Virus record (IMG/VR): IMGVR_UViG_3300020477_000013
Coordinates: 64,001 to 128,000 of that record
Direction: 5' to 3' (one strand)
Source: a virus
Lineage: Duplodnaviria; Caudoviricetes
DNA: 64,000 nucleotides
Shown: one piece after another, positions 1 to 64,000 of the stretch
How the letters are laid out: the number at the start of each line of letters is the position of its first letter
How positions within the stretch are numbered: position 1 is the stretch's first letter
The notes under the pieces: generated by a model
What the model was told of the DNA's origin: nothing
Databases searched by the model: none
Seen by the model: the letters and a program-made list of their open reading frames with translations, nothing else
Translations under genes and position numbers: made by a program

Positions 1-2
1 TT

Positions 3-1643
3 CGCATCAAGATACTGGGCGGTGGTTCTGCTGCAAAAAGCTTGAATAGAAAAACATTCCTAAATTCAGTGAATACTACCTCAAGGGCTCTATCTATGGA
101 TGAGGAAACAAAGAAAGAGCTATCTGCTTTTTTAGGGACAAATACTAAAGATCCGGATATTTCGAAGTTAAAATCTATTTTAAGTACGCTGTATGGTAAG
201 AATGGTGATGGAGGAAAGGCTAATACGTATCAAGCAACTATCAATTCTGTGATATCACAGAAGCTAAAGGATATAACAACGAAACCTGATCCATTTCTTA
301 GGAGTATTCCTGATTCTCTAAGAGGTGGAGCTGCTACTGATTATATTACTCCTGCTGTCGATGCCAGTATAAAGAAAGCAAAGAAGAGATCATGGGTGTC
401 TTTGGGGAAAATTTTAACCTTATTTGTTGGCATACCGCTAGCAGCCTCAAACCGCTTTCACGAAATACAGATTATCACTTATTCATTCAATGCGAAGGCA
501 ACATTCGTGAGATCGTTTAATATAGCCCAGTTCCCTATTAACATAGAGGAGTTTGAGACGAAGATAGGGAAATTCACAAAGGCAGGTTTAGCAATGTCTG
601 TTTCATCATTTTTGGGATGGCTACGGCGTGAGTTTGTATCGACACCAATTGCAACGCCTTACGGTTTTAACCAGATGTATGATATCAAGGATGACGGCTA
701 CAGCTATAAAGATAAATTCAAGGATGCAACAATTCTTGCTAATGAGAGAAGGCAGAGGATGATGGTCGCGTACCACGGTTCCAAAGATTCATCAGCACCG
801 GAGGATTTAGAGTTCAAGCCACCTCGCCTAGACTTTAAGATAGAGGCCCTTCCTCTACAGAAGGATATTGCTGATTCGAAAAAGCAACCGTCAGAAGCGC
901 CTGAGACGCTTTTACGTATTCATATTTTTGATGCACAAAATATTGATAATGTTACTGAGTCGATGTTACTCACATCTGCATTTGAAGAAACAATAGGTTA
1001 TATAGGCAGGTCAGCTTCTGCCGTGAAAAATGCAGATCAGAAAAATGCTGGTCATATTGCTTCATTTGGCGAAGGATTGCGTCGTGCACTAAAGGCAGGA
1101 ATTATAGAGCCTGTGGGTACCACCGTTAAGACGAAGGAAGCAGGGACACAAGATTTGGTTAAGCTACGGTATAAGCTAAAGGGTAATTTCTCTTCTCTGA
1201 AGAGGTTCGTTTCATATAACATGCCTACAATTGATGTAGGGTCGAATTCATCTGCTGTGATTAATGCAAATCTGGAAACACAAAATAATCCCCTGCTAGC
1301 TACAATCAGTATGCAGCGCGCAAGAAGTAAGAGTTCATCTCAAGCGCCAGGTGTAAACCAAGGTGCGATGCCAATGCAGATAAACCCCACGACCGTCAGC
1401 CTTACGACATATGGAAACCCTCTCCTGTCCATGGGCCAGCAGTTTTTTATTGATTTTCATACAGGGACAAGCGCAGATAATGTCTATAGGGTTTCTCAAC
1501 TGACTCATAATATTACGCCTGGATCATTCGAGTCTGATATTGACTTAATTAACCTTGAGGCATATGGCGTGTTTAGGTCAACAACCCAGGTCATTGAAGA
1601 TGCACTCACTAGAATACAAGAGATAGAAACATCTAAATCGTAG
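3..1643 (+). CDS. Baseplate hub / tail late-control-D-like protein, 5'-truncated by the window edge
   Basis: The frame is open from base 3, upstream of the TTG at 42. The C-terminus VSLTTYGNPLLSMGQQFFIDF...YRVSQLTHNITPGSFESDIDL resembles the gp27/gpD hub terminal beta-barrel. Confidence 0.55.
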   Translation, partial: RIKILGGGSAAKSLNRKTFLNSVNTTSRALSMDEETKKELSAFLGTNTKDPDISKLKSILSTLYGKNGDGGKANTYQATINSVISQKLKDITTKPDPFLRSIPDSLRGGAATDYITPAVDASIKKAKKRSWVSLGKILTLFVGIPLAASNRFHEIQIITYSFNAKATFVRSFNIAQFPINIEEFETKIGKFTKAGLAMSVSSFLGWLRREFVSTPIATPYGFNQMYDIKDDGYSYKDKFKDATILANERRQRMMVAYHGSKDSSAPEDLEFKPPRLDFKIEALPLQKDIADSKKQPSEAPETLLRIHIFDAQNIDNVTESMLLTSAFEETIGYIGRSASAVKNADQKNAGHIASFGEGLRRALKAGIIEPVGTTVKTKEAGTQDLVKLRYKLKGNFSSLKRFVSYNMPTIDVGSNSSAVINANLETQNNPLLATISMQRARSKSSSQAPGVNQGAMPMQINPTTVSLTTYGNPLLSMGQQFFIDFHTGTSADNVYRVSQLTHNITPGSFESDIDLINLEAYGVFRSTTQVIEDALTRIQEIETSKS

Positions 1644-1662
1644 GTGTTAACGCAGAAATAAC

Positions 1663-1690
1663 TGAACACTCACATTGTAGGGTGTATTTT
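1663..1690 (+). promoter_or_regulatory. Putative early/middle promoter (class E)
   Basis: TGAACA-N16-TATTTT upstream of the polA-like gene. Confidence 0.55.
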
Positions 1691-2913
1691 TGTTCATGTT
1701 CTGTATTCACAAAGTAGCTATAGGCACAAACATGCATTTGGTTGTGCGTTCCGATGAATATTACTGGGTAAATAATGTTCCCCAGGATATGTGGACATAC
1801 GGTCATCCTGACAAATTTTCTAGGCTTAGATTAGAGAGTGTGTCTAAAATGTTTTCGTGTGATTTACCTGCATTTGTTCCGGAGCAATATAGGTGTAGCA
1901 TGAATGCTGTGCTTAGTGGATCTATTTCTTATCCATGGAGACATATATTGCCTAGGTCTCTCTACAAGCAGAACCTGGGAACTATAATAAATGCACTTAA
2001 GCAGCTGTATGATGCATTTTCTGATAGCGGCTATATGGAAACATGTTTTCGCACCGAGGCTTTCCTGGGCCTTTTAGAGAGGGTGCCTGTTAACAGTGAA
2101 AAGTTATCAATGCATCTTGAAAATGAAAATAGCCCGACGGTTAAGTCTACCCTTAGGTCATTTTCACCCTCGGCCGATGGGCTATGTAAGCCCGTCTCAT
2201 ACGATCACTATAGCACATCGACCGGCCGAATGACTGTGAAGTCAGGCCCTAGAATTCTTACATTACCAGCGCGGTGCAGGGATATTCTGGAGTCAAAAGA
2301 TCCAGAAAAAATATTAATACAGGTCGACTTTATTTCGCTAGAGCCCAGGGTCGCATTATGTGTGAGAGGCTTAGGGGATAATTCGGCTGACATATATGAT
2401 TTAATTTCTAAAAATTTGTTTTCGGGTAAGTTTACTCGTTCTCAAATGAAAATAGCTGTTCTTTGTGCATTGTACGGTGTGTCTGCTAAAAAATTATCTA
2501 AAATTATTCCCGGTAACGATTCACACACTGTGATAAGAGAGGTCAAGAAATATTTTGGGGTTTTCGAAAAGACTGCTACACTCAAGGCATTAATAGAAAA
2601 GAATGGATTTCTACAAAATGCATTTGGGCGACCATTGTTTTTTGATGATAATGATGACCATTTGTTATTTAGTCATTTTATTCAATCAACTGCAGCTAGT
2701 GCAGCAGTCCTGGGCTTTATAGGCTTAAACAGTGAAATGAGTAATGTGGATATCAATTTCAAGCAGTTCTTTGTTATTCATGATGCATGCATAGTCGAGA
2801 TTAAAAAAAGCGATATCGCACAGGTCGAAAAAATATGCAGTTCCGGTATCAAGATTGAGGGACTAGGTGTCTTTCCTCTCTCTGTTAAGGTGTTGGATGC
2901 GAATGGTATATAA
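1690..2913 (+). CDS. Minimal family A DNA polymerase (polymerase domain only); true start probably 1696 or 1732
   Basis: STGRM; motif A VDFISLEPRV; motif B RSQMKIAVLCALYG; motif C VIHDA. No recognisable exonuclease domains; only 407 aa. Confidence 0.8.
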   Translation: MFMFCIHKVAIGTNMHLVVRSDEYYWVNNVPQDMWTYGHPDKFSRLRLESVSKMFSCDLPAFVPEQYRCSMNAVLSGSISYPWRHILPRSLYKQNLGTIINALKQLYDAFSDSGYMETCFRTEAFLGLLERVPVNSEKLSMHLENENSPTVKSTLRSFSPSADGLCKPVSYDHYSTSTGRMTVKSGPRILTLPARCRDILESKDPEKILIQVDFISLEPRVALCVRGLGDNSADIYDLISKNLFSGKFTRSQMKIAVLCALYGVSAKKLSKIIPGNDSHTVIREVKKYFGVFEKTATLKALIEKNGFLQNAFGRPLFFDDNDDHLLFSHFIQSTAASAAVLGFIGLNSEMSNVDINFKQFFVIHDACIVEIKKSDIAQVEKICSSGIKIEGLGVFPLSVKVLDANGI

Positions 2914-2917
2914 TTAA
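2910..2917 (+). promoter_or_regulatory. Putative late promoter (class L)
   Basis: ATAATTAA 21 nt upstream of a leader-tagged gene. Confidence 0.5.
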
Positions 2918-2938
2918 TAGTATGAATGTGGAGAAATT

Positions 2939-3526
2939 ATGGTCATTGAGTCAGTAATTAGAAACTATGTCAGGGGGTTGCTTTTAGAGAAAGAAGAAGA
3001 AGAGCCACCTACCACAACGGGTCCAGGCCCAGGTCGGTTTAAAAAAGAGCTTAAAGACCTTAAGGCTTTAGCGGATGTTGATCCTGCGAAGCTTATGTCG
3101 AACCTTAATATCTCCGACCCTGGAGGTGATACGGAAGAAGCTTCACTAGAGTCGATACTCAAGAGTGCGGTAGGGGGAACATCAGAGATGAAGGCAGCAT
3201 ATGGATCTCCATCTAAAAAGTCTGACAGTGCCGACCGCATCGGGTATTCGATACCTGTAACAGGCGAAGGAATGTCACCACGTGATGGGCTAGTTTTCAT
3301 AAGGGAGGCATTTAAGGGAGCAAAATCTGTAGGTTATTGGACATGGGATAAAGATATACAGATTGAGCTATTAGGGGGAGATATCTTGGCATATGTTTCT
3401 GAGAGCCCCTTTACGTGGAATAAGGCAAAAAAGGCAAAAAAGGCAAAAAAGGATGATAAGCCTGGTGCTGAGAAAGATAACAAACCTGATGCTGAGAAAG
3501 ATAACAAGCCTGACGAACAAGCATGA
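2939..3526 (+). CDS. Leader-tagged hypothetical protein (putative virion/internal head protein)
   Basis: N-terminus ESVIRNYVRGLLLE; charged repetitive C-terminus. Confidence 0.75.
   Translation: MVIESVIRNYVRGLLLEKEEEEPPTTTGPGPGRFKKELKDLKALADVDPAKLMSNLNISDPGGDTEEASLESILKSAVGGTSEMKAAYGSPSKKSDSADRIGYSIPVTGEGMSPRDGLVFIREAFKGAKSVGYWTWDKDIQIELLGGDILAYVSESPFTWNKAKKAKKAKKDDKPGAEKDNKPDAEKDNKPDEQA
3422..3514 (+). repeat. Coding tandem repeats: 3x AAGGCAAAA, then about 2.6x of a 24-nt unit (DNKPDAEK)
   Basis: Read directly: 3422-3448 and 3452-3514. Confidence 0.9.
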
Positions 3527-3560
3527 TGAAACAAAAAAGAGAAAAAGAGGTACGCAGCTG

Positions 3561-3597
3561 ATAATTAATTGAACATATATTGACATGGGATTATTTT
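3561..3597 (+). promoter_or_regulatory. Adjacent class L (ATAATTAA 3561-3568) and class E (TGAACA-N16-TATTTT 3570-3597) motifs
   Basis: Both motifs lie in the intergenic gap before the lipoprotein gene. Confidence 0.5.
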
Positions 3598-3602
3598 TTC
3601 TT

Positions 3603-4031
3603 ATGAAGAAAAGTTTGATTTTATCATTTGTACTATTGTTTGTTGCTTGTGGGGTTCCTAGAAAAGTAGAGGAGCCTCCCATAGATCCATATCAACACTT
3701 AACCTCAACTTCAGTGCTAGAACACTGCGATCCTCCAACGGAGAATTATATGTTTCCTATATTTGGAGACATGTATTTTATAACGAGGCATAAAAACTGT
3801 GGTGGTGTTGATGATATGTTGATCACCCACTTTAGCCCAGAGATTTCAGATCTTCAGGAGACTGCTGTAAAGTTACTAGTTATATTGTATACTAGGCAAC
3901 CAGATGAAAATCTGGAATATGAGCATATCAAGACTTATGTTGGGACAGGTGCTGAGCCACACTCAATATTCTATAGGTTGATAAATAAAGACCCGGTTAC
4001 GAAAGAGGTACCACAAGATGTCATCCAATGA
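3603..4031 (+). CDS. Putative lipoprotein
   Basis: MKKSLILSFVLLFVAC: basic N-region, hydrophobic core, lipobox-like VAC. Confidence 0.65.
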   Translation: MKKSLILSFVLLFVACGVPRKVEEPPIDPYQHLTSTSVLEHCDPPTENYMFPIFGDMYFITRHKNCGGVDDMLITHFSPEISDLQETAVKLLVILYTRQPDENLEYEHIKTYVGTGAEPHSIFYRLINKDPVTKEVPQDVIQ

Positions 4032-4602
4032 TTTTGATACTGTTAAAAAGAACTGGGAAAAGTTTGAGAAATACTGCAAGAGATTAAGTGATCCCCATAT
4101 TGATGAATTGCTTGATACATTAGGGGAGAGGCTAGTGATGTGTCCTGCATCTCCTCGAAAAGATCAATATGGGTGTTACCCTGGGGGACTAGTTGAGCAT
4201 GCAATGGAGGTTACCTCATTAATGAGGTCTCTATGTGATGTATATGGCACCGATATTCAGCTAGCGTCAATTATTAAGGTCGGTTTGTTACATGAGATAG
4301 GAAAGGTTGGTGACTTAACGACGCCATATTTTGTAGACCAAGATTCAGATTGGCACAGGGAGAAGTTAGGGCAGTTATATAAATATAGCGATGATATAAA
4401 CAAAATGTCCGCCTCACACCGAACACTGTTCCTGTTGCAACATTTCGGGGTTATACTAACTCAAGATGAGTGGCTAGCTATCCAGCTAGCATCTGGTTCT
4501 CACTTTGAAGAGAATAGATTTTACGTGGGGCATGAGCCTTCTCTTGCTTTTATTCTACAACAATCTAAGCAGGCAGTTATTCATAAGGCTAATATGGCCT
4601 AG
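4018..4602 (+). CDS. HD-domain phosphohydrolase/nuclease (YhaM-like, HE variant)
   Basis: YPGGLVEHAMEV ... GLLHEIGK ... H(R) pattern. Confidence 0.75.
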   Translation: MSSNDFDTVKKNWEKFEKYCKRLSDPHIDELLDTLGERLVMCPASPRKDQYGCYPGGLVEHAMEVTSLMRSLCDVYGTDIQLASIIKVGLLHEIGKVGDLTTPYFVDQDSDWHREKLGQLYKYSDDINKMSASHRTLFLLQHFGVILTQDEWLAIQLASGSHFEENRFYVGHEPSLAFILQQSKQAVIHKANMA

Positions 4603-4607
4603 GCTGC

Positions 4608-4615
4608 ATACTTAT
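4608..4615 (+). promoter_or_regulatory. Putative late promoter (class L)
   Basis: ATACTTAT 5 nt upstream of the tagged gene at 4621. Confidence 0.45.
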
Positions 4616-4620
4616 AGAAT

Positions 4621-5025
4621 ATGAATATTTTACGAAGATATATTCGTCAAATTCTGCTAGAGGGCTTAGGGACCGTCAACGTTCCAGACGTGGGTAAAAC
4701 GTCTGTGAAAGATTATAAGTCTTCGATGGATTCATCACTAGCAGCAGGAAAACCAGGTATCAAGCAGGTTACATCGCCAGCCGTCGAAGATAACGGCGAT
4801 AAAGAAAATTTGCTAACCGAGCCAGATGAAATAGAGGATGGTGATAGCCAAGAAGAGGTTAACGCTATTTCTACGGGTGGCGCAGCCATGGCATCTTCCG
4901 GTGCAATTCGAGGTGTTACTACACCCCTAGGGACGGATTCAACTTATCCTTCAAAGAAGAAGAAGAAGAAAAAGAAAGCCTCGAAGAAAGGCGATTCGAA
5001 TTGGTACAAGGCTACCACAAATTAA
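4621..5025 (+). CDS. Leader-tagged hypothetical protein with poly-Lys C-terminus
   Basis: MNILRRYIRQILLEG; KKKKKKKKASKK. Confidence 0.75.
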   Translation: MNILRRYIRQILLEGLGTVNVPDVGKTSVKDYKSSMDSSLAAGKPGIKQVTSPAVEDNGDKENLLTEPDEIEDGDSQEEVNAISTGGAAMASSGAIRGVTTPLGTDSTYPSKKKKKKKKASKKGDSNWYKATTN

Positions 5026-5027
5026 CT

Positions 5028-5055
5028 TGAACATTAATTATTGAAATTTTACATT
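5028..5055 (+). promoter_or_regulatory. Putative early/middle promoter (class E)
   Basis: TGAACA-N16-TACATT upstream of SSB; strong RBS AAGGAG before 5113. Confidence 0.55.
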
Positions 5056-5112
5056 TATGTATGTTGAGTGTGTTTGCTAATTTGCATTTTACTATTATAA
5101 GGAGTTTAGAAA

Positions 5113-5901
5113 ATGGCAATTGATTTTGATGCGATCCGTAATAAGCTGTCACAGCTGTCTGGCCAGAATAGCCGTCGTAATGTTATGTGGCGTCCCCAAG
5201 AGGGAGAAGAGCATGTTGTTAGGCTGATGTCTTTTCCCAATAACGACGGCCAGCCCTTTAAGGAGCGCTGGTTCTATTATAATATTGGGAACAACCCTGG
5301 CCTTCTGGCACCATATCAGTTTGGAAAGCCGGATCCAATCCAGGAGTTGATCCAAAAGCTTCGTGACGATGGAAGCAAGGAATCTTATGAGCTAGCGAAG
5401 AAGCTATACCCTAAGATGCGAAGCTATGCTCCAGTTGTAGTTCGGGGTGAAGAAGATAAGGGGGTGAGGTTGTGGTCATTTGGAAAGACCGTTTACCAGT
5501 CTCTCCTTAATATTATGCTTGACGAAGACTACGGCGATATCACAGATCCTTCTGACGGCCGAGATGTTAAGGTCGTTTGCACAAAGGCACCGGGTAGAAT
5601 GTGGGCCACTACGGAGGTTCGCCCTCGGGGAAAGCAGACTGTCCTAGAGTCAAATAAGAAGAAGGCAAAAGAGTGGATGGATTCGATTCCTGATTTGGAT
5701 GAGATGTACTCCCTTAAGACTTATGAAGAGCTTGAAAAGATTGTCAATGACTGGCTAAATGGCGATGATGATGATTCTATGGGAACCGTCCACCAGAGTT
5801 CTTCATCTCCCTCGCCTTCACCCGCGGCTGCGGCCTCTGATGCGTCTACATCGAAGTATAAGAGTTTAGACGAGGCATTTGCTGACCTAGAAGACCTCTA
5901 G
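5113..5901 (+). CDS. Single-stranded DNA-binding protein, T4 gp32-like
   Basis: Aromatic-rich OB core (PFKERWFYY, VRLWSFGKTVY, DITDPSDGRD) and acidic tail DEAFADLEDL. Confidence 0.85.
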   Translation: MAIDFDAIRNKLSQLSGQNSRRNVMWRPQEGEEHVVRLMSFPNNDGQPFKERWFYYNIGNNPGLLAPYQFGKPDPIQELIQKLRDDGSKESYELAKKLYPKMRSYAPVVVRGEEDKGVRLWSFGKTVYQSLLNIMLDEDYGDITDPSDGRDVKVVCTKAPGRMWATTEVRPRGKQTVLESNKKKAKEWMDSIPDLDEMYSLKTYEELEKIVNDWLNGDDDDSMGTVHQSSSSPSPSPAAAASDASTSKYKSLDEAFADLEDL

Positions 5902-5924
5902 GCAAAATACATACCTCAATCTAT

Positions 5925-5956
5925 AAAAGGGGGAAGCATTGCTTCCCCCTTTTTTT
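5925..5956 (+). terminator. Rho-independent terminator
   Basis: AAAAGGGGGAAGC-ATT-GCTTCCCCCTTTT followed by a T run. Confidence 0.85.
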
Positions 5957-5984
5957 GAACACTTCATGATTTTACTGTTATGAT
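5956..5984 (+). promoter_or_regulatory. Putative early/middle promoter (class E)
   Basis: TGAACA-N17-TATGAT directly after the terminator, upstream of recA. Confidence 0.55.
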
Positions 5985-6005
5985 TACATGTAAAGAGGAT
6001 TTTTA

Positions 6006-7202
6006 ATGGCTAGAACTAAGAAAAACCAAAAAGGGATGGACGATTTTACCTCTGACCTGATAAGCTCTCTAAATAAAGAACATGGTGCAAAAATTGCATA
6101 TAATCTTGCTTATGATGTTTCTCCTACACATGTGAAGAGATGGATAAGCACAGGCTCACGTCAGCTTGATTACATCGTGTCAAATAGAGAAAACGGCGGC
6201 CTTCCAGAGGGTAGAATTGTTGAAATATTTGGCCCCCCGTCAATCGGCAAGTCACATCTTGCAATACAGGTGGCTCGATCGACACAACAGTTGGGGGGTA
6301 TTGTTGTATATATTGATACAGAGAACGCGACAAGCGTAGAAAATCTTTCTTTGTTAGGCGTCGATATTAGTAAAAGGTTTGTTTATGTCGACACCCACTG
6401 TACGGAGGAGGTTTTGTCTATTGCTGAGGCAACCATAATGAAAGCCAAAGCCATGGACAAAGATGTTCCTATTACAATTATTTGGGACTCTGTTGCTGCA
6501 TCCTCACCCAAGGCAGAACTAGTTGGTGATTATGATAAAGACTCCATAGGACTACAGGCCCGCGCTATATCAAAGGGTATGCGAAAGATTACGGGTGTGA
6601 TTGCAAACCAGAATGTTTTGTTTGTGATTTTGAATCAGATACGAACAAAGATTGGCGTTATGTTCGGAGACCCGACGACGACGCCAGGAGGAAAGGCAAT
6701 TCCTTTTCATTCTTCTGTGAGAATTAAGCTGGGTGCAGGGCAGAAGATAGAAAATAAAGAAAAAGAGGTTGTTGGAATTCACGTTTCAGCAAAGACAATA
6801 AAAAACAAGGTATCACCACCCTTTAGGTCCGTGGCTTTTGAAATTCACTTTGGTAAAGGGATCAAGGAGCATGAGCAGATATTTGATCTTCTGAGAAAGA
6901 ATGGTCCTGAGATTATTGGGGGAGAAGAAATTTCCATCTCAGGCGCTAGCGCATGGAAGTGTATTACCGTGTCAAATGCTGAGACCGGTGAGGTAAAACT
7001 AGAGAAGAAATTTCACAAAGCAGACTTCCAAGAGATTATAGACGATAATGTCTTTGGTCCGTATGTCGATGCTATGTTAGGGAAAGTGTTTATAAGATCT
7101 AGCGAGTCACCAGCAGATGTGGAGCTTGACGTCAACTCTTATGAAGAGGTAAGGTCTATATCTATTGATATGAAAGATGAGCTAATTGATCCGGAGGGAT
7201 GA
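6006..7202 (+). CDS. recA: RecA/UvsX recombinase
   Basis: Walker A GPPSIGKS; YIDTEN; IIWDSVAA; LNQIR; TTPGGKAIPFHSSVRI. Confidence 0.95.
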   Translation: MARTKKNQKGMDDFTSDLISSLNKEHGAKIAYNLAYDVSPTHVKRWISTGSRQLDYIVSNRENGGLPEGRIVEIFGPPSIGKSHLAIQVARSTQQLGGIVVYIDTENATSVENLSLLGVDISKRFVYVDTHCTEEVLSIAEATIMKAKAMDKDVPITIIWDSVAASSPKAELVGDYDKDSIGLQARAISKGMRKITGVIANQNVLFVILNQIRTKIGVMFGDPTTTPGGKAIPFHSSVRIKLGAGQKIENKEKEVVGIHVSAKTIKNKVSPPFRSVAFEIHFGKGIKEHEQIFDLLRKNGPEIIGGEEISISGASAWKCITVSNAETGEVKLEKKFHKADFQEIIDDNVFGPYVDAMLGKVFIRSSESPADVELDVNSYEEVRSISIDMKDELIDPEG

Positions 7203-8160
7203 CATGTCTGGCATGCGGCCTGTGATGTTGATAGATGGGCTAAATGTCTACACTAGACACTTTATAGCTAATCCTTCCATGAGTGATTTGGGTCATCATG
7301 TGGGAGGTGTTGTCGGGTTTATGAAGGGGCTACAATTGCTGGCTGACCGGATTAAGCCCCAGGCCATATATGTAGTGTGGGAGGGTGGCGGTTCTCCCCG
7401 CCGCCGGGCAATATATTCAGGTTACAAACAAGGTAGAAAACCCCAGAAGTTGAATCGCTTTTATGGGTCCGATATTCCTGACACGATAGAGAACAGGAAC
7501 TACCAGCTTGTTCTAACAATAGAGCTGTTAAAAAATACTCCCATAAACCAAATATATGTGGGAGATTGTGAAGCAGATGATATCATAGGGTTTCTGGTTA
7601 AAAATCGATTTAAAGACAAAGATATTGTAATAGTGTCATCTGACAAAGATTACTACCAGCTCCTGACAGATAAAGTTACACAGTGGTCACCTGGCCAGAA
7701 AAAATTTATTATGCAAAACGATGTACATAAGAAGTTTCATATACCGGTACATAATTTTTGTACTGTGAGGTGCTTCGTGGGAGATGCATCAGACGGCCTA
7801 GGAGGAATAAAAGGTGCAGGATTTAAGACAATGGCATCAAGGTTTCCTGAGCTAGTATCGGATAAGCATATCTCAGTTAATGACATTATAGAATCCAGCA
7901 TAGAAAAATCAAGTAGTAGTAAACTCAAGCTATATTCTAGAATAACTCAAGATCCTGAAGTTCCATTAAGGAATTGGAAATTGATGTACTTGGACACCAA
8001 GAACTTATCTGCAACTCACATTCAAAAAATTAATGGTGAGATTGATACTTTTGAACCAAGTAGAAATAAGATCAATTTAATGAAAATATTAATGAGAGAA
8101 GGAATACGCACATTTGATGCCGACTCTTTTTTTCTCGCAATTAACTCAGCCATCCAATAG
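7186..8160 (+). CDS. 5'-3' exonuclease / flap endonuclease (T4 RNase H-like)
   Basis: LIDGLN; EADDII; SSDKDYYQL; GDASDGLGGIKGAG (H3TH). Confidence 0.9.
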   Translation: MIRRDDMSGMRPVMLIDGLNVYTRHFIANPSMSDLGHHVGGVVGFMKGLQLLADRIKPQAIYVVWEGGGSPRRRAIYSGYKQGRKPQKLNRFYGSDIPDTIENRNYQLVLTIELLKNTPINQIYVGDCEADDIIGFLVKNRFKDKDIVIVSSDKDYYQLLTDKVTQWSPGQKKFIMQNDVHKKFHIPVHNFCTVRCFVGDASDGLGGIKGAGFKTMASRFPELVSDKHISVNDIIESSIEKSSSSKLKLYSRITQDPEVPLRNWKLMYLDTKNLSATHIQKINGEIDTFEPSRNKINLMKILMREGIRTFDADSFFLAINSAIQ

Positions 8161-8166
8161 GGCGAA

Positions 8167-9555
8167 ATGAAATCAGAAATTATTAATTCATCGACAGCGA
8201 ATTTCAGTCAATATGGTAAGGTGTTTCAAGAGAAAATTTTCCAAGGCTTATTAACCGACCATCGGTGGTCAGCCCAGATGTTCGAGGTGATGAAGCCTGA
8301 TTTTTTTGATGTAAAATCGTTAGCATATCTCACAATGAGATATTTCTCATATTACGAGAAATATAAGTGTTTTCCCACAATGCCTTTGCTTATAACGATT
8401 ATCAAGGAGGACTTGGGAAACAGCGATGACGCTATCTTAAAAGATCAAATAGTCGAATTCCTGTATCGGATTAAAATGAATCCTGATATGGGTGATATAG
8501 AGTATGTTAAAGATAAGTCGCTCGATTTTTGTAAGAGGCAGGCTTTTAGAGATGCTCTAGAGCAAGCTGTAGAGTTAATCCAGACAGATAAATTTGAAAG
8601 TGTTGTAGGGTTAATGAAAGAAGCAGTCTCTATTGGCCTTCCCCATAACACAGGCCATGATTTCTTTGAAGATGCTGATGCTAGGTTTATAAAGATTAAC
8701 AGGCAGGTTTGCCCTACAGGAATAAATCGCCTAGATGCAAAAGATATTTTGAACGGCGGCCTAGGTAGGGGAGAAATAGGCGTTGTCACCGCAAATACCG
8801 GTGTAGGAAAATCTCATTGGCTAGTTGCCATGGGTGCAAATGCAATGAGGGTTGGGAAAAACGTACTACATTATACCTTTGAACTATCAGAGCATGCAGT
8901 CGCGTTAAGGTATGATTCTAACTTGTGCGGAATTCCTAGCAACGAAGTTCAAGATCATAAAGAAGAAGTTTTAAAAAGATATGAGGGATTGGAGCTTGGC
9001 AGGCTTATAATTAAAGAATACCCTACTGGGTCGGCATCTTCTGTTACGATAAGGAATCATATCGAGAAATTAATGCTGCGTGGATTTATGCCTAGCTTAA
9101 TTGTTATTGATTATGCCGATATTATGAGATCTACCAAGAGCTATGATTCTTTGAGACATGAGTTGAAATTAATTTACGAAGAGCTTAGAAATTTATCCAT
9201 GGATTTAAATGTGCCGATTTGGACGGCTTCACAAGCCAACAGGGACTCAGCGAATTCAGAGATAGTTGGGCTTGAGAACATGTCTGAGGCATATGGAAAG
9301 GCGATGGTCGCAGATGTTGTTGTGTCTTTGTCTCGTAGGGCGATGGAGAAATCGACGGGGGCAGGAAGATTATTTGTCGCGAAAAATCGGGCTGGAAAAG
9401 ATGGCCTCGTTTTTCCTGTTCACATTGACACATCACGATCTATAATCAAGATAGTTGACGAGTCAGAATTGACGCTGCGGGAGGCAACACAAAATGATGA
9501 AAGCGAATTGAAGGCTATGCTTAAGAAGAAGTGGAAGGAAGTAAGCAAGATATAA
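8167..9555 (+). CDS. Replicative DnaB-family helicase (T4 gp41-like)
   Basis: Walker A ANTGVGKS; HYTFE; VIDYADIM; WTASQANR; KNRAG. Confidence 0.93.
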   Translation: MKSEIINSSTANFSQYGKVFQEKIFQGLLTDHRWSAQMFEVMKPDFFDVKSLAYLTMRYFSYYEKYKCFPTMPLLITIIKEDLGNSDDAILKDQIVEFLYRIKMNPDMGDIEYVKDKSLDFCKRQAFRDALEQAVELIQTDKFESVVGLMKEAVSIGLPHNTGHDFFEDADARFIKINRQVCPTGINRLDAKDILNGGLGRGEIGVVTANTGVGKSHWLVAMGANAMRVGKNVLHYTFELSEHAVALRYDSNLCGIPSNEVQDHKEEVLKRYEGLELGRLIIKEYPTGSASSVTIRNHIEKLMLRGFMPSLIVIDYADIMRSTKSYDSLRHELKLIYEELRNLSMDLNVPIWTASQANRDSANSEIVGLENMSEAYGKAMVADVVVSLSRRAMEKSTGAGRLFVAKNRAGKDGLVFPVHIDTSRSIIKIVDESELTLREATQNDESELKAMLKKKWKEVSKI

Positions 9556-9574
9556 TTTTTTTAAGGGGAGAGTA

Positions 9575-12061
9575 ATGTTTAAATTTGAGGAAGCTGTCAG
9601 AGAATCTTCTGAGTATTTTTGTAATGACGAACTAGCTGCGAACGTTTTTATTACGAAATATGCTCTTACTGACAAGCACGGTAATTTGCATGAAAAGACA
9701 CCTGATGATATGCATCGCCGTTTAGCACGTGAATTTGCACGAGTAGAATCTACCTACCCCAACCCACTAAGCGAAGAAGAAATATATGGATTATTTAAAG
9801 ATTTCAGGTTTATAATCCCGCAGGGTTCTCCCATGTCGGGAATAGGAAACCCGTATCAAGTTCAGTCAATTTCTAACTGTTTTGTAATTGAGTCTCCGCA
9901 CGATTCATATGGGGGAATTCTCAAGGCAGATCAAGAGCTAGTCCAGATAGCAAAGAGAAGGGGAGGTGTGGGATTCGATCTTTCCACGATTAGACCACAT
10001 GGAGTCGCGACTGCAAACTGTGCAAAGACGACTGACGGTATCGAGGTATTCATGGACCGTTTTTCAAATTCATGTCGTGAAGTTGCACAAAATGGTCGCC
10101 GCGGCGCCTTAATGCTTTCAATCTCTGTCCATCACCCCCAGATTTGTGATTTTATAAAAATCAAGCGTGATCTAACTAGGGTGACTGGTGCAAATATTTC
10201 TGTTCGCCTATCTGACGAGTTTTTGAATGCCGTCGAGGCCGGTACCGATGTTGAGTTGAGGTTCCCTGTCGACAGTAAAGAGCCATTGATATCTAAGAAT
10301 GTAGATGCATTAGAGCTGTGGGATCAAATTATCGAGAATGCTCATGCATGTGCTGAGCCTGGCCTTTTGTTTTGGGATACTGCGACATCTATGACACCAT
10401 CTGATGTGTATAAAGATGAAGGTTTTGGTTCTACCTCAACTAACCCATGCGGTGAAATTATCCTGTCACCGTATGATAGTTGCCGGCTCATGGTGGTTAA
10501 CCTATTGTCTTTTGTTGATAATCCGTATACCGATAATGCAAGTTTCAATTATGAAAAAATGGCCGAAGTAGTCCAGAAGGCACAGAGACTAATGGATGAC
10601 ATGATTGACTTGGAGGTAGAGCAAGTTGAAAAGATACTTACGAAGATTGACATGGACCCTGAACCTGACGAGGTAAAACAGATTGAAAAAGACTTGTGGG
10701 AAAATATTAAGACTCAGGCAATCTTAGGTCGTAGAACAGGCCTAGGCGTAACAGCAGTAGGAGATGCCCTTGCTGCTTTAGGTATTCGATATGGGTCTAG
10801 TGACTCTATTGAGGTTGTAGAGTTATTTTATAAAACCCTGGCTGTGAATGCTTACCGCTCTTCTTGTATTATGGCAAAAGAGCGCGGTTCTTTTGAGATG
10901 CACGATCATAACAAAGAAAGAAACCACCCTTTTTTAGAGCGGATATTTGAGGCTGCACCTGACGTTAGAGAGATGAGTAAAAAATATGGTCGCAGAAATA
11001 TTGCTCTCACTACAACTGCACCTGCTGGATCTGTGTCCGTTTTGACCCAGACTACATCAGGGATCGAGCCGGCTTTTATGCTCCACTATACACGCCGCAA
11101 GAAGCTAACTGAAAATGATGCAGATGGCCGTGTGGATTTTGTCGATGAGAGCGGTGATCGATGGCAAGAGTATAACGTCTACCACCATGGGTTTAAGAAG
11201 TGGATGGAGGCCTTTGGCGCTGGTGGAGATGAGGCCACGAATAATGAGAAGCTTGTCGAGATGAGCCCGTATAACGGTGCAACTGCAAATGAGATAGATT
11301 GGGTTGCGAAAGTTAAGATGCAGGCTGCGGCTCAAAAATGGGTTTGTCATGCGATTTCTAATACAACAAATCTACCAGCAGATGTTGACATAGAGACAGT
11401 AAAGGACGTTTATTTAACTGGATGGAAGTTAGGGTGCAAGGGAGTAACTGTCTATAGGGACGGATCTAGGGCTGGTGTTCTTGTGGGCGCTAGCAACGAG
11501 TCCGGAAGTGAATTTACGACGCAAGAAGCTCCATCTCGCCCTGATGAGTTAAAATGCTCTATTCATCATGCTAGTATTAAGGGTGAGGCATGGACAATAT
11601 TGGTCGGGCTCATGGATGGGCGTCCGTATGAGGTTATGGGGGGCCTGCAGAAATATATCGAAATACCCAAGAAATACAGGAAAGGTACAATTATTAAGCA
11701 TCATTACAAGACAAAAAATTCCCGCTATGACCTACGTATAGGAAAGAATGGTGATGAAATTTTGATTAAAGATATAGTCTCGGTGTTTGATAATCCTAAC
11801 CATGCAGGATTTACAAGGACGATATCGCTAGCTCTTCGGCATGGTGCACCCTTGCAATATATCGTAGAGCAGCTTCAAAAAGACAGGGAAATGGATATGT
11901 TTTCGTTCTCCCGTGTCATTGCCAGGGTTTTGAAAAACTATATCAAGGATGGTACGCTTCCGGGTAAGACGACTTGTTCAAATTGTGGTGCAGAAGAGTC
12001 GCTAGTGTATCAAGAAGGGTGCGTAATGTGTACTGCCTGTGGCAGCGGTAAATGTGGGTAA
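9575..12061 (+). CDS. nrdJ: Class II (B12-dependent) ribonucleotide reductase with C-terminal Zn ribbon
   Basis: SNCF; TNPCGEI; RRTGLG; TTAPAGS; CKGVTVYRDGSR; CSNC...CTAC. No nrdB nearby. Confidence 0.92.
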   Translation: MFKFEEAVRESSEYFCNDELAANVFITKYALTDKHGNLHEKTPDDMHRRLAREFARVESTYPNPLSEEEIYGLFKDFRFIIPQGSPMSGIGNPYQVQSISNCFVIESPHDSYGGILKADQELVQIAKRRGGVGFDLSTIRPHGVATANCAKTTDGIEVFMDRFSNSCREVAQNGRRGALMLSISVHHPQICDFIKIKRDLTRVTGANISVRLSDEFLNAVEAGTDVELRFPVDSKEPLISKNVDALELWDQIIENAHACAEPGLLFWDTATSMTPSDVYKDEGFGSTSTNPCGEIILSPYDSCRLMVVNLLSFVDNPYTDNASFNYEKMAEVVQKAQRLMDDMIDLEVEQVEKILTKIDMDPEPDEVKQIEKDLWENIKTQAILGRRTGLGVTAVGDALAALGIRYGSSDSIEVVELFYKTLAVNAYRSSCIMAKERGSFEMHDHNKERNHPFLERIFEAAPDVREMSKKYGRRNIALTTTAPAGSVSVLTQTTSGIEPAFMLHYTRRKKLTENDADGRVDFVDESGDRWQEYNVYHHGFKKWMEAFGAGGDEATNNEKLVEMSPYNGATANEIDWVAKVKMQAAAQKWVCHAISNTTNLPADVDIETVKDVYLTGWKLGCKGVTVYRDGSRAGVLVGASNESGSEFTTQEAPSRPDELKCSIHHASIKGEAWTILVGLMDGRPYEVMGGLQKYIEIPKKYRKGTIIKHHYKTKNSRYDLRIGKNGDEILIKDIVSVFDNPNHAGFTRTISLALRHGAPLQYIVEQLQKDREMDMFSFSRVIARVLKNYIKDGTLPGKTTCSNCGAEESLVYQEGCVMCTACGSGKCG

Positions 12062-12082
12062 AGGAAAAAAAGAGGTTAGCAG

Positions 12083-12685
12083 ATGAAGTGGGTTTCCAAA
12101 ATATCAGGTTTAATAAAAGAGATAGAGTTAAGAAAAAGCCCGGTGATTATTAGGGTTAATAAATTCGATGAAGAGTCTGCAAAGAAATTTTCACAAGAGA
12201 TGGCATTAGCACATAATACTGGGCAAAAAGTTATTCCCGTTGTAATTGATTCTTACGGGGGCCAAGTTTATTCACTTATGTCAATGATAGCTGCTATTAG
12301 AGATGCTGAGATTCCTGTTGCGACTATAGTCGAAGGAAAGGCGATGTCTTGCGGTGCAGTGCTGCTATCTTTTGGGGAAGACGGATTACGGTTTGCTGAT
12401 CCCCATGCAACGGTAATGATACATGATGTCTCTAGCGGGATGTATGGAAAGGTCGAGGAGCTCAAGGCCGATGTTAAAGAGGCTGAAAGGCTAGACGAAA
12501 AGATATACACAATGATGGCACGAAACTGTGGTAAGAAAGATGACTATTTCAAAAAGAAGGTCTTCAATAAAAAACATGCAGATTGGTTTATGGACGCTGA
12601 AGAAGCAAAGCGTCATGGCTTAGTTAACCACTTAAGGATACCAAAGCTTACAATTGCTGTCGATGTCAGTATAGAGATGGAGTAG
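12083..12685 (+). CDS. clpP: ClpP-family protease
   Basis: IDSYGG; GKAMSCG (Ser); VMIHD (His); MDAEEAKRHGLV. Confidence 0.88.
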   Translation: MKWVSKISGLIKEIELRKSPVIIRVNKFDEESAKKFSQEMALAHNTGQKVIPVVIDSYGGQVYSLMSMIAAIRDAEIPVATIVEGKAMSCGAVLLSFGEDGLRFADPHATVMIHDVSSGMYGKVEELKADVKEAERLDEKIYTMMARNCGKKDDYFKKKVFNKKHADWFMDAEEAKRHGLVNHLRIPKLTIAVDVSIEME

Positions 12686-12688
12686 CAT

Positions 12689-13591
12689 ATGTTCGGTATG
12701 ATGAGAAAGATATCATATAACAAAAAGTCATCTAAAAAATTAGGTTGGCGCCCTTTCTGGTTTGGGGAAGATGATTTTAGTTCCACATTAATAAAAAAGA
12801 TTAAAGAATTTCAGGAGAGCCATGATCTTAAACCAGATGGCTTGTGCGGAGATGTTACATTTCGCCGTATATATTCTGAGCAAGAGTCCTCTAAGGACGA
12901 AGATACCGGATCACAAATTATAGTCGAGGGAATTCCTATATCGATTCCGTGGGATAAAGTCGTTTCTATAGAGGATCCGGATAATCTTTCATTACCGAGA
13001 AGTTGCTATCGTCATCGAGACAGGCCTGACCCAACACAAATTGTGACGCATTTTGATGTTTGTCTTAGCGCGGCATCATGTAAGCGAGTGTTACAAAAAA
13101 GGGGCCTGTCTAGCCATTTTGTGATTGATAATGACGGTACGATATACCAGATGGTCGATACCGCATATGAGGCATGGCATGCCCCACCCTCGAATAAGAG
13201 AAGTATCGGTATCGACATAAGTAATGCATATTATGTCAAGTACAATAAAACCTATAAGTCTAGGGGGTTTGGGCTCCGCCCTGTTTTAAAAAATCTACCC
13301 TTGCATGGTACAAAGATTAAGGAGTGCCTGGGGTTTTATGATGTTCAAATAGAGGCGTACAAGGTATTACTTAACACACTTTGTGATTTTTATAAGATCC
13401 CAAAAGAGTGTCCGCTAGATGATAATGGAGATCTTCTGAGGGGCGTGTCGAAGGATGCACGGTCCGGGAAGTTTAAGGGCATTGTTTGCCATTATCATTT
13501 AACGAGAAAAAAAATTGACTGTGTTAATTTAGAGTTAAAGCAAGTGTTAGACGAAATGAAGGTCTCCGGTATGAGCAACGATGAAGCCTGA
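12689..13591 (+). CDS. Endolysin: peptidoglycan-binding domain plus N-acetylmuramoyl-L-alanine amidase (Amidase_2)
   Basis: IKEFQESHDLKPDGLCG; IVTHFD; SSHFVIDNDGTIYQ; AWHA; SIGIDI; IVCHY; KIDC. Confidence 0.88.
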   Translation: MFGMMRKISYNKKSSKKLGWRPFWFGEDDFSSTLIKKIKEFQESHDLKPDGLCGDVTFRRIYSEQESSKDEDTGSQIIVEGIPISIPWDKVVSIEDPDNLSLPRSCYRHRDRPDPTQIVTHFDVCLSAASCKRVLQKRGLSSHFVIDNDGTIYQMVDTAYEAWHAPPSNKRSIGIDISNAYYVKYNKTYKSRGFGLRPVLKNLPLHGTKIKECLGFYDVQIEAYKVLLNTLCDFYKIPKECPLDDNGDLLRGVSKDARSGKFKGIVCHYHLTRKKIDCVNLELKQVLDEMKVSGMSNDEA

Positions 13592-14291
13592 ACTAAGGGT
13601 TGAGTTATATGATGACGGCATAGGGGCTGTTGAGTATGTTTCTCATATGGGTGATGATTTAACGATCGTGAATGCAGCACGTGTGTCTTTTGGCAAGCAC
13701 AAGGAAATACTTGATCAAAAAGATGCTAAGCTGATTAGGTATTTAATCAAACATCGTCATACGTCGACGCTGGAGCATAACATTGTCACTTTTCGCTTTA
13801 CTGTACCTCTTTTCATTCGCAGTCAGCATCATCGTCATCGCACTTGGAGCTACAACGAGATCTCTAGACGGTACACGGACGTTGATATCAAATTCTATGA
13901 AACAAAAGCACTCAGGACTCAACATGCATCAAACCGTCAGGCTTCGAATCCGAATGTTTTGCAAGACCCTATTATAGACCCTGGTGGAATAAGCGGCGGG
14001 AATCATGCCAGCTACCTAATTTCATCTCATCACTCTTCTTCTTTGAGGCTATATAATAAACTACTCGACAATGGCGTCTGTAGAGAACAGGCTCGTGGCA
14101 TTTTGCCCCAAAATATGTACACACAATATTATGGTACTGTGAATTTGAATAACCTGATAAAATTTGTAGAGCTGAGATCGCATGAGGGTGCACAATGGGA
14201 GATTCAGCGTGTCGCTGCTGCATGCATACAAATAGCATCTAGCTTGTGGCCTGAAACAATTTGCGCCTACAAAGAGATTAGGGAAATTTAG
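13581..14291 (+). CDS. thyX: Flavin-dependent thymidylate synthase
   Basis: HTSTLEH; RHRTWSYNEISRRY signature; REQARGILP. Confidence 0.95.
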   Translation: MKPELRVELYDDGIGAVEYVSHMGDDLTIVNAARVSFGKHKEILDQKDAKLIRYLIKHRHTSTLEHNIVTFRFTVPLFIRSQHHRHRTWSYNEISRRYTDVDIKFYETKALRTQHASNRQASNPNVLQDPIIDPGGISGGNHASYLISSHHSSSLRLYNKLLDNGVCREQARGILPQNMYTQYYGTVNLNNLIKFVELRSHEGAQWEIQRVAAACIQIASSLWPETICAYKEIREI

Positions 14292-14302
14292 CCTGTGGAT
14301 TG

Positions 14303-14310
14303 ATAATTAT
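14303..14310 (+). promoter_or_regulatory. Putative late promoter (class L)
   Basis: ATAATTAT 19 nt upstream of the GTG at 14330. Confidence 0.5.
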
Positions 14311-14329
14311 TTCAAGCCCGGGGTGTACG

Positions 14330-17300
14330 GTGAGTTCAGAATTTGCTAGTCTCATAAGAAAATATATTGCAGAAGCCAATGATTATTCATGGGATGTTTC
14401 TAACCGCAAAAATATGTTGCTAGATCAACCTGGGATGGAGCAGGAAGATAAGGATAACACTGAGGAGTACCTAAAGTCAATGGGCTTGATGGAAAATATC
14501 ATCGCTCTTTACTTAAGGGGTATTTTAAGTGAGAAAGAACTACGCGGCCAAAAGAGCAAGCGTACACTCTACCACATTGGCAAACGACCAGCAGAGCCGA
14601 AGCCTGCTGAGCGCTGGGGTGCAAAAGGTGAGGAGGGCTGGTCTAGAGACTGGATAGAGGGCCCTGTTAAGTCTGGAGTTTTTTTAACACCCAATCCAAC
14701 AGATATTGCCTGGAATCACGGCGTCAGCGGCAATGTGTATGCCTATAAGGTTCCACAATGGGTTATTGAAAAATCAGGAGGTGTGAACCGTTTTGATACA
14801 GGCTCAGAGATCCTCATATCACAAGAGATATGGGAAGAGGCTGGGGATGAGATAGAATTCTTAGGCAAGACTATGGGCAAAGATGAGTTATGGGACTCGG
14901 TTGACTCGTCTTATTACAGCTCGAAGCAAAAGAAGGGTGTACGTGGCGCACACAAGCATGATGACGGTGCATCTAGCATCTCAGGGCTTAGATCAACCAA
15001 CCACCCCGAAGCTGCGATCAAGATGATGTCTCAAGAAGAGATCGAGAAAGCCCTAGCAAAATTTGAAAATGAGTACGCACAGGAGGGCCCTGCGGAGGTG
15101 GTCAAGGGCCCGCGAGATAAAAAAGGGCTCGTCATCCCCTACCTTGGCAAGCAACCAAGGGGTAAAGACAAAGAGCTTATTGATCTTCTCAACAAGTACA
15201 TGAAGGAGTCGGTTGTTCGACAGTATATAAAGGATCTGCTTGTAGAGGTCCCACTTGATGACTTTGAGTATGTTTCCAAAGACCACGACGATGTAATGGT
15301 CCGAGAAGAGGTTGCTGATTATTTCAAAGCGATACCACAGAGTGTCAACATCTACGTCGCACATACAGACGATCTTAGCTGGGCACATAGGCTGCCAAAC
15401 GAAATACAGGGCAAGGTATCCGGATTTAAAAGTCGAGGCCAGGTCACCCTTACTGATATTTCAAACATCGGAGAGCTATATCCTCAGATACAGAGGGCTA
15501 TGCACCCAGAAGGAATCAATCTTCTCTACGTCTACCCTAAATCTTTTGAAGTTCCTGCCGGCGGTGATACATTCATTGCTGATGTCAACCCCCACTATTT
15601 GGCTCACGATCTTCATCACATGCTTGAGAATGCCCCCGGCCGTGAAAGAGGAGAAAAAGACAAATTCACTTCTCTTATAAAAGAGTATCTGATGGAGCTG
15701 GTCTGGCTGTCTCACGGTGGCGGGTCGGTGGAAGCTGAGCAAGTGCGAGATACAATGCGGAGAACCGGCCGGCGTCTTGGGGTTGCAAATACAAACCTCT
15801 TGATGAGTGAACTGTTTCCAGGCATCAAACTACCCAGTGGTGACTTCGATCTATTTGGTGATGTCTTTGCTGACTACCTGAAGAACGATGGAAACTTAGT
15901 CCTCGGCGTTCCAGAGCAGCTCGATTATGATGGCACAGTCATTGAATTGAATCCCGGCTCTAAGCACGATCAACGAGCGCAGCAATACGAAAAGAAATTT
16001 AAAGATCTGTTCAATGCAGTATTGGATCCGCTCAAGGGAAAGGTGGCAATGTTCAACATCTTCGAGGTCGAACACCGCGAAGTAGAGCGTGCAAGGAAAC
16101 AAGCCGAAGAGAAAATGCAAGCTGACCATGGCCAACTCATCGACCACATTAAGTCTATGGGCGGAGAGTTTAAGTACTTCGACGAAAGCCACAGAGAAGA
16201 GGGTGTCGAGGAGTTGATATTTGACACCGGTCTCAAGCCTGAAAAGCCGGTCTATGGGATCGAAGAGTTCACCCAACAATTTCCAGAAGAGGCGGCTGGC
16301 ATTGAGGCTTTGGGCTACAAGATAACGAGTGCCTTTGACGGGTTCGGGGGTAGCTCTGTGGAGATTAGGCTGAAGATGGCAGGCATCAAAGAGAGCGTTT
16401 TAAGAAAATATATAAGGCAACTACTCAAAGAAGACCCCATGGGCTTTGTTCACGACCTAGCAGCCTCGGATAAGTTCGGCGATCAGTTTAGGGGTGGCCA
16501 AGTTGGTAAAGATGCTGGTCGAGATATCAAGCGCGCTTTCAACAAAAACGCAGACCACCAATTTCTCAGCACGCTGGATACAGTTCACTGGTTTTACACT
16601 GTTTACGACTTAGAGCCCTTGGTAGGAAAAGGTAAAGATGAACTTTCTGCAACAATGACGCTCCCCGGAGATAGCTTTGACCCAGCCGGTCTTCCATACG
16701 GGCTATGGATTAAGGGCAGAATAACACTGGCTACTAATGAACAAGATAAGATGTACTCCGGATTTTATGGGGACTATGGCGCCGGCTATGAAGGATCAGA
16801 AGAGGAAGTTGCTCATAGAGACCGGTCTTCTGGCAGAAATAAACGGCCATCTGTATCAAAAGATTACAGTCGATACGGCCAGCTCGAACGCGGAAATGAA
16901 TACATGGAGAAGATGGCAAGAGATGGTATTCCCTATATCTTAGATCAGTCAACATGGAATCCAGGTAAGACCAGGTCTAATAATGAGGCGCTGGTAGATA
17001 ATTGGAGGCCTATAGGGATCATTGTTGCAAAGAACGACGTTATAAAAGCTATTCTCAAAGCAGCCAAGAAACTTGCTGGAGAAGGTGGTACCCCACCGAG
17101 CGGTAATATTGCCAAAGACATTAATTATTTTTCGACTGGTGTGACACAAGAGATCATACTAGCAGCCCTACAGTTGGGCGTTCCGATTTATGACACGAGT
17201 CGAACAAAGCTATGGGGCCCTCCCACACACCAGAGTGGAACACAAAAAGAGCTCCGCCAGTACGTAAGAGGGCAGTTAATTTTAGAAGATCGAATCCTCC

Positions 17301-17644
17301 AAGAAAACGTTTTCAAGAAAGCGATTTCATGGGTAAAAGAAAAAGGGCAAGCAGGTATAGAGGCAACCCGCGAATTTCTCACTGACCTAAAAGAAGAGTT
17401 ATCAGAAACTAGGGAGGGAGCAGCACTTCTTACGAAACTAGCTTCTGGTAAAAATTTGTCGCCAGAAGAAACTGGATTTCTAAAACAGCAAGCTAAAGAT
17501 GTAGCGTCAGGTACAGTCCTACTAGGCTTGTTTGCCCTTCCGGGTGGTGGGTTGGCTACTGCAGCCCTTTTAAAAGTAGCAGGAAAAGTAGGTGTTAACC
17601 TTAAACCTACAGCATTTAGAGGGAATGATGAAACTACTTCATGA
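14330..17644 (+). CDS. Multidomain putative polyprotein with four internal leader-like motifs (ART-like, HDxxH, ART-like and LETM1-like segments)
   Basis: Motifs at 14489, 15200, 16367 and 17243 separate unrelated domains. The GTG at 14330 is preferred as start because it gives SLIRKYIAE. Confidence 0.8.
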   Translation: MSSEFASLIRKYIAEANDYSWDVSNRKNMLLDQPGMEQEDKDNTEEYLKSMGLMENIIALYLRGILSEKELRGQKSKRTLYHIGKRPAEPKPAERWGAKGEEGWSRDWIEGPVKSGVFLTPNPTDIAWNHGVSGNVYAYKVPQWVIEKSGGVNRFDTGSEILISQEIWEEAGDEIEFLGKTMGKDELWDSVDSSYYSSKQKKGVRGAHKHDDGASSISGLRSTNHPEAAIKMMSQEEIEKALAKFENEYAQEGPAEVVKGPRDKKGLVIPYLGKQPRGKDKELIDLLNKYMKESVVRQYIKDLLVEVPLDDFEYVSKDHDDVMVREEVADYFKAIPQSVNIYVAHTDDLSWAHRLPNEIQGKVSGFKSRGQVTLTDISNIGELYPQIQRAMHPEGINLLYVYPKSFEVPAGGDTFIADVNPHYLAHDLHHMLENAPGRERGEKDKFTSLIKEYLMELVWLSHGGGSVEAEQVRDTMRRTGRRLGVANTNLLMSELFPGIKLPSGDFDLFGDVFADYLKNDGNLVLGVPEQLDYDGTVIELNPGSKHDQRAQQYEKKFKDLFNAVLDPLKGKVAMFNIFEVEHREVERARKQAEEKMQADHGQLIDHIKSMGGEFKYFDESHREEGVEELIFDTGLKPEKPVYGIEEFTQQFPEEAAGIEALGYKITSAFDGFGGSSVEIRLKMAGIKESVLRKYIRQLLKEDPMGFVHDLAASDKFGDQFRGGQVGKDAGRDIKRAFNKNADHQFLSTLDTVHWFYTVYDLEPLVGKGKDELSATMTLPGDSFDPAGLPYGLWIKGRITLATNEQDKMYSGFYGDYGAGYEGSEEEVAHRDRSSGRNKRPSVSKDYSRYGQLERGNEYMEKMARDGIPYILDQSTWNPGKTRSNNEALVDNWRPIGIIVAKNDVIKAILKAAKKLAGEGGTPPSGNIAKDINYFSTGVTQEIILAALQLGVPIYDTSRTKLWGPPTHQSGTQKELRQYVRGQLILEDRILQENVFKKAISWVKEKGQAGIEATREFLTDLKEELSETREGAALLTKLASGKNLSPEETGFLKQQAKDVASGTVLLGLFALPGGGLATAALLKVAGKVGVNLKPTAFRGNDETTS

Positions 17645-18422
17645 ATACATAAGGTCGACCCTAATGTCTGAGTCTAGGTTTAAGCAGATATTTAAACCCA
17701 AATTCACAGACTTACGGCAATACTTAGCGGGGTCTTCTTTTTTGGATGCTGACCCTGCCGGTGATCTAGATGAAGACACATGGTCGTCTGAGGCCGCCGT
17801 GGTACTTAGGGACGATTTAAATGATTATTTCGATTCAAAATTTGAGTCTGGTTATTTGACAGCAATTGTGAAGGTTGATATGGGATGGACAGACCCCAAA
17901 GCTGGTAAAGACAGTGTTCTTAAGAATGCGACATATTACTTCAAGGGTGGCCTTCATTTCCTAGAGGTTATGTTAGCAGATATTGATGATGGTTCTGTCA
18001 TAAGGGACATGGGACGCCCTGAGCAAAAGGTTTACGAAGTTATTTTACACGAGCTTTTACACATGCAACAGTTTTTAAGGTTTAGCAAGGGAGAACCCAC
18101 TGATAAAAAGTGGGAACACTTCATGAAAGAGTATCGCCGCCGCGGCGGAGCATCAGGTATGGGTTCAGATTATTTCTTTTTTGACGAACCTGGTGCTGCA
18201 TCTGAACTTGAGACATTTTCGTTGCAAATTGCTATTGAGCTTGTGGATGCTATTGGTCAGGAGGCTGCTGTCGCAATATTAGGGCAACAACCTGATTATG
18301 ACATGATAAGAAGAAATTCCGCATCATTTAGAGATATTGAGAAAGCAGGTAATCTCACATCACGCCCCGAATTTAAAGAGCTGGTTAAAAGGGCGAAGCA
18401 ATACGCGAGGCTATCATCATGA
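17625..18422 (+). CDS. Leader-tagged zincin-like metallopeptidase
   Basis: MMKLLHEYIRSTLMSE; ILHELLHMQQ (HExxH) plus downstream ELETFS. Confidence 0.65.
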   Translation: MMKLLHEYIRSTLMSESRFKQIFKPKFTDLRQYLAGSSFLDADPAGDLDEDTWSSEAAVVLRDDLNDYFDSKFESGYLTAIVKVDMGWTDPKAGKDSVLKNATYYFKGGLHFLEVMLADIDDGSVIRDMGRPEQKVYEVILHELLHMQQFLRFSKGEPTDKKWEHFMKEYRRRGGASGMGSDYFFFDEPGAASELETFSLQIAIELVDAIGQEAAVAILGQQPDYDMIRRNSASFRDIEKAGNLTSRPEFKELVKRAKQYARLSS

Positions 18423-19231
18423 AATTACTACGTGAATACATAAGAACACTGTTAACCGAGCGTAATACGATGAAGCGCCCAACCGTGGGAGCAATTCTAG
18501 ACGCGATAGATGTTGTCCAAGCAGCCGAAGATGAAGAAGCAAAGAAGAAGGCCTTAAAAAAGCTTGAGAAGTCCCTGGGGTGGAAAGTAGCTAAGATGCT
18601 AGCAGGACCATTCGGCGATGCAGTTAGCATTGCAAAAGATGCCGCTGGAGTATATAAGACATTAAAGGATACAAAGAAGGCTCCTGAAAAGATGGATAAC
18701 CCTATCCTGGACTTACTTCAAGTCGATTCAGGTTATAAAAACATGTTAGACGACTCAGTCGAGTTCGAATTTGATAAAGATATGGTAAGTTATTTAAACA
18801 GCTTACCTCGAGAAGCACCACTTCCTGATATGACCGTGGAGCTTGAGAAATGGATACAGAAGAAGTTTAATAGGGGAATTTCTGGTGCTGATGTAACAGA
18901 GGTTATTTTTCGTAAGCATATAGGAAACTTAATTCGAGAAGCGATTGAAAATGAAAGTCAGTTCCGTGAGCTTTTGGAGGCTGGTCATTTTGATCAAGCC
19001 ATAGCCTTGGCAGATTCATTAGGCATCAGTGGAAGAGAACTACCTTGGACTGGTGAGCTCTTAGAAGATTACGTGTATGAGAAACTGAAGAACATTCCAA
19101 TAGATGCGTACGATGATGCCAAATTAGTTTGGCACCAGGCCAAAATTGATGCGCTAAATGTTCTAGATATTAGTCTAGAAGAGTACATGGGGCCTAGTCC
19201 ACTAATGATGTATTACAACTCTAGACGATAG
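18419..19231 (+). CDS. Leader-tagged hypothetical protein with a second internal motif
   Basis: MKLLREYIRTLLTE; internal FRKHIGNLIREAIENE. Confidence 0.75.
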   Translation: MKLLREYIRTLLTERNTMKRPTVGAILDAIDVVQAAEDEEAKKKALKKLEKSLGWKVAKMLAGPFGDAVSIAKDAAGVYKTLKDTKKAPEKMDNPILDLLQVDSGYKNMLDDSVEFEFDKDMVSYLNSLPREAPLPDMTVELEKWIQKKFNRGISGADVTEVIFRKHIGNLIREAIENESQFRELLEAGHFDQAIALADSLGISGRELPWTGELLEDYVYEKLKNIPIDAYDDAKLVWHQAKIDALNVLDISLEEYMGPSPLMMYYNSRR

Positions 19232-19242
19232 AGGGAAATGGT

Positions 19243-19485
19243 ATGAAAATAACAAAGCGACAACTTAAAAATCTTATTCGAGAAGCATTCTGGGACAAGA
19301 AGCCTCCTGCTCCCGCGGCCGGATCGGACAAGTTCATGAACCCCCTGTCAGCAGCGTCGGAGTCCATGAGGGAAGTCATATCAGCTCTATGGGGCCCATG
19401 GGACGATCCTCCCCGGCCTGATTTACTAAAGAAAGCTCAAGCTTTGGCTAAAGAAATTGATGAAGCTTCAAAGGACCAGATATGA
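19243..19485 (+). CDS. Leader-tagged small protein
   Basis: MKITKRQLKNLIREA; RBS GAGGG. Confidence 0.8.
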   Translation: MKITKRQLKNLIREAFWDKKPPAPAAGSDKFMNPLSAASESMREVISALWGPWDDPPRPDLLKKAQALAKEIDEASKDQI

Positions 19486-19772
19486 AAATCACCAAACGGC
19501 AACTAAGAAGAATCATCCGAGAAGAAATAGACCACATGACTGGTTTACCAGTGGGTACACCAGTGACCTCGGTTGAGGTTGAGTGGTATGGCCATGAGCA
19601 CACTGAGGGTGAAGGGATTAGCTACGCTGTCCCCACCGAGGTTGTCCTACAGGGTGAGAAGGTGATTCGTAACTATATCGATGGCAAGTTTTACCCTCGA
19701 TACAAGTACCTTATCACGAAGGCAACATGGCGCGAGATCGATGCGCTCATGGGGGATGACTGGAAGCGATGA
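19482..19772 (+). CDS. Leader-tagged small protein
   Basis: MKITKRQLRRIIREE; ATGA overlap. Confidence 0.8.
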   Translation: MKITKRQLRRIIREEIDHMTGLPVGTPVTSVEVEWYGHEHTEGEGISYAVPTEVVLQGEKVIRNYIDGKFYPRYKYLITKATWREIDALMGDDWKR

Positions 19773-20035
19773 AAATCACAAAAAGACAACTAAGAAGAAT
19801 CATCAAAGAAGAATTGCGGCATCTGGCTGAGTACGGATCTCGCTATGGCGATCAAGGCGAGCGAGTCACTGCCGATATGAATGATGAAGAAAAAGAGTGG
19901 TTCCAGAAAGGCGTCGAGGCTGGTAGCCATAGAGGATCCGGTTATGATGATATGCCACATCCCACCACCGCCGGCGGAGCCTGGTATGATGCATGGGTGC
20001 TTGGCTTCGAACATGCCAAGTCAGGAGGCTACTAA
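19769..20035 (+). CDS. Leader-tagged small protein
   Basis: MKITKRQLRRIIKEE; ATGA overlap. Confidence 0.8.
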   Translation: MKITKRQLRRIIKEELRHLAEYGSRYGDQGERVTADMNDEEKEWFQKGVEAGSHRGSGYDDMPHPTTAGGAWYDAWVLGFEHAKSGGY

Positions 20036-20382
20036 TGAAAATCACAAAAAGACAACTTAGATCGCTGATTCAGGAAATGGCAGATGCTCCCCTAGAGCCA
20101 CCTGCGCAGAACCCAAACGTTCAAATTATCTTAGATCAAATGGAAGAGATGTCAATAGCCGATATTCGAGTCATATGGCAAGCCGCTGCCGATACAACCA
20201 AGCGAAAGCGAAATGAATTAAAGGCCGGTTTCAAAAAAGGTGACCGGGTCCAATGGACTCGTAAGAACGGCTCGCAAGGAGTGGGGACTGTTGTTCGCCG
20301 CGGAGGAAAGTACGTCATGGTTCAACCTGACGGTGATAATCGAACATGGAAAAAATGGCCGGATAGTTTGAGTAAGATATAA
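20035..20382 (+). CDS. Leader-tagged small protein with SH3/KOW-like C-terminal domain
   Basis: True start at 20035 (TAATG overlap, RBS AGGAGG); MKITKRQLRSLIQE; FKKGDRVQW...GTVVRRGGKYVMV. Confidence 0.75.
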   Translation: MKITKRQLRSLIQEMADAPLEPPAQNPNVQIILDQMEEMSIADIRVIWQAAADTTKRKRNELKAGFKKGDRVQWTRKNGSQGVGTVVRRGGKYVMVQPDGDNRTWKKWPDSLSKI

Positions 20383-20789
20383 TGAAACTACTCCGCGAGT
20401 ACATAAGGGTTTTACTCGAGCAGCCCGATATCGGATTGCCTCCGACGCTGTACCATGCGACTTATGGTCCTTTAGTTGACTCGATCATGTCATCTGGCTT
20501 AGGTGGATCCAGAGATACAATGTGGGAAGATTCTGTGAGAGGTACTGTTTATCTTGCACTAAGTGATGACGTTGCTTATAGCTATGCTGAAACTTCCGAC
20601 GACGCATGGGATAAGTTTGAGACTGATGAAGGGCTGGAGATTGTAGTATTCGAAGTTGACACTTCTCAACTTGATCCATCTAAATTTAACATAGATCAGA
20701 ATGTCATAGATAACGAGGGAGACACTTTAGGGTATTATGGTGTCGTACCTCCTTCTGCGCTTAGGATGATCAGTAGAGTGTACGCATGA
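20382..20789 (+). CDS. Leader-tagged Tpt1/KptA-like ADP-ribosyltransferase-fold protein
   Basis: MKLLREYIRVLLE; LYHAT...SIMSSGL...VYLA...VVFEVD...VPPSAL. Confidence 0.65.
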   Translation: MKLLREYIRVLLEQPDIGLPPTLYHATYGPLVDSIMSSGLGGSRDTMWEDSVRGTVYLALSDDVAYSYAETSDDAWDKFETDEGLEIVVFEVDTSQLDPSKFNIDQNVIDNEGDTLGYYGVVPPSALRMISRVYA

Positions 20790-21604
20790 AACTACTACGT
20801 GAATACATAAGAAGTCTGCTGATTGAGACTGCGATAGGTCAGTGTTATCCGCATGTCGTTAAGATGGCCAAGGGTTCTTCTCAAGAAGAATTCTCAGACC
20901 TAGCCAGATTCAAAGTAGCTCATGGTAGAGTGACAGACAAGTATTCAGGTGAATCAGTTCTACATGCCTGGGTTGAAAAAGGCGATATGGTTTTCGATTG
21001 GCAGACACATTCCACCAAACCTGATGGTATTCCGAAAGATGTCTACTACGACATGTACGCACCAGAAATCCACAACGAATACACAGCCGAAGAGACCATG
21101 GTCAACTGTTTGAAAAGTGGCCAGGCCGGCCCATGGACTTTGAGAGAGTCTACAGGGATAATAGAAGACGGTTGGCCTGGGGTTACATGGAAAGTCCAGA
21201 ATTATGGGAACGGTATCTCCGTTGTCTTAATGATGAGTGGGCAAAAGATGGGAAGCATCATAGCTCGGGAAGTTTCGCGCTGGAAATACTGTGCCGATGA
21301 CGTAGAGAAGTTAAAGGCACAAGGGTATGATTACGAAGACCCACGCTGGCCATCATTAGGACCTAAACTTTTCGCGGTAGGTAATTCTGCAATCGACCAA
21401 GCATTCCGGGGCCAAGGCTGGGGAAAGAAGATGTATAAAGTCCTGATCGACACCATCCGCCAAGAAGCAGGCCGCCGGGGTGCATTTATCGGCGCAGATG
21501 TATGTACAGGCGGATCAACCTCGAAAGGTGCCTTAGGCGTATGGAGATCATTGGCCAGGGACTATCCATCATCCGGTAACGTAGTCTACGTGGGGCCGAA
21601 ATGA
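20786..21604 (+). CDS. Leader-tagged two-domain protein: papain/transglutaminase-like plus GNAT acetyltransferase
   Basis: MKLLREYIRSLLIE; GQCY...HAWVE...VFD (C-H-D); IDQAFRGQGWGKKMY (GNAT motif A). Confidence 0.65.
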   Translation: MKLLREYIRSLLIETAIGQCYPHVVKMAKGSSQEEFSDLARFKVAHGRVTDKYSGESVLHAWVEKGDMVFDWQTHSTKPDGIPKDVYYDMYAPEIHNEYTAEETMVNCLKSGQAGPWTLRESTGIIEDGWPGVTWKVQNYGNGISVVLMMSGQKMGSIIAREVSRWKYCADDVEKLKAQGYDYEDPRWPSLGPKLFAVGNSAIDQAFRGQGWGKKMYKVLIDTIRQEAGRRGAFIGADVCTGGSTSKGALGVWRSLARDYPSSGNVVYVGPK

Positions 21605-22134
21605 AACTACTCCGCGAGTACATAAGGTCACTACTGAGTGAGAGGATAGCATCCACTTATGGTAAGCAGAGCCAGACGCCTGGCAAGAAGAATGTGTACC
21701 GTGGAATGAAACTTACAATGCCTAGCGCATCCCTGGCATCAGCAATTCGCAAGGGTAAAATTAGTGGAGACGAGCGAGCAAGATTAATCCTCGGACAATT
21801 GCAAAATGAGTCCACAGGTGTTTCATGGTCCGAGACTTTTCATACCGCCGTTAGTTTTGCTGATACATGGAGTGCCTCGAATAGAGGTAAAACGATTCAT
21901 GTAATCCTACAGGCTACTATCGACGACGGGCAGGGCTTTGATCCAATTACTACAGGCCAAGAACCTCGGATGTTCTGGGATGAAAACGAAATAAGGATGG
22001 AGCCTGGAGCAACTATACCAATTACAGCGATATATTTATTCATCAAAGGAAAAGATAAATTCGCACCTCAAAAACTACAGTTTCATATTATTACATTGAA
22101 AGACGAAGAAAATCCACTGATGGTGAAAGCATGA
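21601..22134 (+). CDS. Leader-tagged R-S-E class ADP-ribosyltransferase
   Basis: MKLLREYIRSLLSE; VYRG ... GVSWS...AVSFA ... DENEI. Confidence 0.72.
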   Translation: MKLLREYIRSLLSERIASTYGKQSQTPGKKNVYRGMKLTMPSASLASAIRKGKISGDERARLILGQLQNESTGVSWSETFHTAVSFADTWSASNRGKTIHVILQATIDDGQGFDPITTGQEPRMFWDENEIRMEPGATIPITAIYLFIKGKDKFAPQKLQFHIITLKDEENPLMVKA

Positions 22135-22655
22135 ACCTATTACGTGAGTACATAAGGGAGTTATTAGGTGAAGGTGTAGAATTCAGGGAGCTTGATTCTC
22201 CCCTGACATATTATCGATCTAGCAATGTAAAGAGACTGGCTTTATGCGATACGTCTGTAGATGAACCTGCCAGCAGGAGTGATCTTTACTTTTCAGAATA
22301 CCAAGAAATGGAATACGTCGGCAGATCTGGTCGAAGATTAAAGAAACCCAGGAAAGGACAGTTGATACCCGGCGTTTCTGATGTCTGCGTTATTGGGTTC
22401 TTGGACTATCACCAGCAAGGCACCACCCGTGATGGTAAGCCAATGTGGTATTTAGACTATATAAAAACTCGTGGAGGCCACGGTGGGCAAAAGGTGGCTA
22501 GCCGTCTAGTAGACGAGTTTTTCAATCGATATGTAACCGATCCAGGTGTACACGTACACTTCGGAAAGATGATGCGTAAGGAGGTTGGCCACCTAAAAGA
22601 TAAGATGGCAAAGAAATACCCTGACAACATCGTCATTGGGGCAAGGAATTACTGA
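22131..22655 (+). CDS. Leader-tagged GNAT-like protein
   Basis: MNLLREYIRELLGE; VIGFLDY...WYLDYIKTRGGHGGQKVASRLV. Confidence 0.55.
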   Translation: MNLLREYIRELLGEGVEFRELDSPLTYYRSSNVKRLALCDTSVDEPASRSDLYFSEYQEMEYVGRSGRRLKKPRKGQLIPGVSDVCVIGFLDYHQQGTTRDGKPMWYLDYIKTRGGHGGQKVASRLVDEFFNRYVTDPGVHVHFGKMMRKEVGHLKDKMAKKYPDNIVIGARNY

Positions 22656-23473
22656 TGAACCTACTCCGCGAATACATAAGATCACTTCTGGTTGAAGACG
22701 CAGCTAAGCGCAAACAGTTCGCTCAACACCTTATTGATGCAGGTCACTCTGAGGCAAATTTTGACACGCCTGATGTAGTCGGCCACAGTATTGACAAGGT
22801 GAAGAAGCTCGTTAAGACTGCTCTCGATCAAGGCAAGCTTCTCAAAAAGGCTTTCGCCGAAACTGCAGACAGGGCTTTCCTCGATAGCTTAGTCACAGTT
22901 CACTGGTTCAAAACCAGAAAGACGATGGAGGCATTTTTAGAAGGATCATTTAGTCCCAAGGATGAATTATCAGCCACGGCTTACCTACCGGGTGAAATAA
23001 AAGGCGCCGGCAGGTTTGGTGATTATGGAATCCTTATCAAGGGCCATATCACTCTTTTGGCAAACGACATGGATCAACTCTACACAGGGGCTTCCAGCAC
23101 TTACAATGCAGTGTTTCCTGAAAGAAAGAAGCAGTCTGGCATTAACAAGGGTGTCGAGCAGATATATGAACCAAAAGGTTACGAAGACTATAAGATCGTT
23201 GTGCTTGACGAAGAAGATTGGAACCCCTCTATTGGTGGCTTCCGCAGCTCACAGAATAATGAGGCGCTCGTCGACAACTGGTCTCCGATGGCAATTATCG
23301 TCCCTGACTCTTCAAATCAGCCAGGTTACTGGGATGAAGATTTACAAAAGATGGAACCTGCCGGCCCTGATACAGCGGAAGCCGATATCATTTGGAAACC
23401 GCTACTAGACAAGGCCGGCCTGGATATCCCAGTTATGACAACAAGGGAGCTTGTATCGAGAGGCTGGGTATAA
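22655..23473 (+). CDS. Leader-tagged ART-like protein, paralog of segment 4 of the 14330 protein
   Basis: MNLLREYIRSLLVE; TVHWF...KDELSA...IKGHITL...NNEALVDNW. Confidence 0.7.
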   Translation: MNLLREYIRSLLVEDAAKRKQFAQHLIDAGHSEANFDTPDVVGHSIDKVKKLVKTALDQGKLLKKAFAETADRAFLDSLVTVHWFKTRKTMEAFLEGSFSPKDELSATAYLPGEIKGAGRFGDYGILIKGHITLLANDMDQLYTGASSTYNAVFPERKKQSGINKGVEQIYEPKGYEDYKIVVLDEEDWNPSIGGFRSSQNNEALVDNWSPMAIIVPDSSNQPGYWDEDLQKMEPAGPDTAEADIIWKPLLDKAGLDIPVMTTRELVSRGWV

Positions 23474-23601
23474 AAATAACAAATACAAAGTGTCATGAAG
23501 CATATGCAATGACTATTTATCTAATCAAAACGATATTACATGCATATAATGTTGATAGTGGCTTTGGATATGCTTAGGGCTATGAAAAAACGGGTGGTAA
23601 T

Positions 23602-24234
23602 ATGAGAATAGCAAAAAATCAACTTAGAAGAATCATCAAAGAACAGATGAAGTCTTGGAAAGAACGACAGGCCGAGCTGGACGCATGGGAGAAAAAGCTA
23701 GTTGCTGCACTTCCAAAAGACCCTTCGAAAATGAGTAATGCTGACCACAAAAAAGTTGCACAGCTCTTTATCGATGAATATGGCCTAGATCAAGCAGACG
23801 CTTTTTATGAAGATGACCGAGGTACATTGGCAGACTTAGGGGTTACACCATATCCTGATCTCGAAAACATCCGCATGGCCATCATGATGGCACTGGATAA
23901 AGATCATAAAAAACGAGTTAATGCTTCTCCTCATAAAAAAGAACTTAGGGCCATCGGGGGTGACAGCTACGGTGCAGTCGAGCCTCGTGAGGTAGCGTAC
24001 TTGACATACCAACCTATTCGTAAGGGTGGTAAAGTTGTAGCATTCATGGTCGAAGACAGCGAGACTCCATGGGGTACAATGCCTCTCGGCCATTCAAGCT
24101 TTGTCGTTGATGAACAATGGGCGAAACAGTCCGGGACAACGGTGGACAAGATTATAAAAGTGTTAGAGAAGGGCGGTGCAACTTTGAGAAAGCGCCGTAA
24201 GCCAGTTAAGAGAACAACTCCATACTACGACTAG
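23602..24234 (+). CDS. Leader-tagged hypothetical protein
   Basis: MRIAKNQLRRIIKEQ. Confidence 0.75.
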   Translation: MRIAKNQLRRIIKEQMKSWKERQAELDAWEKKLVAALPKDPSKMSNADHKKVAQLFIDEYGLDQADAFYEDDRGTLADLGVTPYPDLENIRMAIMMALDKDHKKRVNASPHKKELRAIGGDSYGAVEPREVAYLTYQPIRKGGKVVAFMVEDSETPWGTMPLGHSSFVVDEQWAKQSGTTVDKIIKVLEKGGATLRKRRKPVKRTTPYYD

Positions 24235-24242
24235 CAGGCAAA

Positions 24243-24575
24243 ATGAAATTAAATAGAGATGATATATCAGGTGACGTGGTAAAAAATAATGACACGTATA
24301 TCGTGGTTGATAACACGAACCTCACAGGCCTTGTTGTTTCTAAAACCATATTGCACCCAAAGAAAGAGACCACGGGGCATAGCCATGCGGGCCAAGAAGA
24401 GGTGTATCAATTTGTGTACGGAACTGGTAAAATGCAGGTCGGACAAAACAAATTCGATGTCAACTCTGGCGATATCGTGTTAATCCCTGATGGCTTGTTT
24501 CACAAGGTGTGGAATATATCATGTGTAGAAGACCTAACATTTGTATGTGTTTTTGACGGAAAGAGGAGTCATTAG
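24243..24575 (+). CDS. Cupin-domain protein
   Basis: GHSHAGQEEVY...GDIVLIPDGLFHKV. Confidence 0.85.
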   Translation: MKLNRDDISGDVVKNNDTYIVVDNTNLTGLVVSKTILHPKKETTGHSHAGQEEVYQFVYGTGKMQVGQNKFDVNSGDIVLIPDGLFHKVWNISCVEDLTFVCVFDGKRSH

Positions 24576-24580
24576 TAAAA

Positions 24581-24714
24581 ATGCTTAAGCTAATATTGTG
24601 CGGTATAGCTATTATTATTATTCTCTATGCCGTATCAGATGGGGATTAGCTATATGGGTTGTGGCAATTGGTTATTTTGTGGGAAATGTAGTATGTAAAG
24701 CAGGGGAAATATGA
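24581..24714 (+). pseudogene. Small two-TM membrane protein interrupted by an apparent 1-nt frameshift in a G4 tract
   Basis: MLKLILCGIAIIIILYAVSDG stops at 24649. The -1 frame continues GLAIWVVAIGYFVGNVVCKAGEI to a TGA overlapping the next ATG. Confidence 0.4.
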
Positions 24715-25010
24715 GTAATTTTGGAATTAGCATTGATGCTTTTGAGAAAGACGAAGAAATGGAAGGGACTGTTTTTGAGTTATATGAAAAGCTTCCGAAT
24801 CGTGAATTTAAGAGCCATATTCAGTTTATAAGGGCTGATAGTTTAAGGGATGCTGAAGATAAGACTGCCGAGGTTAATCCGGATTATTGGCGAACACAGT
24901 CGATACGGTCAGTCGGTGTCACATATGTGTGGGATACATTCACACAGCTCTACTATTCATATCATATGGCCAAGTCAGCATTAGGTTTGGATAAATTGAC
25001 GGATGAGTAA
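24711..25010 (+). CDS. Hypothetical protein
   Basis: ORF with RBS-like AGGGG. Confidence 0.7.
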   Translation: MSNFGISIDAFEKDEEMEGTVFELYEKLPNREFKSHIQFIRADSLRDAEDKTAEVNPDYWRTQSIRSVGVTYVWDTFTQLYYSYHMAKSALGLDKLTDE

Positions 25011-25016
25011 AGTAAT

Positions 25017-25460
25017 ATGGAACTTCTTCGTGAGTATGTTAGGACATTATTAGAACAACACACCCAATCAGAGGACCCCTCTTCGGCCGAGCCTTTAAAC
25101 GGTGCTGTGACGGTCGCTGGGATCCCTATTAGCGTTGAAATTGCATCTACTCCAAAATTAAGAAAAGCCGGCCTAATGAACCGAGCGCATCTTGAGCGTG
25201 GAATGCTTTTTTGCTTTCCTGATTGCCGCCCTAGATCATTTTGGATGAAAAATACGCATGTGCCACTGTCGATAGCTTATGCAGATGATAACGGCATTAT
25301 AACAAATATAGAAGACATGGATCCGCATAGTCTCACCGGTGTAAAGTCAATAACTCCAGCTACTTATGCTTTGGAGATGGAGCAGGGGTGGTTTGATAAA
25401 AATGGGGTAGTTCCAGGAGACAAGATTGGGGGTCGCAATGTCAGAAAAAGTAAAAGTTAG
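25017..25460 (+). CDS. Leader-tagged DUF192 family protein
   Basis: MELLREYVRTLLEQ; VEIA...GLMNR...GMLF...FWMKNT..PLSIAY...ALEM. Confidence 0.85.
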   Translation: MELLREYVRTLLEQHTQSEDPSSAEPLNGAVTVAGIPISVEIASTPKLRKAGLMNRAHLERGMLFCFPDCRPRSFWMKNTHVPLSIAYADDNGIITNIEDMDPHSLTGVKSITPATYALEMEQGWFDKNGVVPGDKIGGRNVRKSKS

Positions 25461-26211
25461 GGGCTATATGAAGCCGGCCGCTAGTTTTCATACGTTGGTA
25501 GAGTGGGATATTGTTGTAGCACAGTTACTAGAGCTTCAGCATGAGGGAATTGACACTCGAGGTGGAATAGTACAAGATCAAAGGTTGATAGATATTTTAA
25601 ATAATTTCTTCGGATATCAGCTTATCGATGAGGTGGCTAGGTGGGATTTACTAACACAAAAAAATGTGCTTGACTTTATCGAGGACTTTGTCAATCATAG
25701 GTTTTGGAGTTTTGAGAGAGAATATTCACATTATTTTCCTGATATTAACAGGCTTAAATTCGCATATTTCTATTCTAGGGGTGACATGGAACCATATGTG
25801 ATGCTTGATGATGAGTATACTATCCAGCTTTATGGTTCCACATATAATCCTAAGCTGTTATGTCACTATACCACCGAAGAGGGTGCAAAGAGACTGTCTG
25901 ATGCAATATCGAGAGGTATAGAATATGACATATCAAGCTTTACAGTGATGGATCGCCCATTTTTTAGGAAAGAGTCGAATGTGCTGGTAACGTTTATAGG
26001 GAATGTTAGAGCAGGATTCAGGAGTGACATTAAATCGATGGCACTTGATACGGGTCGCCGAGCATGCAACATGTATCGACTTGAGTACCCGGGTAGGGAC
26101 ATTAATAATATATGTTATGAACTTGACACGTGCGATTCTGATGTAAGGACTAGCTTGTGGAATGAGTACATTGCTACGCCTATTGAGATAGTAGGAATTT
26201 CGTCGAGGTAG
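25438..26211 (+). CDS. Hypothetical protein, possibly with an ART-like C-terminal half
   Basis: LCHYTT...ISSFT...WNEYIA pattern; weak. Confidence 0.55.
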   Translation: MSEKVKVRGYMKPAASFHTLVEWDIVVAQLLELQHEGIDTRGGIVQDQRLIDILNNFFGYQLIDEVARWDLLTQKNVLDFIEDFVNHRFWSFEREYSHYFPDINRLKFAYFYSRGDMEPYVMLDDEYTIQLYGSTYNPKLLCHYTTEEGAKRLSDAISRGIEYDISSFTVMDRPFFRKESNVLVTFIGNVRAGFRSDIKSMALDTGRRACNMYRLEYPGRDINNICYELDTCDSDVRTSLWNEYIATPIEIVGISSR

Positions 26212-26214
26212 TTT

Positions 26215-26242
26215 TGTACAACTTACCTTGTTGTTATAAATT
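26215..26242 (+). promoter_or_regulatory. Putative early/middle promoter (class E)
   Basis: TGTACA-N16-TAAATT upstream of the repair operon. Confidence 0.5.
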
Positions 26243-26248
26243 GAATTC

Positions 26249-26683
26249 ATGAGATGGATTCCTCCAAAGTCGCCCCACGGATTAATACAAGAAACCCTCT
26301 GGCCTGATGAGTGGAGAATCCTGGTTTCTTGCCTTTTATTAAACATGACTACACGAAGGCAGGTCGACAGGGTAATAGACCAGCTCTTTCATTTGTATCC
26401 AGGCCCTGTTAGTATGTCTATGGCAAAAGATGAAGATCTTCATGCAATTATAAAGCCCCTGGGGCTAGCAAACAAGCGTGTAAAGACCCTTAAGCGGTTT
26501 TCAACAGAGTACCTGGAGAAAGATTGGGCTTCACCTTTAGAGCTATATGGGTGTGGTAAATATGCTAACGATACGTGGAGAATTTTCTGTCAAGGGGAGT
26601 GGCGTGAGACAACACCCGATGACCATGCCCTTACTAACTATCATAACTATCTAAAATTAGTGAGAGAGCAAGAAAATGCCTGA
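26249..26683 (+). CDS. MBD4-like HhH DNA glycosylase (catalytic domain only)
   Basis: WIPPKSPHGLIQETLW..W..L..C..LN..T ... IKPLGL...R ... LYGCGKYANDTWRIFC..EW....PDDHAL..Y closely tracks the human MBD4 glycosylase domain (recalled alignment). Confidence 0.85.
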   Translation: MRWIPPKSPHGLIQETLWPDEWRILVSCLLLNMTTRRQVDRVIDQLFHLYPGPVSMSMAKDEDLHAIIKPLGLANKRVKTLKRFSTEYLEKDWASPLELYGCGKYANDTWRIFCQGEWRETTPDDHALTNYHNYLKLVREQENA

Positions 26684-27476
26684 AGGACCAGAGGTTAGAA
26701 AAATAGCACAGACTCTTGCTGGTGCCGTATCAGGTGAAACGCTTAACTCAGTAGAGGTTGTTAGCGGGAGATATTTAAAGAAAGACCCTTCCGGGATAAA
26801 CTTATTCAGGCAACAGCTTCCTAAAAAGGTTGTGGGAGCAGGATGTCACGGCAAATTTATGTATTGGATGCTTGACGATGAGTGCTCTATTTGGTCTACG
26901 CTGGGGATGACCGGCGAGTGGACGTTAGAAAAATCAAAGCATACAAGGTTAATTTTCAAGCTAGGGAATAATGAAGTATACTTTAATGATCAGAGAAATT
27001 TTGGTACGCTAAAATTTGTTCGCGGTAAATTTGCGCTAATAGAAAAACTGCAATCATTAGGCCCTGATATGTTGGCTGAGGATGTCACAGACTCAAATTT
27101 TATTTCTCAAATTCGAAAAAAACCTGGGTGGGAGATCACAAAAGCATTGATGGACCAGGCGATCGTCGCCGGCGTCGGGAATTATATTAAGTCTGATTCA
27201 TTATGGCTTTCAAAAATTAGTCCTCATAGAAAAGTATGCGACCTCAATGATGTTGAGCTTAAGTCATTGAATAATGCAATAAAGCGCATTATGAGGGAAA
27301 GCTTTAATACCGGTGGCTCAACAATAGAGACGTATAAGGATTCTACTAAAGAAGGAGAATACACAAGACGTTTTCTTGTTTATAATCAAAAAATGGATCC
27401 TGACGGAAATAAGGTCGTTAGGGAATTAACGGCAGACAATAGGACAACACATTGGTGTCCTGACATACAAATTTAG
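26676..27476 (+). CDS. Fpg/Nei family DNA glycosylase/AP lyase with zincless finger
   Basis: MPEGPEV; HGKFMY; LMDQAIVAGVGNY (H2TH); C-terminal DPDGNKV...RTTHWCP lacks the CxxC pairs. Confidence 0.9.
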   Translation: MPEGPEVRKIAQTLAGAVSGETLNSVEVVSGRYLKKDPSGINLFRQQLPKKVVGAGCHGKFMYWMLDDECSIWSTLGMTGEWTLEKSKHTRLIFKLGNNEVYFNDQRNFGTLKFVRGKFALIEKLQSLGPDMLAEDVTDSNFISQIRKKPGWEITKALMDQAIVAGVGNYIKSDSLWLSKISPHRKVCDLNDVELKSLNNAIKRIMRESFNTGGSTIETYKDSTKEGEYTRRFLVYNQKMDPDGNKVVRELTADNRTTHWCPDIQI

Positions 27477-27486
27477 GAGCTAAATT

Positions 27487-27711
27487 ATGAATGACAATGG
27501 TTTTAAATTTTCAGATGATGTTATTGCGCAGGTTGCAAAACTAATACAGGTTGCAATTCTAACTGGTACTGACATAGTTGATCACTTACGGCAGGTGAGG
27601 CTTAAGTTGACAGGAGATACGCTTTACGTAGATGATGATTATGCTTCATCATTTGAAGACAATATCCAGTCAATGCTTAAGGAGCTTGAAGAGAATGCCA
27701 CAGGCGAGTGA
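27487..27711 (+). CDS. Hypothetical protein
   Basis: ORF with RBS AGGAG. Confidence 0.75.
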   Translation: MNDNGFKFSDDVIAQVAKLIQVAILTGTDIVDHLRQVRLKLTGDTLYVDDDYASSFEDNIQSMLKELEENATGE

Positions 27712-28084
27712 CAATGATATGTTAGAAGAGATGTTTTTTCTTCGTGAAAGATTCATGTCTAGACTAACAGCAGAAAAGCCAGATCAGTATCCTACGTGGC
27801 CTATTGATTTAAGTGATAAGAGATCCCAGCAGCATGTTCGTGATATGGCCCTCCGCGGCGTCGAAGAGATGTTTGAGGCATTACAACATTTAAAAAACTG
27901 GAAGCCTCACCGTGACACAGAGGTAAGGGAATTCGATAAAGAAGAATTCATAGAGGAAATAGTAGATGCATTTAACTATTTTCTTTCTGTGTTAGTGTTA
28001 ACAGGTGTTAGTGCTGCTGATTTACACAATGCATACCTCAAGAAAGATTCTATTATCCATGATAGGCTTGAAAACGGCTACTAG
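27695..28084 (+). CDS. All-alpha dCTPase/dUTPase (T4 gp56-like)
   Basis: EEMFEAL..LKNWKPH; EEIVDAFNYF...G.SA..L...YLKK..IIHDRLENGY (gp56 ends KNQHNFERQDNGY). Confidence 0.8.
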   Translation: MPQASDNDMLEEMFFLRERFMSRLTAEKPDQYPTWPIDLSDKRSQQHVRDMALRGVEEMFEALQHLKNWKPHRDTEVREFDKEEFIEEIVDAFNYFLSVLVLTGVSAADLHNAYLKKDSIIHDRLENGY

Positions 28085-28740
28085 GCAGGAATAGGTAGGA
28101 TAAAGTTAAATACTGCTAGGTAGTGACATGCACTACCCAGCAATACTAAGATATGCCATATCGAGTGATAATATTTTTTATGGTCATTAATGTAGAAGTA
28201 TACTCCGACCGTGTAGGATATTCCACCCATCAGCATTAACATCAATCCTTCAGGGTGTACGGTCTCTATGAGGGGGCCCACCATGAATAGTCCTATCCAC
28301 CCTAGCAGCAAATAGCTGGCAAGTGAAATAGTTTCTGATACATTGAAGTAGAATATCTTCCACATTACTCCAGATATTGCTAAGAACCAGACGCATGTGA
28401 ATAAGATCATACCCCAATCTTGCTTTAGGGGTATGAGTAGTAGGGGCGAGTACCCACCTGCTATCATGATATAGATGCACGCATGATCTAGTATCCGGAA
28501 TTTTCTTTTGAGCTGTTTCTCCATAGTTCCGTGAAACAAGGCGGATGAGCTCAGGCCAAGGAATGCAGACCCCCCGTACAGTATGACTGCTAATGTTTTC
28601 CAGCCTCCCCCCAATAAGATAGAGTCGGAAATTAAGAAGTATGTCCCCACAGCTATAAAAAATGCACCGCATGCATGTGTCATGCAATTAATCCATTCTT
28701 CTTTTTGTGTCTTGTTTGAGACACAACTGTGAGATTGCAT
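28081..28740 (-). CDS. Hemolysin III / PAQR (YqfA-like) membrane protein
   Basis: EEWINCMTHA; SSALFH; DHACIYIMIAGGYSP; HSIWHILVL; about 7 TMs; RBS AAGGGG. Confidence 0.92.
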   Translation of the reverse strand: MQSHSCVSNKTQKEEWINCMTHACGAFFIAVGTYFLISDSILLGGGWKTLAVILYGGSAFLGLSSSALFHGTMEKQLKRKFRILDHACIYIMIAGGYSPLLLIPLKQDWGMILFTCVWFLAISGVMWKIFYFNVSETISLASYLLLGWIGLFMVGPLIETVHPEGLMLMLMGGISYTVGVYFYINDHKKYYHSIWHILVLLGSACHYLAVFNFILPIPA

Positions 28741-28897
28741 AGTACCCCTTAAGATAAAAACGATATGCCTGTAATTACATATTCTATTCAGGCGGCAAAA
28801 TTCGATATTGGGATATAACTTTTTTATTTTTTTTATTATTGTATGTTATTATGCCGCTAAACCGTGCGGCTGTTTGAGTGTATTTGCATTTTTGTGA

Positions 28898-28905
28898 ATA
28901 ATTAA
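28898..28905 (+). promoter_or_regulatory. Putative late promoter (class L)
   Basis: ATAATTAA 19 nt upstream of the tagged gene at 28925. Confidence 0.5.
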
Positions 28906-28924
28906 TTTGTGGAGGCAACACTAG

Positions 28925-29473
28925 ATGAAGATTCCTGCATTGCGAAAGATTATTAGAGAAGAGCTAATAAAGAATTACTTATTCGAATTCGGCGATTGCC
29001 CCGGGACTGATTCATTACCTGACGGCGCAAAAGCCTTGGTGAAAGAAGATGATGATGAGGTCCAGAAAGATGTAGACTATAATGTCGATGCCACTGGCGC
29101 AAAAGTAACAGGAAAGATGGCCAAGGCCATGGACCCTAATGCAAGTGCTAAAGAATTTGCTATTGCTGATGAGAAGATCGATAAGTCAGGTACCCCGAAA
29201 GAGCAGGCAGGGATGTTAGCAAAATTTGCTTTAGATTATGTCGAGGGTGATACCGCTGAAGCTACATCAATATTAAAGTTGGCATCTACAACTGGTATTA
29301 AAGGCCTAGGGACAACGGCTCCTGAAGATGAAGCAGCAGAGGGTGATGCAGCATCCGAAGACGCCGGCGAAGATTTTAAGAAAGGGATGTCTGAAGGGCT
29401 GTCTAAGAGTAGGATGATTGAGATAATCAAAGAAGAGATTGCTAGCCATTATTTAGCCACGATAAGAAAATAG
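28925..29473 (+). CDS. Leader-tagged acidic protein (motifs at both ends)
   Basis: MKIPALRKIIREE...; C-terminal LSKSRMIEIIKEEI. Confidence 0.75.
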   Translation: MKIPALRKIIREELIKNYLFEFGDCPGTDSLPDGAKALVKEDDDEVQKDVDYNVDATGAKVTGKMAKAMDPNASAKEFAIADEKIDKSGTPKEQAGMLAKFALDYVEGDTAEATSILKLASTTGIKGLGTTAPEDEAAEGDAASEDAGEDFKKGMSEGLSKSRMIEIIKEEIASHYLATIRK

Positions 29474-29496
29474 ATAACCAAATTTTGGTTTTTGCA

Positions 29497-29541
29497 TGTA
29501 AATTCTAGACCCATGTGTTAATATAACACATGGGTTTTTTT
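29497..29541 (+). promoter_or_regulatory. Class E promoter overlapped by a perfect 12-bp hairpin and T tract
   Basis: TGTAAA(29497)-N16-TAATAT(29519); ACCCATGTGTTA-ATA-TAACACATGGGT (29509-29535) followed by a T run. Confidence 0.65.
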
Positions 29542-29554
29542 AAGCGAGGGTTTT

Positions 29555-32500
29555 TTGGGTAAGACACCGAAGAAGTTTGTTGGGATGCATGCTCATGATG
29601 GATTTTCTACGTTCGATGGTTTAGGATATCCACAAGAGCATATAGATTTTGTAAAAAGTAATGATATGGACGCGTGGTGCTTGACAAACCATGGCCATAT
29701 GAATAGTTTTTGCCATGCATATTTGCATGCTGAAAAGTTAAATAAGGCTGGCGGAAATTTTAAGTTTGTCGCAGGTTGTGAGATGTATGTACATCCCGAC
29801 TTAGATGCCTGGCGCTTAGACTATGATATTCGCGCAGCAGCAAAGAAGGGTGACAAGGAGGCGTTGTTTAGGCTTCGCGATGAGAGGGAGAAGCTTATAA
29901 CGCCTATTACGATGAAGGTTGATGCCGATGATGAGACCCTAGATATATCCACCGATGAAGCTAGTCTTACAATCGAGAATGAGGAAGAAACGAAGTCCGG
30001 AAAATTTTACGACCCCATTAAGAGACGCCATCACTTAGTTGTTTTGCCAAAAACCTCCGAAGGCTTAAGGAGGTTATTTCACCTGGTGTCTAGAGGTTAC
30101 CTGGAGGGATTCTATAGGTTTCCACGTATTGACTATAAGATGTTAAAAGAGGCCGCCCAGGGTGGCCACCTGATGGTGTCTACCGCATGTCTAGGTGGGC
30201 CCTTGGCATATGAAGTTTTTCGTCACTTACAAGAGGTTGAGTTTGATTCACTGGATCCTAAGTGGATGGATGATCCGTCACTACAACAAAAGATATTAAA
30301 TGGCGTCTCAAATTCTTATGGTCAGTTGGCCGATGCGGTGGGTAAAGAGAATGTGTATGTTGAACTACAGTTTAATCACCTTGTTGCCCAACATCTAGTC
30401 AATAGGGCTCTCATTCAATTTGCAAATAATGAGGGCATGCAAGATAAGCTTGTAGTTACATGTGATTCTCACTATGCGCATCCTGAACACTGGAAAGAAC
30501 GTGAATTGTATAAAAAGCTGGGGTGGTTAAACTATAGGGAGTTTGATCCGTCAAAACTACCTCAGTCCAAGGAAGAGCTTAAGTGTGAGCTATATCCTAA
30601 AAACGCACAGCAGGTGTGGGAATCTTACATTAATACAACTAAAGAGTATGATTTCTATGACGATGATATAATTTGTGATGCCGTAGAGCGGACATATGAC
30701 ATTGTTCATGACGAAATTGGAGACATTCATCCAGATAAGTCTATGAAACTCCCAGATTATGTTGTTCCAGCTGGTAAGAGTGATGATAGGGCCCTGTTGG
30801 ATATGTGTAAGGAGGGATTAATTGATAGAGGTTTAGCAGATAAGCCTGAATATATAGACAGGCTAAAGAAAGAACTCTCCGTCATTAGGGAAAAGAAATT
30901 TTCAAAATATTTCTTAACGATGAAAGCTATCATGGATCTTGCCAGAGGTCATATGCTGGTCGGGCCCGGCCGTGGATCAGCTGCCGGCAGTTTGGTAGCA
31001 TATGTTTTATATATCACCAATGTTGACCCGATCGAATATGGGTTACTTTTTGAGCGTTTTCTGAGCGTTCATAGGCAGGGTGCACCTGACATTGATTCCG
31101 ATGTCGGGGATCGTGATAAGCTGATTGATCTGCTTAAAGAAAATTTCGGTGATAATAATATCGTACCAATCTCAAATTATAATACATTTAAACTTAAGTC
31201 ATTAGTCAAAGATATTTCTAGGTTTTACGGAATTCCATTTGATGAAGTCAATAAGGCACTAGCTCCTGTTGAGAATGACGTTAAGAAAGCTGTCTTTAAG
31301 AAAGGGACAGACAAGAACCTCTTTACTCTCTTGTATGAAGATGCAATTAAGTACAGCAAGTCATTCCAGGATTTTATTGAGAAATATCCAGAGATTGCAG
31401 AACCTATTGAGGTGCTATTTAAGCAAAATAAAGCCCTAGGCAGGCATGCAGGAGGAGTAATAGTCTCAGAAAATGTAGCTGAGCAGATGCCCTTGATCAT
31501 GGCTCGTGGCGAAATTCAGACACCCTGGGTAGAGGGTATGCACTACAAGCACCTCGAGGAGCTAGGATGGATTAAATTTGACCTCCTCGGCCTTGAGACG
31601 TTGCGCATCATTGAGAGATGCATAGCATTGATTCTACAGCGCCACGAGGGCCATGAATCACCCTCCTACTTGAATGTCAAAGAGTGGTTTAACGATCATA
31701 TGGATCCGAAGGTGATTGATTTTGATGACCAGCAGGTTTATGAGAAAATCTACCACGCTGCAAGATGGGCAGGTATTTTCCAGTGTACCGCAAGGGGAGC
31801 ACAAAATTTCTTTAAGAAAGGAAAGCCCTGTAGCATTATTGACATTGCAACGCTTACATCAATTTACAGGCCCGGGCCTCTTACCGCCGGCGTGCATGAC
31901 ATATATTTAGGTGCAAAATCTAATCCAGATGATGTCGACTATAAACACCCTCTTATTAAGCAGGTGCTTGAGCCTACATACGGTGCCATTATTTTTCAAG
32001 AGCAAGTTATGGAGCTATGTAATGTAGTAGCCGGATTCCCTCAAGAGGACTGTGACATGGTTCGCCGCACAATCATGAAAAGATCAGCATCAAAAGCTGA
32101 TGCCATGAAAAAGCAGGCCATGGAACTTAAGCAGAGGTTTGTTGATGGTGCAGTTTCAAACGGCGTTCCTTCACATGTTGCAGATGAGCTATATGACAAG
32201 ATCATGTTTTTCTCAGGATATGGCTTCAATAAGTCTCATGCTGTTTCATATGCGATTGACTCCTATTATTGTGCATGGCTTATGACGTACTATGAAGAGG
32301 AGTGGCTGTGCGCTTATTTGGAGGCAATGTCTAATAATCCCACGAAGCGTGCAAAGGCATTTAGCGAGATAAAGAAATTAGGATATAAGGTCGTACCTAT
32401 CGATATCAATTATGCTACTAAGAGCTGGACTATTCTGGAAGGCAAAAAATTTATGCCCTCGTTTTTATCTTGCAAGGGCGTCGGCGAGGCAGCTATTGAC

Positions 32501-33154
32501 GAGATTATTGAGGAACGCCCTTACAAGCAGGTGGATGATCTGTTATGGAATGATGTGGGAAAGTGGAAGCACTCTAAATTTAATAAGAGAGCACTTCAAA
32601 ATTTAATCAAGGTTCGTGCCTTTGGCTCTATGGATCTCGTTGGTGAAGGAAAGACTTTTTCTTCTTATTCACAAATGCATGAAATTTTAATAGAGAATAA
32701 TTCGTCTATTAAAAAATGGACAAAGCGAGATCCTGATAGGGGTAGAAATGCATTTCGAGAATGCCTAATAGAGACTGCTGGTATGCAAGAATGGTCCAAG
32801 ATGACGTTAGCAACCCACAGCGTTGATATAATGGGATCTTTCAATGCAGGTATGGTAGTTTCAGATGAGCTTCAAGACAAGTTGTCGGCTCGAGGTATTA
32901 ATTCCATCGATGAAATAGAGGGTAGGGATCTCTACTGGTTCGTCGTGACTGACATGAAGACAAAACTAACAAAACATAAAAAGCCTTATTTGCTTCTAAC
33001 AGTTACAGGTATTTCAGGAGGTAATTACAGGCTTTTTTGTTGGGGATGGAATGGAAAGCTTGAAATTCCCCAATACTCCCTGTGTGTAGCTGAAGTCGAT
33101 AAAAATGACTTTGGGTGTTCAACGCAACAAAGAAAGATAAAAGTTTTGAACTGA
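29555..33154 (+). CDS. dnaE: DNA polymerase III alpha subunit (family C)
   Basis: PHP HAH..S..DG, TNHG, GCE, CDSHY; GRGSAAGSLVAY; PDIDSD; GRHAGG; KFDLLGL; YGFNKSHA. Confidence 0.96.
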   Translation: MGKTPKKFVGMHAHDGFSTFDGLGYPQEHIDFVKSNDMDAWCLTNHGHMNSFCHAYLHAEKLNKAGGNFKFVAGCEMYVHPDLDAWRLDYDIRAAAKKGDKEALFRLRDEREKLITPITMKVDADDETLDISTDEASLTIENEEETKSGKFYDPIKRRHHLVVLPKTSEGLRRLFHLVSRGYLEGFYRFPRIDYKMLKEAAQGGHLMVSTACLGGPLAYEVFRHLQEVEFDSLDPKWMDDPSLQQKILNGVSNSYGQLADAVGKENVYVELQFNHLVAQHLVNRALIQFANNEGMQDKLVVTCDSHYAHPEHWKERELYKKLGWLNYREFDPSKLPQSKEELKCELYPKNAQQVWESYINTTKEYDFYDDDIICDAVERTYDIVHDEIGDIHPDKSMKLPDYVVPAGKSDDRALLDMCKEGLIDRGLADKPEYIDRLKKELSVIREKKFSKYFLTMKAIMDLARGHMLVGPGRGSAAGSLVAYVLYITNVDPIEYGLLFERFLSVHRQGAPDIDSDVGDRDKLIDLLKENFGDNNIVPISNYNTFKLKSLVKDISRFYGIPFDEVNKALAPVENDVKKAVFKKGTDKNLFTLLYEDAIKYSKSFQDFIEKYPEIAEPIEVLFKQNKALGRHAGGVIVSENVAEQMPLIMARGEIQTPWVEGMHYKHLEELGWIKFDLLGLETLRIIERCIALILQRHEGHESPSYLNVKEWFNDHMDPKVIDFDDQQVYEKIYHAARWAGIFQCTARGAQNFFKKGKPCSIIDIATLTSIYRPGPLTAGVHDIYLGAKSNPDDVDYKHPLIKQVLEPTYGAIIFQEQVMELCNVVAGFPQEDCDMVRRTIMKRSASKADAMKKQAMELKQRFVDGAVSNGVPSHVADELYDKIMFFSGYGFNKSHAVSYAIDSYYCAWLMTYYEEEWLCAYLEAMSNNPTKRAKAFSEIKKLGYKVVPIDINYATKSWTILEGKKFMPSFLSCKGVGEAAIDEIIEERPYKQVDDLLWNDVGKWKHSKFNKRALQNLIKVRAFGSMDLVGEGKTFSSYSQMHEILIENNSSIKKWTKRDPDRGRNAFRECLIETAGMQEWSKMTLATHSVDIMGSFNAGMVVSDELQDKLSARGINSIDEIEGRDLYWFVVTDMKTKLTKHKKPYLLLTVTGISGGNYRLFCWGWNGKLEIPQYSLCVAEVDKNDFGCSTQQRKIKVLN

Positions 33155-33174
33155 TAAGGGTATACACATATAAT
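33147..33174 (+). promoter_or_regulatory. Putative early/middle promoter (class E)
   Basis: TGAACT-N16-TATAAT upstream of the DNA-modification cluster. Confidence 0.55.
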
Positions 33175-33205
33175 TGCATATCGGCTCTTTATTAGAGGGT
33201 GAGTA

Positions 33206-33739
33206 TTGAAGAAAAAACAGCACATAATCATTTTTGACGGTCCTGATATGTGCGGAAAAACTGAGATGGCGATGGAATTATCGGCTGTTCTTGGCGTTCC
33301 GTATTTTAAAAATGAAAGTGAATGGGAATTTTTTGAAAAAGATCCAAGCTATTTTAGGAATGCGTTATCATATGGTGACACATTCTTTTATGCTTACTTA
33401 AGGCAAACAGGCGCATCTGTAATCTTAGACAGGTCATACCCATCAGAGTGGGTATATTCTAAGGTATTTTTACGAGTGACAAACGAAAAAGCGCTAAGCG
33501 AAGTAGATGCAATGGCTCATGGGATTCACACGAAGATAATAATTCCATACAGGAGTTCTTATGAAGGCTTAGAGGACCAGTTTTCATCCATAACGTCTGA
33601 CAAAATGCTAGAAATAGAGAACCTATATAGAAAATTCGCGGACTGGACTAAGTGTGATGTATTATTTCTGAATGTCGATTCAGAAGATTTAGATGATGAG
33701 ATATTTCAAATATTAAAATTCATAAACAAGGAAAATTAA
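33206..33739 (+). CDS. Thymidylate-kinase-like dNMP kinase
   Basis: IFDGPDMCGKT P-loop; ILDRSYPSEWVY. Confidence 0.85.
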   Translation: MKKKQHIIIFDGPDMCGKTEMAMELSAVLGVPYFKNESEWEFFEKDPSYFRNALSYGDTFFYAYLRQTGASVILDRSYPSEWVYSKVFLRVTNEKALSEVDAMAHGIHTKIIIPYRSSYEGLEDQFSSITSDKMLEIENLYRKFADWTKCDVLFLNVDSEDLDDEIFQILKFINKEN

Positions 33740-34773
33740 TGAAGATAGGAATTAGCTATTGGGGATTTTGCGAGAAATTTCAAGACTCGACTGTCTCAAA
33801 TACCCCTGATGGACACAGGTATGGTAGGCCAGTTTTGGTCGATGCGCTACTTGAGAGCGGTCATGAAGTTTATGCGTTGCAAGACCAGCGGGAAGATGTT
33901 AAGTACGATGGTTTAGATTATAGGTTCGCCGGTGATGGGTATCCTGACTTGGATGTCCTATTCGTAGAGTGGCGGTGGCCGACATATAAGAATAGCGGCG
34001 AAAATAAATTTGAACCCGACCTAGACAGGCAAACGCAGCTGTTGGATTACTACCATGGAAATATACCCATCGTTTCGTGGGATACCGACCTGAAGATGAC
34101 AGCTGATGATGAAGTTCGCTGGCCGCTTATGACTATTGCTGATCCATCATTTGATCCTAAGCATATGACAAGGGATAGGTTACGGTTAACATTTTGGTCT
34201 GACTTTCGTCAGATAATAGACACGACCACCGGACCGGTCGAGTTTGGGTATGTGGGTAATAACTATGAGCGTGACAAGATGTTTATGGAGTATTATTCAA
34301 AGCCGTCGCTGGTATTACGGGACAATGGTGTCCAGACCAAAGTTCACGGTAACTGGCTACAGCGCTCCCCTGAGAGGTCTAGCCCTGAAGATTTGATACG
34401 GATGCATCCTAATATTGCGTTCGGCAAGCGGGTATCATTTCATGATTCGATGCATCTCTTAAATGAATTTATCTGTACTGTCCACATAACAAAGCCAGGG
34501 TATGCAGATGTAGGGTTTGCATCACCTAGATACCTGGAAAACATAGTCGTAGGTACACCTGCGCTGGTACCATATGAGTTTAAATATAGCTCCATACTAG
34601 GTGAAGAATGGGTTGTCCATGGTCATTCCGACGTCATCGAGAAAGTTAGGTATTTAAAGAATCTTGGTTGCGATGAAAGAGATGATGTCGTCCGGCATCA
34701 GATGTACAATCTTTTAAAGCACCATAATTTTAGTGTTAATAATGTTGTTGAGTTTATTGAATCGCTGGTTTAA
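33739..34773 (+). CDS. GT-B glycosyltransferase resembling T4 DNA beta-glucosyltransferase
   Basis: MKIGISYWG; FGYVGNNYERDK; VHGNW; ASPRYLENIVVGTPALVPYEF (cf. BGT ITLRVWETMASDAVMLIDEEF, recalled). Confidence 0.7.
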   Translation: MKIGISYWGFCEKFQDSTVSNTPDGHRYGRPVLVDALLESGHEVYALQDQREDVKYDGLDYRFAGDGYPDLDVLFVEWRWPTYKNSGENKFEPDLDRQTQLLDYYHGNIPIVSWDTDLKMTADDEVRWPLMTIADPSFDPKHMTRDRLRLTFWSDFRQIIDTTTGPVEFGYVGNNYERDKMFMEYYSKPSLVLRDNGVQTKVHGNWLQRSPERSSPEDLIRMHPNIAFGKRVSFHDSMHLLNEFICTVHITKPGYADVGFASPRYLENIVVGTPALVPYEFKYSSILGEEWVVHGHSDVIEKVRYLKNLGCDERDDVVRHQMYNLLKHHNFSVNNVVEFIESLV

Positions 34774-34784
34774 GGAGAATCATT

Positions 34785-35777
34785 GTGACGCGTGTTCTTA
34801 TAACAGGGGTGGCTGGCCTCTTGGGTGCAAATTTTTCTAGGTATCTATTAGACAAGGGATATGAGGTTATAGGAATTGATAACCTGTCCGGAGGTTTCGA
34901 GGATAGTGTGGATCCTCGGGTTCGGTTCTATCCTGTAGATTTACAGGACTTGGATGTCGTAAATAACATTTTTCGTATCGAGAAACCTGACTATGTGTAT
35001 CATTTTGCCGCATATGCAGCCGAGGGATTAAGTCCATTTATCAGGAATTTTAATTACGTTAATAATGTCTTATGCTCCGTAAACGTTATTAATTCATGCA
35101 TCAAGTACGATGTGAAAAAACTAGTCTTTACATCTTCAATGGCGGTGTATGGATCTGGTTCACCACCCTTTAGGGAAGACCAACGCCCTTCCCCTGAAGA
35201 CCCATATGGTATAGCAAAATATGCTGTAGAGATGGATCTTGCATTAGCATACGAGCAGTTTGGGCTAGAATATACAATCATCCGCCCCCATAATGTGATA
35301 GGGATATACCAAAATATCTGGGATCGCTATAGAAATGTTATAGGTATCTGGATCAGAAAAGCTCTTAATGGTGAGGCCTTGACGATATTCGGGGACGGCA
35401 CTCAGGTTAGAGCATTTTCAGATATCAGGTTTTATATGGAGCCATTTGAGAAGGCTATGTATGATTATCATGGGGAATCCTTCAATATAGGGGCAGACAA
35501 GTACTATACAATTAATGATGCTTCAAAAATTGTCCAGGATGTTGCTTCTGGATTTGGCTATGACGTAGGTAGGGAATGGCTAGAGGCTAGAAATGAAGTA
35601 CATACTGCATACTGCGACCACAGTAAGGCAAAAGAGTTACTAGGGTTTGAGGACAACACAGATTTTGAGTTAATGGTGAGAACGATGTTTAAATGGGCAA
35701 TGTCGCAGCCTGATAGGGATGTCAAGTATAAGGATTATGAGATAGATAAGGGAATTTACAGTTTCTGGAAAAAGTAG
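34785..35777 (+). CDS. NAD-dependent NDP-sugar epimerase/dehydratase (extended SDR)
   Basis: TGVAGLLG; FTSSMAVYG; PYGIAK (YxxxK). Confidence 0.92.
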   Translation: MTRVLITGVAGLLGANFSRYLLDKGYEVIGIDNLSGGFEDSVDPRVRFYPVDLQDLDVVNNIFRIEKPDYVYHFAAYAAEGLSPFIRNFNYVNNVLCSVNVINSCIKYDVKKLVFTSSMAVYGSGSPPFREDQRPSPEDPYGIAKYAVEMDLALAYEQFGLEYTIIRPHNVIGIYQNIWDRYRNVIGIWIRKALNGEALTIFGDGTQVRAFSDIRFYMEPFEKAMYDYHGESFNIGADKYYTINDASKIVQDVASGFGYDVGREWLEARNEVHTAYCDHSKAKELLGFEDNTDFELMVRTMFKWAMSQPDRDVKYKDYEIDKGIYSFWKK

Positions 35778-35788
35778 GGGTATGGTTA

Positions 35789-36790
35789 ATGAACGTATAT
35801 GATAACTTTACACAATGCTATTTAGGCTTAATAGACCAGGTATATAACACACCTGATTTTATCTCTAGTCCTCGTGGGCAATTGGTGAAAGAGAAATTAG
35901 CAGTTAAGTTCCAGATTAATGATCCTAGGAGCAGAATTCCTTATACGGCTGCACGAAAATTTTCGTTGCACTATATGGTTGCTGAGTTACTTTGGTATTT
36001 GTCTGGAGAAGATTCTACGGAGTGGATATCAAATTACTCGTCTTTCTGGAGGAAGATATCCGACAACGGAAAGACTGCTAATTCTGCATATGGGGCCCGA
36101 ATTTTTAAAACACATGACAGAATTGCAGGTGGCCAATTAGTTCAGTGGGATTATGTGGTCAACGAACTCCGTAAAGACAACGACTCAAGACGAGCCGTTA
36201 TACATATACGTTCGCCATGGGATTCTACGCATGCGAAGCTTGATGTACCCTGTACACTCGCACTGCAGTTTTTTATTCGAGATAATAAGTTGCATCTTGT
36301 TGTTAATATGCGATCCTCTGATATAATACTAGGCATTGCTTACGACATTCCTGCATTTACTTTTATGCAAGAGCTTATGGCTGTGCAGCTTGGTGTGGGC
36401 TTGGGGACATATACACATATTAGTAATTCATTACACATTTACGAGAGGCATTTCAATATGGCAGAAGAAATTTTGTTGCCCGAGAACCAGACTGAGTCAT
36501 TGATGTGTCAGATATCTCGGGGCTCGATGCCCCCCCTCACGACAAACTTGCCTCCTATTCGTGAGCTATACCTATTTGAGGGTGCCATACGTAACTGTAG
36601 TACGGCTGAAGAAATTTATGAGTGCTTAGAAGAACTAGAAACTATTGATATTCATATAGATCATATAGACTACTGGCTTGATTGGGGAAAGGTTTTAGCA
36701 TCACATCGCCTTAAGAAGCTTGGGTTTCTAAATGAGTCAAATGATATGTTAAACTCTACTTCTTATGTTGGTTACCATTTACTATCTTAA
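35789..36790 (+). CDS. Thymidylate-synthase-superfamily dCMP-modifying enzyme (dCMP hydroxymethylase-like)
   Basis: Catalytic DVPC155; MRSSDIILGIAYD186 with Asp at the E. coli ThyA Asn177 / T4 gp42 Asp179 position; HISNSLHIYERH. Confidence 0.85.
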   Translation: MNVYDNFTQCYLGLIDQVYNTPDFISSPRGQLVKEKLAVKFQINDPRSRIPYTAARKFSLHYMVAELLWYLSGEDSTEWISNYSSFWRKISDNGKTANSAYGARIFKTHDRIAGGQLVQWDYVVNELRKDNDSRRAVIHIRSPWDSTHAKLDVPCTLALQFFIRDNKLHLVVNMRSSDIILGIAYDIPAFTFMQELMAVQLGVGLGTYTHISNSLHIYERHFNMAEEILLPENQTESLMCQISRGSMPPLTTNLPPIRELYLFEGAIRNCSTAEEIYECLEELETIDIHIDHIDYWLDWGKVLASHRLKKLGFLNESNDMLNSTSYVGYHLLS

Positions 36791-36805
36791 ATTTACGGAG
36801 AAATT

Positions 36806-37819
36806 ATGAATAGTTGTTTAGTTACAGGAGGCTGCGGATTTATAGGCAGCGCACTGGTAAGTAAGTTAGTCGAGGCAGGATGGAAGGTTGATGTAGTCGA
36901 CGACCTATCAGGCGGAGATATTACAGCACTTGGTGACTTGCAGAAGAGGGTTATTCACGTCGACATGGTTCCTCTTTTTGAACATAGGCATGAGCCGTCC
37001 AGGCTTGACAGCGAAGTGCTGGTAATCACAGGCGATTTTTCTCATGAAAATATCTTTACAAGAATAAAAGATAAGAGATATGATTATGTTTTTCATCTAG
37101 CTGCTAGGCCAAGGGTAGCATACTCGGTAGAGGACCCTATAACAACGATGGAACACAACCTGTTTAAGACGACTGCACTTTTTCATGCATGCGTAAAGTC
37201 AGTTAAGAGGGTCATTTTTTCAAGTTCATCTTCTGTATTTGGCAGGGTAGAAGAATTCCCTACCCCCGAAGAGTACCCCAAGAACCCCTGTTCACCATAC
37301 GCATTACAGAAGTATTCATGTGAGCAATTTGCATCTCTTTTTGTTGAGCTATATGGAATTGATATAGTCGGGCTGAGGTATTTTAATGTATACGGTCCTG
37401 GCCAGCTAGGTGACTCTCCGTATTCGACTGTTGTCTCTGCGTGGTGTTATGCGATCCAGCAAGATGCTGAACTAAGGCTCGATGGTGATGGTACACAGTC
37501 TAGGGACTTTACATATATCGATGATGTTGTTTCCGCAAACATGCTCGCGGCAACATCAACCAATGAGATTGCGGGCCACATGTTTAACATAGGAAAAGGA
37601 AAGTACCATTCTCTTAACGAGATCCTAGGGTTATTTAAAGACAGATACGGTGACCTTCCACTTAGGCATGCACCAACGCGCGCTGGCGATGTGCACAAAA
37701 CCCATGCAGATGTTAGCAATGCCGGGTCATTATTGGGTTATAATCCTCAAACTAGCATGGAGGATGGCTTGAATAAGACATTTGCCTGGTGGGAATCTTT
37801 AAGTGAGGTGGATGATTAA
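36806..37819 (+). CDS. NAD-dependent NDP-sugar 4-epimerase (extended SDR)
   Basis: TGGCGFIG; FSSSSSVFG; SPYALQK; LRYFNVYGP; RDFTYIDD. Confidence 0.92.
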   Translation: MNSCLVTGGCGFIGSALVSKLVEAGWKVDVVDDLSGGDITALGDLQKRVIHVDMVPLFEHRHEPSRLDSEVLVITGDFSHENIFTRIKDKRYDYVFHLAARPRVAYSVEDPITTMEHNLFKTTALFHACVKSVKRVIFSSSSSVFGRVEEFPTPEEYPKNPCSPYALQKYSCEQFASLFVELYGIDIVGLRYFNVYGPGQLGDSPYSTVVSAWCYAIQQDAELRLDGDGTQSRDFTYIDDVVSANMLAATSTNEIAGHMFNIGKGKYHSLNEILGLFKDRYGDLPLRHAPTRAGDVHKTHADVSNAGSLLGYNPQTSMEDGLNKTFAWWESLSEVDD

Positions 37820-38398
37820 ATGAGAGATCCTGAATTTATTATCTTTACGGGGCCCATGTTCGGTTCTAAGACTACCCGCATGCTGGCCACATTGGAAAGA
37901 TATACATACCAAAATAAGGATGTACTTGCCTTTAAGCCAAAAATGGATGACAGGTATAGCGAGAGTGAGATTTGCACCCACTCAGGCTTGAAATTTCCTG
38001 CCTATGTCGTGGCTACCGGCGCTGAGATTTTGGAGCGTGTCGAAACTATAGCTCCGGACATTGTTGCTGTCGATGAGGCATTTATGATTGACGGGTGTGC
38101 AGAAGCGGTGTTGGAGCTGTTTAGGGCTGGAAAGACAATCGTTATTTCATCCCTACAATTATCAGCTAGCGGGAATGTCTTTGTGGAGGTTAGGGATATG
38201 ATGCCATGGGCTACAAAGATTGAAGTTTGTCCAGCGGTCTGCACTGTTACCGGTAGGGATGCGTACTATACCCACAGAAAAGTAGAGGGATTAGGCGAGA
38301 TAGTTATCGGGGGTATAGATTTATATGAGCCTAGGAGTTGGGAACACCATCCACTTATGAACCACAGGAATATTCATGCCCATCCCAAGCCCCAATGA
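37820..38398 (+). CDS. tdk: Thymidine kinase (TK1 type)
   Basis: GPMFGSKTT; VAVDEAF; VIGG..YEPR. Confidence 0.9.
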   Translation: MRDPEFIIFTGPMFGSKTTRMLATLERYTYQNKDVLAFKPKMDDRYSESEICTHSGLKFPAYVVATGAEILERVETIAPDIVAVDEAFMIDGCAEAVLELFRAGKTIVISSLQLSASGNVFVEVRDMMPWATKIEVCPAVCTVTGRDAYYTHRKVEGLGEIVIGGIDLYEPRSWEHHPLMNHRNIHAHPKPQ

Positions 38399-39209
38399 GA
38401 TAGATACCGTCATTTATCATGCAAACTGTGCAGATGGCTTTGGCGCAGCATATGTTGCATGGAGGCATCTAGGCGCTAATGCTTCTTATTTGCCGTGGCA
38501 CCATGGGGATCCCCCTCCTGATGTGGAGGGTAAAAATGTTCTCATTGTAGATTTTTCATTTTCTAAATCAGATATTATCAAGATGAATTCCTGCGCGAAT
38601 TCGCTGGTTGTTCTAGATCATCACATTTCCGCAAAAAAGAATCTCAAAGGTTTGTCCTATGCAATAATAGACGTTACGAGGTCTGGCGCAATGATGGCAT
38701 GGGATTTTTTCTATGAAAACTGTGCTGCACCCCTATTAATTCAATATATTCAAGATCGTGATTTGTGGCGCTGGTCCCTTGAGGAATCTAGGGAATTTTC
38801 GGCGGGGCTTAATACAGTACCTTTTGATTTTAACGCATATGCTAGCCTTGAAGGTGAAGCTGCAGTTGCTGAGTTAATTGAGAAAGGCAAGGCAATCCTC
38901 GAGCACATTGATGCAGAGGTCTATTATGCCTGTAAGGGCTCCACAAGAAAGAGGTTCTTGGGATATGATGTTGCTATTGTAAATTCACGAAACTATAAAT
39001 CAGAGATTGGCTCTCGACTGTCTAAAGAATGTGATTTTGCGCTAATATGGCATTGTGACCAGTACTCAAGCATAAGCATAAGTCTCAGGGCCCAGGAGAA
39101 TTCGGTTGATGTTTCCGAAGTAGCATCAAAATTTGGTGGCGGTGGCCATAGTTGCGCCGCAGGATTCAGGGTCGATGATTTATCGTTTTTAAGTATGCTT
39201 TTAGATTGA
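38376..39209 (+). CDS. DHH/DHHA1 phosphoesterase
   Basis: YHANCADG; IVDFS; LDHH; GGGGHSCAAG. Confidence 0.9.
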   Translation: MPIPSPNEIDTVIYHANCADGFGAAYVAWRHLGANASYLPWHHGDPPPDVEGKNVLIVDFSFSKSDIIKMNSCANSLVVLDHHISAKKNLKGLSYAIIDVTRSGAMMAWDFFYENCAAPLLIQYIQDRDLWRWSLEESREFSAGLNTVPFDFNAYASLEGEAAVAELIEKGKAILEHIDAEVYYACKGSTRKRFLGYDVAIVNSRNYKSEIGSRLSKECDFALIWHCDQYSSISISLRAQENSVDVSEVASKFGGGGHSCAAGFRVDDLSFLSMLLD

Positions 39210-39280
39210 GCATTTTACGATTGCTTTAAGGTTAACCACAATACATATATGTGTAGATTTATGCATAATATGGGTGTGAT

Positions 39281-42200
39281 ATGACCGATAGAATCTCTTG
39301 GCTTCCTGCTTGCAATGCAACATTAACGAAAAAATTAGCTGCTGAAAGAAAGCAGCTTTTAGAGTCGTATGCCCTGAAGAAAGGCAGCGTTCGCCTGCTT
39401 GTAGAGGGTACATCTTATTATGATGCCCTGAATCGTAAGATAGAGATAGCACAATTAAATGAAGTCATATATCCCTATATGCTATTTTCTAGGGCAACAG
39501 GAAATGATTTTTATTCTAGGGTGGTCCGTAAAACTATAGCAGAATTGCGGCGCAGGGGCCTCGTCGATGAGGCCTCACCATTATTGCAAGAGGGTTTCTG
39601 GGATTCAGTTCAATCTGGAATCGGTAATTTTGCTGGTGGTGTTGACAGCTTTCTTAAGAAGATAAAATTAAAGAAAGAGCCGAAAGGGTGGGAAGAAGCC
39701 CAACGGATATTTCAGAAGATAGCCGAGAAAGAGGGTCACCAGGTCGTAAAAGACCTGGTTAAAGCAATAGACAGTGAGGTAAAATCGCTAGAGTCTGGCC
39801 TGGGTTCGAAGCCAAAAGATTCCAACTTTCCTGTCAACAAAAATAGAAATGCTTTCTTCTCAGGTGTTAATACAATCGCGACGACATATGATTCGATCGT
39901 CGCGGCTACTAAAAAAGATCCTGGCGATGATGGCTATATGCCAGTAGATATTGCTAATGAGATAATTGAGCAGCTGCGGATTGTTACCCAAAAATATATG
40001 GCTGATACTGAGAGAGACAAGGGTGGTATGTATGCGTCTTTCGGCGGCGGTGATGCTAAACAAGAGGCTGAGGCCGCTAATGAGACCGAGTATCATGAAG
40101 AGGATGTTCTAGCAGAGCAGGATGATGAAGGAGCTGAGGGGGCAGGGGATAAAAAGAAAGAGGAAGAAGAAAAGATTGATCCCGATGCAGAGGCTGAAAA
40201 AATGATGAGGGGTCAAAGTTCTCAAGTCTTTAATCGAATGACTAGCCTTAAGGCACCTCTCATCATTGCAGCTATGGGTGCAGCTATGGGGGCCCTAGGG
40301 TGGATTGCATACCAGCCATGGTTTCATGATTGGGTGACGGATTTTCTAGGTATTGCAAAGACTGATACTGAAACGATTAGTAACAGTTGGGAATCTACTC
40401 TTAAGGATTCAATGGACAGGGCTAACCCTGAAATGACTGAGCTCGGTCAGATAGAGGCCGGTGGCGGAGGCCTCGCGAAGCAGGTCTCCCGACTTCTCGG
40501 GCTAGGTGACAGTGAGAACCTTTTAGGGAAAGATGCTTCTCTTGAAGATCTCAAGAACGCTGCTTTAAAAGTGGGAGATGGTGATCTAGACAAGGGGCTC
40601 AGGGGTATTGCCGGCCTCACTGAAGGACGTGGGAATCCAGAGGAGGCATTCAAGTGGATGAAAGGTGCCATTGAGGATCCACAAATGGTCGGTGCTGAAA
40701 ATATTAGTGGCGAAGGCAGTCTTTGGAAGCTGTGGCTCGGTGGTACTGAACGATCCGGTGCTCCTGGTCGACAAATATTAAGTAAAGCAGGTAAGGCCTT
40801 TGCGGATTCGGTGACCGTCGATAAAGGCGCCGGTCCACAGATGCCTATCGACGCCGTCAGGAAGCTGGAAAAAACTAAAGAATTCTGGACGACAATGCCG
40901 AAAGGGATGTTTAGCGTCGGTGTTGGTAACAAGTTGCAGGGCTGGATTATTAAGAAAGCAGCCAAAGCTGTCGCGAAGCAGGCAGCAAAGACAGTTGTAG
41001 CTTCAGCAACTGTTACTACTACCTCATCCGGAGCGCTAGGCGTTTCTACTATGCTAGCATCCGCAGCCCCAGTTTTGGCCGGTATCGGCGTCTCTGCTGT
41101 CGCTGCAGGTGCTGCGCTAGCTGCCATCCGCCACAGAGCAAAGACAAAGTCAAGGATGGGTACATTAAATTCCTTACTTCAGACCCTAAATTTATTAGCA
41201 CCCCAGCCAGTTCCAGACGTCAAGCCTGATGAGGGTGAGAAATCGAAGGTTACTATAGTTTTAAATAATCCCGCACCGGCTGCCACCGGTGGCAAGGTTA
41301 AGAAAGAGAGTCTTATGCATGCTCTAGGGTTGCTAAACGAAAGGACTGACGTCACGATTACTGGTCTGGGCGGTAATGATGAGCTCAAGAAGACTGGGGG
41401 GGTCGCTAAATTTTCTCTGGCCAGCGTTCCCTTAGATATAACCCCCAGCGTGACTGATCTCATGTCAATACCATTTATAGAAAAGGGAATTAATGATTTT
41501 CTCCCTGATTTAAACTTGGCCGACCCGAATGTAGAAATTGAGATTATTGATAAGAGGAAGGCAGAAGAAATTCCTGAAAAGCCACCGCAAAAAGAGGCTC
41601 CGCCAGTGCCTGTTGTTCCTGCAGAGATAGCGAAGGGGAATAATGCGGTAGTTGTTTTTGATACTGACGGCGCGAAGGTCTGGCGTATTCTCAAGAAAAA
41701 AACATTTCAGAAATATGCCCAAGATGCCAAGCGGTCAAAGGACAAAGATGCTCCAGAGTTTGCAGACAGGTTTTCACGATATGACAGTATTCTTGCAAAA
41801 TTACGTGCAGACGGCGTATTTGTCAATTCAGATGTTTTAGAGGCTGAGCTTTCAAAAATTTCTTCTGGACAAGATGGCGATGCTTATCGTGCGACTTACA
41901 CAAGGACGAGGAAAGACAAGAAGACCGGTAAAGAAAAGAAGAGAAAATCTACCACTGGAGGATTTACTTCTGCTGGAGAAGTTAAGAGTATCGGTGATAT
42001 ACGAAAGAATATCAAAGGTGCTCCGGGTTCACGCCCACCCCGAAATGCAGGCGAAATGACAATAATATACTTGATCGGGTCTAATACATTGCAGGCCCTT
42101 CAGGGTGCCGGCTTGGATGATAAGAAGTCTCGGCAGGTTGCTATGAAGGCTATATCTGATTGGGCATCTGCCGGGAAACGCCCGAGTATAGCAGATCTAG

Positions 42201-42403
42201 GCGTTGACGATAAGGCAGCCAAGGTTTTAAAGAAGGCTAGCTTGGCAGAGGCTTTAGGCATGCAACAAGCACACAGGTACGCAATAGTTGATGTAACCCC
42301 TAAATTATTTAAACGAATGATTCGTGAAATAAGGGATGCCTCAAATAATTCAGGCGGCTCAATATCCCGAGACCGCCTCCTTACTTTAGCTGGTGTAAAG
42401 TAG
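39281..42403 (+). CDS. Large putative virion/ejection protein with hydrophobic helices and a terminal RLLTLAGVK motif
   Basis: Several L-x-E sites (LLE, LNE, LQE, LAE); hydrophobic AAMGAAMGALGWIAY and LAGIGVSAVAAGAALAAI. Confidence 0.7.
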   Translation: MTDRISWLPACNATLTKKLAAERKQLLESYALKKGSVRLLVEGTSYYDALNRKIEIAQLNEVIYPYMLFSRATGNDFYSRVVRKTIAELRRRGLVDEASPLLQEGFWDSVQSGIGNFAGGVDSFLKKIKLKKEPKGWEEAQRIFQKIAEKEGHQVVKDLVKAIDSEVKSLESGLGSKPKDSNFPVNKNRNAFFSGVNTIATTYDSIVAATKKDPGDDGYMPVDIANEIIEQLRIVTQKYMADTERDKGGMYASFGGGDAKQEAEAANETEYHEEDVLAEQDDEGAEGAGDKKKEEEEKIDPDAEAEKMMRGQSSQVFNRMTSLKAPLIIAAMGAAMGALGWIAYQPWFHDWVTDFLGIAKTDTETISNSWESTLKDSMDRANPEMTELGQIEAGGGGLAKQVSRLLGLGDSENLLGKDASLEDLKNAALKVGDGDLDKGLRGIAGLTEGRGNPEEAFKWMKGAIEDPQMVGAENISGEGSLWKLWLGGTERSGAPGRQILSKAGKAFADSVTVDKGAGPQMPIDAVRKLEKTKEFWTTMPKGMFSVGVGNKLQGWIIKKAAKAVAKQAAKTVVASATVTTTSSGALGVSTMLASAAPVLAGIGVSAVAAGAALAAIRHRAKTKSRMGTLNSLLQTLNLLAPQPVPDVKPDEGEKSKVTIVLNNPAPAATGGKVKKESLMHALGLLNERTDVTITGLGGNDELKKTGGVAKFSLASVPLDITPSVTDLMSIPFIEKGINDFLPDLNLADPNVEIEIIDKRKAEEIPEKPPQKEAPPVPVVPAEIAKGNNAVVVFDTDGAKVWRILKKKTFQKYAQDAKRSKDKDAPEFADRFSRYDSILAKLRADGVFVNSDVLEAELSKISSGQDGDAYRATYTRTRKDKKTGKEKKRKSTTGGFTSAGEVKSIGDIRKNIKGAPGSRPPRNAGEMTIIYLIGSNTLQALQGAGLDDKKSRQVAMKAISDWASAGKRPSIADLGVDDKAAKVLKKASLAEALGMQQAHRYAIVDVTPKLFKRMIREIRDASNNSGGSISRDRLLTLAGVK

Positions 42404-42419
42404 GGACAAGGGGGTGGTC

Positions 42420-42447
42420 TATACACTCGCGTGATATTTTTTATATT
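42420..42447 (+). promoter_or_regulatory. Putative early/middle promoter (class E)
   Basis: TATACA-N16-TATATT upstream of dCMP deaminase. Confidence 0.5.
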
Positions 42448-42474
42448 TATTTTGGCGATTTGTAGAGGCTATTT

Positions 42475-43002
42475 GTGATTAGAAAGTTGTTACATACCTT
42501 AGGTGACATGATAACCAGCGCGCATCCTCACTTAGAGAAGGGCGCTGTGAGGCTATCATTGGAGAGATTTTTGTCAAATTTACTTAGATCAGACAGGCCG
42601 GATTGGGATGACGTGTGGATGGATTTTGCATATTCCATAGCACGTCGGTCTTATGACCCCAGACATCAAGTGGGTGCAGTTGTTGTCACAGGTGATAATA
42701 CACAGGTGCTAGCTATTGGTTATAATGGTAATTATTCCGGTGGCCCAAATGAGGTAGAGTCTGATGTTCCTGGAGAGTCGGGTATGATACATGCTGAGAT
42801 TAATGCATTGCTGAAGATGGATTATAACACACCAAAAACGAAGAAGCTATATGTAACGCTGTCTCCATGTAAGATGTGTGCGAAGTCAATCATTAATGCA
42901 GGGGTAGATGAAGTCATCTATGATACCGAATATAGGGATACATCTGGATTGGAAATTTTAAAATCTTCTCACATTAAGGTAAGGGCCTTCGGTGGTAAGT
43001 GA
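42475..43002 (+). CDS. dCMP deaminase
   Basis: VGAVVV; GYNG; HAEINAL; SPCKMCAK. Confidence 0.93.
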   Translation: MIRKLLHTLGDMITSAHPHLEKGAVRLSLERFLSNLLRSDRPDWDDVWMDFAYSIARRSYDPRHQVGAVVVTGDNTQVLAIGYNGNYSGGPNEVESDVPGESGMIHAEINALLKMDYNTPKTKKLYVTLSPCKMCAKSIINAGVDEVIYDTEYRDTSGLEILKSSHIKVRAFGGK

Positions 43003-43010
43003 ATAATTAA
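43003..43010 (+). promoter_or_regulatory. Putative late promoter (class L)
   Basis: ATAATTAA 28 nt upstream of 43039. Confidence 0.5.
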
Positions 43011-43038
43011 TATTTGCTAGCAAAAAAAAGGGGCTCTT

Positions 43039-44295
43039 ATGTCTAGGAATTTTGAGAGAATTATTCGTAAAATTCTCACTGAAGATGAACTAACGAGTCT
43101 GTCTCTACAAGAGGGAAAAATGTATTTTCTCTTAAATGAGGCACTCGACCAAAGCGATATAGAGGAACTTCGAGCTTCGCTCGATGAAACCGAAGATTCC
43201 CTAAGTGCACTAGATACCGCATATGGGGGCGCTGGAATAAAGATAAGTGATATTCCTGGAGCAGGAGAATACGCAAAATCTTTAGCAGGTGCAGTAGGAA
43301 AGGCAAGGGGTATTGTTGCAAAGTTAGACCTTGAGGATCCCAAGTGGTCCGACCTTATACGGAAGACGTTCGGCCAGGGAGCTGATGCAAACGGTGTGGC
43401 ACGTGCCGTAACAGCTATTCAGGCAAAGGCAAGTGAATTTCACTCTGCAGTCACGACTGCGCTTGATAAGGTAGTCGCAAATTTAGAGCCAGTGTTTAAA
43501 GATGACAAAGAGCTGTGGGACCAGCCCCTGAATCAGGTCCTGGGTACTCAAGAGAACATGCCGTCTATAGAGGATTTTAAAGATGGTATCTCTAAAGCTA
43601 TCGGCAAAGGCGGCCCGAAGAAAGGTGCCATGGCGAAGCTCGGAGGGTGGGTTTCCGGAGTTTTCAAGAGGGGTGACCCTGTTCTAGATAAGATCACAGG
43701 TGACTTGCCTGATGAGCTAGACCTAAGCGGCATGGCAGATTATATTCTTTCACAGCCTCTCTCAGCCCTTAAGGGAGCTGCTGAGTCGGGGGTTTCGGAT
43801 GATGCCCCACCTCCTCTACCACAAGATGTTATCTCAGACGTTACAGATGCACCTGAAGAAAGTGGCACCGGTGAAGAGGGTGAAGAGGGTGAGAAGGGTG
43901 AGAAGGGTGAAGAGGGTGATGATGGTTGGGGATCTCCTGTCGGTGATCTGGACGCGTTACCCGGTTCAGGTAGGCCTAACGATCCTGAGGCTGAGGGCGA
44001 TCCCAATGCACCTGAAGAAGAGCCGGAATCGCAAGATGATGTTAAAGATGCAGAGGGATATGTTATAACTAAGGCAGACCTTAAGGCGATTAAGGGTGCA
44101 ATGGATAAAGCGAAAGGTCAAAAGAAGAGCCAGTCGAAGGCTCTCGGGGGACACTTAAACCAGCTGTTGGGACAAACGTTATTTGCTGAAAATAGGTCTT
44201 ACACCATGGGTGGCGTAAAGAGGGTGTTGTCCGAGCACATAGAGAAACAACAGGCTATGTCACGGTGGTTAAAGATTGCCGGCATTAAAAAGTAG
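43039..44295 (+). CDS. Tagged acidic protein (N-terminal ERIIRKILTE; C-terminal RWLKIAGIKK)
   Basis: Motifs read from the translation. Confidence 0.75.
   Translation: MSRNFERIIRKILTEDELTSLSLQEGKMYFLLNEALDQSDIEELRASLDETEDSLSALDTAYGGAGIKISDIPGAGEYAKSLAGAVGKARGIVAKLDLEDPKWSDLIRKTFGQGADANGVARAVTAIQAKASEFHSAVTTALDKVVANLEPVFKDDKELWDQPLNQVLGTQENMPSIEDFKDGISKAIGKGGPKKGAMAKLGGWVSGVFKRGDPVLDKITGDLPDELDLSGMADYILSQPLSALKGAAESGVSDDAPPPLPQDVISDVTDAPEESGTGEEGEEGEKGEKGEEGDDGWGSPVGDLDALPGSGRPNDPEAEGDPNAPEEEPESQDDVKDAEGYVITKADLKAIKGAMDKAKGQKKSQSKALGGHLNQLLGQTLFAENRSYTMGGVKRVLSEHIEKQQAMSRWLKIAGIKK
43870..43914 (+). repeat. 5x 9-nt coding repeat GGTGAAGAG/GGTGAGAAG (GEE/GEK)
   Basis: Read directly. Confidence 0.9.
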
Positions 44296-44308
44296 GGTTG
44301 TAGAAATT

Positions 44309-44746
44309 ATGGGAAACCACCAGATATCGGAGAAAAATATTATTAAGATAATGCGCGATGAATATCACCAGCGTTTAACTGAGGCTATAGCTGAGGCTGA
44401 TGTGTTTGATTCACGTGACAATATGGTAATAGGTCAAGATTTAAAAGTCCGCCATAAGAAATCGCAATATGAATATACGGTTGATGATGTAATAGAGGAC
44501 GATGAGTCAGGTGATGTACAAGTCATTTTGAGATTACCAGATGAGCCTAGGTTTGAGCCGCCCCCGGACGAGAGTGACGTAGTCATTACAGACACGACAG
44601 GGGCCATGATGATTGGTGAAGAAGATGCGATTAGTTTGGAGCCGCCCCTTGATGCCACCACGGAAGAAGAGTTTCATGATGCTCCAGATGAAGAAGTCTT
44701 TGTTGTAAGCAAAGAAGAATTTGAGAAAGAGTATGAGGTGAAATGA
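44309..44746 (+). CDS. Acidic hypothetical protein (leader-like IIKIMRDEYHQRLTE)
   Basis: ATG 44309 preferred as start. Confidence 0.7.
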   Translation: MGNHQISEKNIIKIMRDEYHQRLTEAIAEADVFDSRDNMVIGQDLKVRHKKSQYEYTVDDVIEDDESGDVQVILRLPDEPRFEPPPDESDVVITDTTGAMMIGEEDAISLEPPLDATTEEEFHDAPDEEVFVVSKEEFEKEYEVK

Positions 44747-45450
44747 TGTCGGACCTTGATTCAGAAATTAGGAGTGCTATTAGGGATAGTTTGGGCTTGC
44801 CAAAAAATGTACCTATGAAAAAAGATGCTGTGAATGAGGCATATGTAACTCAAGCGAAGAAATTTAATCTACCTACTGAGTTTTTAAGCGATAAAAGTAA
44901 GCGTGCACATTTTGAGATATTCGAAGAACATGTCGATGTATTAAATCGAGTGAGTGCTGAGCTTGATGGCGTTGATAGGGGAGATGCAAACCTAGATCAT
45001 TCAGCATTTAGGGGTTTAAAAATAGATGAAGTTTATAATTTAAATGCAGCATTTCTTCATGGTTTATTCTTTGATAATGTCAGTGATATTAAGAGCCAGA
45101 TTACGATGGACTCATTGGCATATATGCGGCTAGAGAGAGACTTCGGCTCATTCGATGAGTGGCAAAAGGATTTTATAGCATGTGCAATGTCTTCTAGGAA
45201 TGGGTGGGCTGTTACTGTATATAACACATTTTTAAATCGCTACATGAATGTCTGCGTAGATTTAAACAGCGTTAATATTCCACTTTCATCATTCCCGGTA
45301 ATAGTGCTTGACTGTTGGGAACATGCTTACTACCGCGATTACCTAGATGATAAGAAGACGTATATCTTTGCTATGATGAAAGAGCTTGACTGGGAAGTTA
45401 TAGAAAATAGAGTAAAGAAAGTAGAGAAAATGTCAAAGGTGATGAAATGA
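44743..45450 (+). CDS. Fe/Mn superoxide-dismutase-like protein (divergent N-terminus)
   Basis: LHGLFFDN; DFGSFDEWQKDF; GWAV; LDCWEHAYY. Confidence 0.85.
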   Translation: MMSDLDSEIRSAIRDSLGLPKNVPMKKDAVNEAYVTQAKKFNLPTEFLSDKSKRAHFEIFEEHVDVLNRVSAELDGVDRGDANLDHSAFRGLKIDEVYNLNAAFLHGLFFDNVSDIKSQITMDSLAYMRLERDFGSFDEWQKDFIACAMSSRNGWAVTVYNTFLNRYMNVCVDLNSVNIPLSSFPVIVLDCWEHAYYRDYLDDKKTYIFAMMKELDWEVIENRVKKVEKMSKVMK

Positions 45451-46130
45451 GATTAACCCGCAATATACTTCGTCGTCTTATAAAAGAGGAGCTTAACATA
45501 CTATCAGAACAGGATGACCCCTTTGGCCTTGAGGGCGGAGGCGAAGAAGAAGGCGCAGCAGATGAGGGTGCCGAGACTGAAGGCGAAGAAGAGGGTGGAG
45601 AAGACGCGGAAGGTGCCGAGGGTGAAGGTGAAGACGCAGAAGAGGAAGACGAAGAAGAAGTAGAGGAAATCGAGCCCCTCGGTGATGAAGAGCTTTCTCT
45701 AGCCAAGACCGTCGATGATGAACTAAATTCTGTCTTTATAGATTTCGAGTCAGATGCTATTAAGTCTGCTGATTGGAGCAACAAGAAAGAAGATGAGATG
45801 GCGGTTGATATTAAGGTGAGAGAAAGTGCACGTAGGAAAAAATTATCATTTTTGCTATTTGAGCGGGAAGAAGCTCCCCAGATTGATATGGAGACATTCA
45901 CAGCAGATGTTGCTAGGCTTATAAAGAATTATGATTCCCTCTTGGACATGAAGGCTATTATAATGAAGAAAGCCCAAGATTTTATTTCAAAAAAATATGG
46001 GAAGGAGCAAGTTGAAGAGCTACTTTCAATACTCGAACTACGATATGACCTGACATTAGATATACATCAAGATGAAATAGATCCTCATGCCGTAGGTGCT
46101 AGTCCGACCCAGGCAGAGGGTGGTGCGTAA
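45447..46130 (+). CDS. Leader-tagged highly acidic protein (scaffold/core-like)
   Basis: MRLTRNILRRLIKEE...LSE; E/G-rich tract. Confidence 0.75.
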   Translation: MRLTRNILRRLIKEELNILSEQDDPFGLEGGGEEEGAADEGAETEGEEEGGEDAEGAEGEGEDAEEEDEEEVEEIEPLGDEELSLAKTVDDELNSVFIDFESDAIKSADWSNKKEDEMAVDIKVRESARRKKLSFLLFEREEAPQIDMETFTADVARLIKNYDSLLDMKAIIMKKAQDFISKKYGKEQVEELLSILELRYDLTLDIHQDEIDPHAVGASPTQAEGGA

Positions 46131-46409
46131 ATGTCATATAGGGATTTTGAGACAAAAAAATCTCTCCACATTAATCTTACAAGTGATACACATGCAGCGC
46201 TAAAGATTCGCGCATTTAAGCATAAATTATCCATGCAAGAGATTTTTGAAGAACTAGCTAGGCAAATAGTATGTAATGAGCCGTATATGCAAAAAGTGAT
46301 ATCAGGCTTAGAGTCAAAAAAACGTGCTAGGGCAACCCAGAAAATGATTAAGACTGATGCTGAGTCAATTTTTAGGGTAATCGAAGCAGAAAGTCCTATC
46401 GACGATTAA
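46131..46409 (+). CDS. Ribbon-helix-helix DNA-binding protein
   Basis: KSLHINLTSDTHAALKIRAFKHKLSMQEIFEELAR. Confidence 0.7.
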   Translation: MSYRDFETKKSLHINLTSDTHAALKIRAFKHKLSMQEIFEELARQIVCNEPYMQKVISGLESKKRARATQKMIKTDAESIFRVIEAESPIDD

Positions 46410-46417
46410 AAATTGCT

Positions 46418-46711
46418 ATGATTGGTGGTATAATTAAATTTATGAGGAATATGATTACGCCAGTATCCCAATCTATAGATCCAGAACCTTCCCAGGTGGA
46501 TTGTCTTAAGGCTGAAATTGAGGATCTTAAGAGTGAGCTTAAGAATGTTAATACCGTCCTGAAGTATCTTGCGACAGCTAATGTGGAATTAGCAAGAGAT
46601 ATGCAAATAATTTATGACTCGCTAAGGCAAATATCTTCTTCTGTATGCGACCCATATGATTCTATGGGGTTTCCTGTAGTTGATCCTGACGACGACGATA
46701 TGTTGAACTGA
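46418..46711 (+). CDS. Coiled-coil hypothetical protein
   Basis: Heptad-rich LKAEIEDLKSELKNV. Confidence 0.65.
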   Translation: MIGGIIKFMRNMITPVSQSIDPEPSQVDCLKAEIEDLKSELKNVNTVLKYLATANVELARDMQIIYDSLRQISSSVCDPYDSMGFPVVDPDDDDMLN

Positions 46712-46721
46712 GTTTAGCGCA

Positions 46722-46729
46722 ATATTTAT
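46722..46729 (+). promoter_or_regulatory. Putative late promoter (class L)
   Basis: ATATTTAT upstream of the lysis-like genes. Confidence 0.45.
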
Positions 46730-46791
46730 AACATCACTTGCAGTCTAAAACTGCATCCTGCTCACGCAGGATTAGAAATAGGAGAAAAGTG

Positions 46792-47034
46792 ATGGAAATG
46801 CTAAATAAGGTGTTAGGTTGGTTAAGAGGTTTAACGGAGGTGAGTGTATGCCTTCTTGCTCTTGCGGTTGTTCTTCAGCTTCTTTTTGGGGCTAGCGTGG
46901 CGTTTTTCCCCGTCGACGTTGTTGGTAATGTCATAGGCGTTACTAAGAGCTTAGGTGGAGAGGGCTTGGTAGGTCTTGTCTCAGTTGGACTACTCTATGT
47001 AATTCTACAGAGAGGGATCTCTAGGGCAGCCTAA
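46792..47034 (+). CDS. Small membrane protein (2 TM), possible holin/antiholin
   Basis: RBS AGGAG; hydrophobic segments. Confidence 0.6.
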   Translation: MEMLNKVLGWLRGLTEVSVCLLALAVVLQLLFGASVAFFPVDVVGNVIGVTKSLGGEGLVGLVSVGLLYVILQRGISRAA

Positions 47035-47061
47035 AGCTTTTGGCATTGGAGGTATTTTATT

Positions 47062-47247
47062 ATGAGAGCATTTATGGATGCAGTGTTAAGTAAATTAATC
47101 TCCAGAAAGCTGTTGGTTTTTTTGACGGCTACTGGACTTTCATTAGGGGGCAGCCTTGACTCTGATACATGGGGAATGGTTGCAATAGCATATATTGGCG
47201 CACAAGGTGTCGTTGATGTTGCAAAAATGTGGAAGCACGGAGCTTGA
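47062..47247 (+). CDS. Holin-like small 2-TM protein
   Basis: SRKLLVFLTA...WGMVAIAYIGAQGVVD, basic C-terminus. Confidence 0.6.
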   Translation: MRAFMDAVLSKLISRKLLVFLTATGLSLGGSLDSDTWGMVAIAYIGAQGVVDVAKMWKHGA

Positions 47248-47249
47248 TA

Positions 47250-47657
47250 ATGACCTGGTTAGCGGTGAAGTCAGCAACTAAGAAAGTATGGGTATGGTGT
47301 AAGCGTAACTGGAAATTTATAGTTGGCCTGGCCATTCCTTTGGTAATTGGTTTGCTGGCTCGCCGCTCGTTTGATTACAATAAAATAAATGAGAGGATTC
47401 AAGAAGATTACCGCAAAGAGATTAACGTTATCAATGAATCACATAAGATAGAAAAAGAAAATAATGAATTGGCTCATGAGAAATACAGGGATGCAGTTAA
47501 GCAAATTGAAGAGAAGTTTGCAGCTGAGGAAAAAGAGTTAACTCAAGCCAAGAAAAAAGAGATTAAAAAAATCATAAAAGAGAACATTGATGATCCTGAT
47601 GAGATCACCCGGCGCCTGTCACAAATTACTGGGTTTGAAATTCATAATAATGAATGA
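47250..47657 (+). CDS. N-terminal TM plus coiled-coil protein (i-spanin-like)
   Basis: WKFIVGLAIPLVIGLLARR followed by a long charged helix. Confidence 0.55.
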   Translation: MTWLAVKSATKKVWVWCKRNWKFIVGLAIPLVIGLLARRSFDYNKINERIQEDYRKEINVINESHKIEKENNELAHEKYRDAVKQIEEKFAAEEKELTQAKKKEIKKIIKENIDDPDEITRRLSQITGFEIHNNE

Positions 47658-47675
47658 TAATGGGCTATGAGGTGG

Positions 47676-47683
47676 ATATTTAA
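47676..47683 (+). promoter_or_regulatory. Putative late promoter (class L)
   Basis: ATATTTAA 30 nt upstream of 47714. Confidence 0.45.
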
Positions 47684-47713
47684 TCTTGTATGAATTATGG
47701 AGTATAGTACGAG

Positions 47714-49384
47714 ATGAAAAAACTAACTTTAAAAGAGCTAAGAAAGCTAATATTGCATGAAGTTAGGTCGCATTCACGAAAGCAGAAACATGTTTCTCTT
47801 GCATCACTTTTGTTTGAAGAAAAAGAAGAAGGTGAAGGAATTCCAAAGTTTACCGTTGTTGCGTTATACGGTCCTCCTGCTGCTGGAAAGGGTGCTGCTA
47901 AGGATTTTGTGAAAGGTAAATTCGGGGGTAACGAGCAAAAATCGACGATAGACGATTACATCTCGTCTCTGCCTTCGGATTCTCAAGATTCCGCGAAAAA
48001 GGATATCAAGGATACTATAGAGGCAGAAGAAGATGCATGGATGACTGGAATTACGACCGGCAGGTTTCCTACCGCAGTTTTTCTAGATCTTCATAACAAG
48101 GCACAGATGGATGCATCTAAGTGGGATGCTGCAGGTGCCGAGTACTGGCATCGAAATGAGACTGACCAGGGGGGTCCTGTCACGGACCTCATAGATGGTA
48201 AGACATATGTCAAGATTATGGAAGAGAATAACGGCGATGTCACATCTGCAGCTGAGCAGTTCTCAAAGTTTCCAGAGACGCAAAGCTGGTTTGCTCAAGC
48301 CAGGGGTTTTTCTAAGGCACCTCCCGGCATGGAAGATTTAGAACAATACATGGGCTCAGAGATGGTTGACGGTAAGGAGCGAACACTTAAAATTCGCAAT
48401 GCCGCTGCAGATGATTACATCGGCAAGGTGGAAGCCTCTATCGAATCGATGATGGGTGATGCAAAGAAATATGGCTCTTTATTTTTAGCCGACCAGGCTG
48501 GCGAAAGTACTACGAATTTAGAGCGCATCGGCGCATTAGGAAAATTACGTGACAAGGGTGTGAGGGTCATAGGCGTCTATATCCACCAGCCCAAAGAAAG
48601 AACGACAATAGCAAATCTTCATAGAAAGTCGATGGATAGAGGCGGCCGCCGTGTCGCCCAATCGGAGGTCGATGCGATCGCTGATGCTGGGCCCACTATC
48701 GATATTGAGAAAAATGAGATTTCACCCGCCAACCGAGGTAAAGCAATTCAGGCCATGTGGGATAATGACTTTGACGGAATTTACGTCTACCACCCAGGTA
48801 AAGAGTTTGATTACGAACAGCAAGCTCAGGGTGTGACGTCTGGTGGTGATATAGGGGACGTGCCGATTGCATCTTCTATCTGCGAGCCTTTCGGCGACGG
48901 AATGGGCATGTTAGATATTGAGGGATGCGATGATGAAAAAGTACATCCAGGTAAAAGGGGTAAAAAAGTTGGTGCAGGATCCCTTAGGGGTCTCGAGGCA
49001 AAGCTGGCTAAGAAAGCCGGCGTTGGTGATAAAGATGAAACAGGGTACCTACCGGCATTTGAGGATTTAGACTCTGATGATCGCAAAGCAGTCGTTGACG
49101 TTCTCAACAGCAATTATGGATTCTCAGGTGTGACAGATAAGCACTTACAGAGCTATCTGACATTATATGCCCCGGGAGGTGCAAACAGGAGCCCGGGCTA
49201 CGGAAAGAAGAAAGATTTCGGTAATAACCCTTATGCAAAAGATCTTTTTAAAAATATGTCTGCTGACATATCAATACCCATTCGCGAGCCTGATGAAGAC
49301 ACAAAGAAAGAGTGTATTCTTGCAAAGAAGGGTGATGAGCTAATACTGGAAAGATGGCAGAAGCTAGCAGGGATAATAAAATGA
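47714..49384 (+). CDS. Doubly tagged P-loop kinase, zeta-toxin/AAA_33-like
   Basis: MKKLTLKELRKLILHE; GPPAAGKG; VIGVYIHQP..R....N..R....GGRRV; C-terminal ERWQKLAGIIK. Confidence 0.7.
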   Translation: MKKLTLKELRKLILHEVRSHSRKQKHVSLASLLFEEKEEGEGIPKFTVVALYGPPAAGKGAAKDFVKGKFGGNEQKSTIDDYISSLPSDSQDSAKKDIKDTIEAEEDAWMTGITTGRFPTAVFLDLHNKAQMDASKWDAAGAEYWHRNETDQGGPVTDLIDGKTYVKIMEENNGDVTSAAEQFSKFPETQSWFAQARGFSKAPPGMEDLEQYMGSEMVDGKERTLKIRNAAADDYIGKVEASIESMMGDAKKYGSLFLADQAGESTTNLERIGALGKLRDKGVRVIGVYIHQPKERTTIANLHRKSMDRGGRRVAQSEVDAIADAGPTIDIEKNEISPANRGKAIQAMWDNDFDGIYVYHPGKEFDYEQQAQGVTSGGDIGDVPIASSICEPFGDGMGMLDIEGCDDEKVHPGKRGKKVGAGSLRGLEAKLAKKAGVGDKDETGYLPAFEDLDSDDRKAVVDVLNSNYGFSGVTDKHLQSYLTLYAPGGANRSPGYGKKKDFGNNPYAKDLFKNMSADISIPIREPDEDTKKECILAKKGDELILERWQKLAGIIK

Positions 49385-49866
49385 TAAAACGCAGGATTAA
49401 AAAAATAGCATTGAGCATATGCTTTTTCTTTACTGTATTTACATGCACATTTCAATCGGTTGCTATAGCTGATGAGCCTGTCATTGCCCCCAAGGTGTCT
49501 ACTCTAAAAAAGGGTGATACCGCTCCGTTTGACGGAACATTATTTAGCACTGACGCTGCAGCAAGTTTGCTGGTGGATTTAGAGAATAGGCAAAAGCAAT
49601 GTGACATACAGAAAAGTAGGGAGCTGAGTCTATTAAGGTCAGAGTTACAGCTGAAGATTGACCTTAAGCAATCTGCATTTGATGCACTGCAGTATAAGCA
49701 TACCAACATACTATCAATCAAAGAAGATCAAATTAAATTTTTGCAAGGACAGTTGAAACCCACACCATGGTATGAATCTGGCGAGTTTTGGTTTGCCATG
49801 GGAATAGTGGGGGGTATCCTTATAACCGTGGGTGCCGGATATGCAATTGGTCAGGCTTCAAAGTAA
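49381..49866 (+). CDS. Signal peptide + coiled coil + C-terminal TM protein (spanin-like)
   Basis: SVAIA-DEP signal; periplasmic coiled coil; FWFAMGIVGGILITVGAGYAI. Confidence 0.55.
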   Translation: MIKRRIKKIALSICFFFTVFTCTFQSVAIADEPVIAPKVSTLKKGDTAPFDGTLFSTDAAASLLVDLENRQKQCDIQKSRELSLLRSELQLKIDLKQSAFDALQYKHTNILSIKEDQIKFLQGQLKPTPWYESGEFWFAMGIVGGILITVGAGYAIGQASK

Positions 49867-49880
49867 CGAAGGATAATATT

Positions 49881-51110
49881 ATGAGCATTCATGTTAAAAA
49901 AGATGCAATTCGCGGCCTTTTGAGGAAGGCATTATTTGAGCAGGTAGGCGGTGGATGGGCAGCTGGTGATGTAGATTCCGCTCAAGGATTTCATGCCACA
50001 GATGAAGAAGAGACGACAATCCCAAGTGAAGTACCTGTTGAGGCATCAGACCAGATGGCAATGCAGCTCACACAAGACAGGCCACCTATAGAAGATGAAG
50101 ACTTTACACCATCGAGCCCTACTGAGCTCGGCCTAGCTGCTGACGCATGGGGGCGCTTGGTTCCAGATGATCAAGTCGAATATTTTTACGAGAAAATTAA
50201 GCTTATATATGACGCTGCTCTTGATAGACATAATACACCACAAGAAGAAGAGGAAGATATTGAGGTTAGCGAGGAAGAAGAGGAAGTTGAGAAAACAAAT
50301 GAATCTTTTGTGCGCCGCCCAGGCCTAGGGCGTCAGGCTTCAAGGGTTGTTGAGCAGCTCGGTCTAGATGATTTCTTCTCAGCCGAAGAGTATGACGAGT
50401 ATCGTGGTATCGATGACGCCCCTGAGGATGATGAAGTTCCCCAGTTTTCGAGTTCTTCTGGGGAAAATTTGGATGACCTTGCCTCCAAATTCGGTTATAG
50501 CGGTGCCAGCGGGGTGAGACAAGATTTGGAGAGAATTTTTAAGCGCCTAGGTTTTACGGTAGAGAATATAACCGACGAGAAGCTTGATGCGGTCCGCACG
50601 TATGCACAGTCGGAATTTATAGATGAGCTACTATCACAAGAATTTATAGATGAGGAAGACGCTGCAGAGCTTAAGAAAAATCCGGGTGAGGTTTCTGGTT
50701 TAGACTCATTTAGGTTTTTCTTTGTGAGTGGTTTTATGTTACCTGCATACCAGAAGATATTACGTGATGCACGAAAGAGGGTAGAGGCAGAAGTAGATAA
50801 GATTGGGCTACCCAAAAAGACGCGACAGACGGTTATGAACCAGGCTCTTGGTGACACCCCCCGCAGGATGGATAAGTTAGCTGCAAAGCTTACTAGGGAT
50901 GCAGCATCTGAAGGAATGTCACCGGAAGAGGCAGATGCAATGCTACAAAAGACGATAGACCTTTTTCCCACACTTTCAAAAATAGGAAGTGCAGAGGGTG
51001 ACTTAGTTGCGACCGCAATGGATATCTGGTCTGCCGCAGGGAATGCAAAGAAGAAGCGGGTAATGTCAAAAGCCCTCCAGTCAACTGCTGAATTTCAAGA
51101 TCTAGAATAA
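49881..51110 (+). CDS. Leader-tagged acidic hypothetical protein
   Basis: KDAIRGLLRKALFE. Confidence 0.7.
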   Translation: MSIHVKKDAIRGLLRKALFEQVGGGWAAGDVDSAQGFHATDEEETTIPSEVPVEASDQMAMQLTQDRPPIEDEDFTPSSPTELGLAADAWGRLVPDDQVEYFYEKIKLIYDAALDRHNTPQEEEEDIEVSEEEEEVEKTNESFVRRPGLGRQASRVVEQLGLDDFFSAEEYDEYRGIDDAPEDDEVPQFSSSSGENLDDLASKFGYSGASGVRQDLERIFKRLGFTVENITDEKLDAVRTYAQSEFIDELLSQEFIDEEDAAELKKNPGEVSGLDSFRFFFVSGFMLPAYQKILRDARKRVEAEVDKIGLPKKTRQTVMNQALGDTPRRMDKLAAKLTRDAASEGMSPEEADAMLQKTIDLFPTLSKIGSAEGDLVATAMDIWSAAGNAKKKRVMSKALQSTAEFQDLE

Positions 51111-51124
51111 GGGGGTAGCTTTTT

Positions 51125-51553
51125 ATGAGTGCTATTCTTTTAAAGGAAATGATGCAGGGGTACTTTGATGAAGTTGAATGCGGCGATTCGGGGTACCTAG
51201 ATTTTTCATATGATGTACCTACCATTAAGCTTCATGATCTTCCTGTGGCAAAGATGGAATCAACATGGGAGATTATTGACAGCCCACGCAGGCTAATGAA
51301 ATCTTTTCATATTAATGATCCAACACTACGTAAAGAATTTGTGAATGAGCTTCTTGACTATGAAGACTCTGTCGGTCATAACGCTAAGATTACCATAGAC
51401 TCAAGTAGCATCATTGTAGAAGTGTATACACATGATGTTAATGATGTGACTGAGATTGACAAAGAATATGCCCAAGCCGCAGATGATATACACACTGATA
51501 TTTTACATTATGACACAAAGGTAATAGATGATGAGCAATACTTTGGAGCCTAG
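51125..51553 (+). CDS. Pterin-4a-carbinolamine dehydratase-like protein
   Basis: W...RRLMKSF...EFV......GHNAKI...VEVYTHDVNDVTEID..YA...D. Confidence 0.7.
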   Translation: MSAILLKEMMQGYFDEVECGDSGYLDFSYDVPTIKLHDLPVAKMESTWEIIDSPRRLMKSFHINDPTLRKEFVNELLDYEDSVGHNAKITIDSSSIIVEVYTHDVNDVTEIDKEYAQAADDIHTDILHYDTKVIDDEQYFGA

Positions 51554-51947
51554 TAAGGAGTACAACCGTGTTTTGTCAAATCCTGACAACTTTATTGCTA
51601 GTGATAGCCTTCTAGAGGTTCTAGGCTCAGAGTGGCTTAATGAAGAGTCCCCCAGCGAATTAGTGAGCTGGAGATGTTCTCTAAGGTTTTCTAATTTTAG
51701 TTTGGGCGGAGAGCTTGTGTCAGTCAGTATTAAGAAAAAAACTAAGTCATTAGCAATTCGGTGTGAGGCAAAAGACATTATGAATTTGCTTAATGATACA
51801 TGTTTGAAGTCATTTTGTGTTGAGAGTATACCCGAGGGAACCGTCATCGTTGAAGAACATGGGCTTCCTGTGATGATTGATATTCAACTAGAAGGTTCAT
51901 ATCATGCGTTAGTTTTAGTGACGCTTAAACAATTACAGGATAATTAA
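51528..51947 (+). CDS. Hypothetical protein
   Basis: ORF in operon context only. Confidence 0.6.
   Translation: MMSNTLEPSKEYNRVLSNPDNFIASDSLLEVLGSEWLNEESPSELVSWRCSLRFSNFSLGGELVSVSIKKKTKSLAIRCEAKDIMNLLNDTCLKSFCVESIPEGTVIVEEHGLPVMIDIQLEGSYHALVLVTLKQLQDN
51940..51947 (+). promoter_or_regulatory. Putative late promoter (class L)
   Basis: ATAATTAA 18 nt upstream of 51966. Confidence 0.5.
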
Positions 51948-51965
51948 TTATAACAGGGGATTCAT

Positions 51966-52148
51966 ATGAAAAAAGCGTACCAGTTTGATAAATTCATGAA
52001 AGACATCGTTAAGAGAGAGCAAGACAAAAAGCCTGTTATCCATGAAAATGATGAATACGAGGAATCGCTACAGCGCCAGTATCGAAAGCGCTATGCCGAA
52101 AAGTGGCAAAATCGTATCAAGTATAACACTAGGGGAAACCGTGGCTAA
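51966..52148 (+). CDS. Small basic hypothetical protein
   Basis: RBS AGGGGA; overlaps the next gene. Confidence 0.7.
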   Translation: MKKAYQFDKFMKDIVKREQDKKPVIHENDEYEESLQRQYRKRYAEKWQNRIKYNTRGNRG

Positions 52149-52797
52149 ATTTATCATTAAAGATGAGATAGAGCTTGAGAAGTATCTTTCTCGTATCGTG
52201 AGGGAAGCAGCAGCTGATGCCGTTGCTACATCCGGCCGTGATGAGCGAAAAAGGCAACGTATGATGGACGATCTTACTAGCGATTTCGAAAAGAAAAATT
52301 CTAAAGATGAAGTTGACGAAGCCGAGGGTGACGAAGAAGATGCGGCACCTGCTGACGAGAAAGAGAAAGATGTACCGTCCGCAGATGTAAAAAAACCTTC
52401 TGAGCAGAAGGTGGCAGACGCTGGACTCCGTGATATCATTAAGACTCTAAATGTGATGAGGTCAGGTAGGTCAACGAAAGATCCTGAAGTTAAGAAGGCA
52501 CTTAAGAGTTATGTTGATGGGTTAACATCCGGCGAGCAACAGTCTCTCTACGCATTCCTATCAGGTTTATCTGAAATGATGGTCGGTGGTGAGACTGGTA
52601 AGGAGGCGACTGATCCTCAGCAGGTGGGATTAAAGACGAAGCCTATAGGCTCTGCTGACGAGGTTGAGCGTCAAGATGTCAAGGTTAAGGTTAAAAAGAC
52701 TGAGAAGAGAGGTACTGAGTCAGCACCGATAGTTGTCGGCGAGAATGCTGATAAGTCTCATGAGTTACGCCGCTTGAACGAATTGAGGAGAGGATGA
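52141..52797 (+). CDS. Leader-tagged hypothetical protein
   Basis: GTG 52141; LEKYLSRIVREA. Confidence 0.7.
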   Translation: MAKFIIKDEIELEKYLSRIVREAAADAVATSGRDERKRQRMMDDLTSDFEKKNSKDEVDEAEGDEEDAAPADEKEKDVPSADVKKPSEQKVADAGLRDIIKTLNVMRSGRSTKDPEVKKALKSYVDGLTSGEQQSLYAFLSGLSEMMVGGETGKEATDPQQVGLKTKPIGSADEVERQDVKVKVKKTEKRGTESAPIVVGENADKSHELRRLNELRRG

Positions 52798-52801
52798 AGC
52801 C

Positions 52802-53074
52802 ATGAAGACTTTGAAATTAAGGGCTGCGATTAGAAATATCATTGATGAGGCAAAACATGATCCTGGCCAGGAGACCCACCTCACTATTACTGGGAAAGTT
52901 GTACCATTCGGATGTAAGACGTGTGTTAATGATTTAGAGCACAGGATCGAAGATGCGAAAGTGAGGAGGGACACATGCCCTCATCGCTCCGACTCAAGGG
53001 AACACTACAATGGGCTGCTCCGTGTTTTACGTAGGGAATTGAGGAGCGCTAGAAAAACCTTCGAGGGATCTTAG
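52802..53074 (+). CDS. Leader-tagged small protein with CxxC / C-x-H motifs
   Basis: LRAAIRNIIDE; CKTC...CPHR...HY. Confidence 0.7.
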   Translation: MKTLKLRAAIRNIIDEAKHDPGQETHLTITGKVVPFGCKTCVNDLEHRIEDAKVRRDTCPHRSDSREHYNGLLRVLRRELRSARKTFEGS

Positions 53075-53102
53075 TGCATTTTTTTATGATAGATGGTATA
53101 AT
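53075..53102 (+). promoter_or_regulatory. Putative class E promoter (divergent -35)
   Basis: TGCATT-N16-TATAAT. Confidence 0.4.
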
Positions 53103-53132
53103 CAATACCTGATTATATAAGGAGCATTGCAC

Positions 53133-54431
53133 ATGGGAGCCCTAGCAGGTCATCTAAGTCATTTACAAGAGAACCTTGATTTCACCTTTGGCGAACTTAA
53201 GTCGATCCTTTCAAGCATTGTTTCTGGGGATACACCGGTTGTCGAAAAAGTTGATGGCCAAAATATATTCTTTTCTTTTAGCGTCGATCCTACGACAGGT
53301 GCTGTAAGAACTGCAAGAAACAAGGGCGACCTCGCAAAGGGGGGAATGACCCCGGACGAGTTTTCCTCAAAATGGGAAGGTCATCCTGCACAAGATGCAT
53401 TTATGAATGGCTTTAACGCAATCGAGGCCGGCCTGTCCGGCATAGGTGGTTCAACCCTTAAGACAATCTTTACTCCACAAAACGAGGGAGGTAAGAGATT
53501 CATTAATGCGGAGATTGTTTACACCGGGAACCCGAATGTCATCAACTATGGCGGTGATTATATTGTAATGCATAACCTGCAAGAGTTTGATGAAGCAGGA
53601 AAGTTAACTGACATTCAGCTGCAGGGTGGAGATTTTGCCTCTCTAGTGAGTGCTGTTGAATCTGCACAGCAGGATGCTGATGCCAAGGGATGGGCTGTGA
53701 TAGGTCCTCAAGTGGTAGAACTGCAGGACTTGAGTATGTCCGATATTTTAGAGAGTGTCAATGCCGGCATCGATTCCTTGGGCATTTCTGATAGTATGAC
53801 ATTAGGCGACTTCGTAGCAGAAAAACTCCGCATCGGAAAGGTAGGTAATTTGCCTATTTCTGTTAATAAGCAGGAAGACTTAATTCGTAGGATTATTGAA
53901 ATTGGCCAGGGGGTAGAGTCAAAAGACCTCCCTCCGTTAGCCGACATCAAGAAAGGCCTTCCTAAAGATGTACAGAAGCAGATTAGCTCTATGGCCACGC
54001 AGGCAAATGCCATGAAGGTGATTGGGGCTATTCTTGCACCTGTAGAGTTAGTTATCCACAATCTTGCTGTTGAGGTCCTCCGTGGGCTTTCCTCTGCCCT
54101 TTCTGGCGGTCATGATGAAGAGATTTCGCGACTGAAGTCTGAATTAGATACCGCAGTAGAAAAAATTAATTCCGCTAAAGATTCTAAGAGTGATGCTAGG
54201 CGTGAGATGCTAAAGAAGCAATTGGATAAATTAGGTTCTTCTAAAAATATTTCATCTAGTATGGAAGGAATTGTGTTTGAGCATCCACCGGGCAGTAAGT
54301 CGCTTTACAAGCTAACTGGTGCTTTCGCACCCCTAAATCAGATTATCGGTGCCTCTTATCGGATTCCAAAGGTTCAGAATGAATCTCTACTACGTAATTA
54401 TGTAAGGGAATTTATGGGTGGGTTGATGTGA
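53133..54431 (+). CDS. ATP-dependent ligase / nucleotidyltransferase-like protein (KxDG) with C-terminal tag
   Basis: VEKVDGQN; RNKG; NAEIV; EGIVF; YKLTG; C-terminal NESLLRNYVREF; RBS AAGGAG. Confidence 0.7.
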   Translation: MGALAGHLSHLQENLDFTFGELKSILSSIVSGDTPVVEKVDGQNIFFSFSVDPTTGAVRTARNKGDLAKGGMTPDEFSSKWEGHPAQDAFMNGFNAIEAGLSGIGGSTLKTIFTPQNEGGKRFINAEIVYTGNPNVINYGGDYIVMHNLQEFDEAGKLTDIQLQGGDFASLVSAVESAQQDADAKGWAVIGPQVVELQDLSMSDILESVNAGIDSLGISDSMTLGDFVAEKLRIGKVGNLPISVNKQEDLIRRIIEIGQGVESKDLPPLADIKKGLPKDVQKQISSMATQANAMKVIGAILAPVELVIHNLAVEVLRGLSSALSGGHDEEISRLKSELDTAVEKINSAKDSKSDARREMLKKQLDKLGSSKNISSSMEGIVFEHPPGSKSLYKLTGAFAPLNQIIGASYRIPKVQNESLLRNYVREFMGGLM

Positions 54432-56449
54432 GTGACCAATTAATACGAGAGTGGATTCGCCTTGTGCTGGCAGAAGGCCATGGCTTGCTGCAAGAGGCCG
54501 GCCTTACTGGATCTGAATTTAATAAGCCTGCTATTATTTACCCCACCACTGGTAAGATTGTCCGCCCTGAACGATTCAAGGTTTTCAAGTGGAAGATAAC
54601 GGGACAGCCGCTAGACAAGAAAGAGCTAGAATTTGCTGAAAGTATCGGATATGAATTCCCTCTAGAGAACGCATTTGTTATTAATAGTACCCAACTATTA
54701 GAGGCTGACCCTGATCTTGCTGATCCAAATAATCGAGAGAGCTCTTGGGTGACCAAGGTAGAAATAGTCGAAGATAAAAACAGCGAACTTCTAGCTGCAC
54801 TAGAAGCAGAAGATAGTAGCGCATACAACGCAGCCCTTAAAAATGGTGTTACAGTCAGGCCTATTGACACCCCCCCACCTGGTGTTACGTCATCGACCGG
54901 CCAGGTTCCTGGGCTAGATAAAGACGGTAATTTTGTGATTAATAGTGGTGCGTTGTTTCTAAAGACTAAAGAGTTTAGCCCTAGGGGCGGCTCTACTGGT
55001 AAAAGGATTAGCCTGGGTGTCTTAAGCGAACTTGGCCTTGAAGATGCAGTTAACCAACTAGCATCATCCGAGAAGCCTATGCCACTAGCAATAGTAAATG
55101 AAGGATCTTCAGGCCTTAAACGCTTTCCTTCCACCGGATGGCTTTGGGTTACCGGTGCAACTCAGGCAGGTTCTTCGAAAGTAGCTGGTCAGGTCTCTAA
55201 GTCGGATATCAATTTTGACCTTGCAACGGGGGGTACTCTAGGGATAAGTTTGAAACTACCGTCTGCAGAGAACTGGCTATCTGCTGACACATTAACAGAG
55301 AAGTTTCAAACGTACGTTAAAGACATGATCTGTAAAGAAGATTTGTCCAGGGATGGATCTGAACCTTGCAGATGTACAAATGGAATACAAACTGATAAGG
55401 GTGTTGCTAGGATTATAAATGTAGGTGGCATATATTATCCGGTTTTGGATAAGGGTGATCTAGGAGACTGGTGGAAAGCTCCTCTCCCGGCTGATCGTCG
55501 ACCTCCGGCTTCCGGTCCCAATTTTTCTCTACCCTGGCCGGAAGATGAGAGAGTTCAATTAATGGACCATGCCGTTTTTGGACCTTCAGGAAATAAAGTT
55601 GATGTAGTTGTTAGCGGGGAATACTACGCTAATCCTGCTGCTGATGAATGGGGTAAAGGGGAAGGAAAGTACCCGAATATTTACGTTTCTGAAGAAAGAA
55701 TGCCCATCTCAAAAATTTCCCCTGAAGCATTGAAGGCTTTAACGAGTGAGGGTGCTCAAGTCGCTGATGATCACATTGAACTTGACGCAATCATTATTAG
55801 TGGCGAGGCTTTTACTACTATTGACGAGCTAACAGCTAAGATGATGCCTGTGGCAATATTACGTAGAGAAGGCACCCGAGGCCTCAAGTGGGGAACTGAA
55901 CTTGATGGTACTATTCTCGCGACAAAGGGACTGAGGCTAAGTTTTGTGATGGCATCTCGTGTTTCCGGTGCAACAGCCGAATTATCAGGTGCTTCGGTTG
56001 ATCTTTCACCTTGTCCTGTGGCGACAGACCCCGTTCCCGGTGAGGATTCAGATAGGTATTTGCCAATGAAGCTTGGAGAGAGGTTGCTAAGAAAGCTTGT
56101 TCGTGAGTCTTTAATTCTAGAAGAGCTTACCAAATCGGACAAGAAAGAGATTGAAAAGATTGCTAGAAAGCAAATTGCCAAGGACATGTTGGCCAAGAAA
56201 GAAATAGAGAAGATAGCAAAGAAGCAAGTAGAAGACGGGATCAAGAAAGCATTAGGCGTTTCATTTTTAGGGACAAAGGGTGACATTAATAAGTTTGTGT
56301 CTGATGTTACGAAAGACCACGCAGATAAGTGGCTTACAGATAAGTCTACTAAAGATGAAATAGCAGATATCACTAAGGCAGTGATGAAAAAATTGTATAA
56401 GGATTTGTCGTTCACATATCCGAATTTAATAGATAGGATTAAGGTATAG
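54428..56449 (+). CDS. Leader-tagged PD-(D/E)xK nuclease-like protein with a motif-delimited C-terminal helical module
   Basis: DQLIREWIRLVLAE; KSDINF...GISLK; internal RLLRKLVRESLILEE. Confidence 0.6.
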   Translation: MSDQLIREWIRLVLAEGHGLLQEAGLTGSEFNKPAIIYPTTGKIVRPERFKVFKWKITGQPLDKKELEFAESIGYEFPLENAFVINSTQLLEADPDLADPNNRESSWVTKVEIVEDKNSELLAALEAEDSSAYNAALKNGVTVRPIDTPPPGVTSSTGQVPGLDKDGNFVINSGALFLKTKEFSPRGGSTGKRISLGVLSELGLEDAVNQLASSEKPMPLAIVNEGSSGLKRFPSTGWLWVTGATQAGSSKVAGQVSKSDINFDLATGGTLGISLKLPSAENWLSADTLTEKFQTYVKDMICKEDLSRDGSEPCRCTNGIQTDKGVARIINVGGIYYPVLDKGDLGDWWKAPLPADRRPPASGPNFSLPWPEDERVQLMDHAVFGPSGNKVDVVVSGEYYANPAADEWGKGEGKYPNIYVSEERMPISKISPEALKALTSEGAQVADDHIELDAIIISGEAFTTIDELTAKMMPVAILRREGTRGLKWGTELDGTILATKGLRLSFVMASRVSGATAELSGASVDLSPCPVATDPVPGEDSDRYLPMKLGERLLRKLVRESLILEELTKSDKKEIEKIARKQIAKDMLAKKEIEKIAKKQVEDGIKKALGVSFLGTKGDINKFVSDVTKDHADKWLTDKSTKDEIADITKAVMKKLYKDLSFTYPNLIDRIKV

Positions 56450-56451
56450 CT

Positions 56452-56790
56452 ATGAAAATTACAAAGAAAGAACTAAGAAGAATTATCAAGGAAGAAAAAC
56501 AGGGGCTTTTAAGAGAGGCATGGATGGCTAACTCTGGAGGTTCATTTAGCCCGATGGCGTCACGTGCTGATTCTGAGTTTGCTGAGATGATTAGGGAAGC
56601 CGGCCCAGGCAGCGCTGTAGGTGACTACCCAAGAGACGAAAGGGACTGGGTCGAGATGTTAGGACAATTAATTGACCAAGATCTGACGTCTCGTGGTGTA
56701 TGGTATGAAGATGAAGGTGCAGCAGTGATGAGGGCACTTGAGAGCCTCAGGCTCCAGATTAGTGACAGTATGAGAGGCCCCACACGATGA
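56452..56790 (+). CDS. Leader-tagged small protein
   Basis: MKITKKELRRIIKEE...LLRE. Confidence 0.8.
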   Translation: MKITKKELRRIIKEEKQGLLREAWMANSGGSFSPMASRADSEFAEMIREAGPGSAVGDYPRDERDWVEMLGQLIDQDLTSRGVWYEDEGAAVMRALESLRLQISDSMRGPTR

Positions 56791-57413
56791 AGATAGGTCT
56801 TGTACCCATCTCAGCCAAGCCTTATCATGCCGGTCATCATGCACTAGTCTCTGCAGCCTCAGCTCAGAATGATAAAGTGCTTTTATTCGTCTCAACATCC
56901 GACCGGAAAAGAAAGGGTGAATTTCCTATCTTGGGAAGTGATATGGCGGATATATGGGTGAGATACCTAGAGCCTATTATGCCAGGAAATGTAGAGATCG
57001 TCTATGGGGGATCTCCAGTTCAGAAAGTCTACGGAACTTTAGAGAACGCATGCATGGGTGGCACTAAAAATGTGTATACTGTATATTCGGACCCTGAAGA
57101 TACAGCTGCCAATTACCCTCCTGCAAATAGAGAAAAATACTTTCCTGGCCTATGTGATATAGGAACAGTGAAATTCGCAGCCGAAGAGGACCCTGGGATG
57201 TTTACACGAGGTGTAGGAACGCCTAATGTAAGTGGAACAAAGATTAGGGCAGCTTTAGCTGCAGGTGATATCTCTACATTTTCAGCAGGTATGCCTGCCG
57301 GCGTTGACGCTGAAGCAATTTTTGCCGATCTCGGTGGACAGCCTAGACTAAGTGTTGGAAGTACTAACGAAGATTTATTGAGATCTTATGTTGGCGCGAT
57401 CATTCGTGGTTAG
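56787..57413 (+). CDS. HxGH (cytidylyltransferase/NMNAT-like) nucleotidyltransferase with C-terminal tag
   Basis: SAKPYHAGH; VSGTKIR; C-terminal NEDLLRSYVGAII. Confidence 0.82.
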   Translation: MKIGLVPISAKPYHAGHHALVSAASAQNDKVLLFVSTSDRKRKGEFPILGSDMADIWVRYLEPIMPGNVEIVYGGSPVQKVYGTLENACMGGTKNVYTVYSDPEDTAANYPPANREKYFPGLCDIGTVKFAAEEDPGMFTRGVGTPNVSGTKIRAALAAGDISTFSAGMPAGVDAEAIFADLGGQPRLSVGSTNEDLLRSYVGAIIRG

Positions 57414-57417
57414 TATA

Positions 57418-57819
57418 CTAGGCGCTAGTGTTAATATTCCCGCCTATACTCCCGCCAGATTCTTCTAACATTTTATTCATTTCTTGTAATAACTTGATAG
57501 CTAGTACCATTTCAAGTAATTTTTCGAGATCCATTTCGCCACCCTCACCTTCTTTACAGCCTCCAATTGCTGAATTATGAAGTTGCATGTGGTCTTGGGT
57601 ACTCATTGAACTTATGGGAGAGCTATTTTGACCTTGGCCAATTGTCGTTGAACCATCCCCAGTTGATTCAGCTACTTTTGTGTTTCCACCTGCATTTCCG
57701 ATGCTTTCTGCTCCTCCAGCGCTTCCTGTTTCACCAGCACCCGCTGCCCCCCCGATACTTGCACCTGCCGCGGCTCCCCCGCCGGCACTTACGCCCCCTA
57801 CTGCTCCAACACTGCTCAT
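57418..57819 (-). CDS. Gly/Ala/Ser-rich protein with a C-terminal amphipathic helix
   Basis: RBS AGGAG on the minus strand; DLEKLLEMVLAIKLLQEM. Confidence 0.7.
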   Translation of the reverse strand: MSSVGAVGGVSAGGGAAAGASIGGAAGAGETGSAGGAESIGNAGGNTKVAESTGDGSTTIGQGQNSSPISSMSTQDHMQLHNSAIGGCKEGEGGEMDLEKLLEMVLAIKLLQEMNKMLEESGGSIGGNINTSA

Positions 57820-57947
57820 TCTTAAAATCTCCTTGCCTAAAAGGCCTATATTATAATAAGGTGCTAGGTAAGATTTACCAATAAAAATTATAAATGTGAG
57901 TTGAGTGCAGTATGTTGTGATTAATCTTTACTTTGTGAAGAAGCTCA

Positions 57948-57955
57948 ATAATTAT
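57948..57955 (+). promoter_or_regulatory. Putative late promoter (class L)
   Basis: ATAATTAT 31 nt upstream of 57987. Confidence 0.45.
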
Positions 57956-57986
57956 AGTAATTGCTAAATTCTAGTGTGGTAATAAG

Positions 57987-58235
57987 ATGGATGTCGTAAA
58001 GAGGATTGAGAAAGAGTTGGGCACTGCTACCGAACATGGCCTGGGCTTCGATGACTGGATTTCGATGAAGAAATATTTATTGCGTTCAATTCCGTCTCAT
58101 ATGAGAACTAATTTTTCCACTAGGGACCCAAAAACAAAAGCACAACACATGAATGAATTCGAGGTCGGTATCGTGAAAAGCTACGAGGCCTTAACAGGAA
58201 AATCATTGAGGTTACCCCATGTCACAATTAAATGA
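57987..58235 (+). CDS. Hypothetical protein
   Basis: ORF; overlaps the next gene. Confidence 0.65.
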   Translation: MDVVKRIEKELGTATEHGLGFDDWISMKKYLLRSIPSHMRTNFSTRDPKTKAQHMNEFEVGIVKSYEALTGKSLRLPHVTIK

Positions 58236-59502
58236 AGAAAAGGAATTTAGGGAATTCGTACGCAAGATACTTGTCGAGCGTAGTGCCCCATTAACCGAAG
58301 GTCCGCTCCGTGATGCTTTCATAAAACCGTTTGAAGACGTTATCAAGGTCGCAAAAGTTTCGTTAAAAGATATCTTGACAGTTGCAAAATTTAACTGGGA
58401 TATGCTGACTACATTTGACCCAATTAAGATAGCAAATATGCGTAGCAATTTTAAGGAAAGAAGAAAGAAGATTAAAGAGGAATATAAAGAGGTGATGGCC
58501 CCCATTAAAGAGGCTATGGGGCATGAAGACATCAAGTTAGCTGCATTCATGCTGAACCCAGCTGGCTATCTTGCGGGATCACTCGTGAAGTCAGGCGTCA
58601 CTAGTGCTCCTGATGTATTAAATTTCTTTAAAGAAGCCGGCTTCGGAGACCCGACAGAGGGTGAAAAAGATGATTCAGGTGGTAAAATTAAGGACCCGGT
58701 AGGTGTTATTGGTACGGCCTTTAAGGCGCTAAAGAAGCTTTTCTTTATAGAGGGTGCAAGTATTCTTCTACCTGACGGTGTACTTCTTACAGAGCAAGAC
58801 AAGAAGGCCGGTACAGGCCCCGAAGGCGCCGGCTTTGACCCGAAGAGTGCGACTGCAGCAGCGCTGCAAGATCTAGGGGTTTTGGATTGGGTTGAGTCAA
58901 GATCAAAGAGCATGGTGGAAGATGCTAAGTCGGCAAACGAGGAATTTCTTTCTCTTTTTTCTGACAACGTAGATATAATCAATCGCTTAATGACAGCTAA
59001 TTCGTATGAATCTCTCCAGGAAGTTATAGATGATGCGTTGGCTAAAGAATTAGACATCGGAGCTTCCATTGAGGATTGGGGCGACATGGTTAAAGAAGAG
59101 GTCGATAAGCTGCTACAAGATGAAAGTAATAGAGAAGCATTTATTCGGGCCGTTGCGAAGAAGAACGGAAAGGAGATACCGGAGAATGAGCCTATCCCTG
59201 AGGACTTTAAGAATACTCCGGAAGAACAGCTTCGTGAAGAGGCTACAAGCATGATGTTTGCGAACGGTACCGAGCAGCTACGAGAAAAGGCTGAGGAAAT
59301 GAGAGATGTGATGATAGAAAAAATAAAAGAGGAGTTTGAGTCTTATAAGAGCGAATTCTTCGAAGACTATGGTATAGATGACCAGACAGCGAAGGTTATG
59401 AAAGAAACGCCTATCGGTAAAGAATTTTTTAAGCACTTCGAAGAAACAGAGAAGAAGCTAGACACACCTCCCCCAACTGGTACTGCCCCTGTGTCCTCTT
59501 AG
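58219..59502 (+). CDS. Leader-tagged helical acidic protein
   Basis: QLNEEKEFREFVRKILVE...LTE. Confidence 0.75.
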   Translation: MSQLNEEKEFREFVRKILVERSAPLTEGPLRDAFIKPFEDVIKVAKVSLKDILTVAKFNWDMLTTFDPIKIANMRSNFKERRKKIKEEYKEVMAPIKEAMGHEDIKLAAFMLNPAGYLAGSLVKSGVTSAPDVLNFFKEAGFGDPTEGEKDDSGGKIKDPVGVIGTAFKALKKLFFIEGASILLPDGVLLTEQDKKAGTGPEGAGFDPKSATAAALQDLGVLDWVESRSKSMVEDAKSANEEFLSLFSDNVDIINRLMTANSYESLQEVIDDALAKELDIGASIEDWGDMVKEEVDKLLQDESNREAFIRAVAKKNGKEIPENEPIPEDFKNTPEEQLREEATSMMFANGTEQLREKAEEMRDVMIEKIKEEFESYKSEFFEDYGIDDQTAKVMKETPIGKEFFKHFEETEKKLDTPPPTGTAPVSS

Positions 59503-59572
59503 TTCTATTTTTTTTACATCTTGGAATTGTCACTAAATAATATAGAATAAGATTTTTGGGAGATTAGAGGAT

Positions 59573-59953
59573 ATGCCTAAGCAGTGGATACCTGAAATAT
59601 TTTATGAAGACATGGAAGACGGTTTAACTTCGCACATTCCGTTTATCTCAGTCCCTTCCGGCGAAGAAATGCCGAAGCTGTTATACATTTTCGAGTCTAG
59701 GGAGACTGGTGATATGGAGCCTGGTCCTGATGGAGAAGATCTTCCAGTGACAGAGGTGACACTTCACCAGTTTGCAGATATGGAAAAGCTTAAGCTAGGC
59801 TTGACCAGTTATGAATATGACAGGGTGAGAATTACATTAGGTCTAGAACCCCTAGAGTCTGCAGTCGAAAAGGGTAGGAATATTACCTCAGCTGTAAGAG
59901 AAAAGCTGGGGATTGTCGAGGGTAAATTTCCTGAACCTGGTGAACAAGAATAG
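59573..59953 (+). CDS. Hypothetical protein
   Basis: RBS GAGGA. Confidence 0.75.
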   Translation: MPKQWIPEIFYEDMEDGLTSHIPFISVPSGEEMPKLLYIFESRETGDMEPGPDGEDLPVTEVTLHQFADMEKLKLGLTSYEYDRVRITLGLEPLESAVEKGRNITSAVREKLGIVEGKFPEPGEQE

Positions 59954-59962
59954 TGACTTAAG

Positions 59963-59999
59963 TGTAAACCTGCTTGTTTTATGATATAATTCTTATATC
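59963..59999 (+). promoter_or_regulatory. Class E promoter with an overlapping 7-bp palindrome
   Basis: TGTAAA-N16-TATAAT; GATATAA-TTC-TTATATC at 59983-59999. Confidence 0.6.
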
Positions 60000-60026
60000 T
60001 TTAACTACCAAAGAGGATCATTTACA

Positions 60027-60680
60027 ATGAACTATCTGTCACGTGATGCAGCAATGTCTGCTATAAAGAACATGAAGAATTTTCATGATGATATTGTCTT
60101 GCTGTATAAACAGCATGGGATGGACCTACTTGATAATTTGGGCCGTCGAAACATTGTAATGTCCCAGGCTCAAGAGAAGTTTTTTGCTCAAGCGCTAGTT
60201 GACTTGTGCGGTGACGTTGAAGCCGATGGTAAGACAGGCCAGCCTGACATTGTTATTCCCTCTTTGGGTAGGGAGCTTGAGTGCAAGCTCACGACTCGTA
60301 ACAAAGGTGGGGCGATTAGCCTACAGACTGATTTTGAGACGTTAAGCCAGAAGGGTAAGCTGGATTACCTCTATGTTATTGCGGATAGCACCTTTAATAG
60401 ATTTTCTGTATTGCACTTCATCGATCTATGCGTGGATGATTTTAGGCATGTTTCCAATGGGTCTAGAGGTAAAGTAGGAATGAAGAAGCATGAAGGCATG
60501 AAAAAATGCAATGTCTTGCTTGGGAGTGCTGTTTGTATTAATGATATTAATATTTCGAAGTGGAAGGACAGGCTTTTGTCTGCTAAGACGGACTCTCGTA
60601 GAGAAAAAATTAAAGAAAAGATTGAGTATTGGGAGACCACTCCGGGAAAGTATCGCTTCGAATTGGAAGAAGTTTCCTGA
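60027..60680 (+). CDS. PD-(D/E)xK restriction-endonuclease-like nuclease
   Basis: GQPDIVI......ELECKLT. Confidence 0.7.
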   Translation: MNYLSRDAAMSAIKNMKNFHDDIVLLYKQHGMDLLDNLGRRNIVMSQAQEKFFAQALVDLCGDVEADGKTGQPDIVIPSLGRELECKLTTRNKGGAISLQTDFETLSQKGKLDYLYVIADSTFNRFSVLHFIDLCVDDFRHVSNGSRGKVGMKKHEGMKKCNVLLGSAVCINDINISKWKDRLLSAKTDSRREKIKEKIEYWETTPGKYRFELEEVS

Positions 60681-60688
60681 TGAAGACA

Positions 60689-60696
60689 ATATTTAT
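60689..60696 (+). promoter_or_regulatory. Putative late promoter (class L)
   Basis: ATATTTAT 19 nt upstream of 60716. Confidence 0.5.
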
Positions 60697-60715
60697 AAGA
60701 GTTAAGGAGTAACCA

Positions 60716-61036
60716 ATGATTTTCAATGCAGATCGGCTTCAAGTTTTATCGGGAATTAAGAACAACAGTAGTGGGGGAAATTTATTAAATGAGTCTTCTA
60801 CACGTAGTCGAAATCAGCTAGTCGAGCAAAAGATTCGACAGATCATCAGGGAAGAGATTAAGTCTTATCTCAATGAGCGCCAGTCAAAGGCCGCCTCCGT
60901 TGGATTTAAGAAGAATAATCTTACTGCTGCGATGGGCTTCGCCGGGCCCGGCTTCCAACCTAGGAATGAGCCGAACAGGTCTGTATCCAGAGGTCCTGGC
61001 GGTACACTTGGCTTTGGCGGGCCAGGATTTATGTAG
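60716..61036 (+). CDS. Small protein carrying both tag types
   Basis: DRLQVLSGIK...LLNE...LVEQKIRQIIREEI; Gly/Phe-rich tail. Confidence 0.75.
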   Translation: MIFNADRLQVLSGIKNNSSGGNLLNESSTRSRNQLVEQKIRQIIREEIKSYLNERQSKAASVGFKKNNLTAAMGFAGPGFQPRNEPNRSVSRGPGGTLGFGGPGFM

Positions 61037-61053
61037 AATTCTAGAATCTGGTT

Positions 61054-61081
61054 TATAAATTCCAGCTTAGTACTGTATATT
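61054..61081 (+). promoter_or_regulatory. Putative early/middle promoter (class E)
   Basis: TATAAA-N16-TATATT. Confidence 0.5.
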
Positions 61082-61100
61082 TCTTGTAGAGGATATAGCT

Positions 61101-61538
61101 ATGTACAAAGTGGGCCAGGTTTTATATGTGATATTACAAAAAAAGCAGAGGATTATCCCTGTGCAGGTAGTAGAGCAAATTGTTCGCAGGACAGTCGAGG
61201 GTGAAAAAATTCAATACCTCGTTCGTGGGCCTGGGCGAGAGGAAGATATAGATCTCGATACATTCGGTGATCAGGTATTTGAAGACCTCGATGTAGTAAA
61301 AAGTACGTTGAGGCAAAATATATTCAAGGTTATTGATGATATGGCATCGAAAGCTTTAGAGATTGCAGGAAATTATTTTGAGATTGCGCAAAGTGATCCA
61401 GCAGGTGGCGAAGAATCTCATAACCAAGAAGAAAGTGGGGAACCTACCGGTGACACCGTTAGGATTCAACTAGAGAATGGCCAGATGGCAAATGTAAAAA
61501 TTTCTGCACCTACTACTGTTACACAAAAAAAAAGATGA
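61101..61538 (+). CDS. Hypothetical protein (N-terminal SH3-like)
   Basis: YKVGQVLYV...IPVQVVEQ; RBS GAGGA. Confidence 0.7.
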   Translation: MYKVGQVLYVILQKKQRIIPVQVVEQIVRRTVEGEKIQYLVRGPGREEDIDLDTFGDQVFEDLDVVKSTLRQNIFKVIDDMASKALEIAGNYFEIAQSDPAGGEESHNQEESGEPTGDTVRIQLENGQMANVKISAPTTVTQKKR

Positions 61539-62353
61539 AAATACTCCTGTTAGACGGCTATAATTTAATCTATAGGGCTCGATACTCCTTTAAGCAAGGC
61601 GATCATCCTACAATATACTCATTTTTTCGTAGCCTGAGGCCGTTGGTGGAGAAATTTGACCCGGATTTCGTGTATTTCGTAACCGAGGGTTATCCGGCAT
61701 CACGGTATGAGATTTTACCTGAGTATAAAGCTTCAAGGGTTAGGGATGATGACCCTTCATTTAGCGAGCAGAAAAAGCAAATTATCTCTATCCTTAAGTC
61801 ATCATTTCCTGTTGCGGTTTGTCGGCACCCTAATTATGAGTGTGATGATGTTATTGCAAGCCTAGTTAGATATAGACACAGCGCAGATGAGTGCGTGGTC
61901 GTGTCAAGTGACACAGATTTTATACAGTTGTACAATACATGTGCTAACGTTTCTATTTACAATCCTGTTAGGAAAAATATCGTACCTGCCCCGGGGTATG
62001 ATTATGTTACGTGGAAGTCTTTACGGGGTGACGCATCTGATAATATTAAGGGAATCAGGGGCATTGGTGATAAGAGGGCGACGAAACTAGTATCCGACAC
62101 AGAGAAGCTAGCCAGCTTCCTAAGCGCTGACTCTGCACGAAGAGAGATATTCGAGAGGAATATGTCCTTAATTAGCTTTATTGACCTATCTGACCAGTTA
62201 GACGTATTAGAGGTTTCTACTTCTACGCCGGACTGGGATGGTGTTAAGAAAATATTTGATGATTTGGGATTCAATTCGATTACAAATCAAAAGTCCTGGT
62301 TAAAATTTCAAAATACATTTTCCAGACTTGGAAATGCCACACATAAAAACTAG
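61535..62353 (+). CDS. Second 5'-3' exonuclease / FEN-family protein
   Basis: LLDGYNLIYRA; YKASR; ECDDVI; SSDTDFIQL; GDASDNIKGIRGIG. Confidence 0.92.
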   Translation: MKILLLDGYNLIYRARYSFKQGDHPTIYSFFRSLRPLVEKFDPDFVYFVTEGYPASRYEILPEYKASRVRDDDPSFSEQKKQIISILKSSFPVAVCRHPNYECDDVIASLVRYRHSADECVVVSSDTDFIQLYNTCANVSIYNPVRKNIVPAPGYDYVTWKSLRGDASDNIKGIRGIGDKRATKLVSDTEKLASFLSADSARREIFERNMSLISFIDLSDQLDVLEVSTSTPDWDGVKKIFDDLGFNSITNQKSWLKFQNTFSRLGNATHKN

Positions 62354-62363
62354 GAGATTAATA

Positions 62364-64000
<1,637 letters not shown>

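Follow-up and report, generated by a model that had tools for sequence, protein, structure and literature searches.

Related systems

The internal proteins IPI–III and Alt of T4, their capsid-targeting sequence and the hyperplasticity of the IP loci go back to Mullaney and Black (1996) and Repoila et al. (1994), whose work is recounted in PMC3012670, PMC12373910 and PMC2839356. The T4 capsid-targeting leader is 10–20 residues long and Alt is cleaved at ITE and LTE sites (PMC5694885), while the tag itself reads MKTYQEFIAE (PMC8442874). In T4-type phages, a role as recombination joints has already been suggested for the conserved elements on either side of accessory and internal-protein genes, along with a comparison to integrons, so that the idea of such a joint is already known in kind (PMC2839356). 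The comparison with integrons is made by the authors who described PeSL-mediated modular shuffling in the T4-type phages RB49 and phi1 (Arbiol et al. 2010, PMC2839356). Polyvalent proteins have been described in phages and conjugative elements (Iyer et al. 2017, PMC5512222). Finally, the giant phages SPN3US and phiKZ carry propeptide-bearing head and ejection proteins; the paralogues gp53 and gp54 reported in that work have an identical 15-residue N-terminus and 34% overall identity (PMC5694885).

The window analysed here (64,000 nt, positions 64,001 to 128,000 of IMGVR_UViG_3300020477_000013) is part of a 201-kb marine phage fragment with a T4-type head, G000. It was compared with a complete relative, G001, and with related contigs (L-numbers), all of the relatives being metagenome assemblies, in which leader repeats can mislead assemblers. 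The best overall explanation of its array of tagged genes, and one that we hold to be reasonably probable, is a locus of cargo genes in a marine jumbo phage whose head is of the T4 type.

The arrangement resembles the exchange of T4 internal-protein genes, at a larger scale. Like the array products, the T4 internal proteins are reportedly unrelated and non-essential, having only a short N-terminal leader with a gp21 (L/I)xE site in common. Both phages possess a gp21-family protease, and at the T4 IP loci, as in the array, gene number, order and identity are said to vary among relatives. At least one type of cargo is probably an ADP-ribosyltransferase, like T4 Alt, and would be packaged here too. 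The array differs from T4 in having dozens of tagged genes per genome, against a reported three or four, and at least two leader dialects, and in that the leader doubles as a polyprotein linker, with gene and polyprotein forms interconverting. Since the array genes overlap, there are no intergenic promoter or stem-loop elements, unlike in the T4 IP loci.

PeSL loci and the array both have short conserved repeats flanking open reading frames (ORFs), with indels and replacements that stop in the repeats, and neither has a known dedicated recombinase. However, a PeSL is a ~100-bp intergenic promoter-plus-terminator cassette (PMC2839356), whereas the array repeat consists of the first 27–45 nt of coding sequence and has a peptide function rather than a transcription signal. 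Polyvalent proteins are, like the array products, multi-domain and probably head-delivered effectors with ADP-ribosyltransferase, metallopeptidase-like and other conflict domains (PMC5512222), an idea with which the ORF at 14300–17644 is consistent; in this phage, a repeated protease-site leader bounds the modules, which are found, too, as individual members of a coupled gene array. In SPN3US and phiKZ, a gp21-related protease processes many head proteins, as is proposed here, but the propeptides mostly exceed 100 residues and have an (A/S)xE motif, and cassette shuffling at the propeptide is not described for them (PMC5694885).

The array and its junctions

Leaders of two forms, MKLLREYIRxLLxE (MKLL) and MKITKRQLRRIIKEE (MKIT), are common to unrelated cargos. 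In the 201-kb fragment, the MKLL leader occurs in nine N-terminal and three internal copies, the latter all within the ORF at 14300–17644, and the MKIT leader stands at the N-terminus of 32 genes. Tagged proteins make up about one sixth of ORFs. Along the array, the order is two MKLL, four MKIT and five MKLL genes. Tagged genes outside it start at 4621, 23602 and 25017, other window genes begin with looser versions, and a second array of ~27 MKIT genes lies 18–33 kb past the window. The features of the locus are as follows.

14300..17644, + strand: 1114-aa polyprotein with four modules, M1–M4 (ORF and leader-like linkers)
17628..18422, + strand: MKLLHEYIR... cassette, cargo with HExxH motif and weak SprT-like match
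18419..19231, + strand: MKLLREYIRTLLTE cassette (leader), cargo without assigned function
19243..19485, + strand: small MKIT cassette (leader), homologue at another place in L065
19482..19772, + strand: small MKIT cassette (leader)
19769..20035, + strand: small MKIT cassette, exact 23-nt repeat in common with gene 20035
20035..20382, + strand: MKIT cassette a20035, downstream neighbour differing across three phages (alignments)
20382..20789, + strand: MKLL cassette c20382, first 27 nt those of gene 21601
20786..21604, + strand: MKLL two-domain cassette (N and C domain), decayed leader-like joint near 21137–21160
21601..22134, + strand: MKLL cassette c21601, probable R-S-ExE ADP-ribosyltransferase (alignment and AF2 model)
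22131..22655, + strand: MKLL cassette c22131, copies in at least nine distinct contigs beside other neighbours
22655..23473, + strand: MKLL cassette c22655, ADP-ribosyltransferase-like fold (AF2 model, pLDDT 78)
23602..24234, + strand: MKIT-like gene (MRIAKNQLRRIIKE), after a 128-nt gap
25017..25460, + strand: MKLL-like gene (MELLREYVRTLLEQ), DUF192 cargo (Pfam PF02643, 96.6 bits)

The nine gene overlaps listed in the preliminary description all proved real: ATGA at 18419, 19482, 19769, 20786, 21601 and 22131, TAATG at 20035 and 20382, and TGATG at 22655. The 11-nt gap (19232–19242) is indeed the only one in the array, and the start of the first gene (ATG 17625 or 17628) lies inside the 3' end of the 1114-aa ORF (stop at 17644). 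The exact repeats were recovered as well. The 27-nt repeat is identical at 20382 and 21601, with a third copy at 22655 carrying three mismatches, and had no match in 100 shuffles; the 23-nt repeat is identical at 19769 and 20035. The 18-nt repeat had been placed by its genes (19482 and 19769), within which it lies at 19500 and 19787. The two exact 27-nt copies bound a segment that is missing in G001.

20382..20408, + strand: first copy of the 27-nt leader repeat, bounding the 1219-bp segment on the left
21601..21627, + strand: second copy of the 27-nt leader repeat, bounding the 1219-bp segment on the right

The locus had been called an integron-like array without an integrase, and neither an integrase gene nor attC-like hairpins were found. 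Integrons and CALIN arrays also consist of compact cassettes in one orientation with variable content, and the tight packing here would suit an integron-type system with attC and integrase, or some other form of site-specific cassette exchange. Nevertheless, the junction DNA folds no better than its shuffled versions (nine junctions, z between -1.8 and +1.1), the junctions have no recurring inverted repeats, and PF00589 and PF00239 were not found in G000, nor PF00589 in the complete G001. The integron-type reading is thus largely refuted, and we consider it the least probable of all. In contrast to integrons and CALIN arrays, exchange in this array, which lacks IntI and attC hairpins, would use general homologous recombination.

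The leader as a putative capsid tag

A gp21-family protease (PF03420, 92 bits) lies within the T4-like head module of the phage genome and was found in 6/6 other leader-bearing jumbo contigs tested; small genes adjoining the protease bear similar leaders. MKLL and MKIT leaders both terminate in (L/I)xE, the motif at which T4 gp21 cuts, which also joins the modules within the adjacent 1114-aa polyprotein, and MKLLREYIR is similar to the T4 tag. The leader is helical in the AF2 models of c22655 and c21601. In the latter, residues 13–19, which follow the helix and span the proposed cut site past Glu14, have pLDDT < 50.

From these features, we infer that the tagged proteins would be packaged in the head and their leaders cleaved, the shared tag probably loading them for injection. 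Each unit comprises a short amphipathic leader and an unrelated cargo domain. The leader would work like the T4 capsid-targeting sequence, carrying the protein into the prohead core, where the gp21-family protease would then remove it by cutting past the final Glu; the cargo would remain in the head and be injected together with the DNA. With cleavage at every leader, it would make little difference whether the modules are separate coupled genes or one polyprotein.

Alternatively, the leader could be another kind of N-terminal module (an oligomerisation or docking helix, a localisation signal or a translation-start enhancer) and no capsid tag, as might be suspected from the large share of tagged ORFs, a high number for proteins carried in a head. 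Giant phage heads containing some 50 species of protein are, however, reported (PMC7411985). A start signal does not explain why the motif joins modules within polyproteins, as a cut site does, nor do the same codon bias in internal copies, the gp21-type ending with its T4-tag resemblance, the leaders on protease-adjoining genes, or the co-occurrence of the protease in 7/7 jumbo contigs tested favour this alternative, which we regard as rather unlikely.

Cargo diversity

At least two array cargos look like ADP-ribosyltransferases in their predicted structures. The c21601 cargo is a probable R-S-ExE enzyme: its invariant residues in the alignment are R34-G35, S75-W76 and E128-x-E130, and the top PDB matches of its model (pLDDT 81) are ADP-ribosyltransferase toxins, with Rhs TreX at probability 0.96 and E = 0.024. 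The best PDB matches of the c22655 model all belong to the ADP-ribosyltransferase superfamily (CteC Z 7.0, Tpt1 6.6, SopF 5.4, DarT 5.4), and its 79 homologues are all without a name. The SprT-like Pfam match of gene 17628 (E = 8e-4) falls under the curated cut-off. In the polyprotein, leader-like linkers lie at ~14489–14533, 15206–15250, 16391–16435 and 17243–17287, and module M3 is a paralogue of gene 22655.

A tandem paralogue family, diverging rapidly after duplication except at a constrained N-terminus, is a very unlikely source of the array as a whole. The small acidic MKIT genes could originate in this way, and leaders of the same contig are slightly more similar than those of different contigs (0.535 vs 0.488, permutation p = 0.003, a small excess). 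Against this, the cargo folds and families differ (ADP-ribosyltransferase-like, DUF192, HExxH protein), no cargo similarity was found among the 32 MKIT genes, and both the leader and the fusion state vary for one and the same cargo.

Conservation of leader DNA

Conservation at synonymous sites, claimed earlier for the leaders, exceeds the expectation from codon usage in both types. Identical codons at identical residues number 107 vs 63.5 expected in the seven array MKLL leaders and 62 vs 34.1 in five window MKIT-type leaders (genome codon usage; pairs non-independent). The TAC-ATA-AGR codons are retained both where the leader is N-terminal (TAC 73/89, ATA 79/85) and where it is internal (TAC 16/23, ATA 17/19), against a genome-wide usage of ~33% each for TAC and ATA. 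In MKIT leaders, codons 5 and 13 are at expectation (saturated synonymous sites) while GAA is fixed in 32/32, a pattern more suggestive of constraint at individual sites than of recent conversion on its own. Promoter- and terminator-like sites were not in excess.

Rearrangement among relatives

Gene order is not fixed: G000 adjacencies were retained in 5/25 contig tests. Together with leader DNA that is closer than codon bias predicts, this favours the cassette exchange envisaged in the preliminary description. The G000 and G001 cores are collinear, but the array is at another location and in a different order; array orthologues are 62–86% identical vs a core median of 45%. Homology-block ends fall within -30 to +45 nt of a leader in 21 of 26 cases, such windows covering ~14% of the region.

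Presence or absence of whole cassettes with joints at leaders, which had been predicted, was seen. The gene following a20035 is c20382 in G000, c21601 in G001, where c20382 is missing between the two, and c22655 in L065; the G000–G001 difference is the 1219-bp indel, with the exact 27-nt repeat on both sides. The N domain of gene 20786 is attached to another C domain in G001, and in L005 a leader sits directly on its C domain (96% nt identity). Polyprotein modules are split, permuted or re-fused in L006, L005 and L025, occurring as M2-M3, M3-M2 or separate genes that begin at a leader. The same cargo is found with either leader type: that of a20035 bears an MKLL leader in IMGVR_UViG_3300025133_000063. 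At the level of sequence comparison, leaders are thereby shown to be joints for module insertion, deletion, reordering, fusion, splitting and leader-type swap.

It is highly improbable that these differences in order are assembly artefacts, that is, chimeric joins at repeated leaders. Leaders are repeats at which Logan contigs break, leaving many short-sided joints, but two array arrangements were each recovered at 99.99–100% identity from four metagenomes. Contigs of run X1 (another assembler; possibly the source sample) span 17628–19243, 20382/20786 and 21601/22131/22655 with no difference, and the L065/L069 junctions lie in k127 contigs; judging from these names, the k-mer used would exceed any exact leader repeat seen.

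Somewhat unlikely, in our view, is that the leader is kept for protein function only, with illegitimate or microhomology shuffling occurring anywhere and selection retaining whole leader-plus-cargo units. Because leaders stand at gene or domain starts, selection-filtered shuffling would also put joints there, so both models predict similar positions; joints at a decayed leader or none (21151/21158, 23307, 14895) and the site-specific, non-uniform codon conservation speak for it. It is harder to reconcile with clean junctions that retain neither partial leaders nor neighbour-gene remnants, with the indel between exact direct repeats, or with the 33 nt of the gene 18419 leader that recur unchanged in the leader of another cargo in a second phage (L025 9375). 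Moreover, T4-type recombination reportedly requires <50 bp of homology (PMC2839356, citing Singer 1982).

We infer leader-templated homologous recombination instead. The 20–45 nt of similar leader DNA would be a portable homology patch for the general recombination system of the phage: one crossover with a leader-bearing circle or another phage would insert a cassette between two leader copies, and a crossover between adjacent leaders would remove a cassette. In three changed-context pairs, leader identity is far below cargo identity (52 vs 83%, 57 vs 73%, 74 vs 91%), a contrast absent from other such pairs; in a23602, whose context is retained, the leader is 100% and the cargo 93% identical. 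The earlier suggestion of a RecA/UvsX homology joint stands in part. The sole very recent exchange that could be mapped (L069 vs G000 and L072) has its crossover at cargo nt 128–215, outside the leader, while the position of joints at leaders and a RecA/UvsX-like gene (Pfam RecA, 216.6 bits; PHROG UvsX-like recombinase, E = 1.8e-72) are consistent with the suggestion.

6006..7202, + strand: RecA/UvsX-like recombinase gene (Pfam and PHROG), candidate enzyme for the exchanges

Leader junctions and extent of tagging

The region 17625-23473 had been read in the preliminary description as an integron-like, integrase-free array whose leader DNA acts as a homology joint, and the junctions on which that reading was based are present in the sequence. 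The array genes overlap by 1-4 nt, through ATGA at 18419, 19482, 19769, 20786, 21601 and 22131, TAATG at 20035 and 20382, and TGATG at 22655, with a single gap of 11 nt before 19243. The repeats shared between gene starts are also real. A 27-mer at 20382 is repeated exactly at 21601 and with 3 mismatches at 22655 (0 matches in 100 shuffles), a 23-mer is exact at 19769 and 20035, and an 18-mer has exact copies at 19500 and 19787.

Two leader types open the array genes. The MKLL leader, MKLLREYIRxLLxE, begins 9 genes of the 201-kb record (G000), all of them within the window; three further copies lie inside the 1114-aa ORF 14300-17644, with a looser copy near the start of this ORF. The MKIT leader, MKITKRQLRRIIKEE, begins 32 genes of the record, the majority in a second array 18-33 kb past the window, and no similarity was found among the cargos of these 32 genes. 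Looser basic-hydrophobic versions ending in (L/I)xE begin other genes across the window, and a degenerate leader DNA pattern is found in 37 stretches of 30 IMG/VR contigs.

The second array (G000:C1:146500-161200, 18-33 kb past the window end; L067) comprises about 27 consecutive small genes, mostly acidic, with the leader MKITKRQLRRIIKEEKARLL, including one 551-aa ORF with an internal leader copy. The best matches of its genes in the complete relative phage genome G001 are scattered and out of order.

In four marine metagenomes, the summed contig depth at window positions 19421-19837 is 4-20 times that of neighbouring bins, and dozens of contigs begin or end at 19769 and 19812. The raised depth and the contig ends indicate that the MKIT leader is a very abundant repeat in those communities.

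Synonymous-site conservation in the leaders

It had been proposed that the leaders are conserved at the DNA level, and their conservation does exceed codon usage. Seven array MKLL leaders use identical codons at identical residues 107 times, against 63.5 expected, and the corresponding figures for five MKIT-type window leaders are 62 and 34.1, the expected values being derived from genome codon usage. Among 87 N-terminal MKLL leaders from 29 contig pieces, Tyr is encoded by TAC in 75/87 cases and Ile by ATA in 72/81, while each of these codons accounts for about one third genome-wide. Both in the window (17628-22700) and across the clade, the codons GAR-TAC-ATA-AGR are kept synonymously, with the adjacent Leu codons being far more variable. 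Internal leader copies retain this bias (ATA 17/19, TAC 16/23), which is thus not simply a translation-start effect. The conservation of MKLL codons could be due to the maintenance of homology, to a signal in RNA or DNA, or to the avoidance of TATA-like strings.

Leader similarity is slightly higher within a contig than between contigs (0.535 vs 0.488, permutation p = 0.003). The MKIT family has both saturated and fixed synonymous sites (GAA, 32/32, among the latter), a pattern that mixes site-specific constraint with some homogenisation.

Cargo families

No PHROGs family was found for any array protein, and Pfam gives only a weak SprT-like match and DUF192. The MKLL cargos match different families or folds. 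The 1114-aa polyprotein ORF comprises four modules (M1-M4), which occur separately elsewhere; a fold could be assigned for M3 only, via its paralogue c22655, the cargo of the gene at 22655. The top structure matches of c22655 and M3 all belong to the ADP-ribosyltransferase superfamily (CteC, Z 7.0; Tpt1, 6.6; SopF, 5.4; DarT, 5.4). The c22655 gene (22655-23473) encodes a CteC/Tpt1/DarT-like fold with invariant H83, S106 and E203.

The neighbouring c21601 (21601-22134) carries S-W-S/T and E-x-E motifs (R-S-ExE), with R34, S75 and E128-x-E130 invariant in 12 homologues. ADP-ribosyltransferase toxins are its best structural matches, with E values of only 0.02-0.04 and TM scores of 0.34-0.53, and Pfam does not find it. 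Based on these fold matches, which are moderate and not decisive, c21601 and c22655 look like two unannotated marine families resembling ADP-ribosyltransferases that are missed by Pfam and PHROGs.

Rearrangement of modules at the leaders

The relative G001 is a complete 284-kb genome whose core is collinear with G000, with a median amino-acid identity of 45% over 60 genes. The syntenic site in G001 lacks the 13.5-kb block with the array (about 12.7-26.2 kb of the window), and array modules are found at another location in that genome and in another order, 62-86% identical to those of G000. The array is part of a hyperplastic island within the replication module. This block (about 12700-26200) contains an amidase, ThyX, the polyprotein, the array and a DUF192 gene; the core genes that bound it are only 1.1 kb apart in G001.

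Gene order was found not to be fixed among relatives. The adjacencies of G000 are kept in only 5/25 tests, and 4/5 of those kept come from one phage sampled four times. Cargo families were set by mapping to reference modules, which replaced single-linkage clustering of cargo segments, since the latter collapsed to one family because of domain shuffling.

The joints expected at leaders were recovered in three relatives, where 21/26 homology-block ends fall in the intervals from -30 to +45 nt around leaders, which together make up about 14% of the region. Since a leader marks the start of a module, joints would be placed there by selection for intact modules as well; three of the block-end positions are internal to the G000 polyprotein and are not gene boundaries in that genome.

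Cassette presence or absence at leaders, as had been predicted, is seen downstream of a20035, the tagged gene at 20035. It is followed by c20382 in G000, by c21601 in G001 and by c22655 in Tara contig L065 (90% identical to G000 in nucleotides), in each case through the shared leader (alignments A2 and A4). The corresponding indels, 20382-21601 and 20382-22655, end in leader repeats, and the three different neighbours imply that G000 has two nested additional segments, 1219 bp and 2273 bp long, bounded by leaders. An exact 27-nt repeat flanks the 1219-bp segment, which is the footprint that would be expected if a leader-bearing circle had inserted by a single crossover; the same repeats would also be a substrate for deletion of the segment.

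Relatives also differ in how the polyprotein modules are arranged. The polyprotein is M1-M2-M3-M4 in G000; in G001, M1 is attached to a new tail and M2-M3 form a separate gene starting MLLHEYIR. Related contigs show the order M3-M2 (L005) or place M3 behind an MKIT-type leader (L025). Gene 20786 consists of an N domain and a C domain. The N domain is attached to a different C domain in G001, and in L005 the leader is placed directly on the C domain (96% nucleotide identity). The a20035 cargo bears an MKLL leader in another contig. Furthermore, a HAD-like N-terminal domain is fused via an internal leader to a c21601-like, c22131-like or M3-like C-terminal module in three related phages:

L024, 9269-10468: HAD-like fusion
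L030 and L039, reverse strand: HAD-like fusion
L060, reverse strand: HAD-like fusion

Leader and cargo divergence were compared in orthologous pairs. The leader is far more diverged than the cargo in three pairs whose context has changed, and it is not more diverged in the a23602 pair (gene at 23602), whose context is kept. No such excess of leader divergence is seen in other pairs with a changed context, for example c21601 and c20786N compared with G001. Two phages share an identical 33-nt stretch of leader that precedes a different cargo in each.

The relatives compared are all known from assemblies. For each of two arrangements, four metagenomes yielded copies at 99.99-100% identity, and the G000 junctions are bridged without difference by contigs of another assembler, from a run that may be the source sample. 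In the Logan contigs of the runs that hold window DNA, joints that might reflect deletions or circles have sides of 23-45 nt, little beyond leader length, and were given no weight as evidence.

Taken together, cassette shuffling at leaders is well supported. That the leader DNA itself serves as the recombination substrate is plausible, a reading for which the chances appear to be evenly divided.

Site-specific recombination and transcription signals

The claim that no integrase is involved agrees with the Pfam searches, in which PF00589 was detected in neither G000 (73% complete) nor the complete genome G001, while the positive controls worked. No serine recombinase was found in G000. Nine junctions searched for attC-like hairpins fold as shuffled sequence does (z -1.8 to +1.1), and no recurring inverted repeats were found at the junctions. 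The lack of hairpins, together with the absence of tyrosine and serine recombinases from G000 and of a tyrosine recombinase from G001, makes site-specific systems unlikely, and an attC/integrase cassette system was rejected.

A scan for promoters and terminators revealed no clear excess (32 sigma-70 promoter-like sites vs 28.5 in shuffles, and 19 terminator-like sites vs 12.5). The T4 late promoter, TATAAATA, occurs 3 times in 201 kb, with none near the arrays or head genes.

The leader as a putative head-loading tag and protease site

In T4, the internal proteins and Alt carry N-terminal capsid-targeting sequences of 10-20 residues that guide the proteins to the prohead core and that gp21 subsequently removes (PMC5694885, PMC3012670). 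The tag has the sequence MKTYQEFIAE in T4 (PMC8442874), and the cleavage sites of Alt are ITE-6 and LTE-619 (PMC5694885).

G000 is a 201,585-bp IMG/VR virus record, estimated to be 73% complete, of which the window represents bases 64001-128000; the runs that hold window DNA are marine metagenomes. Its head module is T4-like, with a large terminase, a gp20-like portal, a gp21-family prohead protease (PF03420, 92.3 bits, above the Pfam cut-off) and a gp23-like capsid protein. PHROG matches in this module correspond to a head maturation protease, the gp20-like portal and the gp23-like capsid protein. A gp21-family protease is also found in 6/6 other leader-bearing jumbo contigs tested.

Nearly all leaders terminate in LLxE or IIKE, a gp21-type (L/I)-x-E motif; those at 20382 and 25017 end in LLEQ. 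MKLLREYIR and the T4 tag have M-K-x-x-(Q/R)-E-(F/Y)-I in common, a by-eye comparison of a motif too short for statistics. Small genes directly after the protease gene bear similar leaders. Moreover, the motif joins the modules of the polyprotein, which a cut site explains and a start signal does not.

In AF2 models of two cargos, the leader is a helix, and in c21601 it precedes a segment of low model confidence (residues 13-19) that spans the proposed cut after Glu14. Complex prediction for the protease and the first 45 residues of c21601 gave a score of 0.00, uninformative in either direction. According to the proposed mechanism, the leader would direct the protein into the prohead core, where the gp21-family protease would then cut after the final Glu. 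It is likely, judging from these motifs and from the gene content, that the leader is a head tag and protease site, and the tagged cargos would fit an injected arsenal.

Leader dialects were observed within the c22655 family (alignment A3, 32 sequences), with MKLLREYIRxLLxED in one group and MKLIMEQWRKYLxED in another; the terminal Glu-Asp is invariant in all leaders of both dialects. Such dialects would fit leaders that co-evolve with the head machinery of each phage lineage. The 6-kb viral contig L027 (492-1732) carries two consecutive genes starting MKLTEAKLKQMI(L/K)E, one of them with a distant c22655-like cargo (35% identity), and this leader may be a third dialect.

Comparison with known systems

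Among known systems, the T4 internal-protein loci and PeSL-mediated shuffling come closest; for both, it has been proposed that conserved elements flanking accessory genes mediate recombinational shuffling (PMC2839356; PMC12373910 for internal-protein leaders). PeSL cassettes have been explicitly compared to integrons (PMC2839356). The array shares with T4 internal proteins a short common N-terminal leader on unrelated cargos, an (L/I)-x-E end, a gp21-family protease and a hyperplastic locus. As in PeSL shuffling, indels between relatives end in repeats; however, the repeat lies here inside coding sequence, without an intergenic promoter and stem-loop. Unlike both systems, the present one includes dozens of tagged genes with at least two leader dialects, its leader doubles as a polyprotein linker, and separate genes and polyproteins interconvert. 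It also differs from integrons and CALINs in having neither an IntI-type tyrosine recombinase nor attC sites. The polyprotein 14300-17644 would fit the idea of polyvalent proteins (PMC5512222), with phage delivery being putative in this case.

These features could be combined in a single model, which we consider somewhat short of an even chance of being right. A 27-45 nt leader, kept alike synonymously, would be both a head-loading and cut signal and a portable homology, with which a marine jumbo-phage clade inserts, deletes, permutes, fuses and splits injected-effector modules in frame. Arrays and polyproteins would be interchangeable states of an integrase-free cassette system. If so, recombination at a leader would supply a new cargo simultaneously with its start codon, translational coupling, head-loading tag and cut site, which would explain the ability of large phages to assemble and renew extensive arsenals of injected proteins without a dedicated recombinase. 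The ideas derived from T4 internal proteins and PeSL would be extended to coding-sequence repeats and to the interconversion of genes and polyproteins. The leader also makes it simple to search the sequences of uncultured marine phages for candidate injected effectors and anti-defence proteins, as exemplified by the two ADP-ribosyltransferase-like families, currently without annotation.

Judged by its capsid protein, Flavobacterium phage immuto (48.6%) is the closest phage in culture; MKLL-type leader DNA was not found in it, so it is no ready model. No matches to 17000-24500 by megablast or to gene 20786 by tblastn were obtained in the phage collection.

Recent exchange between strains

The window encodes a RecA/UvsX-like recombinase, as well as a DnaB-like helicase, ribonucleotide reductase and a DnaE-type polymerase. 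Beginning at nt 128 of gene 21601, Tara contig L069 matches the window at 100% identity until the contig ends at window position 22863, and the related L070 is identical up to about 22756. In both contigs, the upstream gene differs from that of the window and the first 127 nt are diverged by 7%. At 99% identity, the two contigs have all 9 mismatches in nt 1-127. An older junction of L069 at the leader start is bounded rather than pinned.

The recent crossover, the only very recent exchange that could be mapped, lies in nt 128-215 of the c21601 cargo (L069 compared with G000 and L072). A leader-internal breakpoint in L069 and L070 was thus rejected, and the position in the cargo indicates ordinary homologous exchange between strains rather than a leader event. 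This mosaic of L069, L070 and L072 is evidence of continuing homologous exchange among strains that co-occur.

Follow-up and report, generated by a model that had tools for sequence, protein, structure and literature searches.

In E. coli, the T:G mispairs that arise by deamination of 5-methylcytosine (5mC) are repaired by the Vsr-Dcm very-short-patch system, in which Vsr is a sequence-specific endonuclease. In archaea, MIG (Mth.TDG) is a T:G glycosylase of the HhH-GPD class found alongside a cytosine-methylation system; its partner is a sequence-specific methyltransferase and not a substitution made in the nucleotide pool. The cost of deamination to phages in which every cytosine is 5mC or 5-hydroxymethylcytosine (5hmC) is rarely asked about, and the products, T or 5hmU opposite G, are mispairs that uracil-DNA glycosylase (UNG) does not remove.

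The mammalian glycosylase MBD4 is the closest described relative of the protein considered here. The pocket of human MBD4 is formed by residues 447–449 and 560–562 together with L466, G471, and Y540; the Q449A substitution inactivates the enzyme; the C5 group makes no contact with the protein, and the kobs for 5hmU:G is 1.10/min, versus 0.62/min for T:G (PMC3479182). Replacing Arg468 by Leu or Gln leaves the human enzyme with almost no activity (PMC12073362). An Arg or Lys "finger" at 468 combined with Gly471 is needed by the human enzyme (PMC12073362 for R468) and is not universal in the MBD4 family. Plant MBD4L (Arabidopsis AT3G07930) has the catalytic domain without the methyl-CpG-binding domain (PMC6728418). 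Among phages, all of the cytosines of Xp12 are 5mC, made by a synthase that produces 5mdCMP, and PaMx74 is likewise an all-5mC phage (bioRxiv 2024.12.05.627091). The AXL1 protein that we assign below to the MBD4 type has been described in print only as an ENDO3c protein with no canonical site (PMC9206674). Our literature search found no paper describing a phage MBD4, with an earlier mention in subscription journals possible; some homologues already bear the name MBD4 in automatic JGI annotation.

Here we analyze a gene of this type in an uncultured ocean jumbo phage. The source record is a 201.6-kb virus contig that is 73% complete and carries T4-like head, tail-sheath, and terminase genes (identified by eye) together with a DnaE polymerase; the window is a 64,000-nucleotide stretch of this contig, and coordinates refer to it unless a record is named. 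What is new here is the repeated loss of the gene and the GC contrast across 139 relatives.

Results

The phage protein belongs to the MBD4 glycosylase-domain family

The MBD4-type ORF opens with an ATG and closes with a TGA (Table 1). An earlier note on this DNA had proposed that the 144-aa product follows the catalytic domain of human MBD4, and this proposal was borne out: all of the motifs that it quoted are present, and the top phmmer matches in the PDB are 15 human and mouse MBD4 glycosylase-domain sequences (E 1e-37 to 2e-36), with an alignment that is free of gaps over phage residues 1–135. The next matches are MIG (1KEA, E 0.014, 25% identity) and Endonuclease III (E 0.43), and the NCBIfam Nth profile scored just 31.9 bits, below its cut-off of 211.7. 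The AlphaFold model (pLDDT 96) matches the mammalian MBD4/MED1 structures (PDB 4E9E, 4E9G, 4EVV, 6VJW, 1NGN) with TM scores of 0.89–0.95, an rmsd of 1.0–1.5 Å, and ~42% identity, as compared with TM scores of 0.63 for MIG and 0.52–0.65 for MutY and Nth. By sequence and fold, the ORF is a member of the MBD4 glycosylase-domain family and not of the MIG family or of the MutY, Nth, or AlkA families, the three groups that the note had named as the alternative.

Proteins of the MutY, Nth, and MIG type have ~210–350 residues in two domains with an Fe-S motif (MIG has ~220 residues), and Nth uses a lysine nucleophile. The phage protein has none of these traits: it ends at residue 144, it contains no Cys cluster and no 4Fe-4S motif, and, as in mammalian MBD4, a tyrosine (Tyr105) occupies the position of the HhH lyase lysine, which is the mark of a monofunctional glycosylase. 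The methyl-CpG-binding domain and linker of mammalian MBD4 are absent; the frame of 144 residues is immediately preceded by a stop codon and a promoter-like element. Judged by this frame, the protein is not a full-length metazoan-type MBD4. In lacking that domain it resembles plant MBD4L and the algal and protist homologues, and it has Gln at the position of human residue 473, as do most long homologues. The plant, algal, and protist proteins carry long N-terminal extensions and mostly have Arg/Lys468 with Gly471, whereas the phage protein is a bare domain.

Contigs from other marine samples are identical to the window over 25996–26355 and 26428–26685, which includes the junction with the next gene, and the identical 144-aa protein occurs in six assemblies, in one case on a 288-kb contig. 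Between the gene and its close relatives, synonymous differences are present at about half of the conserved residues, as expected for a real gene under purifying selection.

Table 1. Features discussed in the text, in window coordinates
Feature	Position	Strand	Support or remark
Canonical ThyX	13581..14291	+	PF02511, E 3e-47
Promoter-like element, TGTACA ... TATAAATT	26214..26242	+	Pattern upstream of relatives' MBD4 genes
Stand-alone MBD4-family HhH-GPD glycosylase, 144 aa	26249..26683	+	phmmer, AlphaFold model, residue alignment
Fpg/Nei-family glycosylase/AP-lyase	26676..27476	+	Pfam; best PDB matches 3A45/3A46/3VK7, E 2e-44
Conserved 74-aa protein	27487..27711	+	Marker of the MBD4 gene slot
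All-alpha NTP pyrophosphatase (dUTPase_2-like), candidate dCTPase/dUTPase	27632..28084	+	PF08761, E 1.8e-4, below cut-off; phrog_12184, phrog_173
DnaE-type DNA polymerase, between repair pair and modification genes	29555..33154	+	Pfam DNA_pol3_alpha
dNMP kinase-like protein	33206..33739	+	phrog_761, E 2e-12
GT-B glycosyltransferase resembling T4 beta-glucosyltransferase	33739..34773	+	PF13524; Atlas clusters with PF09198, feature score 0.97, TM 0.77
NAD-dependent sugar epimerase/dehydratase	34785..35777	+	PF01370, E 3e-48
ThyA homologue with dCMP-hydroxymethylase signature	35789..36790	+	Best PDB match MilA CMP hydroxymethylase, E 3e-46
Second NAD-dependent sugar epimerase	36806..37819	+	PF01370, E 5e-51

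The catalytic residues are kept and the finger is remodelled

Phage residues Q14, Y105, and D125 correspond to human Q449, Y540, and D560, and their equivalents are invariant in all 93 family carriers; human L466 and L506 are also conserved in the phage protein. Three pocket or finger positions differ from the mammalian enzyme: M33 occupies the position of the Arg468 finger, R36 that of Gly471, and A127 that of Lys562, so the pairing of a basic finger with Gly471 is missing. The earlier note had not mentioned these replacements. Among 120 close homologues, position 468 is Leu, Gln, or Met in every case, Gly471 is replaced by Arg in 117, and Lys562 is replaced by Ala in all 120; the wider jumbo-phage family also has Cys at 468.

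A nonbasic residue at 468 combined with a basic residue at 471 was found in 86 of 97 phage sequences. The long homologues show the reverse arrangement in 109 of 143 cases and lack a basic 468 in the other 34; six of them, including a Phaeocystis-type cluster, have the phage arrangement, and the Q468 and R471 pair was seen in haptophyte-type proteins. Ala562 is present in 7 of the 143 long homologues, which are mostly of eukaryotic type. Because conservation at 468 and 471 is reciprocal between the two groups, we infer that the move of the basic residue from 468 to 471 is compensating, and a changed specificity is possible. Since Arg468 is replaced, the biochemistry of human MBD4 is not transferable as it stands.

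The gene is coupled to Nei within a replication block

The MBD4-type gene sits in a replication block with the conserved order RecA, exonuclease, DnaB, NrdA, ClpP, ThyX, MBD4, Nei, 74-aa protein, NTP pyrophosphatase, DnaE, and modification genes, and it lies 6.5 kb upstream of the predicted glycosylated-5hmC genes. The Nei ORF overlaps it by 8 nt, and the best PDB matches of the Nei protein are structures that we take to be mimivirus Nei1. Of the first 165 loci retrieved, of which 162 surround an MBD4 gene, 113 include an Fpg/Nei gene, and the Nei-type enzyme is likely to process the abasic site left by the MBD4-type glycosylase. The true start of the NTP pyrophosphatase gene is probably 27695, as in a shorter gene call.

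The promoter-like element ends 6 nt 5' of the MBD4 ATG, and the transcript is therefore probably leaderless. The pattern, which was picked by eye from the same sequences on which it was counted, precedes 41 of the 93 MBD4 genes of the family (1.1 on average and at most 4 after shuffling) and 17 of 59 dnaE genes, and 0–4 of each of the other core genes. These counts suggest that the element acts as a promoter of the same class as the dnaE element. The conserved element upstream of the MBD4 gene was not among the sites listed by a stock sigma-70 scan, and a T4 late promoter was rejected as its pattern is present upstream in only 7 of 92 relatives. A family-wide form of the motif, TGTA(A/C)A, 14–18 nt, TAnn(A/T)(A/T), has 22 matches in the genome, often a few bases before an ATG; further copies in the window lie at about 29497–29524 and about 59963–59990.

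Other features of the surroundings vary among relatives. A Haemolysin-III/PAQR-family membrane protein gene (28081–28740, minus strand) is optional. A DUF1599 gene (nucleotide modification associated domain 1) separates MBD4 from Nei in L093, L097, L099–L102, L151, L158, and L159, and in one subgroup (by eye) a type II topoisomerase pair and a DNA ligase-like gene do so (L020:10410-14843). Divergent MBD4 subgroups lie 17–46 kb downstream of dnaE (L229, L230, L306–L313, and L001), and in L313 and L001 the distant gene is again near a Nei gene. Elsewhere, long gene runs at 18419–24234 of the window and about 146500–161000 of genome C1 share common N-terminal leaders (MKLLREYIR, MKITKRQLRRII), with ~30 copies genome-wide.

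The phage is predicted to modify its cytosines

The ThyA homologue has Asp at the positions of E. coli residues 143, 169, and 177, a combination that, under published residue rules for ThyA homologues, predicts a dCMP hydroxymethylase and not a methylase or hydroxylase (PMC13326640). The T4-type signature for 5hmC (N177D, an acidic residue at 143, and retention of Asp169) is thus present. The canonical ThyX is predicted to supply dTMP, which would free the ThyA homologue for dCMP. Candidates for a dCTPase, a dNMP kinase, and a DNA glycosyltransferase are also present, as weak or fold-level matches only. The phage probably replaces cytosine with 5hmC, and the synthase residues and neighbouring genes predict that the 5hmC is glycosylated; palindrome avoidance and the CpG ratio (0.78) were uninformative. 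No UDG, C5 methyltransferase, or Vsr gene was found in the 73% complete record, and no UDG-family gene was found in 66 family records; Vsr-Dcm is a functional analogy.

Relatives differ in their modification genes. In L005, L018, L023, L025, L030, and L035, a UDP-galactopyranose mutase gene lies between the synthase and the glycosyltransferase, which suggests that different sugars may be placed on 5hmC. In other relatives, a short synthase is accompanied by DUF6378 and dUTPase genes, and there is no glycosyltransferase nearby.

The gene is accessory and has been lost repeatedly

A ThyA homologue is present in 27 of the 46 long records that bear MBD4, and each homologue whose motif was readable has Asp177 (the short synthases of G001, G002, and G055 were left out of this reading). 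Of the 19 without one, 12 carry a ThyX-like gene that is long and divergent and is typically accompanied by genes for a dUTPase-NT5C fusion, nucleoside deoxyribosyltransferase, epimerase, and kinase, and 7 are fragments, most of which end near the MBD4 gene. A large branch of the family lacks a ThyA-type synthase and has a module (L020:15928-20263, L014, L057, L059, L103, L104, and L204) in which a dUTPase_2-NT5C fusion and a second, divergent ThyX of 310–341 aa are joined by an epimerase, a kinase, and a nucleoside 2-deoxyribosyltransferase. In the main subtype, this ThyX has Cys in place of the usual ThyX Ser; it is often beside a canonical ThyX, and four records carry both the module and a short synthase. 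The module is a candidate pyrimidine-modification pathway of a new kind.

Of the 139 relatives, 93 carry the MBD4-type gene, 42 do not, and 4 hold remnants with deletions or stops; the gene was lost repeatedly, and ~20 presence/absence changes map onto the DnaE tree, a number similar to that obtained with shuffled labels. Two near-complete or complete genomes, G079 (complete, 293 kb, terminal repeats) and G051 (96% complete, 289 kb), have a D-type synthase and no MBD4 gene. Because these genomes keep the synthase without MBD4, and because remnants exist, we conclude that the gene is accessory and dispensable. In L314:1498-2074, L315, and L231:1107-1653, a decayed MBD4 gene (57–65 aa, with an internal deletion joining both ends) lies beside a truncated Nei gene, and by these remains the pair was lost jointly; further MBD4 remnants are present in G093 and G147.

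The earlier note had called the enzyme a dedicated partner of the hypermodification cluster. This is too strong: the gene belongs to the replication block, where it is coupled to Nei, and stands outside the modification cluster; it is missing from G079, G051, and all-5mC PaMx74; and it is present in G011, a 100% complete genome without a ThyA-type synthase, and in carriers with the divergent ThyX module. The co-occurrence that the note expected does hold to the extent that carriers occur with cytosine-modifying synthases, including that of Xp12, but the association is not strict.

The MBD4-type gene recurs at the head of a 5mC-synthase operon

The family comprises 131 close clusters in metagenomes and 91 IMG/VR matches. 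In an exhaustive profile search, the best matches were mostly long proteins; of ten sampled, five come from named eukaryotes and none from a named prokaryote. In 50,697 cultured-phage records, MBD4-type genes were found only in eight Bradleyvirinae phages (the Xp12 group) and the cyanophage S-TIM54; the remaining match is a MIG-like gene (APSV1) located two genes from a DNA methyltransferase. In Xp12 the gene heads an operon and is followed directly by the genes for HAD/pyrophosphatase, synthase, dCMP deaminase, and DHFR; in PaMx74, Bosa, Elanor, Xoo-sp2, Mallos, and A1432, the same operon lacks it. The Bradleyvirinae proteins (Xp12 QNN97216 and AXL1 gp65) are 41% identical to the phage protein, keep the catalytic Gln, Tyr, and Asp, and have Leu at 468. 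As in the jumbo phages, the gene is beside a dCMP-type synthase and optional among relatives. Unlike the jumbo phages, Xp12 and AXL1 are unrelated 64-kb siphophages with 5mC, have no Nei, and have Trp at 471.

A pattern-limited scan of GTDB genomes with the family profile found nothing, which does not prove absence from bacteria, and all GTDB matches to the Xp12 protein in such a scan were ordinary Endonuclease III genes. PHROGs contains no family for the 144-aa protein. Domain trees (169 rows and 53 rows) did not settle the order of phage and eukaryotic proteins, and we therefore name no donor.

Carriers are richer in GC than gene-less sisters

If the enzyme repairs deaminated cytosines, its loss should shift synonymous sites toward T and A. 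From a tree of core genes in the 139 relatives, we took 30 pairs whose paths do not overlap and compared their GC at shared synonymous codons. In some lineages the gene lies at the distant site 17–46 kb from dnaE, which fragments may miss, and L263, L300, L287, L294, L303, L217, L226, and L301 were dropped from the final negatives for this reason. Carriers were GC-richer than their MBD4-less sisters in 25 of 30 pairs (sign p = 0.0003, median +0.075), a test limited by near-saturated synonymous sites, many fragmentary negatives, unidentified hosts, and a FastTree topology. The contrast was seen in 15 of 16 pairs with a D-type (dCMP-type) synthase in both members, in 20 of 21 in which the gene slot was fully covered, in 9 of 10 with long negative records, and in 15 of 16 at a tree distance of ≤0.3; it was seen in 15 of 18 pairs with Nei in both members and in 10 of 10 without Nei. 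In pairs with the ThyX module (4 of 7, a small sample), the effect was not seen. None of 15 control neighbour genes, including Nei (8 of 14), had a significant link to GC, several of them with few pairs. The low-GC, MBD4-less L275, L276, L215, and L266 are nested within high-GC carrier clades.

When changes were polarized with an outgroup, 1399 C>T/G>A changes fell on MBD4-less branches versus 757 on carrier branches, and the number was higher in 15 of 16 pairs; the outgroups, some of them reused, were MBD4-positive, which favours the polarity of C>T upon loss. GC-neutral changes differed 1.11-fold. C>A changes were raised too (1.47-fold), and their excess was not significantly different from that of C>T (p = 0.07). 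The effect was similar in all contexts (CpA 1.89, CpC 1.49, CpG 1.50, CpT 1.61), though this measure is indirect and limited by codon structure. The apparent lack of a CpG preference, which sets this signal apart from mammalian MBD4, is as expected if all cytosines are replaced.

In Bradleyvirinae, GC3 is 0.948–0.966 in three carriers and 0.805–0.962 in six non-carriers. The difference has the same direction as in the jumbo phages but comes from few points, and PaMx74 is an exception (MBD4-less, GC3 0.96). One MBD4-less jumbo-phage relative, L436, has extreme synonymous AT richness (GC3 0.13).

Discussion

The GC contrast supports an anti-C-to-T role for the MBD4-type gene; it is a correlation, and GC-rich lineages might simply keep the gene. 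We consider it probable that the protein is an active, monofunctional, and optional anti-mutator in a phage with 5-substituted cytosines, and the gene most likely mends decayed modified cytosines. The phage would make 5hmdCMP and, as residues and neighbours predict, probably glycosylate the 5hmC, and deamination would then yield 5hmU:G pairs (or T:G pairs where the phage, like Xp12, has 5mC). The MBD4-Nei pair would be transcribed from its own promoter of the dnaE class. The glycosylase would flip the G-mispaired pyrimidine, with Q14 and Y105 reading the base and D125 cutting, as their identity with the human residues suggests, and R36 probably stands in for the missing Arg468. Nei or host AP enzymes, together with a polymerase, would restore the modified cytosine. 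Two observations count against this reading: Leu or Gln at 468, both found in this family, leaves human MBD4 nearly inactive (PMC12073362), and the gene is dispensable. Repair of modified cytosine, as the earlier note had envisaged, thus gains from the C>T/G>A excess in gene-less lineages and from the synthase and T4-BGT-like genes; the exclusive tie to the cluster is not supported.

A glycosylase acting generally on U:G/T:G mismatches, one that lowers C>T change irrespective of cytosine modification and is linked to the modification genes through family-wide carriage, would fit several of the same observations. Almost every member of the family has either a D-type synthase or a ThyX-like module, which leaves within-family co-occurrence unable to tell the two readings apart; no UDG was found in 66 family records, and G011 carries the gene without a ThyA-type synthase. 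We nevertheless regard such a function as unlikely, given that host UNG already removes U:G, that the gene is limited among the 50,697 cultured-phage records to a 5mC-synthase operon and one cyanophage, and that the GC effect follows the D-type synthase and not the ThyX module, small as that sample is. The base-reading Q449 and Y540 equivalents and the backbone geometry are unchanged, which makes it quite improbable that the near-fixed changes at 468, 471, and 562 confer another substrate altogether, such as sugar-bearing 5hmU:G, an oxidised 5-substituted cytosine, or bases of host DNA. Residues 471 and 560–562 do line the pocket (PMC3479182), and the enzyme is coupled to Nei; on the other side, Ala562 and the Q468 and R471 pair also occur in long homologues, and a role on host DNA would not predict a shift in the GC content of the phage genome.

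The gene might instead be a passenger nearly without effect, kept by GC-rich lineages owing to host or habitat. Its patchy distribution, with changes on the DnaE tree as frequent as under shuffled labels, its decayed remnants, and the unidentified hosts would all agree with this; yet the catalytic residues are invariant and the promoter-like element is conserved, no other accessory gene follows GC, Nei included, the low-GC negatives lie inside high-GC carrier clades, and the contrast persists in close pairs. We therefore rate reverse causation as highly unlikely. Returning to repair of deaminated modified cytosine, a more specific version is tentative, and we rather doubt it in full: phages with fully modified cytosines would have an MBD4 subfamily of their own, in which the swapped finger (468 to 471) and a pocket opened by Ala562 allow modified cytosines that have been deaminated, and that possibly bear a sugar, to be excised whatever the sequence context. 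Gaining or losing the gene would then set the genome to a new GC equilibrium, and eukaryotic MBD4 may have an origin in common with these phage enzymes.

The analysis provides a named candidate enzyme and a genome-wide signature of its action over many independent losses. The cultured phages Xp12, AXL1, and Donnerlittchen, which have natural gene-less relatives, are direct test systems. If our interpretation is true, a 144-aa, context-independent T:G/5hmU:G glycosylase might be useful as a reagent, and the family would be a clear case of a single accessory repair gene that shifts genome GC content. MBD4, regarded as a eukaryotic CpG-repair enzyme, is extended by these findings to phages, which encode it themselves.

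Follow-up and report, generated by a model that had tools for sequence, protein, structure and literature searches.

The window analyzed here, a 64,000-nt stretch of Caudoviricetes DNA (positions 64,001 to 128,000 of IMG/VR record IMGVR_UViG_3300020477_000013), encodes the flavin-dependent thymidylate synthase ThyX together with a second protein that carries a thymidylate synthase label. Does this second protein make dTMP as well, or does it modify cytosine, and if so, to what product? An earlier note, made from the sequence alone, had favored a cytosine-type enzyme and had reported ThyX elsewhere in the window, where a Thy1 match now confirms it. The features on which the question turns are the following.

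13581–14291, + strand: ThyX, flavin-dependent true thymidylate synthase (Pfam Thy1, 2.8e-47)
35789–36790, + strand: thymidylate synthase-fold enzyme, predicted dCMP 5-hydroxymethylase, 333 aa, P0001 (PF00303, MilA similarity, signature residues, AF2 model)
36083–36091, + strand: Ser99-Ala100-Tyr101, equivalent to the T4 Ser94-x-Tyr96 hydroxymethylase motif (PMC6400193)
36242–36244, + strand: Asp152 (gat), three residues N-terminal of Cys155; E. coli L143, T4 D145 (water activation in hydroxymethylation)
36251–36253, + strand: Cys155 (tgt), catalytic nucleophile; E. coli C146, T4 C148
36320–36322, + strand: Asp178 (gat); E. coli D169 (pterin-binding), T4 D171
36344–36346, + strand: Asp186 (gac), cytosine-specifying residue; E. 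coli N177, T4 D179

A thymidylate synthase homolog with a cytosine-type active site

The ORF at 35789–36790 is uninterrupted, and its 333-aa product is a member of the thymidylate synthase superfamily with the ThyA fold. It matches Pfam Thymidylat_synt (PF00303) across residues 11–234 (E 4e-33; 115 bits against a cut-off of 24.3), and its AF2 model (pLDDT 90.9) matches about 400 thymidylate synthase-family chains at E<=0.001 in Foldseek. The catalytic and phosphate/ribose-binding set is kept: C155, R134, R135, R175, H216 and Y218 correspond to E. coli C146, R126, R127, R166, H207 and Y209. Codons read from the DNA give M-R-S-S-D-I-I-L-G-I-A-Y-D for the region that contains Asp178 and Asp186, and both these codons and the aligned columns agree with the earlier placement of Asp186 31 residues past Cys155, the spacing of E. 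coli C146/N177 and T4 C148/D179. This Cys/Asp pattern is not a chance occurrence, since it is invariant in 41 aligned family members (54–79% identity) and, of the 150 nearest 50%-identity representatives, 148 have Asp at the 177-equivalent position, while the remaining two are fragments gapped there. The family itself is large: more than 120 90%-identity clusters, many from Tara Oceans assemblies, have at least 53% identity to this protein.

Another true thymidylate synthase, or an enzyme that hydroxymethylates dUMP, would fit the Pfam and PHROG labels as well as the resemblance to the SP10 dUMP hydroxymethylase, which is 35% identical and has a similar C-terminal region. However, Asp replaces the Asn177 that both the SP10 enzyme and E. 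coli ThyA keep, the protein falls below all NCBIfam thymidylate synthase cut-offs (best equivalog, 105 bits against 327), and ThyX is present; we give this reading almost no credence. Canonical ThyA (EC 2.1.1.45) was rejected on Asp186, on the same NCBIfam score, and on the ThyA water-excluding and His147 positions, where D152, I90 and T156 stand at Leu143, Trp83 and His147. The residues, the conservation and the NCBIfam score thus all support a cytosine-specific homolog rather than a dUMP enzyme, as the earlier note had proposed.

Residues that distinguish the cytosine products

The same note held that the product could not be read from sequence. This was too cautious, as published signature residues point to 5-hydroxymethyl-dCMP (5hm-dCMP), and away from 5-hydroxy-dCMP and 5-methyl-dCMP, as the predicted product. 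When aligned jointly with enzymes whose products are known, the homolog agrees with T4 gp42, which makes 5hm-dCMP, at all four diagnostic positions (143, 147, 169 and 177 in E. coli numbering): L143 is replaced by D, H147 by T and N177 by D, and D169 is kept. At these positions E. coli ThyA has L, H, D, N; the RB69 5-hydroxy-dCMP synthase gp48 has E, T, N, D; the SP10 dUMP hydroxymethylase has D, N, D, N; and the PaMx74 5-methyl-dCMP synthase has N, P, D, D. Residues 147 and 177 are the best two separators of cytosine-modified from unmodified metavirome contigs (PMC8670742). The dCMP hydroxymethylase signature consists of Asp (or Glu) at -3 from the Cys plus Ser-x-Tyr (PMC6400193), and both elements occur here, with Asp152 and Cys155 in the context L-D-V-P-C and with N-S99-A-Y101-G in place of the N-S-N-Y-G of T4 gp42. 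The E. coli W83 position is likewise occupied by a small hydrophobic residue in both proteins (I90 here, V85 in gp42). Asp152, Thr156, Asp178 and Ser99-x-Tyr101 are invariant across the 41 family members, and the D/T/D/D combination is found in 142 of the 150 nearest representatives.

Alternatively, the enzyme could be a dCMP methyltransferase of the type found in Xanthomonas phage Xp12 and Pseudomonas phage PaMx74, making 5-methyl-dCMP from which a deaminase then produces dTMP/dTTP. Asp at 177 alone turns a thymidylate synthase into a dCMP methylase, according to the part of PMC8670742 that cites Liu and Santi (1992). However, Asp152 is of the hydroxymethylase type where PaMx74 has Asn, and the corresponding D145N change in T4 gp42 leaves an inactive enzyme that makes no 5hm-dCMP (PMC6400193); the PaMx74 enzyme also has Pro at 147. 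In a maximum likelihood tree of 26 thymidylate synthase-family sequences, PaMx74 pairs with E. coli ThyA (99/98 support), apart from the query. A phylogeny was among the checks that the earlier note had suggested, and it was informative in part: this pairing and that of SP10 with phage G are well supported, but very long branches dominate, most deep forks lack support, and the tree does not place the query family.

A flavin/O2-dependent 5-hydroxy-dCMP synthase, which would put the sugar directly on a C5 hydroxyl and yield glycosyl-5-hydroxycytosine, is represented by RB69 gp48, DLP3 gp80 and RL38J1 gp216 (Lee et al., NAR 2026, PMC13326640). Like the query, these flavin-bound enzymes have the thymidylate synthase fold, Asp at 177 and an acidic side chain at 143, and MilA is the structure that they match best. 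Unlike the query family, they have Asn at the D169 position, which marks 5-hydroxy-dCMP synthases under a recent rule derived from a limited enzyme set (PMC13326640). Asp178 is invariant in the family, and neither N169 nor N177 occurs in any of the 150 nearest representatives, whereas RB69 gp48 shows N169 in the same alignment and so serves as a positive control. The equivalents of W80, G173 and Y209 are W87, G182 and Y218, the folate-dependent type, where RB69 gp48 has A, V and F.

C-terminal domain and similarity to MilA

The region that follows the Pfam match adds one further feature.

36479–36787, + strand: C-terminal five-helix domain of MilA type, about residues 231–333 (AF2 helices, Foldseek, conserved residues)

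This region of about 100 residues is predicted as five helices (231–244, 257–268, 273–285, 293–310 and 314–322 in the AF2 model), with D298, W299, R307, K310, G328 and Y329 conserved. The helical C-terminal extension of approximately 90 aa that the earlier note had described as absent from ThyA is therefore real, but it is not peculiar to this protein: judging from the model, it is the five-helix domain known from MilA (PMC5175136), the CMP 5-hydroxymethylase of Streptomyces rimofaciens (PDB 5jnh, 5b6d, 5jp9). MilA is the best solved relative by sequence (phmmer 3e-46) as well as by structure, and Foldseek aligns the model with 5jnh/5jp9 over 329–337 columns, the full length (TM 0.82, 32% identity), whereas ordinary thymidylate synthases align over only about 245 columns. 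The domain also occurs in phage G gp319 and in the dUMP hydroxymethylase of SP10. Its presence speaks against the methyltransferase, since it replaces the thymidylate synthase C-terminal tail that closes over folate for hydride transfer.

The similarity to MilA, C-terminal domain included, could also mean that the enzyme hydroxymethylates CMP, as MilA and BcmA do, and that its product goes not into DNA but into RNA modification or a small molecule of nucleoside type. Cys155, Asp186, His216 and Tyr218 have identical numbers in MilA, and both proteins have Asp at 143 and 177. However, the MilA preference for CMP comes from K133 and A176, and the A176S/K133R double mutant reverses it toward dCMP (PMC5175136). 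The homolog has Arg134 and Ser176, the deoxy-type pair of thymidylate synthases and T4 dCMP hydroxymethylase, and in this respect equals the switched mutant. The Arg/Ser pair is invariant in the 41 family members and present in 142 of the 150 nearest representatives, compared with four for the Lys/Ala pair. MilA, moreover, belongs to bacterial antibiotic biosynthesis, whereas this gene lies within a phage DNA-precursor operon beside a replicase, a thymidine kinase and a Tmk-like kinase. We consider a CMP substrate very improbable.

Gene neighborhood and proposed pathway

The genes around the homolog, all on the same strand, include the following.

27632–28084, + strand: all-alpha NTP pyrophosphohydrolase, 150 aa, candidate dCTPase, gp56-like (phrog_12184, 3e-17; phrog_173, 4e-10; BLASTP to T4 gp56, 2e-6)
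33206–33739, + strand: Tmk-like P-loop nucleotide kinase, candidate hm-dCMP kinase (phrog_761, 2e-12; BLASTP to RB69 gp45, 5e-7)
33739–34773, + strand: GT-B glycosyltransferase, 344 aa, P0121, candidate DNA glycosyltransferase (AF2, Foldseek, Pfam Glyco_trans_1_2, 4e-7)
34785–35777, + strand: SDR nucleotide-sugar epimerase 1, GalE-like (Pfam Epimerase, 3e-48; PDB 4zrm, UDP-glucose 4-epimerase, 1e-46)
36806–37819, + strand: SDR nucleotide-sugar epimerase 2, WbgU/WbpP/TviC/GalE-like (Pfam, 5e-51; PDB 6dnt, 3e-53; WbgU, 2e-45)
37820–38398, + strand: thymidine kinase (Pfam TK, 6e-29)
38376–39209, + strand: DHH/DHHA1 phosphoesterase, kept beside the thymidine kinase in relatives (phrog_4771, 1e-80)
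42475–43002, + strand: dCMP deaminase (Pfam dCMP_cyt_deam_1, 6e-21; phrog_174, 4e-46)

The row of kinase, glycosyltransferase, epimerase, thymidylate synthase homolog, epimerase and thymidine kinase is tightly packed. A module of kinase, transferase-slot gene and homolog is kept beside DnaE in five related contigs, and some relatives have the homolog fused to a Tmk-like kinase domain. The candidate dCTPase was detected only through PHROGs and direct comparison with T4 gp56, which itself matches phrog_12184 and phrog_173; MazG (PF03819) and trimeric dUTPase (PF00692) profiles had no match in the contig. NCBIfam named no substrate for either epimerase, with every match under its cut-off, including galE, the best for epimerase 1.

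The glycosyltransferase is known by its predicted structure: phmmer against PDB sequences returned nothing meaningful, but the AF2 model (pLDDT 94.9) displays a GT-B fold with T4 beta-glucosyltransferase (1qkj, 2e-11) as top Foldseek match. In a structural ranking, PimA, BshA and TarM come within 1 unit of T4 beta-glucosyltransferase (Z 22.1), effectively a tie, so the candidacy of the phage protein as a DNA glycosyltransferase rests on context, not fold. Neither a nucleotide search with the operon nor tblastn with the kinase and the glycosyltransferase found a match in 50,697 phage records, so this gene context has no cultured relative there.

The neighborhood bears on both remaining alternatives. 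The order of kinase, glycosyltransferase and thymidylate synthase homolog is the same in all three characterized 5-hydroxycytosine phages, DLP3, RB69 and RL38J1 (Table 1, PMC13326640), whose pathways lead to glycosylated cytosine in DNA (PMC13326640); the kinase and RB69 gp45 share a PHROG (phrog_761), and the relative L018 has a UDP-galactopyranose mutase beside its homolog, as does RL38J1. Because these phages share the gene order and the MilA structural match, neither context nor fold tells 5-hydroxymethyl from 5-hydroxy, and the separation rests mainly on the folate-type Asp178, Trp87, Gly182 and Tyr218. With these residues in view, a 5-hydroxy-dCMP synthase seems unlikely.

The methyltransferase finds some support in the dCMP deaminase-family gene about 5.7 kb downstream, since such pairs occur in 5-methylcytosine phages (bioRxiv 10.1101/2024.12.05.627091). 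However, ThyX already provides dTMP, and the adjacent glycosyltransferase and sugar epimerases require a hydroxyl acceptor. Pamexviruses also carry dihydrofolate reductase (DHFR), whereas the DHFR profile PF00186 had no match in the 201.6-kb contig; given a contig completeness of about 73% and the possible use of a host DHFR, this absence, like that of further transferases, is weak evidence. Synthesis of 5-methyl-dCMP appears quite unlikely.

The best explanation, to which we assign a probability of roughly 0.78, is that the protein is a folate-dependent dCMP 5-hydroxymethylase from a long, MilA-shaped branch of the thymidylate synthase family, acting within a glycosyl-5-hydroxymethylcytosine (glycosyl-5hmC) pathway. 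From the observed fold, residues, conservation and gene neighborhood, we infer its substrate, product and cofactor and each step of that pathway. In the enzyme, a homodimer by homology, Cys155 would attack C6 of dCMP, and Asp186 would read and protonate the N3/N4 face of cytosine. Methylene-tetrahydrofolate, bound by Asp178 and Trp87, would deliver one carbon to C5, Ser99 and Tyr101 would hold a water that takes the C5 proton, and a second, Asp152-activated water would add to the exocyclic methylene, releasing 5hm-dCMP and tetrahydrofolate; Arg134' and Ser176 would suit the 2'-deoxyribose.

Upstream of this reaction, the gp56-like pyrophosphatase may remove dCTP and supply dCMP. The Tmk-like kinase next door may then phosphorylate hm-dCMP, and the phage DnaE-type polymerase would incorporate hm-dCTP. 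The adjacent GT-B enzyme could glycosylate 5hmC in DNA with a UDP-sugar remodeled by the two 4-epimerases, probably one of galacto configuration, with dTMP supplied separately by ThyX, thymidine kinase and dCMP deaminase. The phage thus probably replaces and sugar-coats cytosine in its own DNA, by analogy through a T4-like glycosyl-5hmC pathway with what is probably a galactose-type sugar.

The likeness to T4 is closest in the active site. The homolog and T4 gp42 (EC 2.1.2.8; PDB 1b49, 6a9b, 6l18) have the full signature in common: the Cys, Asp at +31 and -3, Ser-x-Tyr, Thr after the Cys, the kept Asp169, the Arg/Ser deoxyribose residues and the small hydrophobic residue at the W83 position. 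The T4 pathway partners also have analogs here (a gp56-like pyrophosphatase, a nucleotide kinase, a BGT-like glycosyltransferase, a dCMP deaminase and a thymidine kinase). However, identity to gp42 is only 27%, and gp42 (246 aa) lacks the helical C-terminal domain. The T4 kinase is gp1-like whereas this one is Tmk-like, T4 obtains dTMP from the ThyA-type td rather than ThyX, and, unlike in T4, two phage epimerases would remodel the sugar-nucleotide supply.

The nearest homologs in deposited phage genomes, from Enterococcus phage VPE25 and Bacillus phage G (gp319), have 39–40% identity and the same D/T/D/D combination. Both adjoin recognizable T4-type alpha/beta-glucosyltransferase genes (in VPE25, a T4-like beta-glucosyltransferase), unlike the transferase found here. 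At 281 aa, the VPE25 protein is shorter and does not have the complete C-terminal domain. VPE25 is the nearest cultured homolog with data (about 40% identity, tblastn), and its DNA resists bisulfite conversion.

From one relative to another, the sugar module seems to be exchanged: its variable parts are one or two epimerases, a UDP-galactopyranose mutase, a short-chain dehydrogenase paired with an FAD oxidoreductase, and either of two alternative transferase-slot proteins. More tentatively, and with somewhat less than even confidence, this marine jumbo-phage lineage may make a new glycosylated 5hmC, bearing a non-glucose, galacto-configured hexose, hexosamine or uronic acid that derives from the phage 4-epimerases and is attached by a transferase family without a characterized member. 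If so, a family of differing DNA glycans would be built on one conserved core of MilA-shaped hydroxymethylase and kinase.

Asp177 is an established mark of cytosine-modifying thymidylate synthase homologs with which IMG/VR has already been mined. The finding itself is therefore unsurprising: it would be a new example of a known phage strategy of cytosine modification. If the prediction holds, the enzyme would be the natural counterpart of the engineered A176S/K133R switch of MilA from CMP to dCMP, joining antibiotic-pathway and phage enzymes in one long-form clade. A large, abundant group of uncultured marine T4-type jumbo phages would then replace cytosine with glycosylated 5-hydroxymethylcytosine, which would bear on how such phages evade restriction and CRISPR systems, on the recovery and sequencing of their DNA in viromes, and on efforts to discover new DNA glycosyltransferases and polymerases that tolerate modification.

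The thymidylate synthase homolog and its family

The window covers bases 64001-128000 of its source contig (201.6 kb, from IMG/VR, estimated completeness 73%), which has almost all of its genes on the + strand and a major capsid protein of the T4 type (Gp23 family, 1e-65). Its thymidylate synthase (TS) homolog matches Pfam Thymidylat_synt over residues 11-234 (E 4e-33). The earlier note had described an Asp in place of the ThyA Asn, 31 residues past the Cys, and a ThyX elsewhere in the window, and this observation is confirmed in every detail: direct reading of the DNA gives the motif M-R-S-S-D-I-I-L-G-I-A-Y-D, the Cys155-to-Asp186 gap of 31 residues equals that of E. coli ThyA (C146/N177) and T4 gp42 (C148/D179), and both columns align with ThyA and gp42 in two independent alignments.

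13581-14291: ThyX
35789-36790, + strand: TS homolog, open ORF of 333 residues
36251-36253: tgt, codon of Cys155
36344-36346: gac, codon of Asp186

The TS homolog is a member of a conserved family, not a one-off. At E<=1e-10, 1697 relatives were found in a large protein collection. The top 120 share 53-79% identity with it, are almost all 320-345 aa in length and come in many cases from marine assemblies, Tara Oceans included, with contigs of up to 308 kb. HMMER, run exhaustively on 1.84 billion representatives, gave 11,689 relatives at E<=0.001, of which 642 reached E<=1e-30. Invariant in a 41-member alignment are the active-site residues C155, D186, D152, D178, R134, R135, R175, S176, H216, Y218 and Y101, and D298 and G328 in the C-terminal region.

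A helical C-terminal extension had also been noted. [quoted passage not shown] Both the SP10 dUMP hydroxymethylase and gp319 of phage G have a related region with a conserved YW...R.K motif, which is absent from T4 gp42 and RB69 gp48 and mostly missing from the shorter homologs of VPE25 (281 aa) and RsoM2USA (278 aa).

Gene neighbourhood in the window

The TS homolog lies within a tightly packed, same-strand gene row directly after a DnaE-type polymerase.

25017-25460: DUF192 protein
26249-26683: HhH-GPD family protein (Pfam 8e-7)
26676-27476: complete Fpg/Nei-type glycosylase (three Pfam domains)
27632-28084: all-alpha NTP pyrophosphohydrolase
29555-33154: DnaE-type polymerase
33206-33739: Tmk-like P-loop kinase (phrog_761)
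33739-34773: 344-aa protein, weak Glyco_trans_1_2 match
34785-35777: first SDR epimerase
36806-37819: second SDR epimerase
37820-38398: thymidine kinase (TK)
38376-39209: DHH/DHHA1 phosphoesterase
39281-42403: 1040-aa ORF
42475-43002: dCMP deaminase

The 344-aa protein is predicted with high confidence to have a GT-B glycosyltransferase fold (pLDDT 94.9). T4 beta-glucosyltransferase ranks first in both Foldseek (2e-11) and VIA-align (Z 22.1, rmsd 3.6, 304 residues aligned), in a tie with PimA, BshA and TarM, which fall within one Z unit; T4 alpha-glucosyltransferase scores Z 19.9 in VIA-align. The two SDRs, the only Epimerase-family genes of the contig, resemble UDP-hexose and UDP-HexNAc 4-epimerases (4zrm, 6dnt, WbgU, WbpP), and GalE is the best NCBIfam model for both, at a score below cut-off. 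Upstream, the pyrophosphohydrolase is supported as a gp56-like dCTPase candidate at family level, with two PHROGs in common with the T4 gp56 dCTPase, and by weak pairwise similarity (E 2e-6). DHFR was not found in the 201.6 kb contig (estimated 73% complete).

The DHH/DHHA1 gene overlaps the 3' end of TK, and its position is conserved in three of the five related contigs; it could encode a nucleotide phosphatase of the modified-nucleotide pool. The 1040-aa ORF that follows it contains low-complexity stretches rich in Ala, Lys and Glu and has no recorded Pfam family; it looks like an insertion, since the deaminase directly follows the DHH gene in two related contigs (L014 and L016). The modification operon is preceded, at a distance of a few kb, by two adjacent DNA glycosylase genes (26249-27476), whose products may act on modified cytosine by tolerating, proofreading or exploiting it; an Fpg gene is also found upstream of DnaE in the relative L015.

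Substrate and product

To predict the product, we aligned the TS homolog with enzymes of known product and compared residues at the diagnostic positions from the literature (E. coli numbering).

Residues at diagnostic positions 143, 147, 169 and 177, with the product of each enzyme
E. coli ThyA: dTMP; L, H, D, N
T4 gp42: 5-hydroxymethyl-dCMP; D, T, D, D
RB69 gp48: 5-hydroxy-dCMP; E, T, N, D
SP10 enzyme: 5-hydroxymethyl-dUMP; D, N, D, N
PaMx74 thyA (phage with C replaced by 5mC): 5-methyl-dCMP; N, P, D, D
TS homolog and all 16 family members included: 5-hydroxymethyl-dCMP (predicted); D, T, D, D

The TS homolog agrees with T4 gp42 at all four positions, and the D/T/D/D signature is shared by 142 of its 150 closest representatives at 50% identity. 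Its Ser99-x-Tyr101 corresponds to T4 Ser94-x-Tyr96, and Ile90 stands at the E. coli Trp83 position, where T4 has Val85. In the T4 ternary-complex study, an Asp three residues before the Cys and the Ser/Tyr pair form the dCMP hydroxymethylase signature, and D145N abolishes 5-hydroxymethyl-dCMP formation (PMC6400193); in MetaGPA, residues 147 and 177 best separated cytosine-modified from unmodified metavirome contigs (PMC8670742). Although the product had been called unreadable from sequence, this can be tightened: from the diagnostic residues we infer a folate-dependent dCMP 5-hydroxymethylase, with a probability of roughly 0.78. The context and one or more tested residues speak in each case against a true TS, a dUMP hydroxymethylase and a dCMP methylase.

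Alternatively, the substrate could be the ribonucleotide. Among proteins of solved structure, the CMP hydroxymethylase MilA is nearest in sequence (3e-46), ahead of ordinary TS (~1e-22 to 1e-18) and the T4 dCMP hydroxymethylase (9e-14). However, CMP hydroxymethylation is likewise contradicted by context and by at least one tested residue: Lys133' and Ala176 underlie the CMP preference of MilA, and its A176S/K133R mutant prefers dCMP (PMC5175136), whereas the TS homolog has the deoxy-type pair Arg134/Ser176, as do 142 of the 150 nearest representatives (K/A in only four).

The main caveat is a 5-hydroxy-dCMP synthase, as in the 5-hydroxycytosine makers DLP3, RB69 and RL38J1. These phages have the same kinase, glycosyltransferase and TS-homolog order (gp78-80, gp45-48 and gp214-216, respectively), MilA is the best structural match of their synthases too, and the kinase in the window belongs to the same PHROG as RB69 gp45, with weak direct similarity, so neither context nor fold can separate the two products. 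The separation rests instead on Asp178, the D169 equivalent, and other folate-type residues kept in the TS homolog, whose W87, G182 and Y218 correspond to A, V and F in RB69 gp48. According to a recent rule from Lee et al., an Asn in place of D169 is the mark of 5-hydroxy-dCMP synthases; in their work, nine diverse D169N homologs all produced 5-hydroxy-dC (PMC13326640). Neither N169 nor N177 occurs among the 150 nearest representatives, while the N of RB69 gp48, the control, appears in that alignment.

Proposed pathway and related phages

A dCMP 5-hydroxymethylase would most likely feed a T4-like pathway. In the steps that we infer from the fold, residues, conservation and gene order shown above, the gp56-like pyrophosphatase would convert dCTP to dCMP, the TS homolog would turn dCMP into hm-dCMP with folate, the Tmk-like kinase and host NDK would yield hm-dCTP, and the phage replicase would incorporate it; the GT-B enzyme would then glycosylate 5hmC in DNA with a UDP-sugar adjusted by the 4-epimerases, while ThyX, TK and dCMP deaminase would supply dTMP. 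The nearest cultured-phage homolog with experimental data, from Enterococcus phage VPE25, has the same signature and is encoded beside a T4-type beta-glucosyltransferase and a dUTPase-like gene; the DNA of this phage is resistant to bisulfite conversion (PMC4999554).

Five related contigs repeat the arrangement: the TS homolog comes just after DnaE, a Tmk-like kinase is present and the transferase slot is occupied, and downstream follow TK (4/5), DHH (3/5) and dCMP deaminase (5/5). A functional link between the predicted hydroxymethylase and a Tmk-like kinase is supported by long relatives: 21 of the 150 nearest representatives, P0280 and P0285 among them, are 470-550 aa, and two of the three tested carry a C-terminally fused thymidylate-kinase-like domain (Pfam Thymidylate_kin 8e-6 and 1e-7, sub-threshold but consistent) with weak likeness to the window's kinase (BLASTP 3e-4). 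At the S167 position, P0285 has Ala. In four related contigs, a protein of ~235-245 aa with a domain hit to Sod_Fe_C (Fe/Mn superoxide dismutase C-terminal) is conserved a few genes downstream of the deaminase (L014:16289-17014, L015:11666-12364, L016:10334-11047, L017:9439-10179).

Two families alternate in the transferase slot, the 344-aa GT-B family and an unrelated one of ~430-440 aa, found between kinase and TS homolog at L015:5678-7000 and L017:1952-3238 (428-440 aa). Identity is 55% between these two proteins and 17-19% with the GT-B protein; they have no Pfam match and may represent another candidate DNA transferase. The adjoining sugar-nucleotide genes differ as well.

L014 and L015: single epimerase
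Window and L017: two epimerases
L016:2760-5424: epimerase, DAO-type FAD oxidoreductase and short-chain dehydrogenase
L018 (8032-9156, 13222-13824): UDP-galactopyranose mutase (GLF) and epimerase, with an MT-A70 methyltransferase nearby

Asp177 is an established flag for cytosine-modifying TS homologs, already used on IMG/VR, and long-form MilA-like TS homologs are already known in phages; ours is a new, uncharacterised protein of a known type. What stands out is its combination of MilA architecture with deoxy-type residues, and the abundance of its family in marine jumbo phages. The neighbourhood suggests a non-glucose, variable DNA glycan, and the different sugar-nucleotide genes beside the TS homolog in its relatives suggest that this glycan differs between phages of the lineage.
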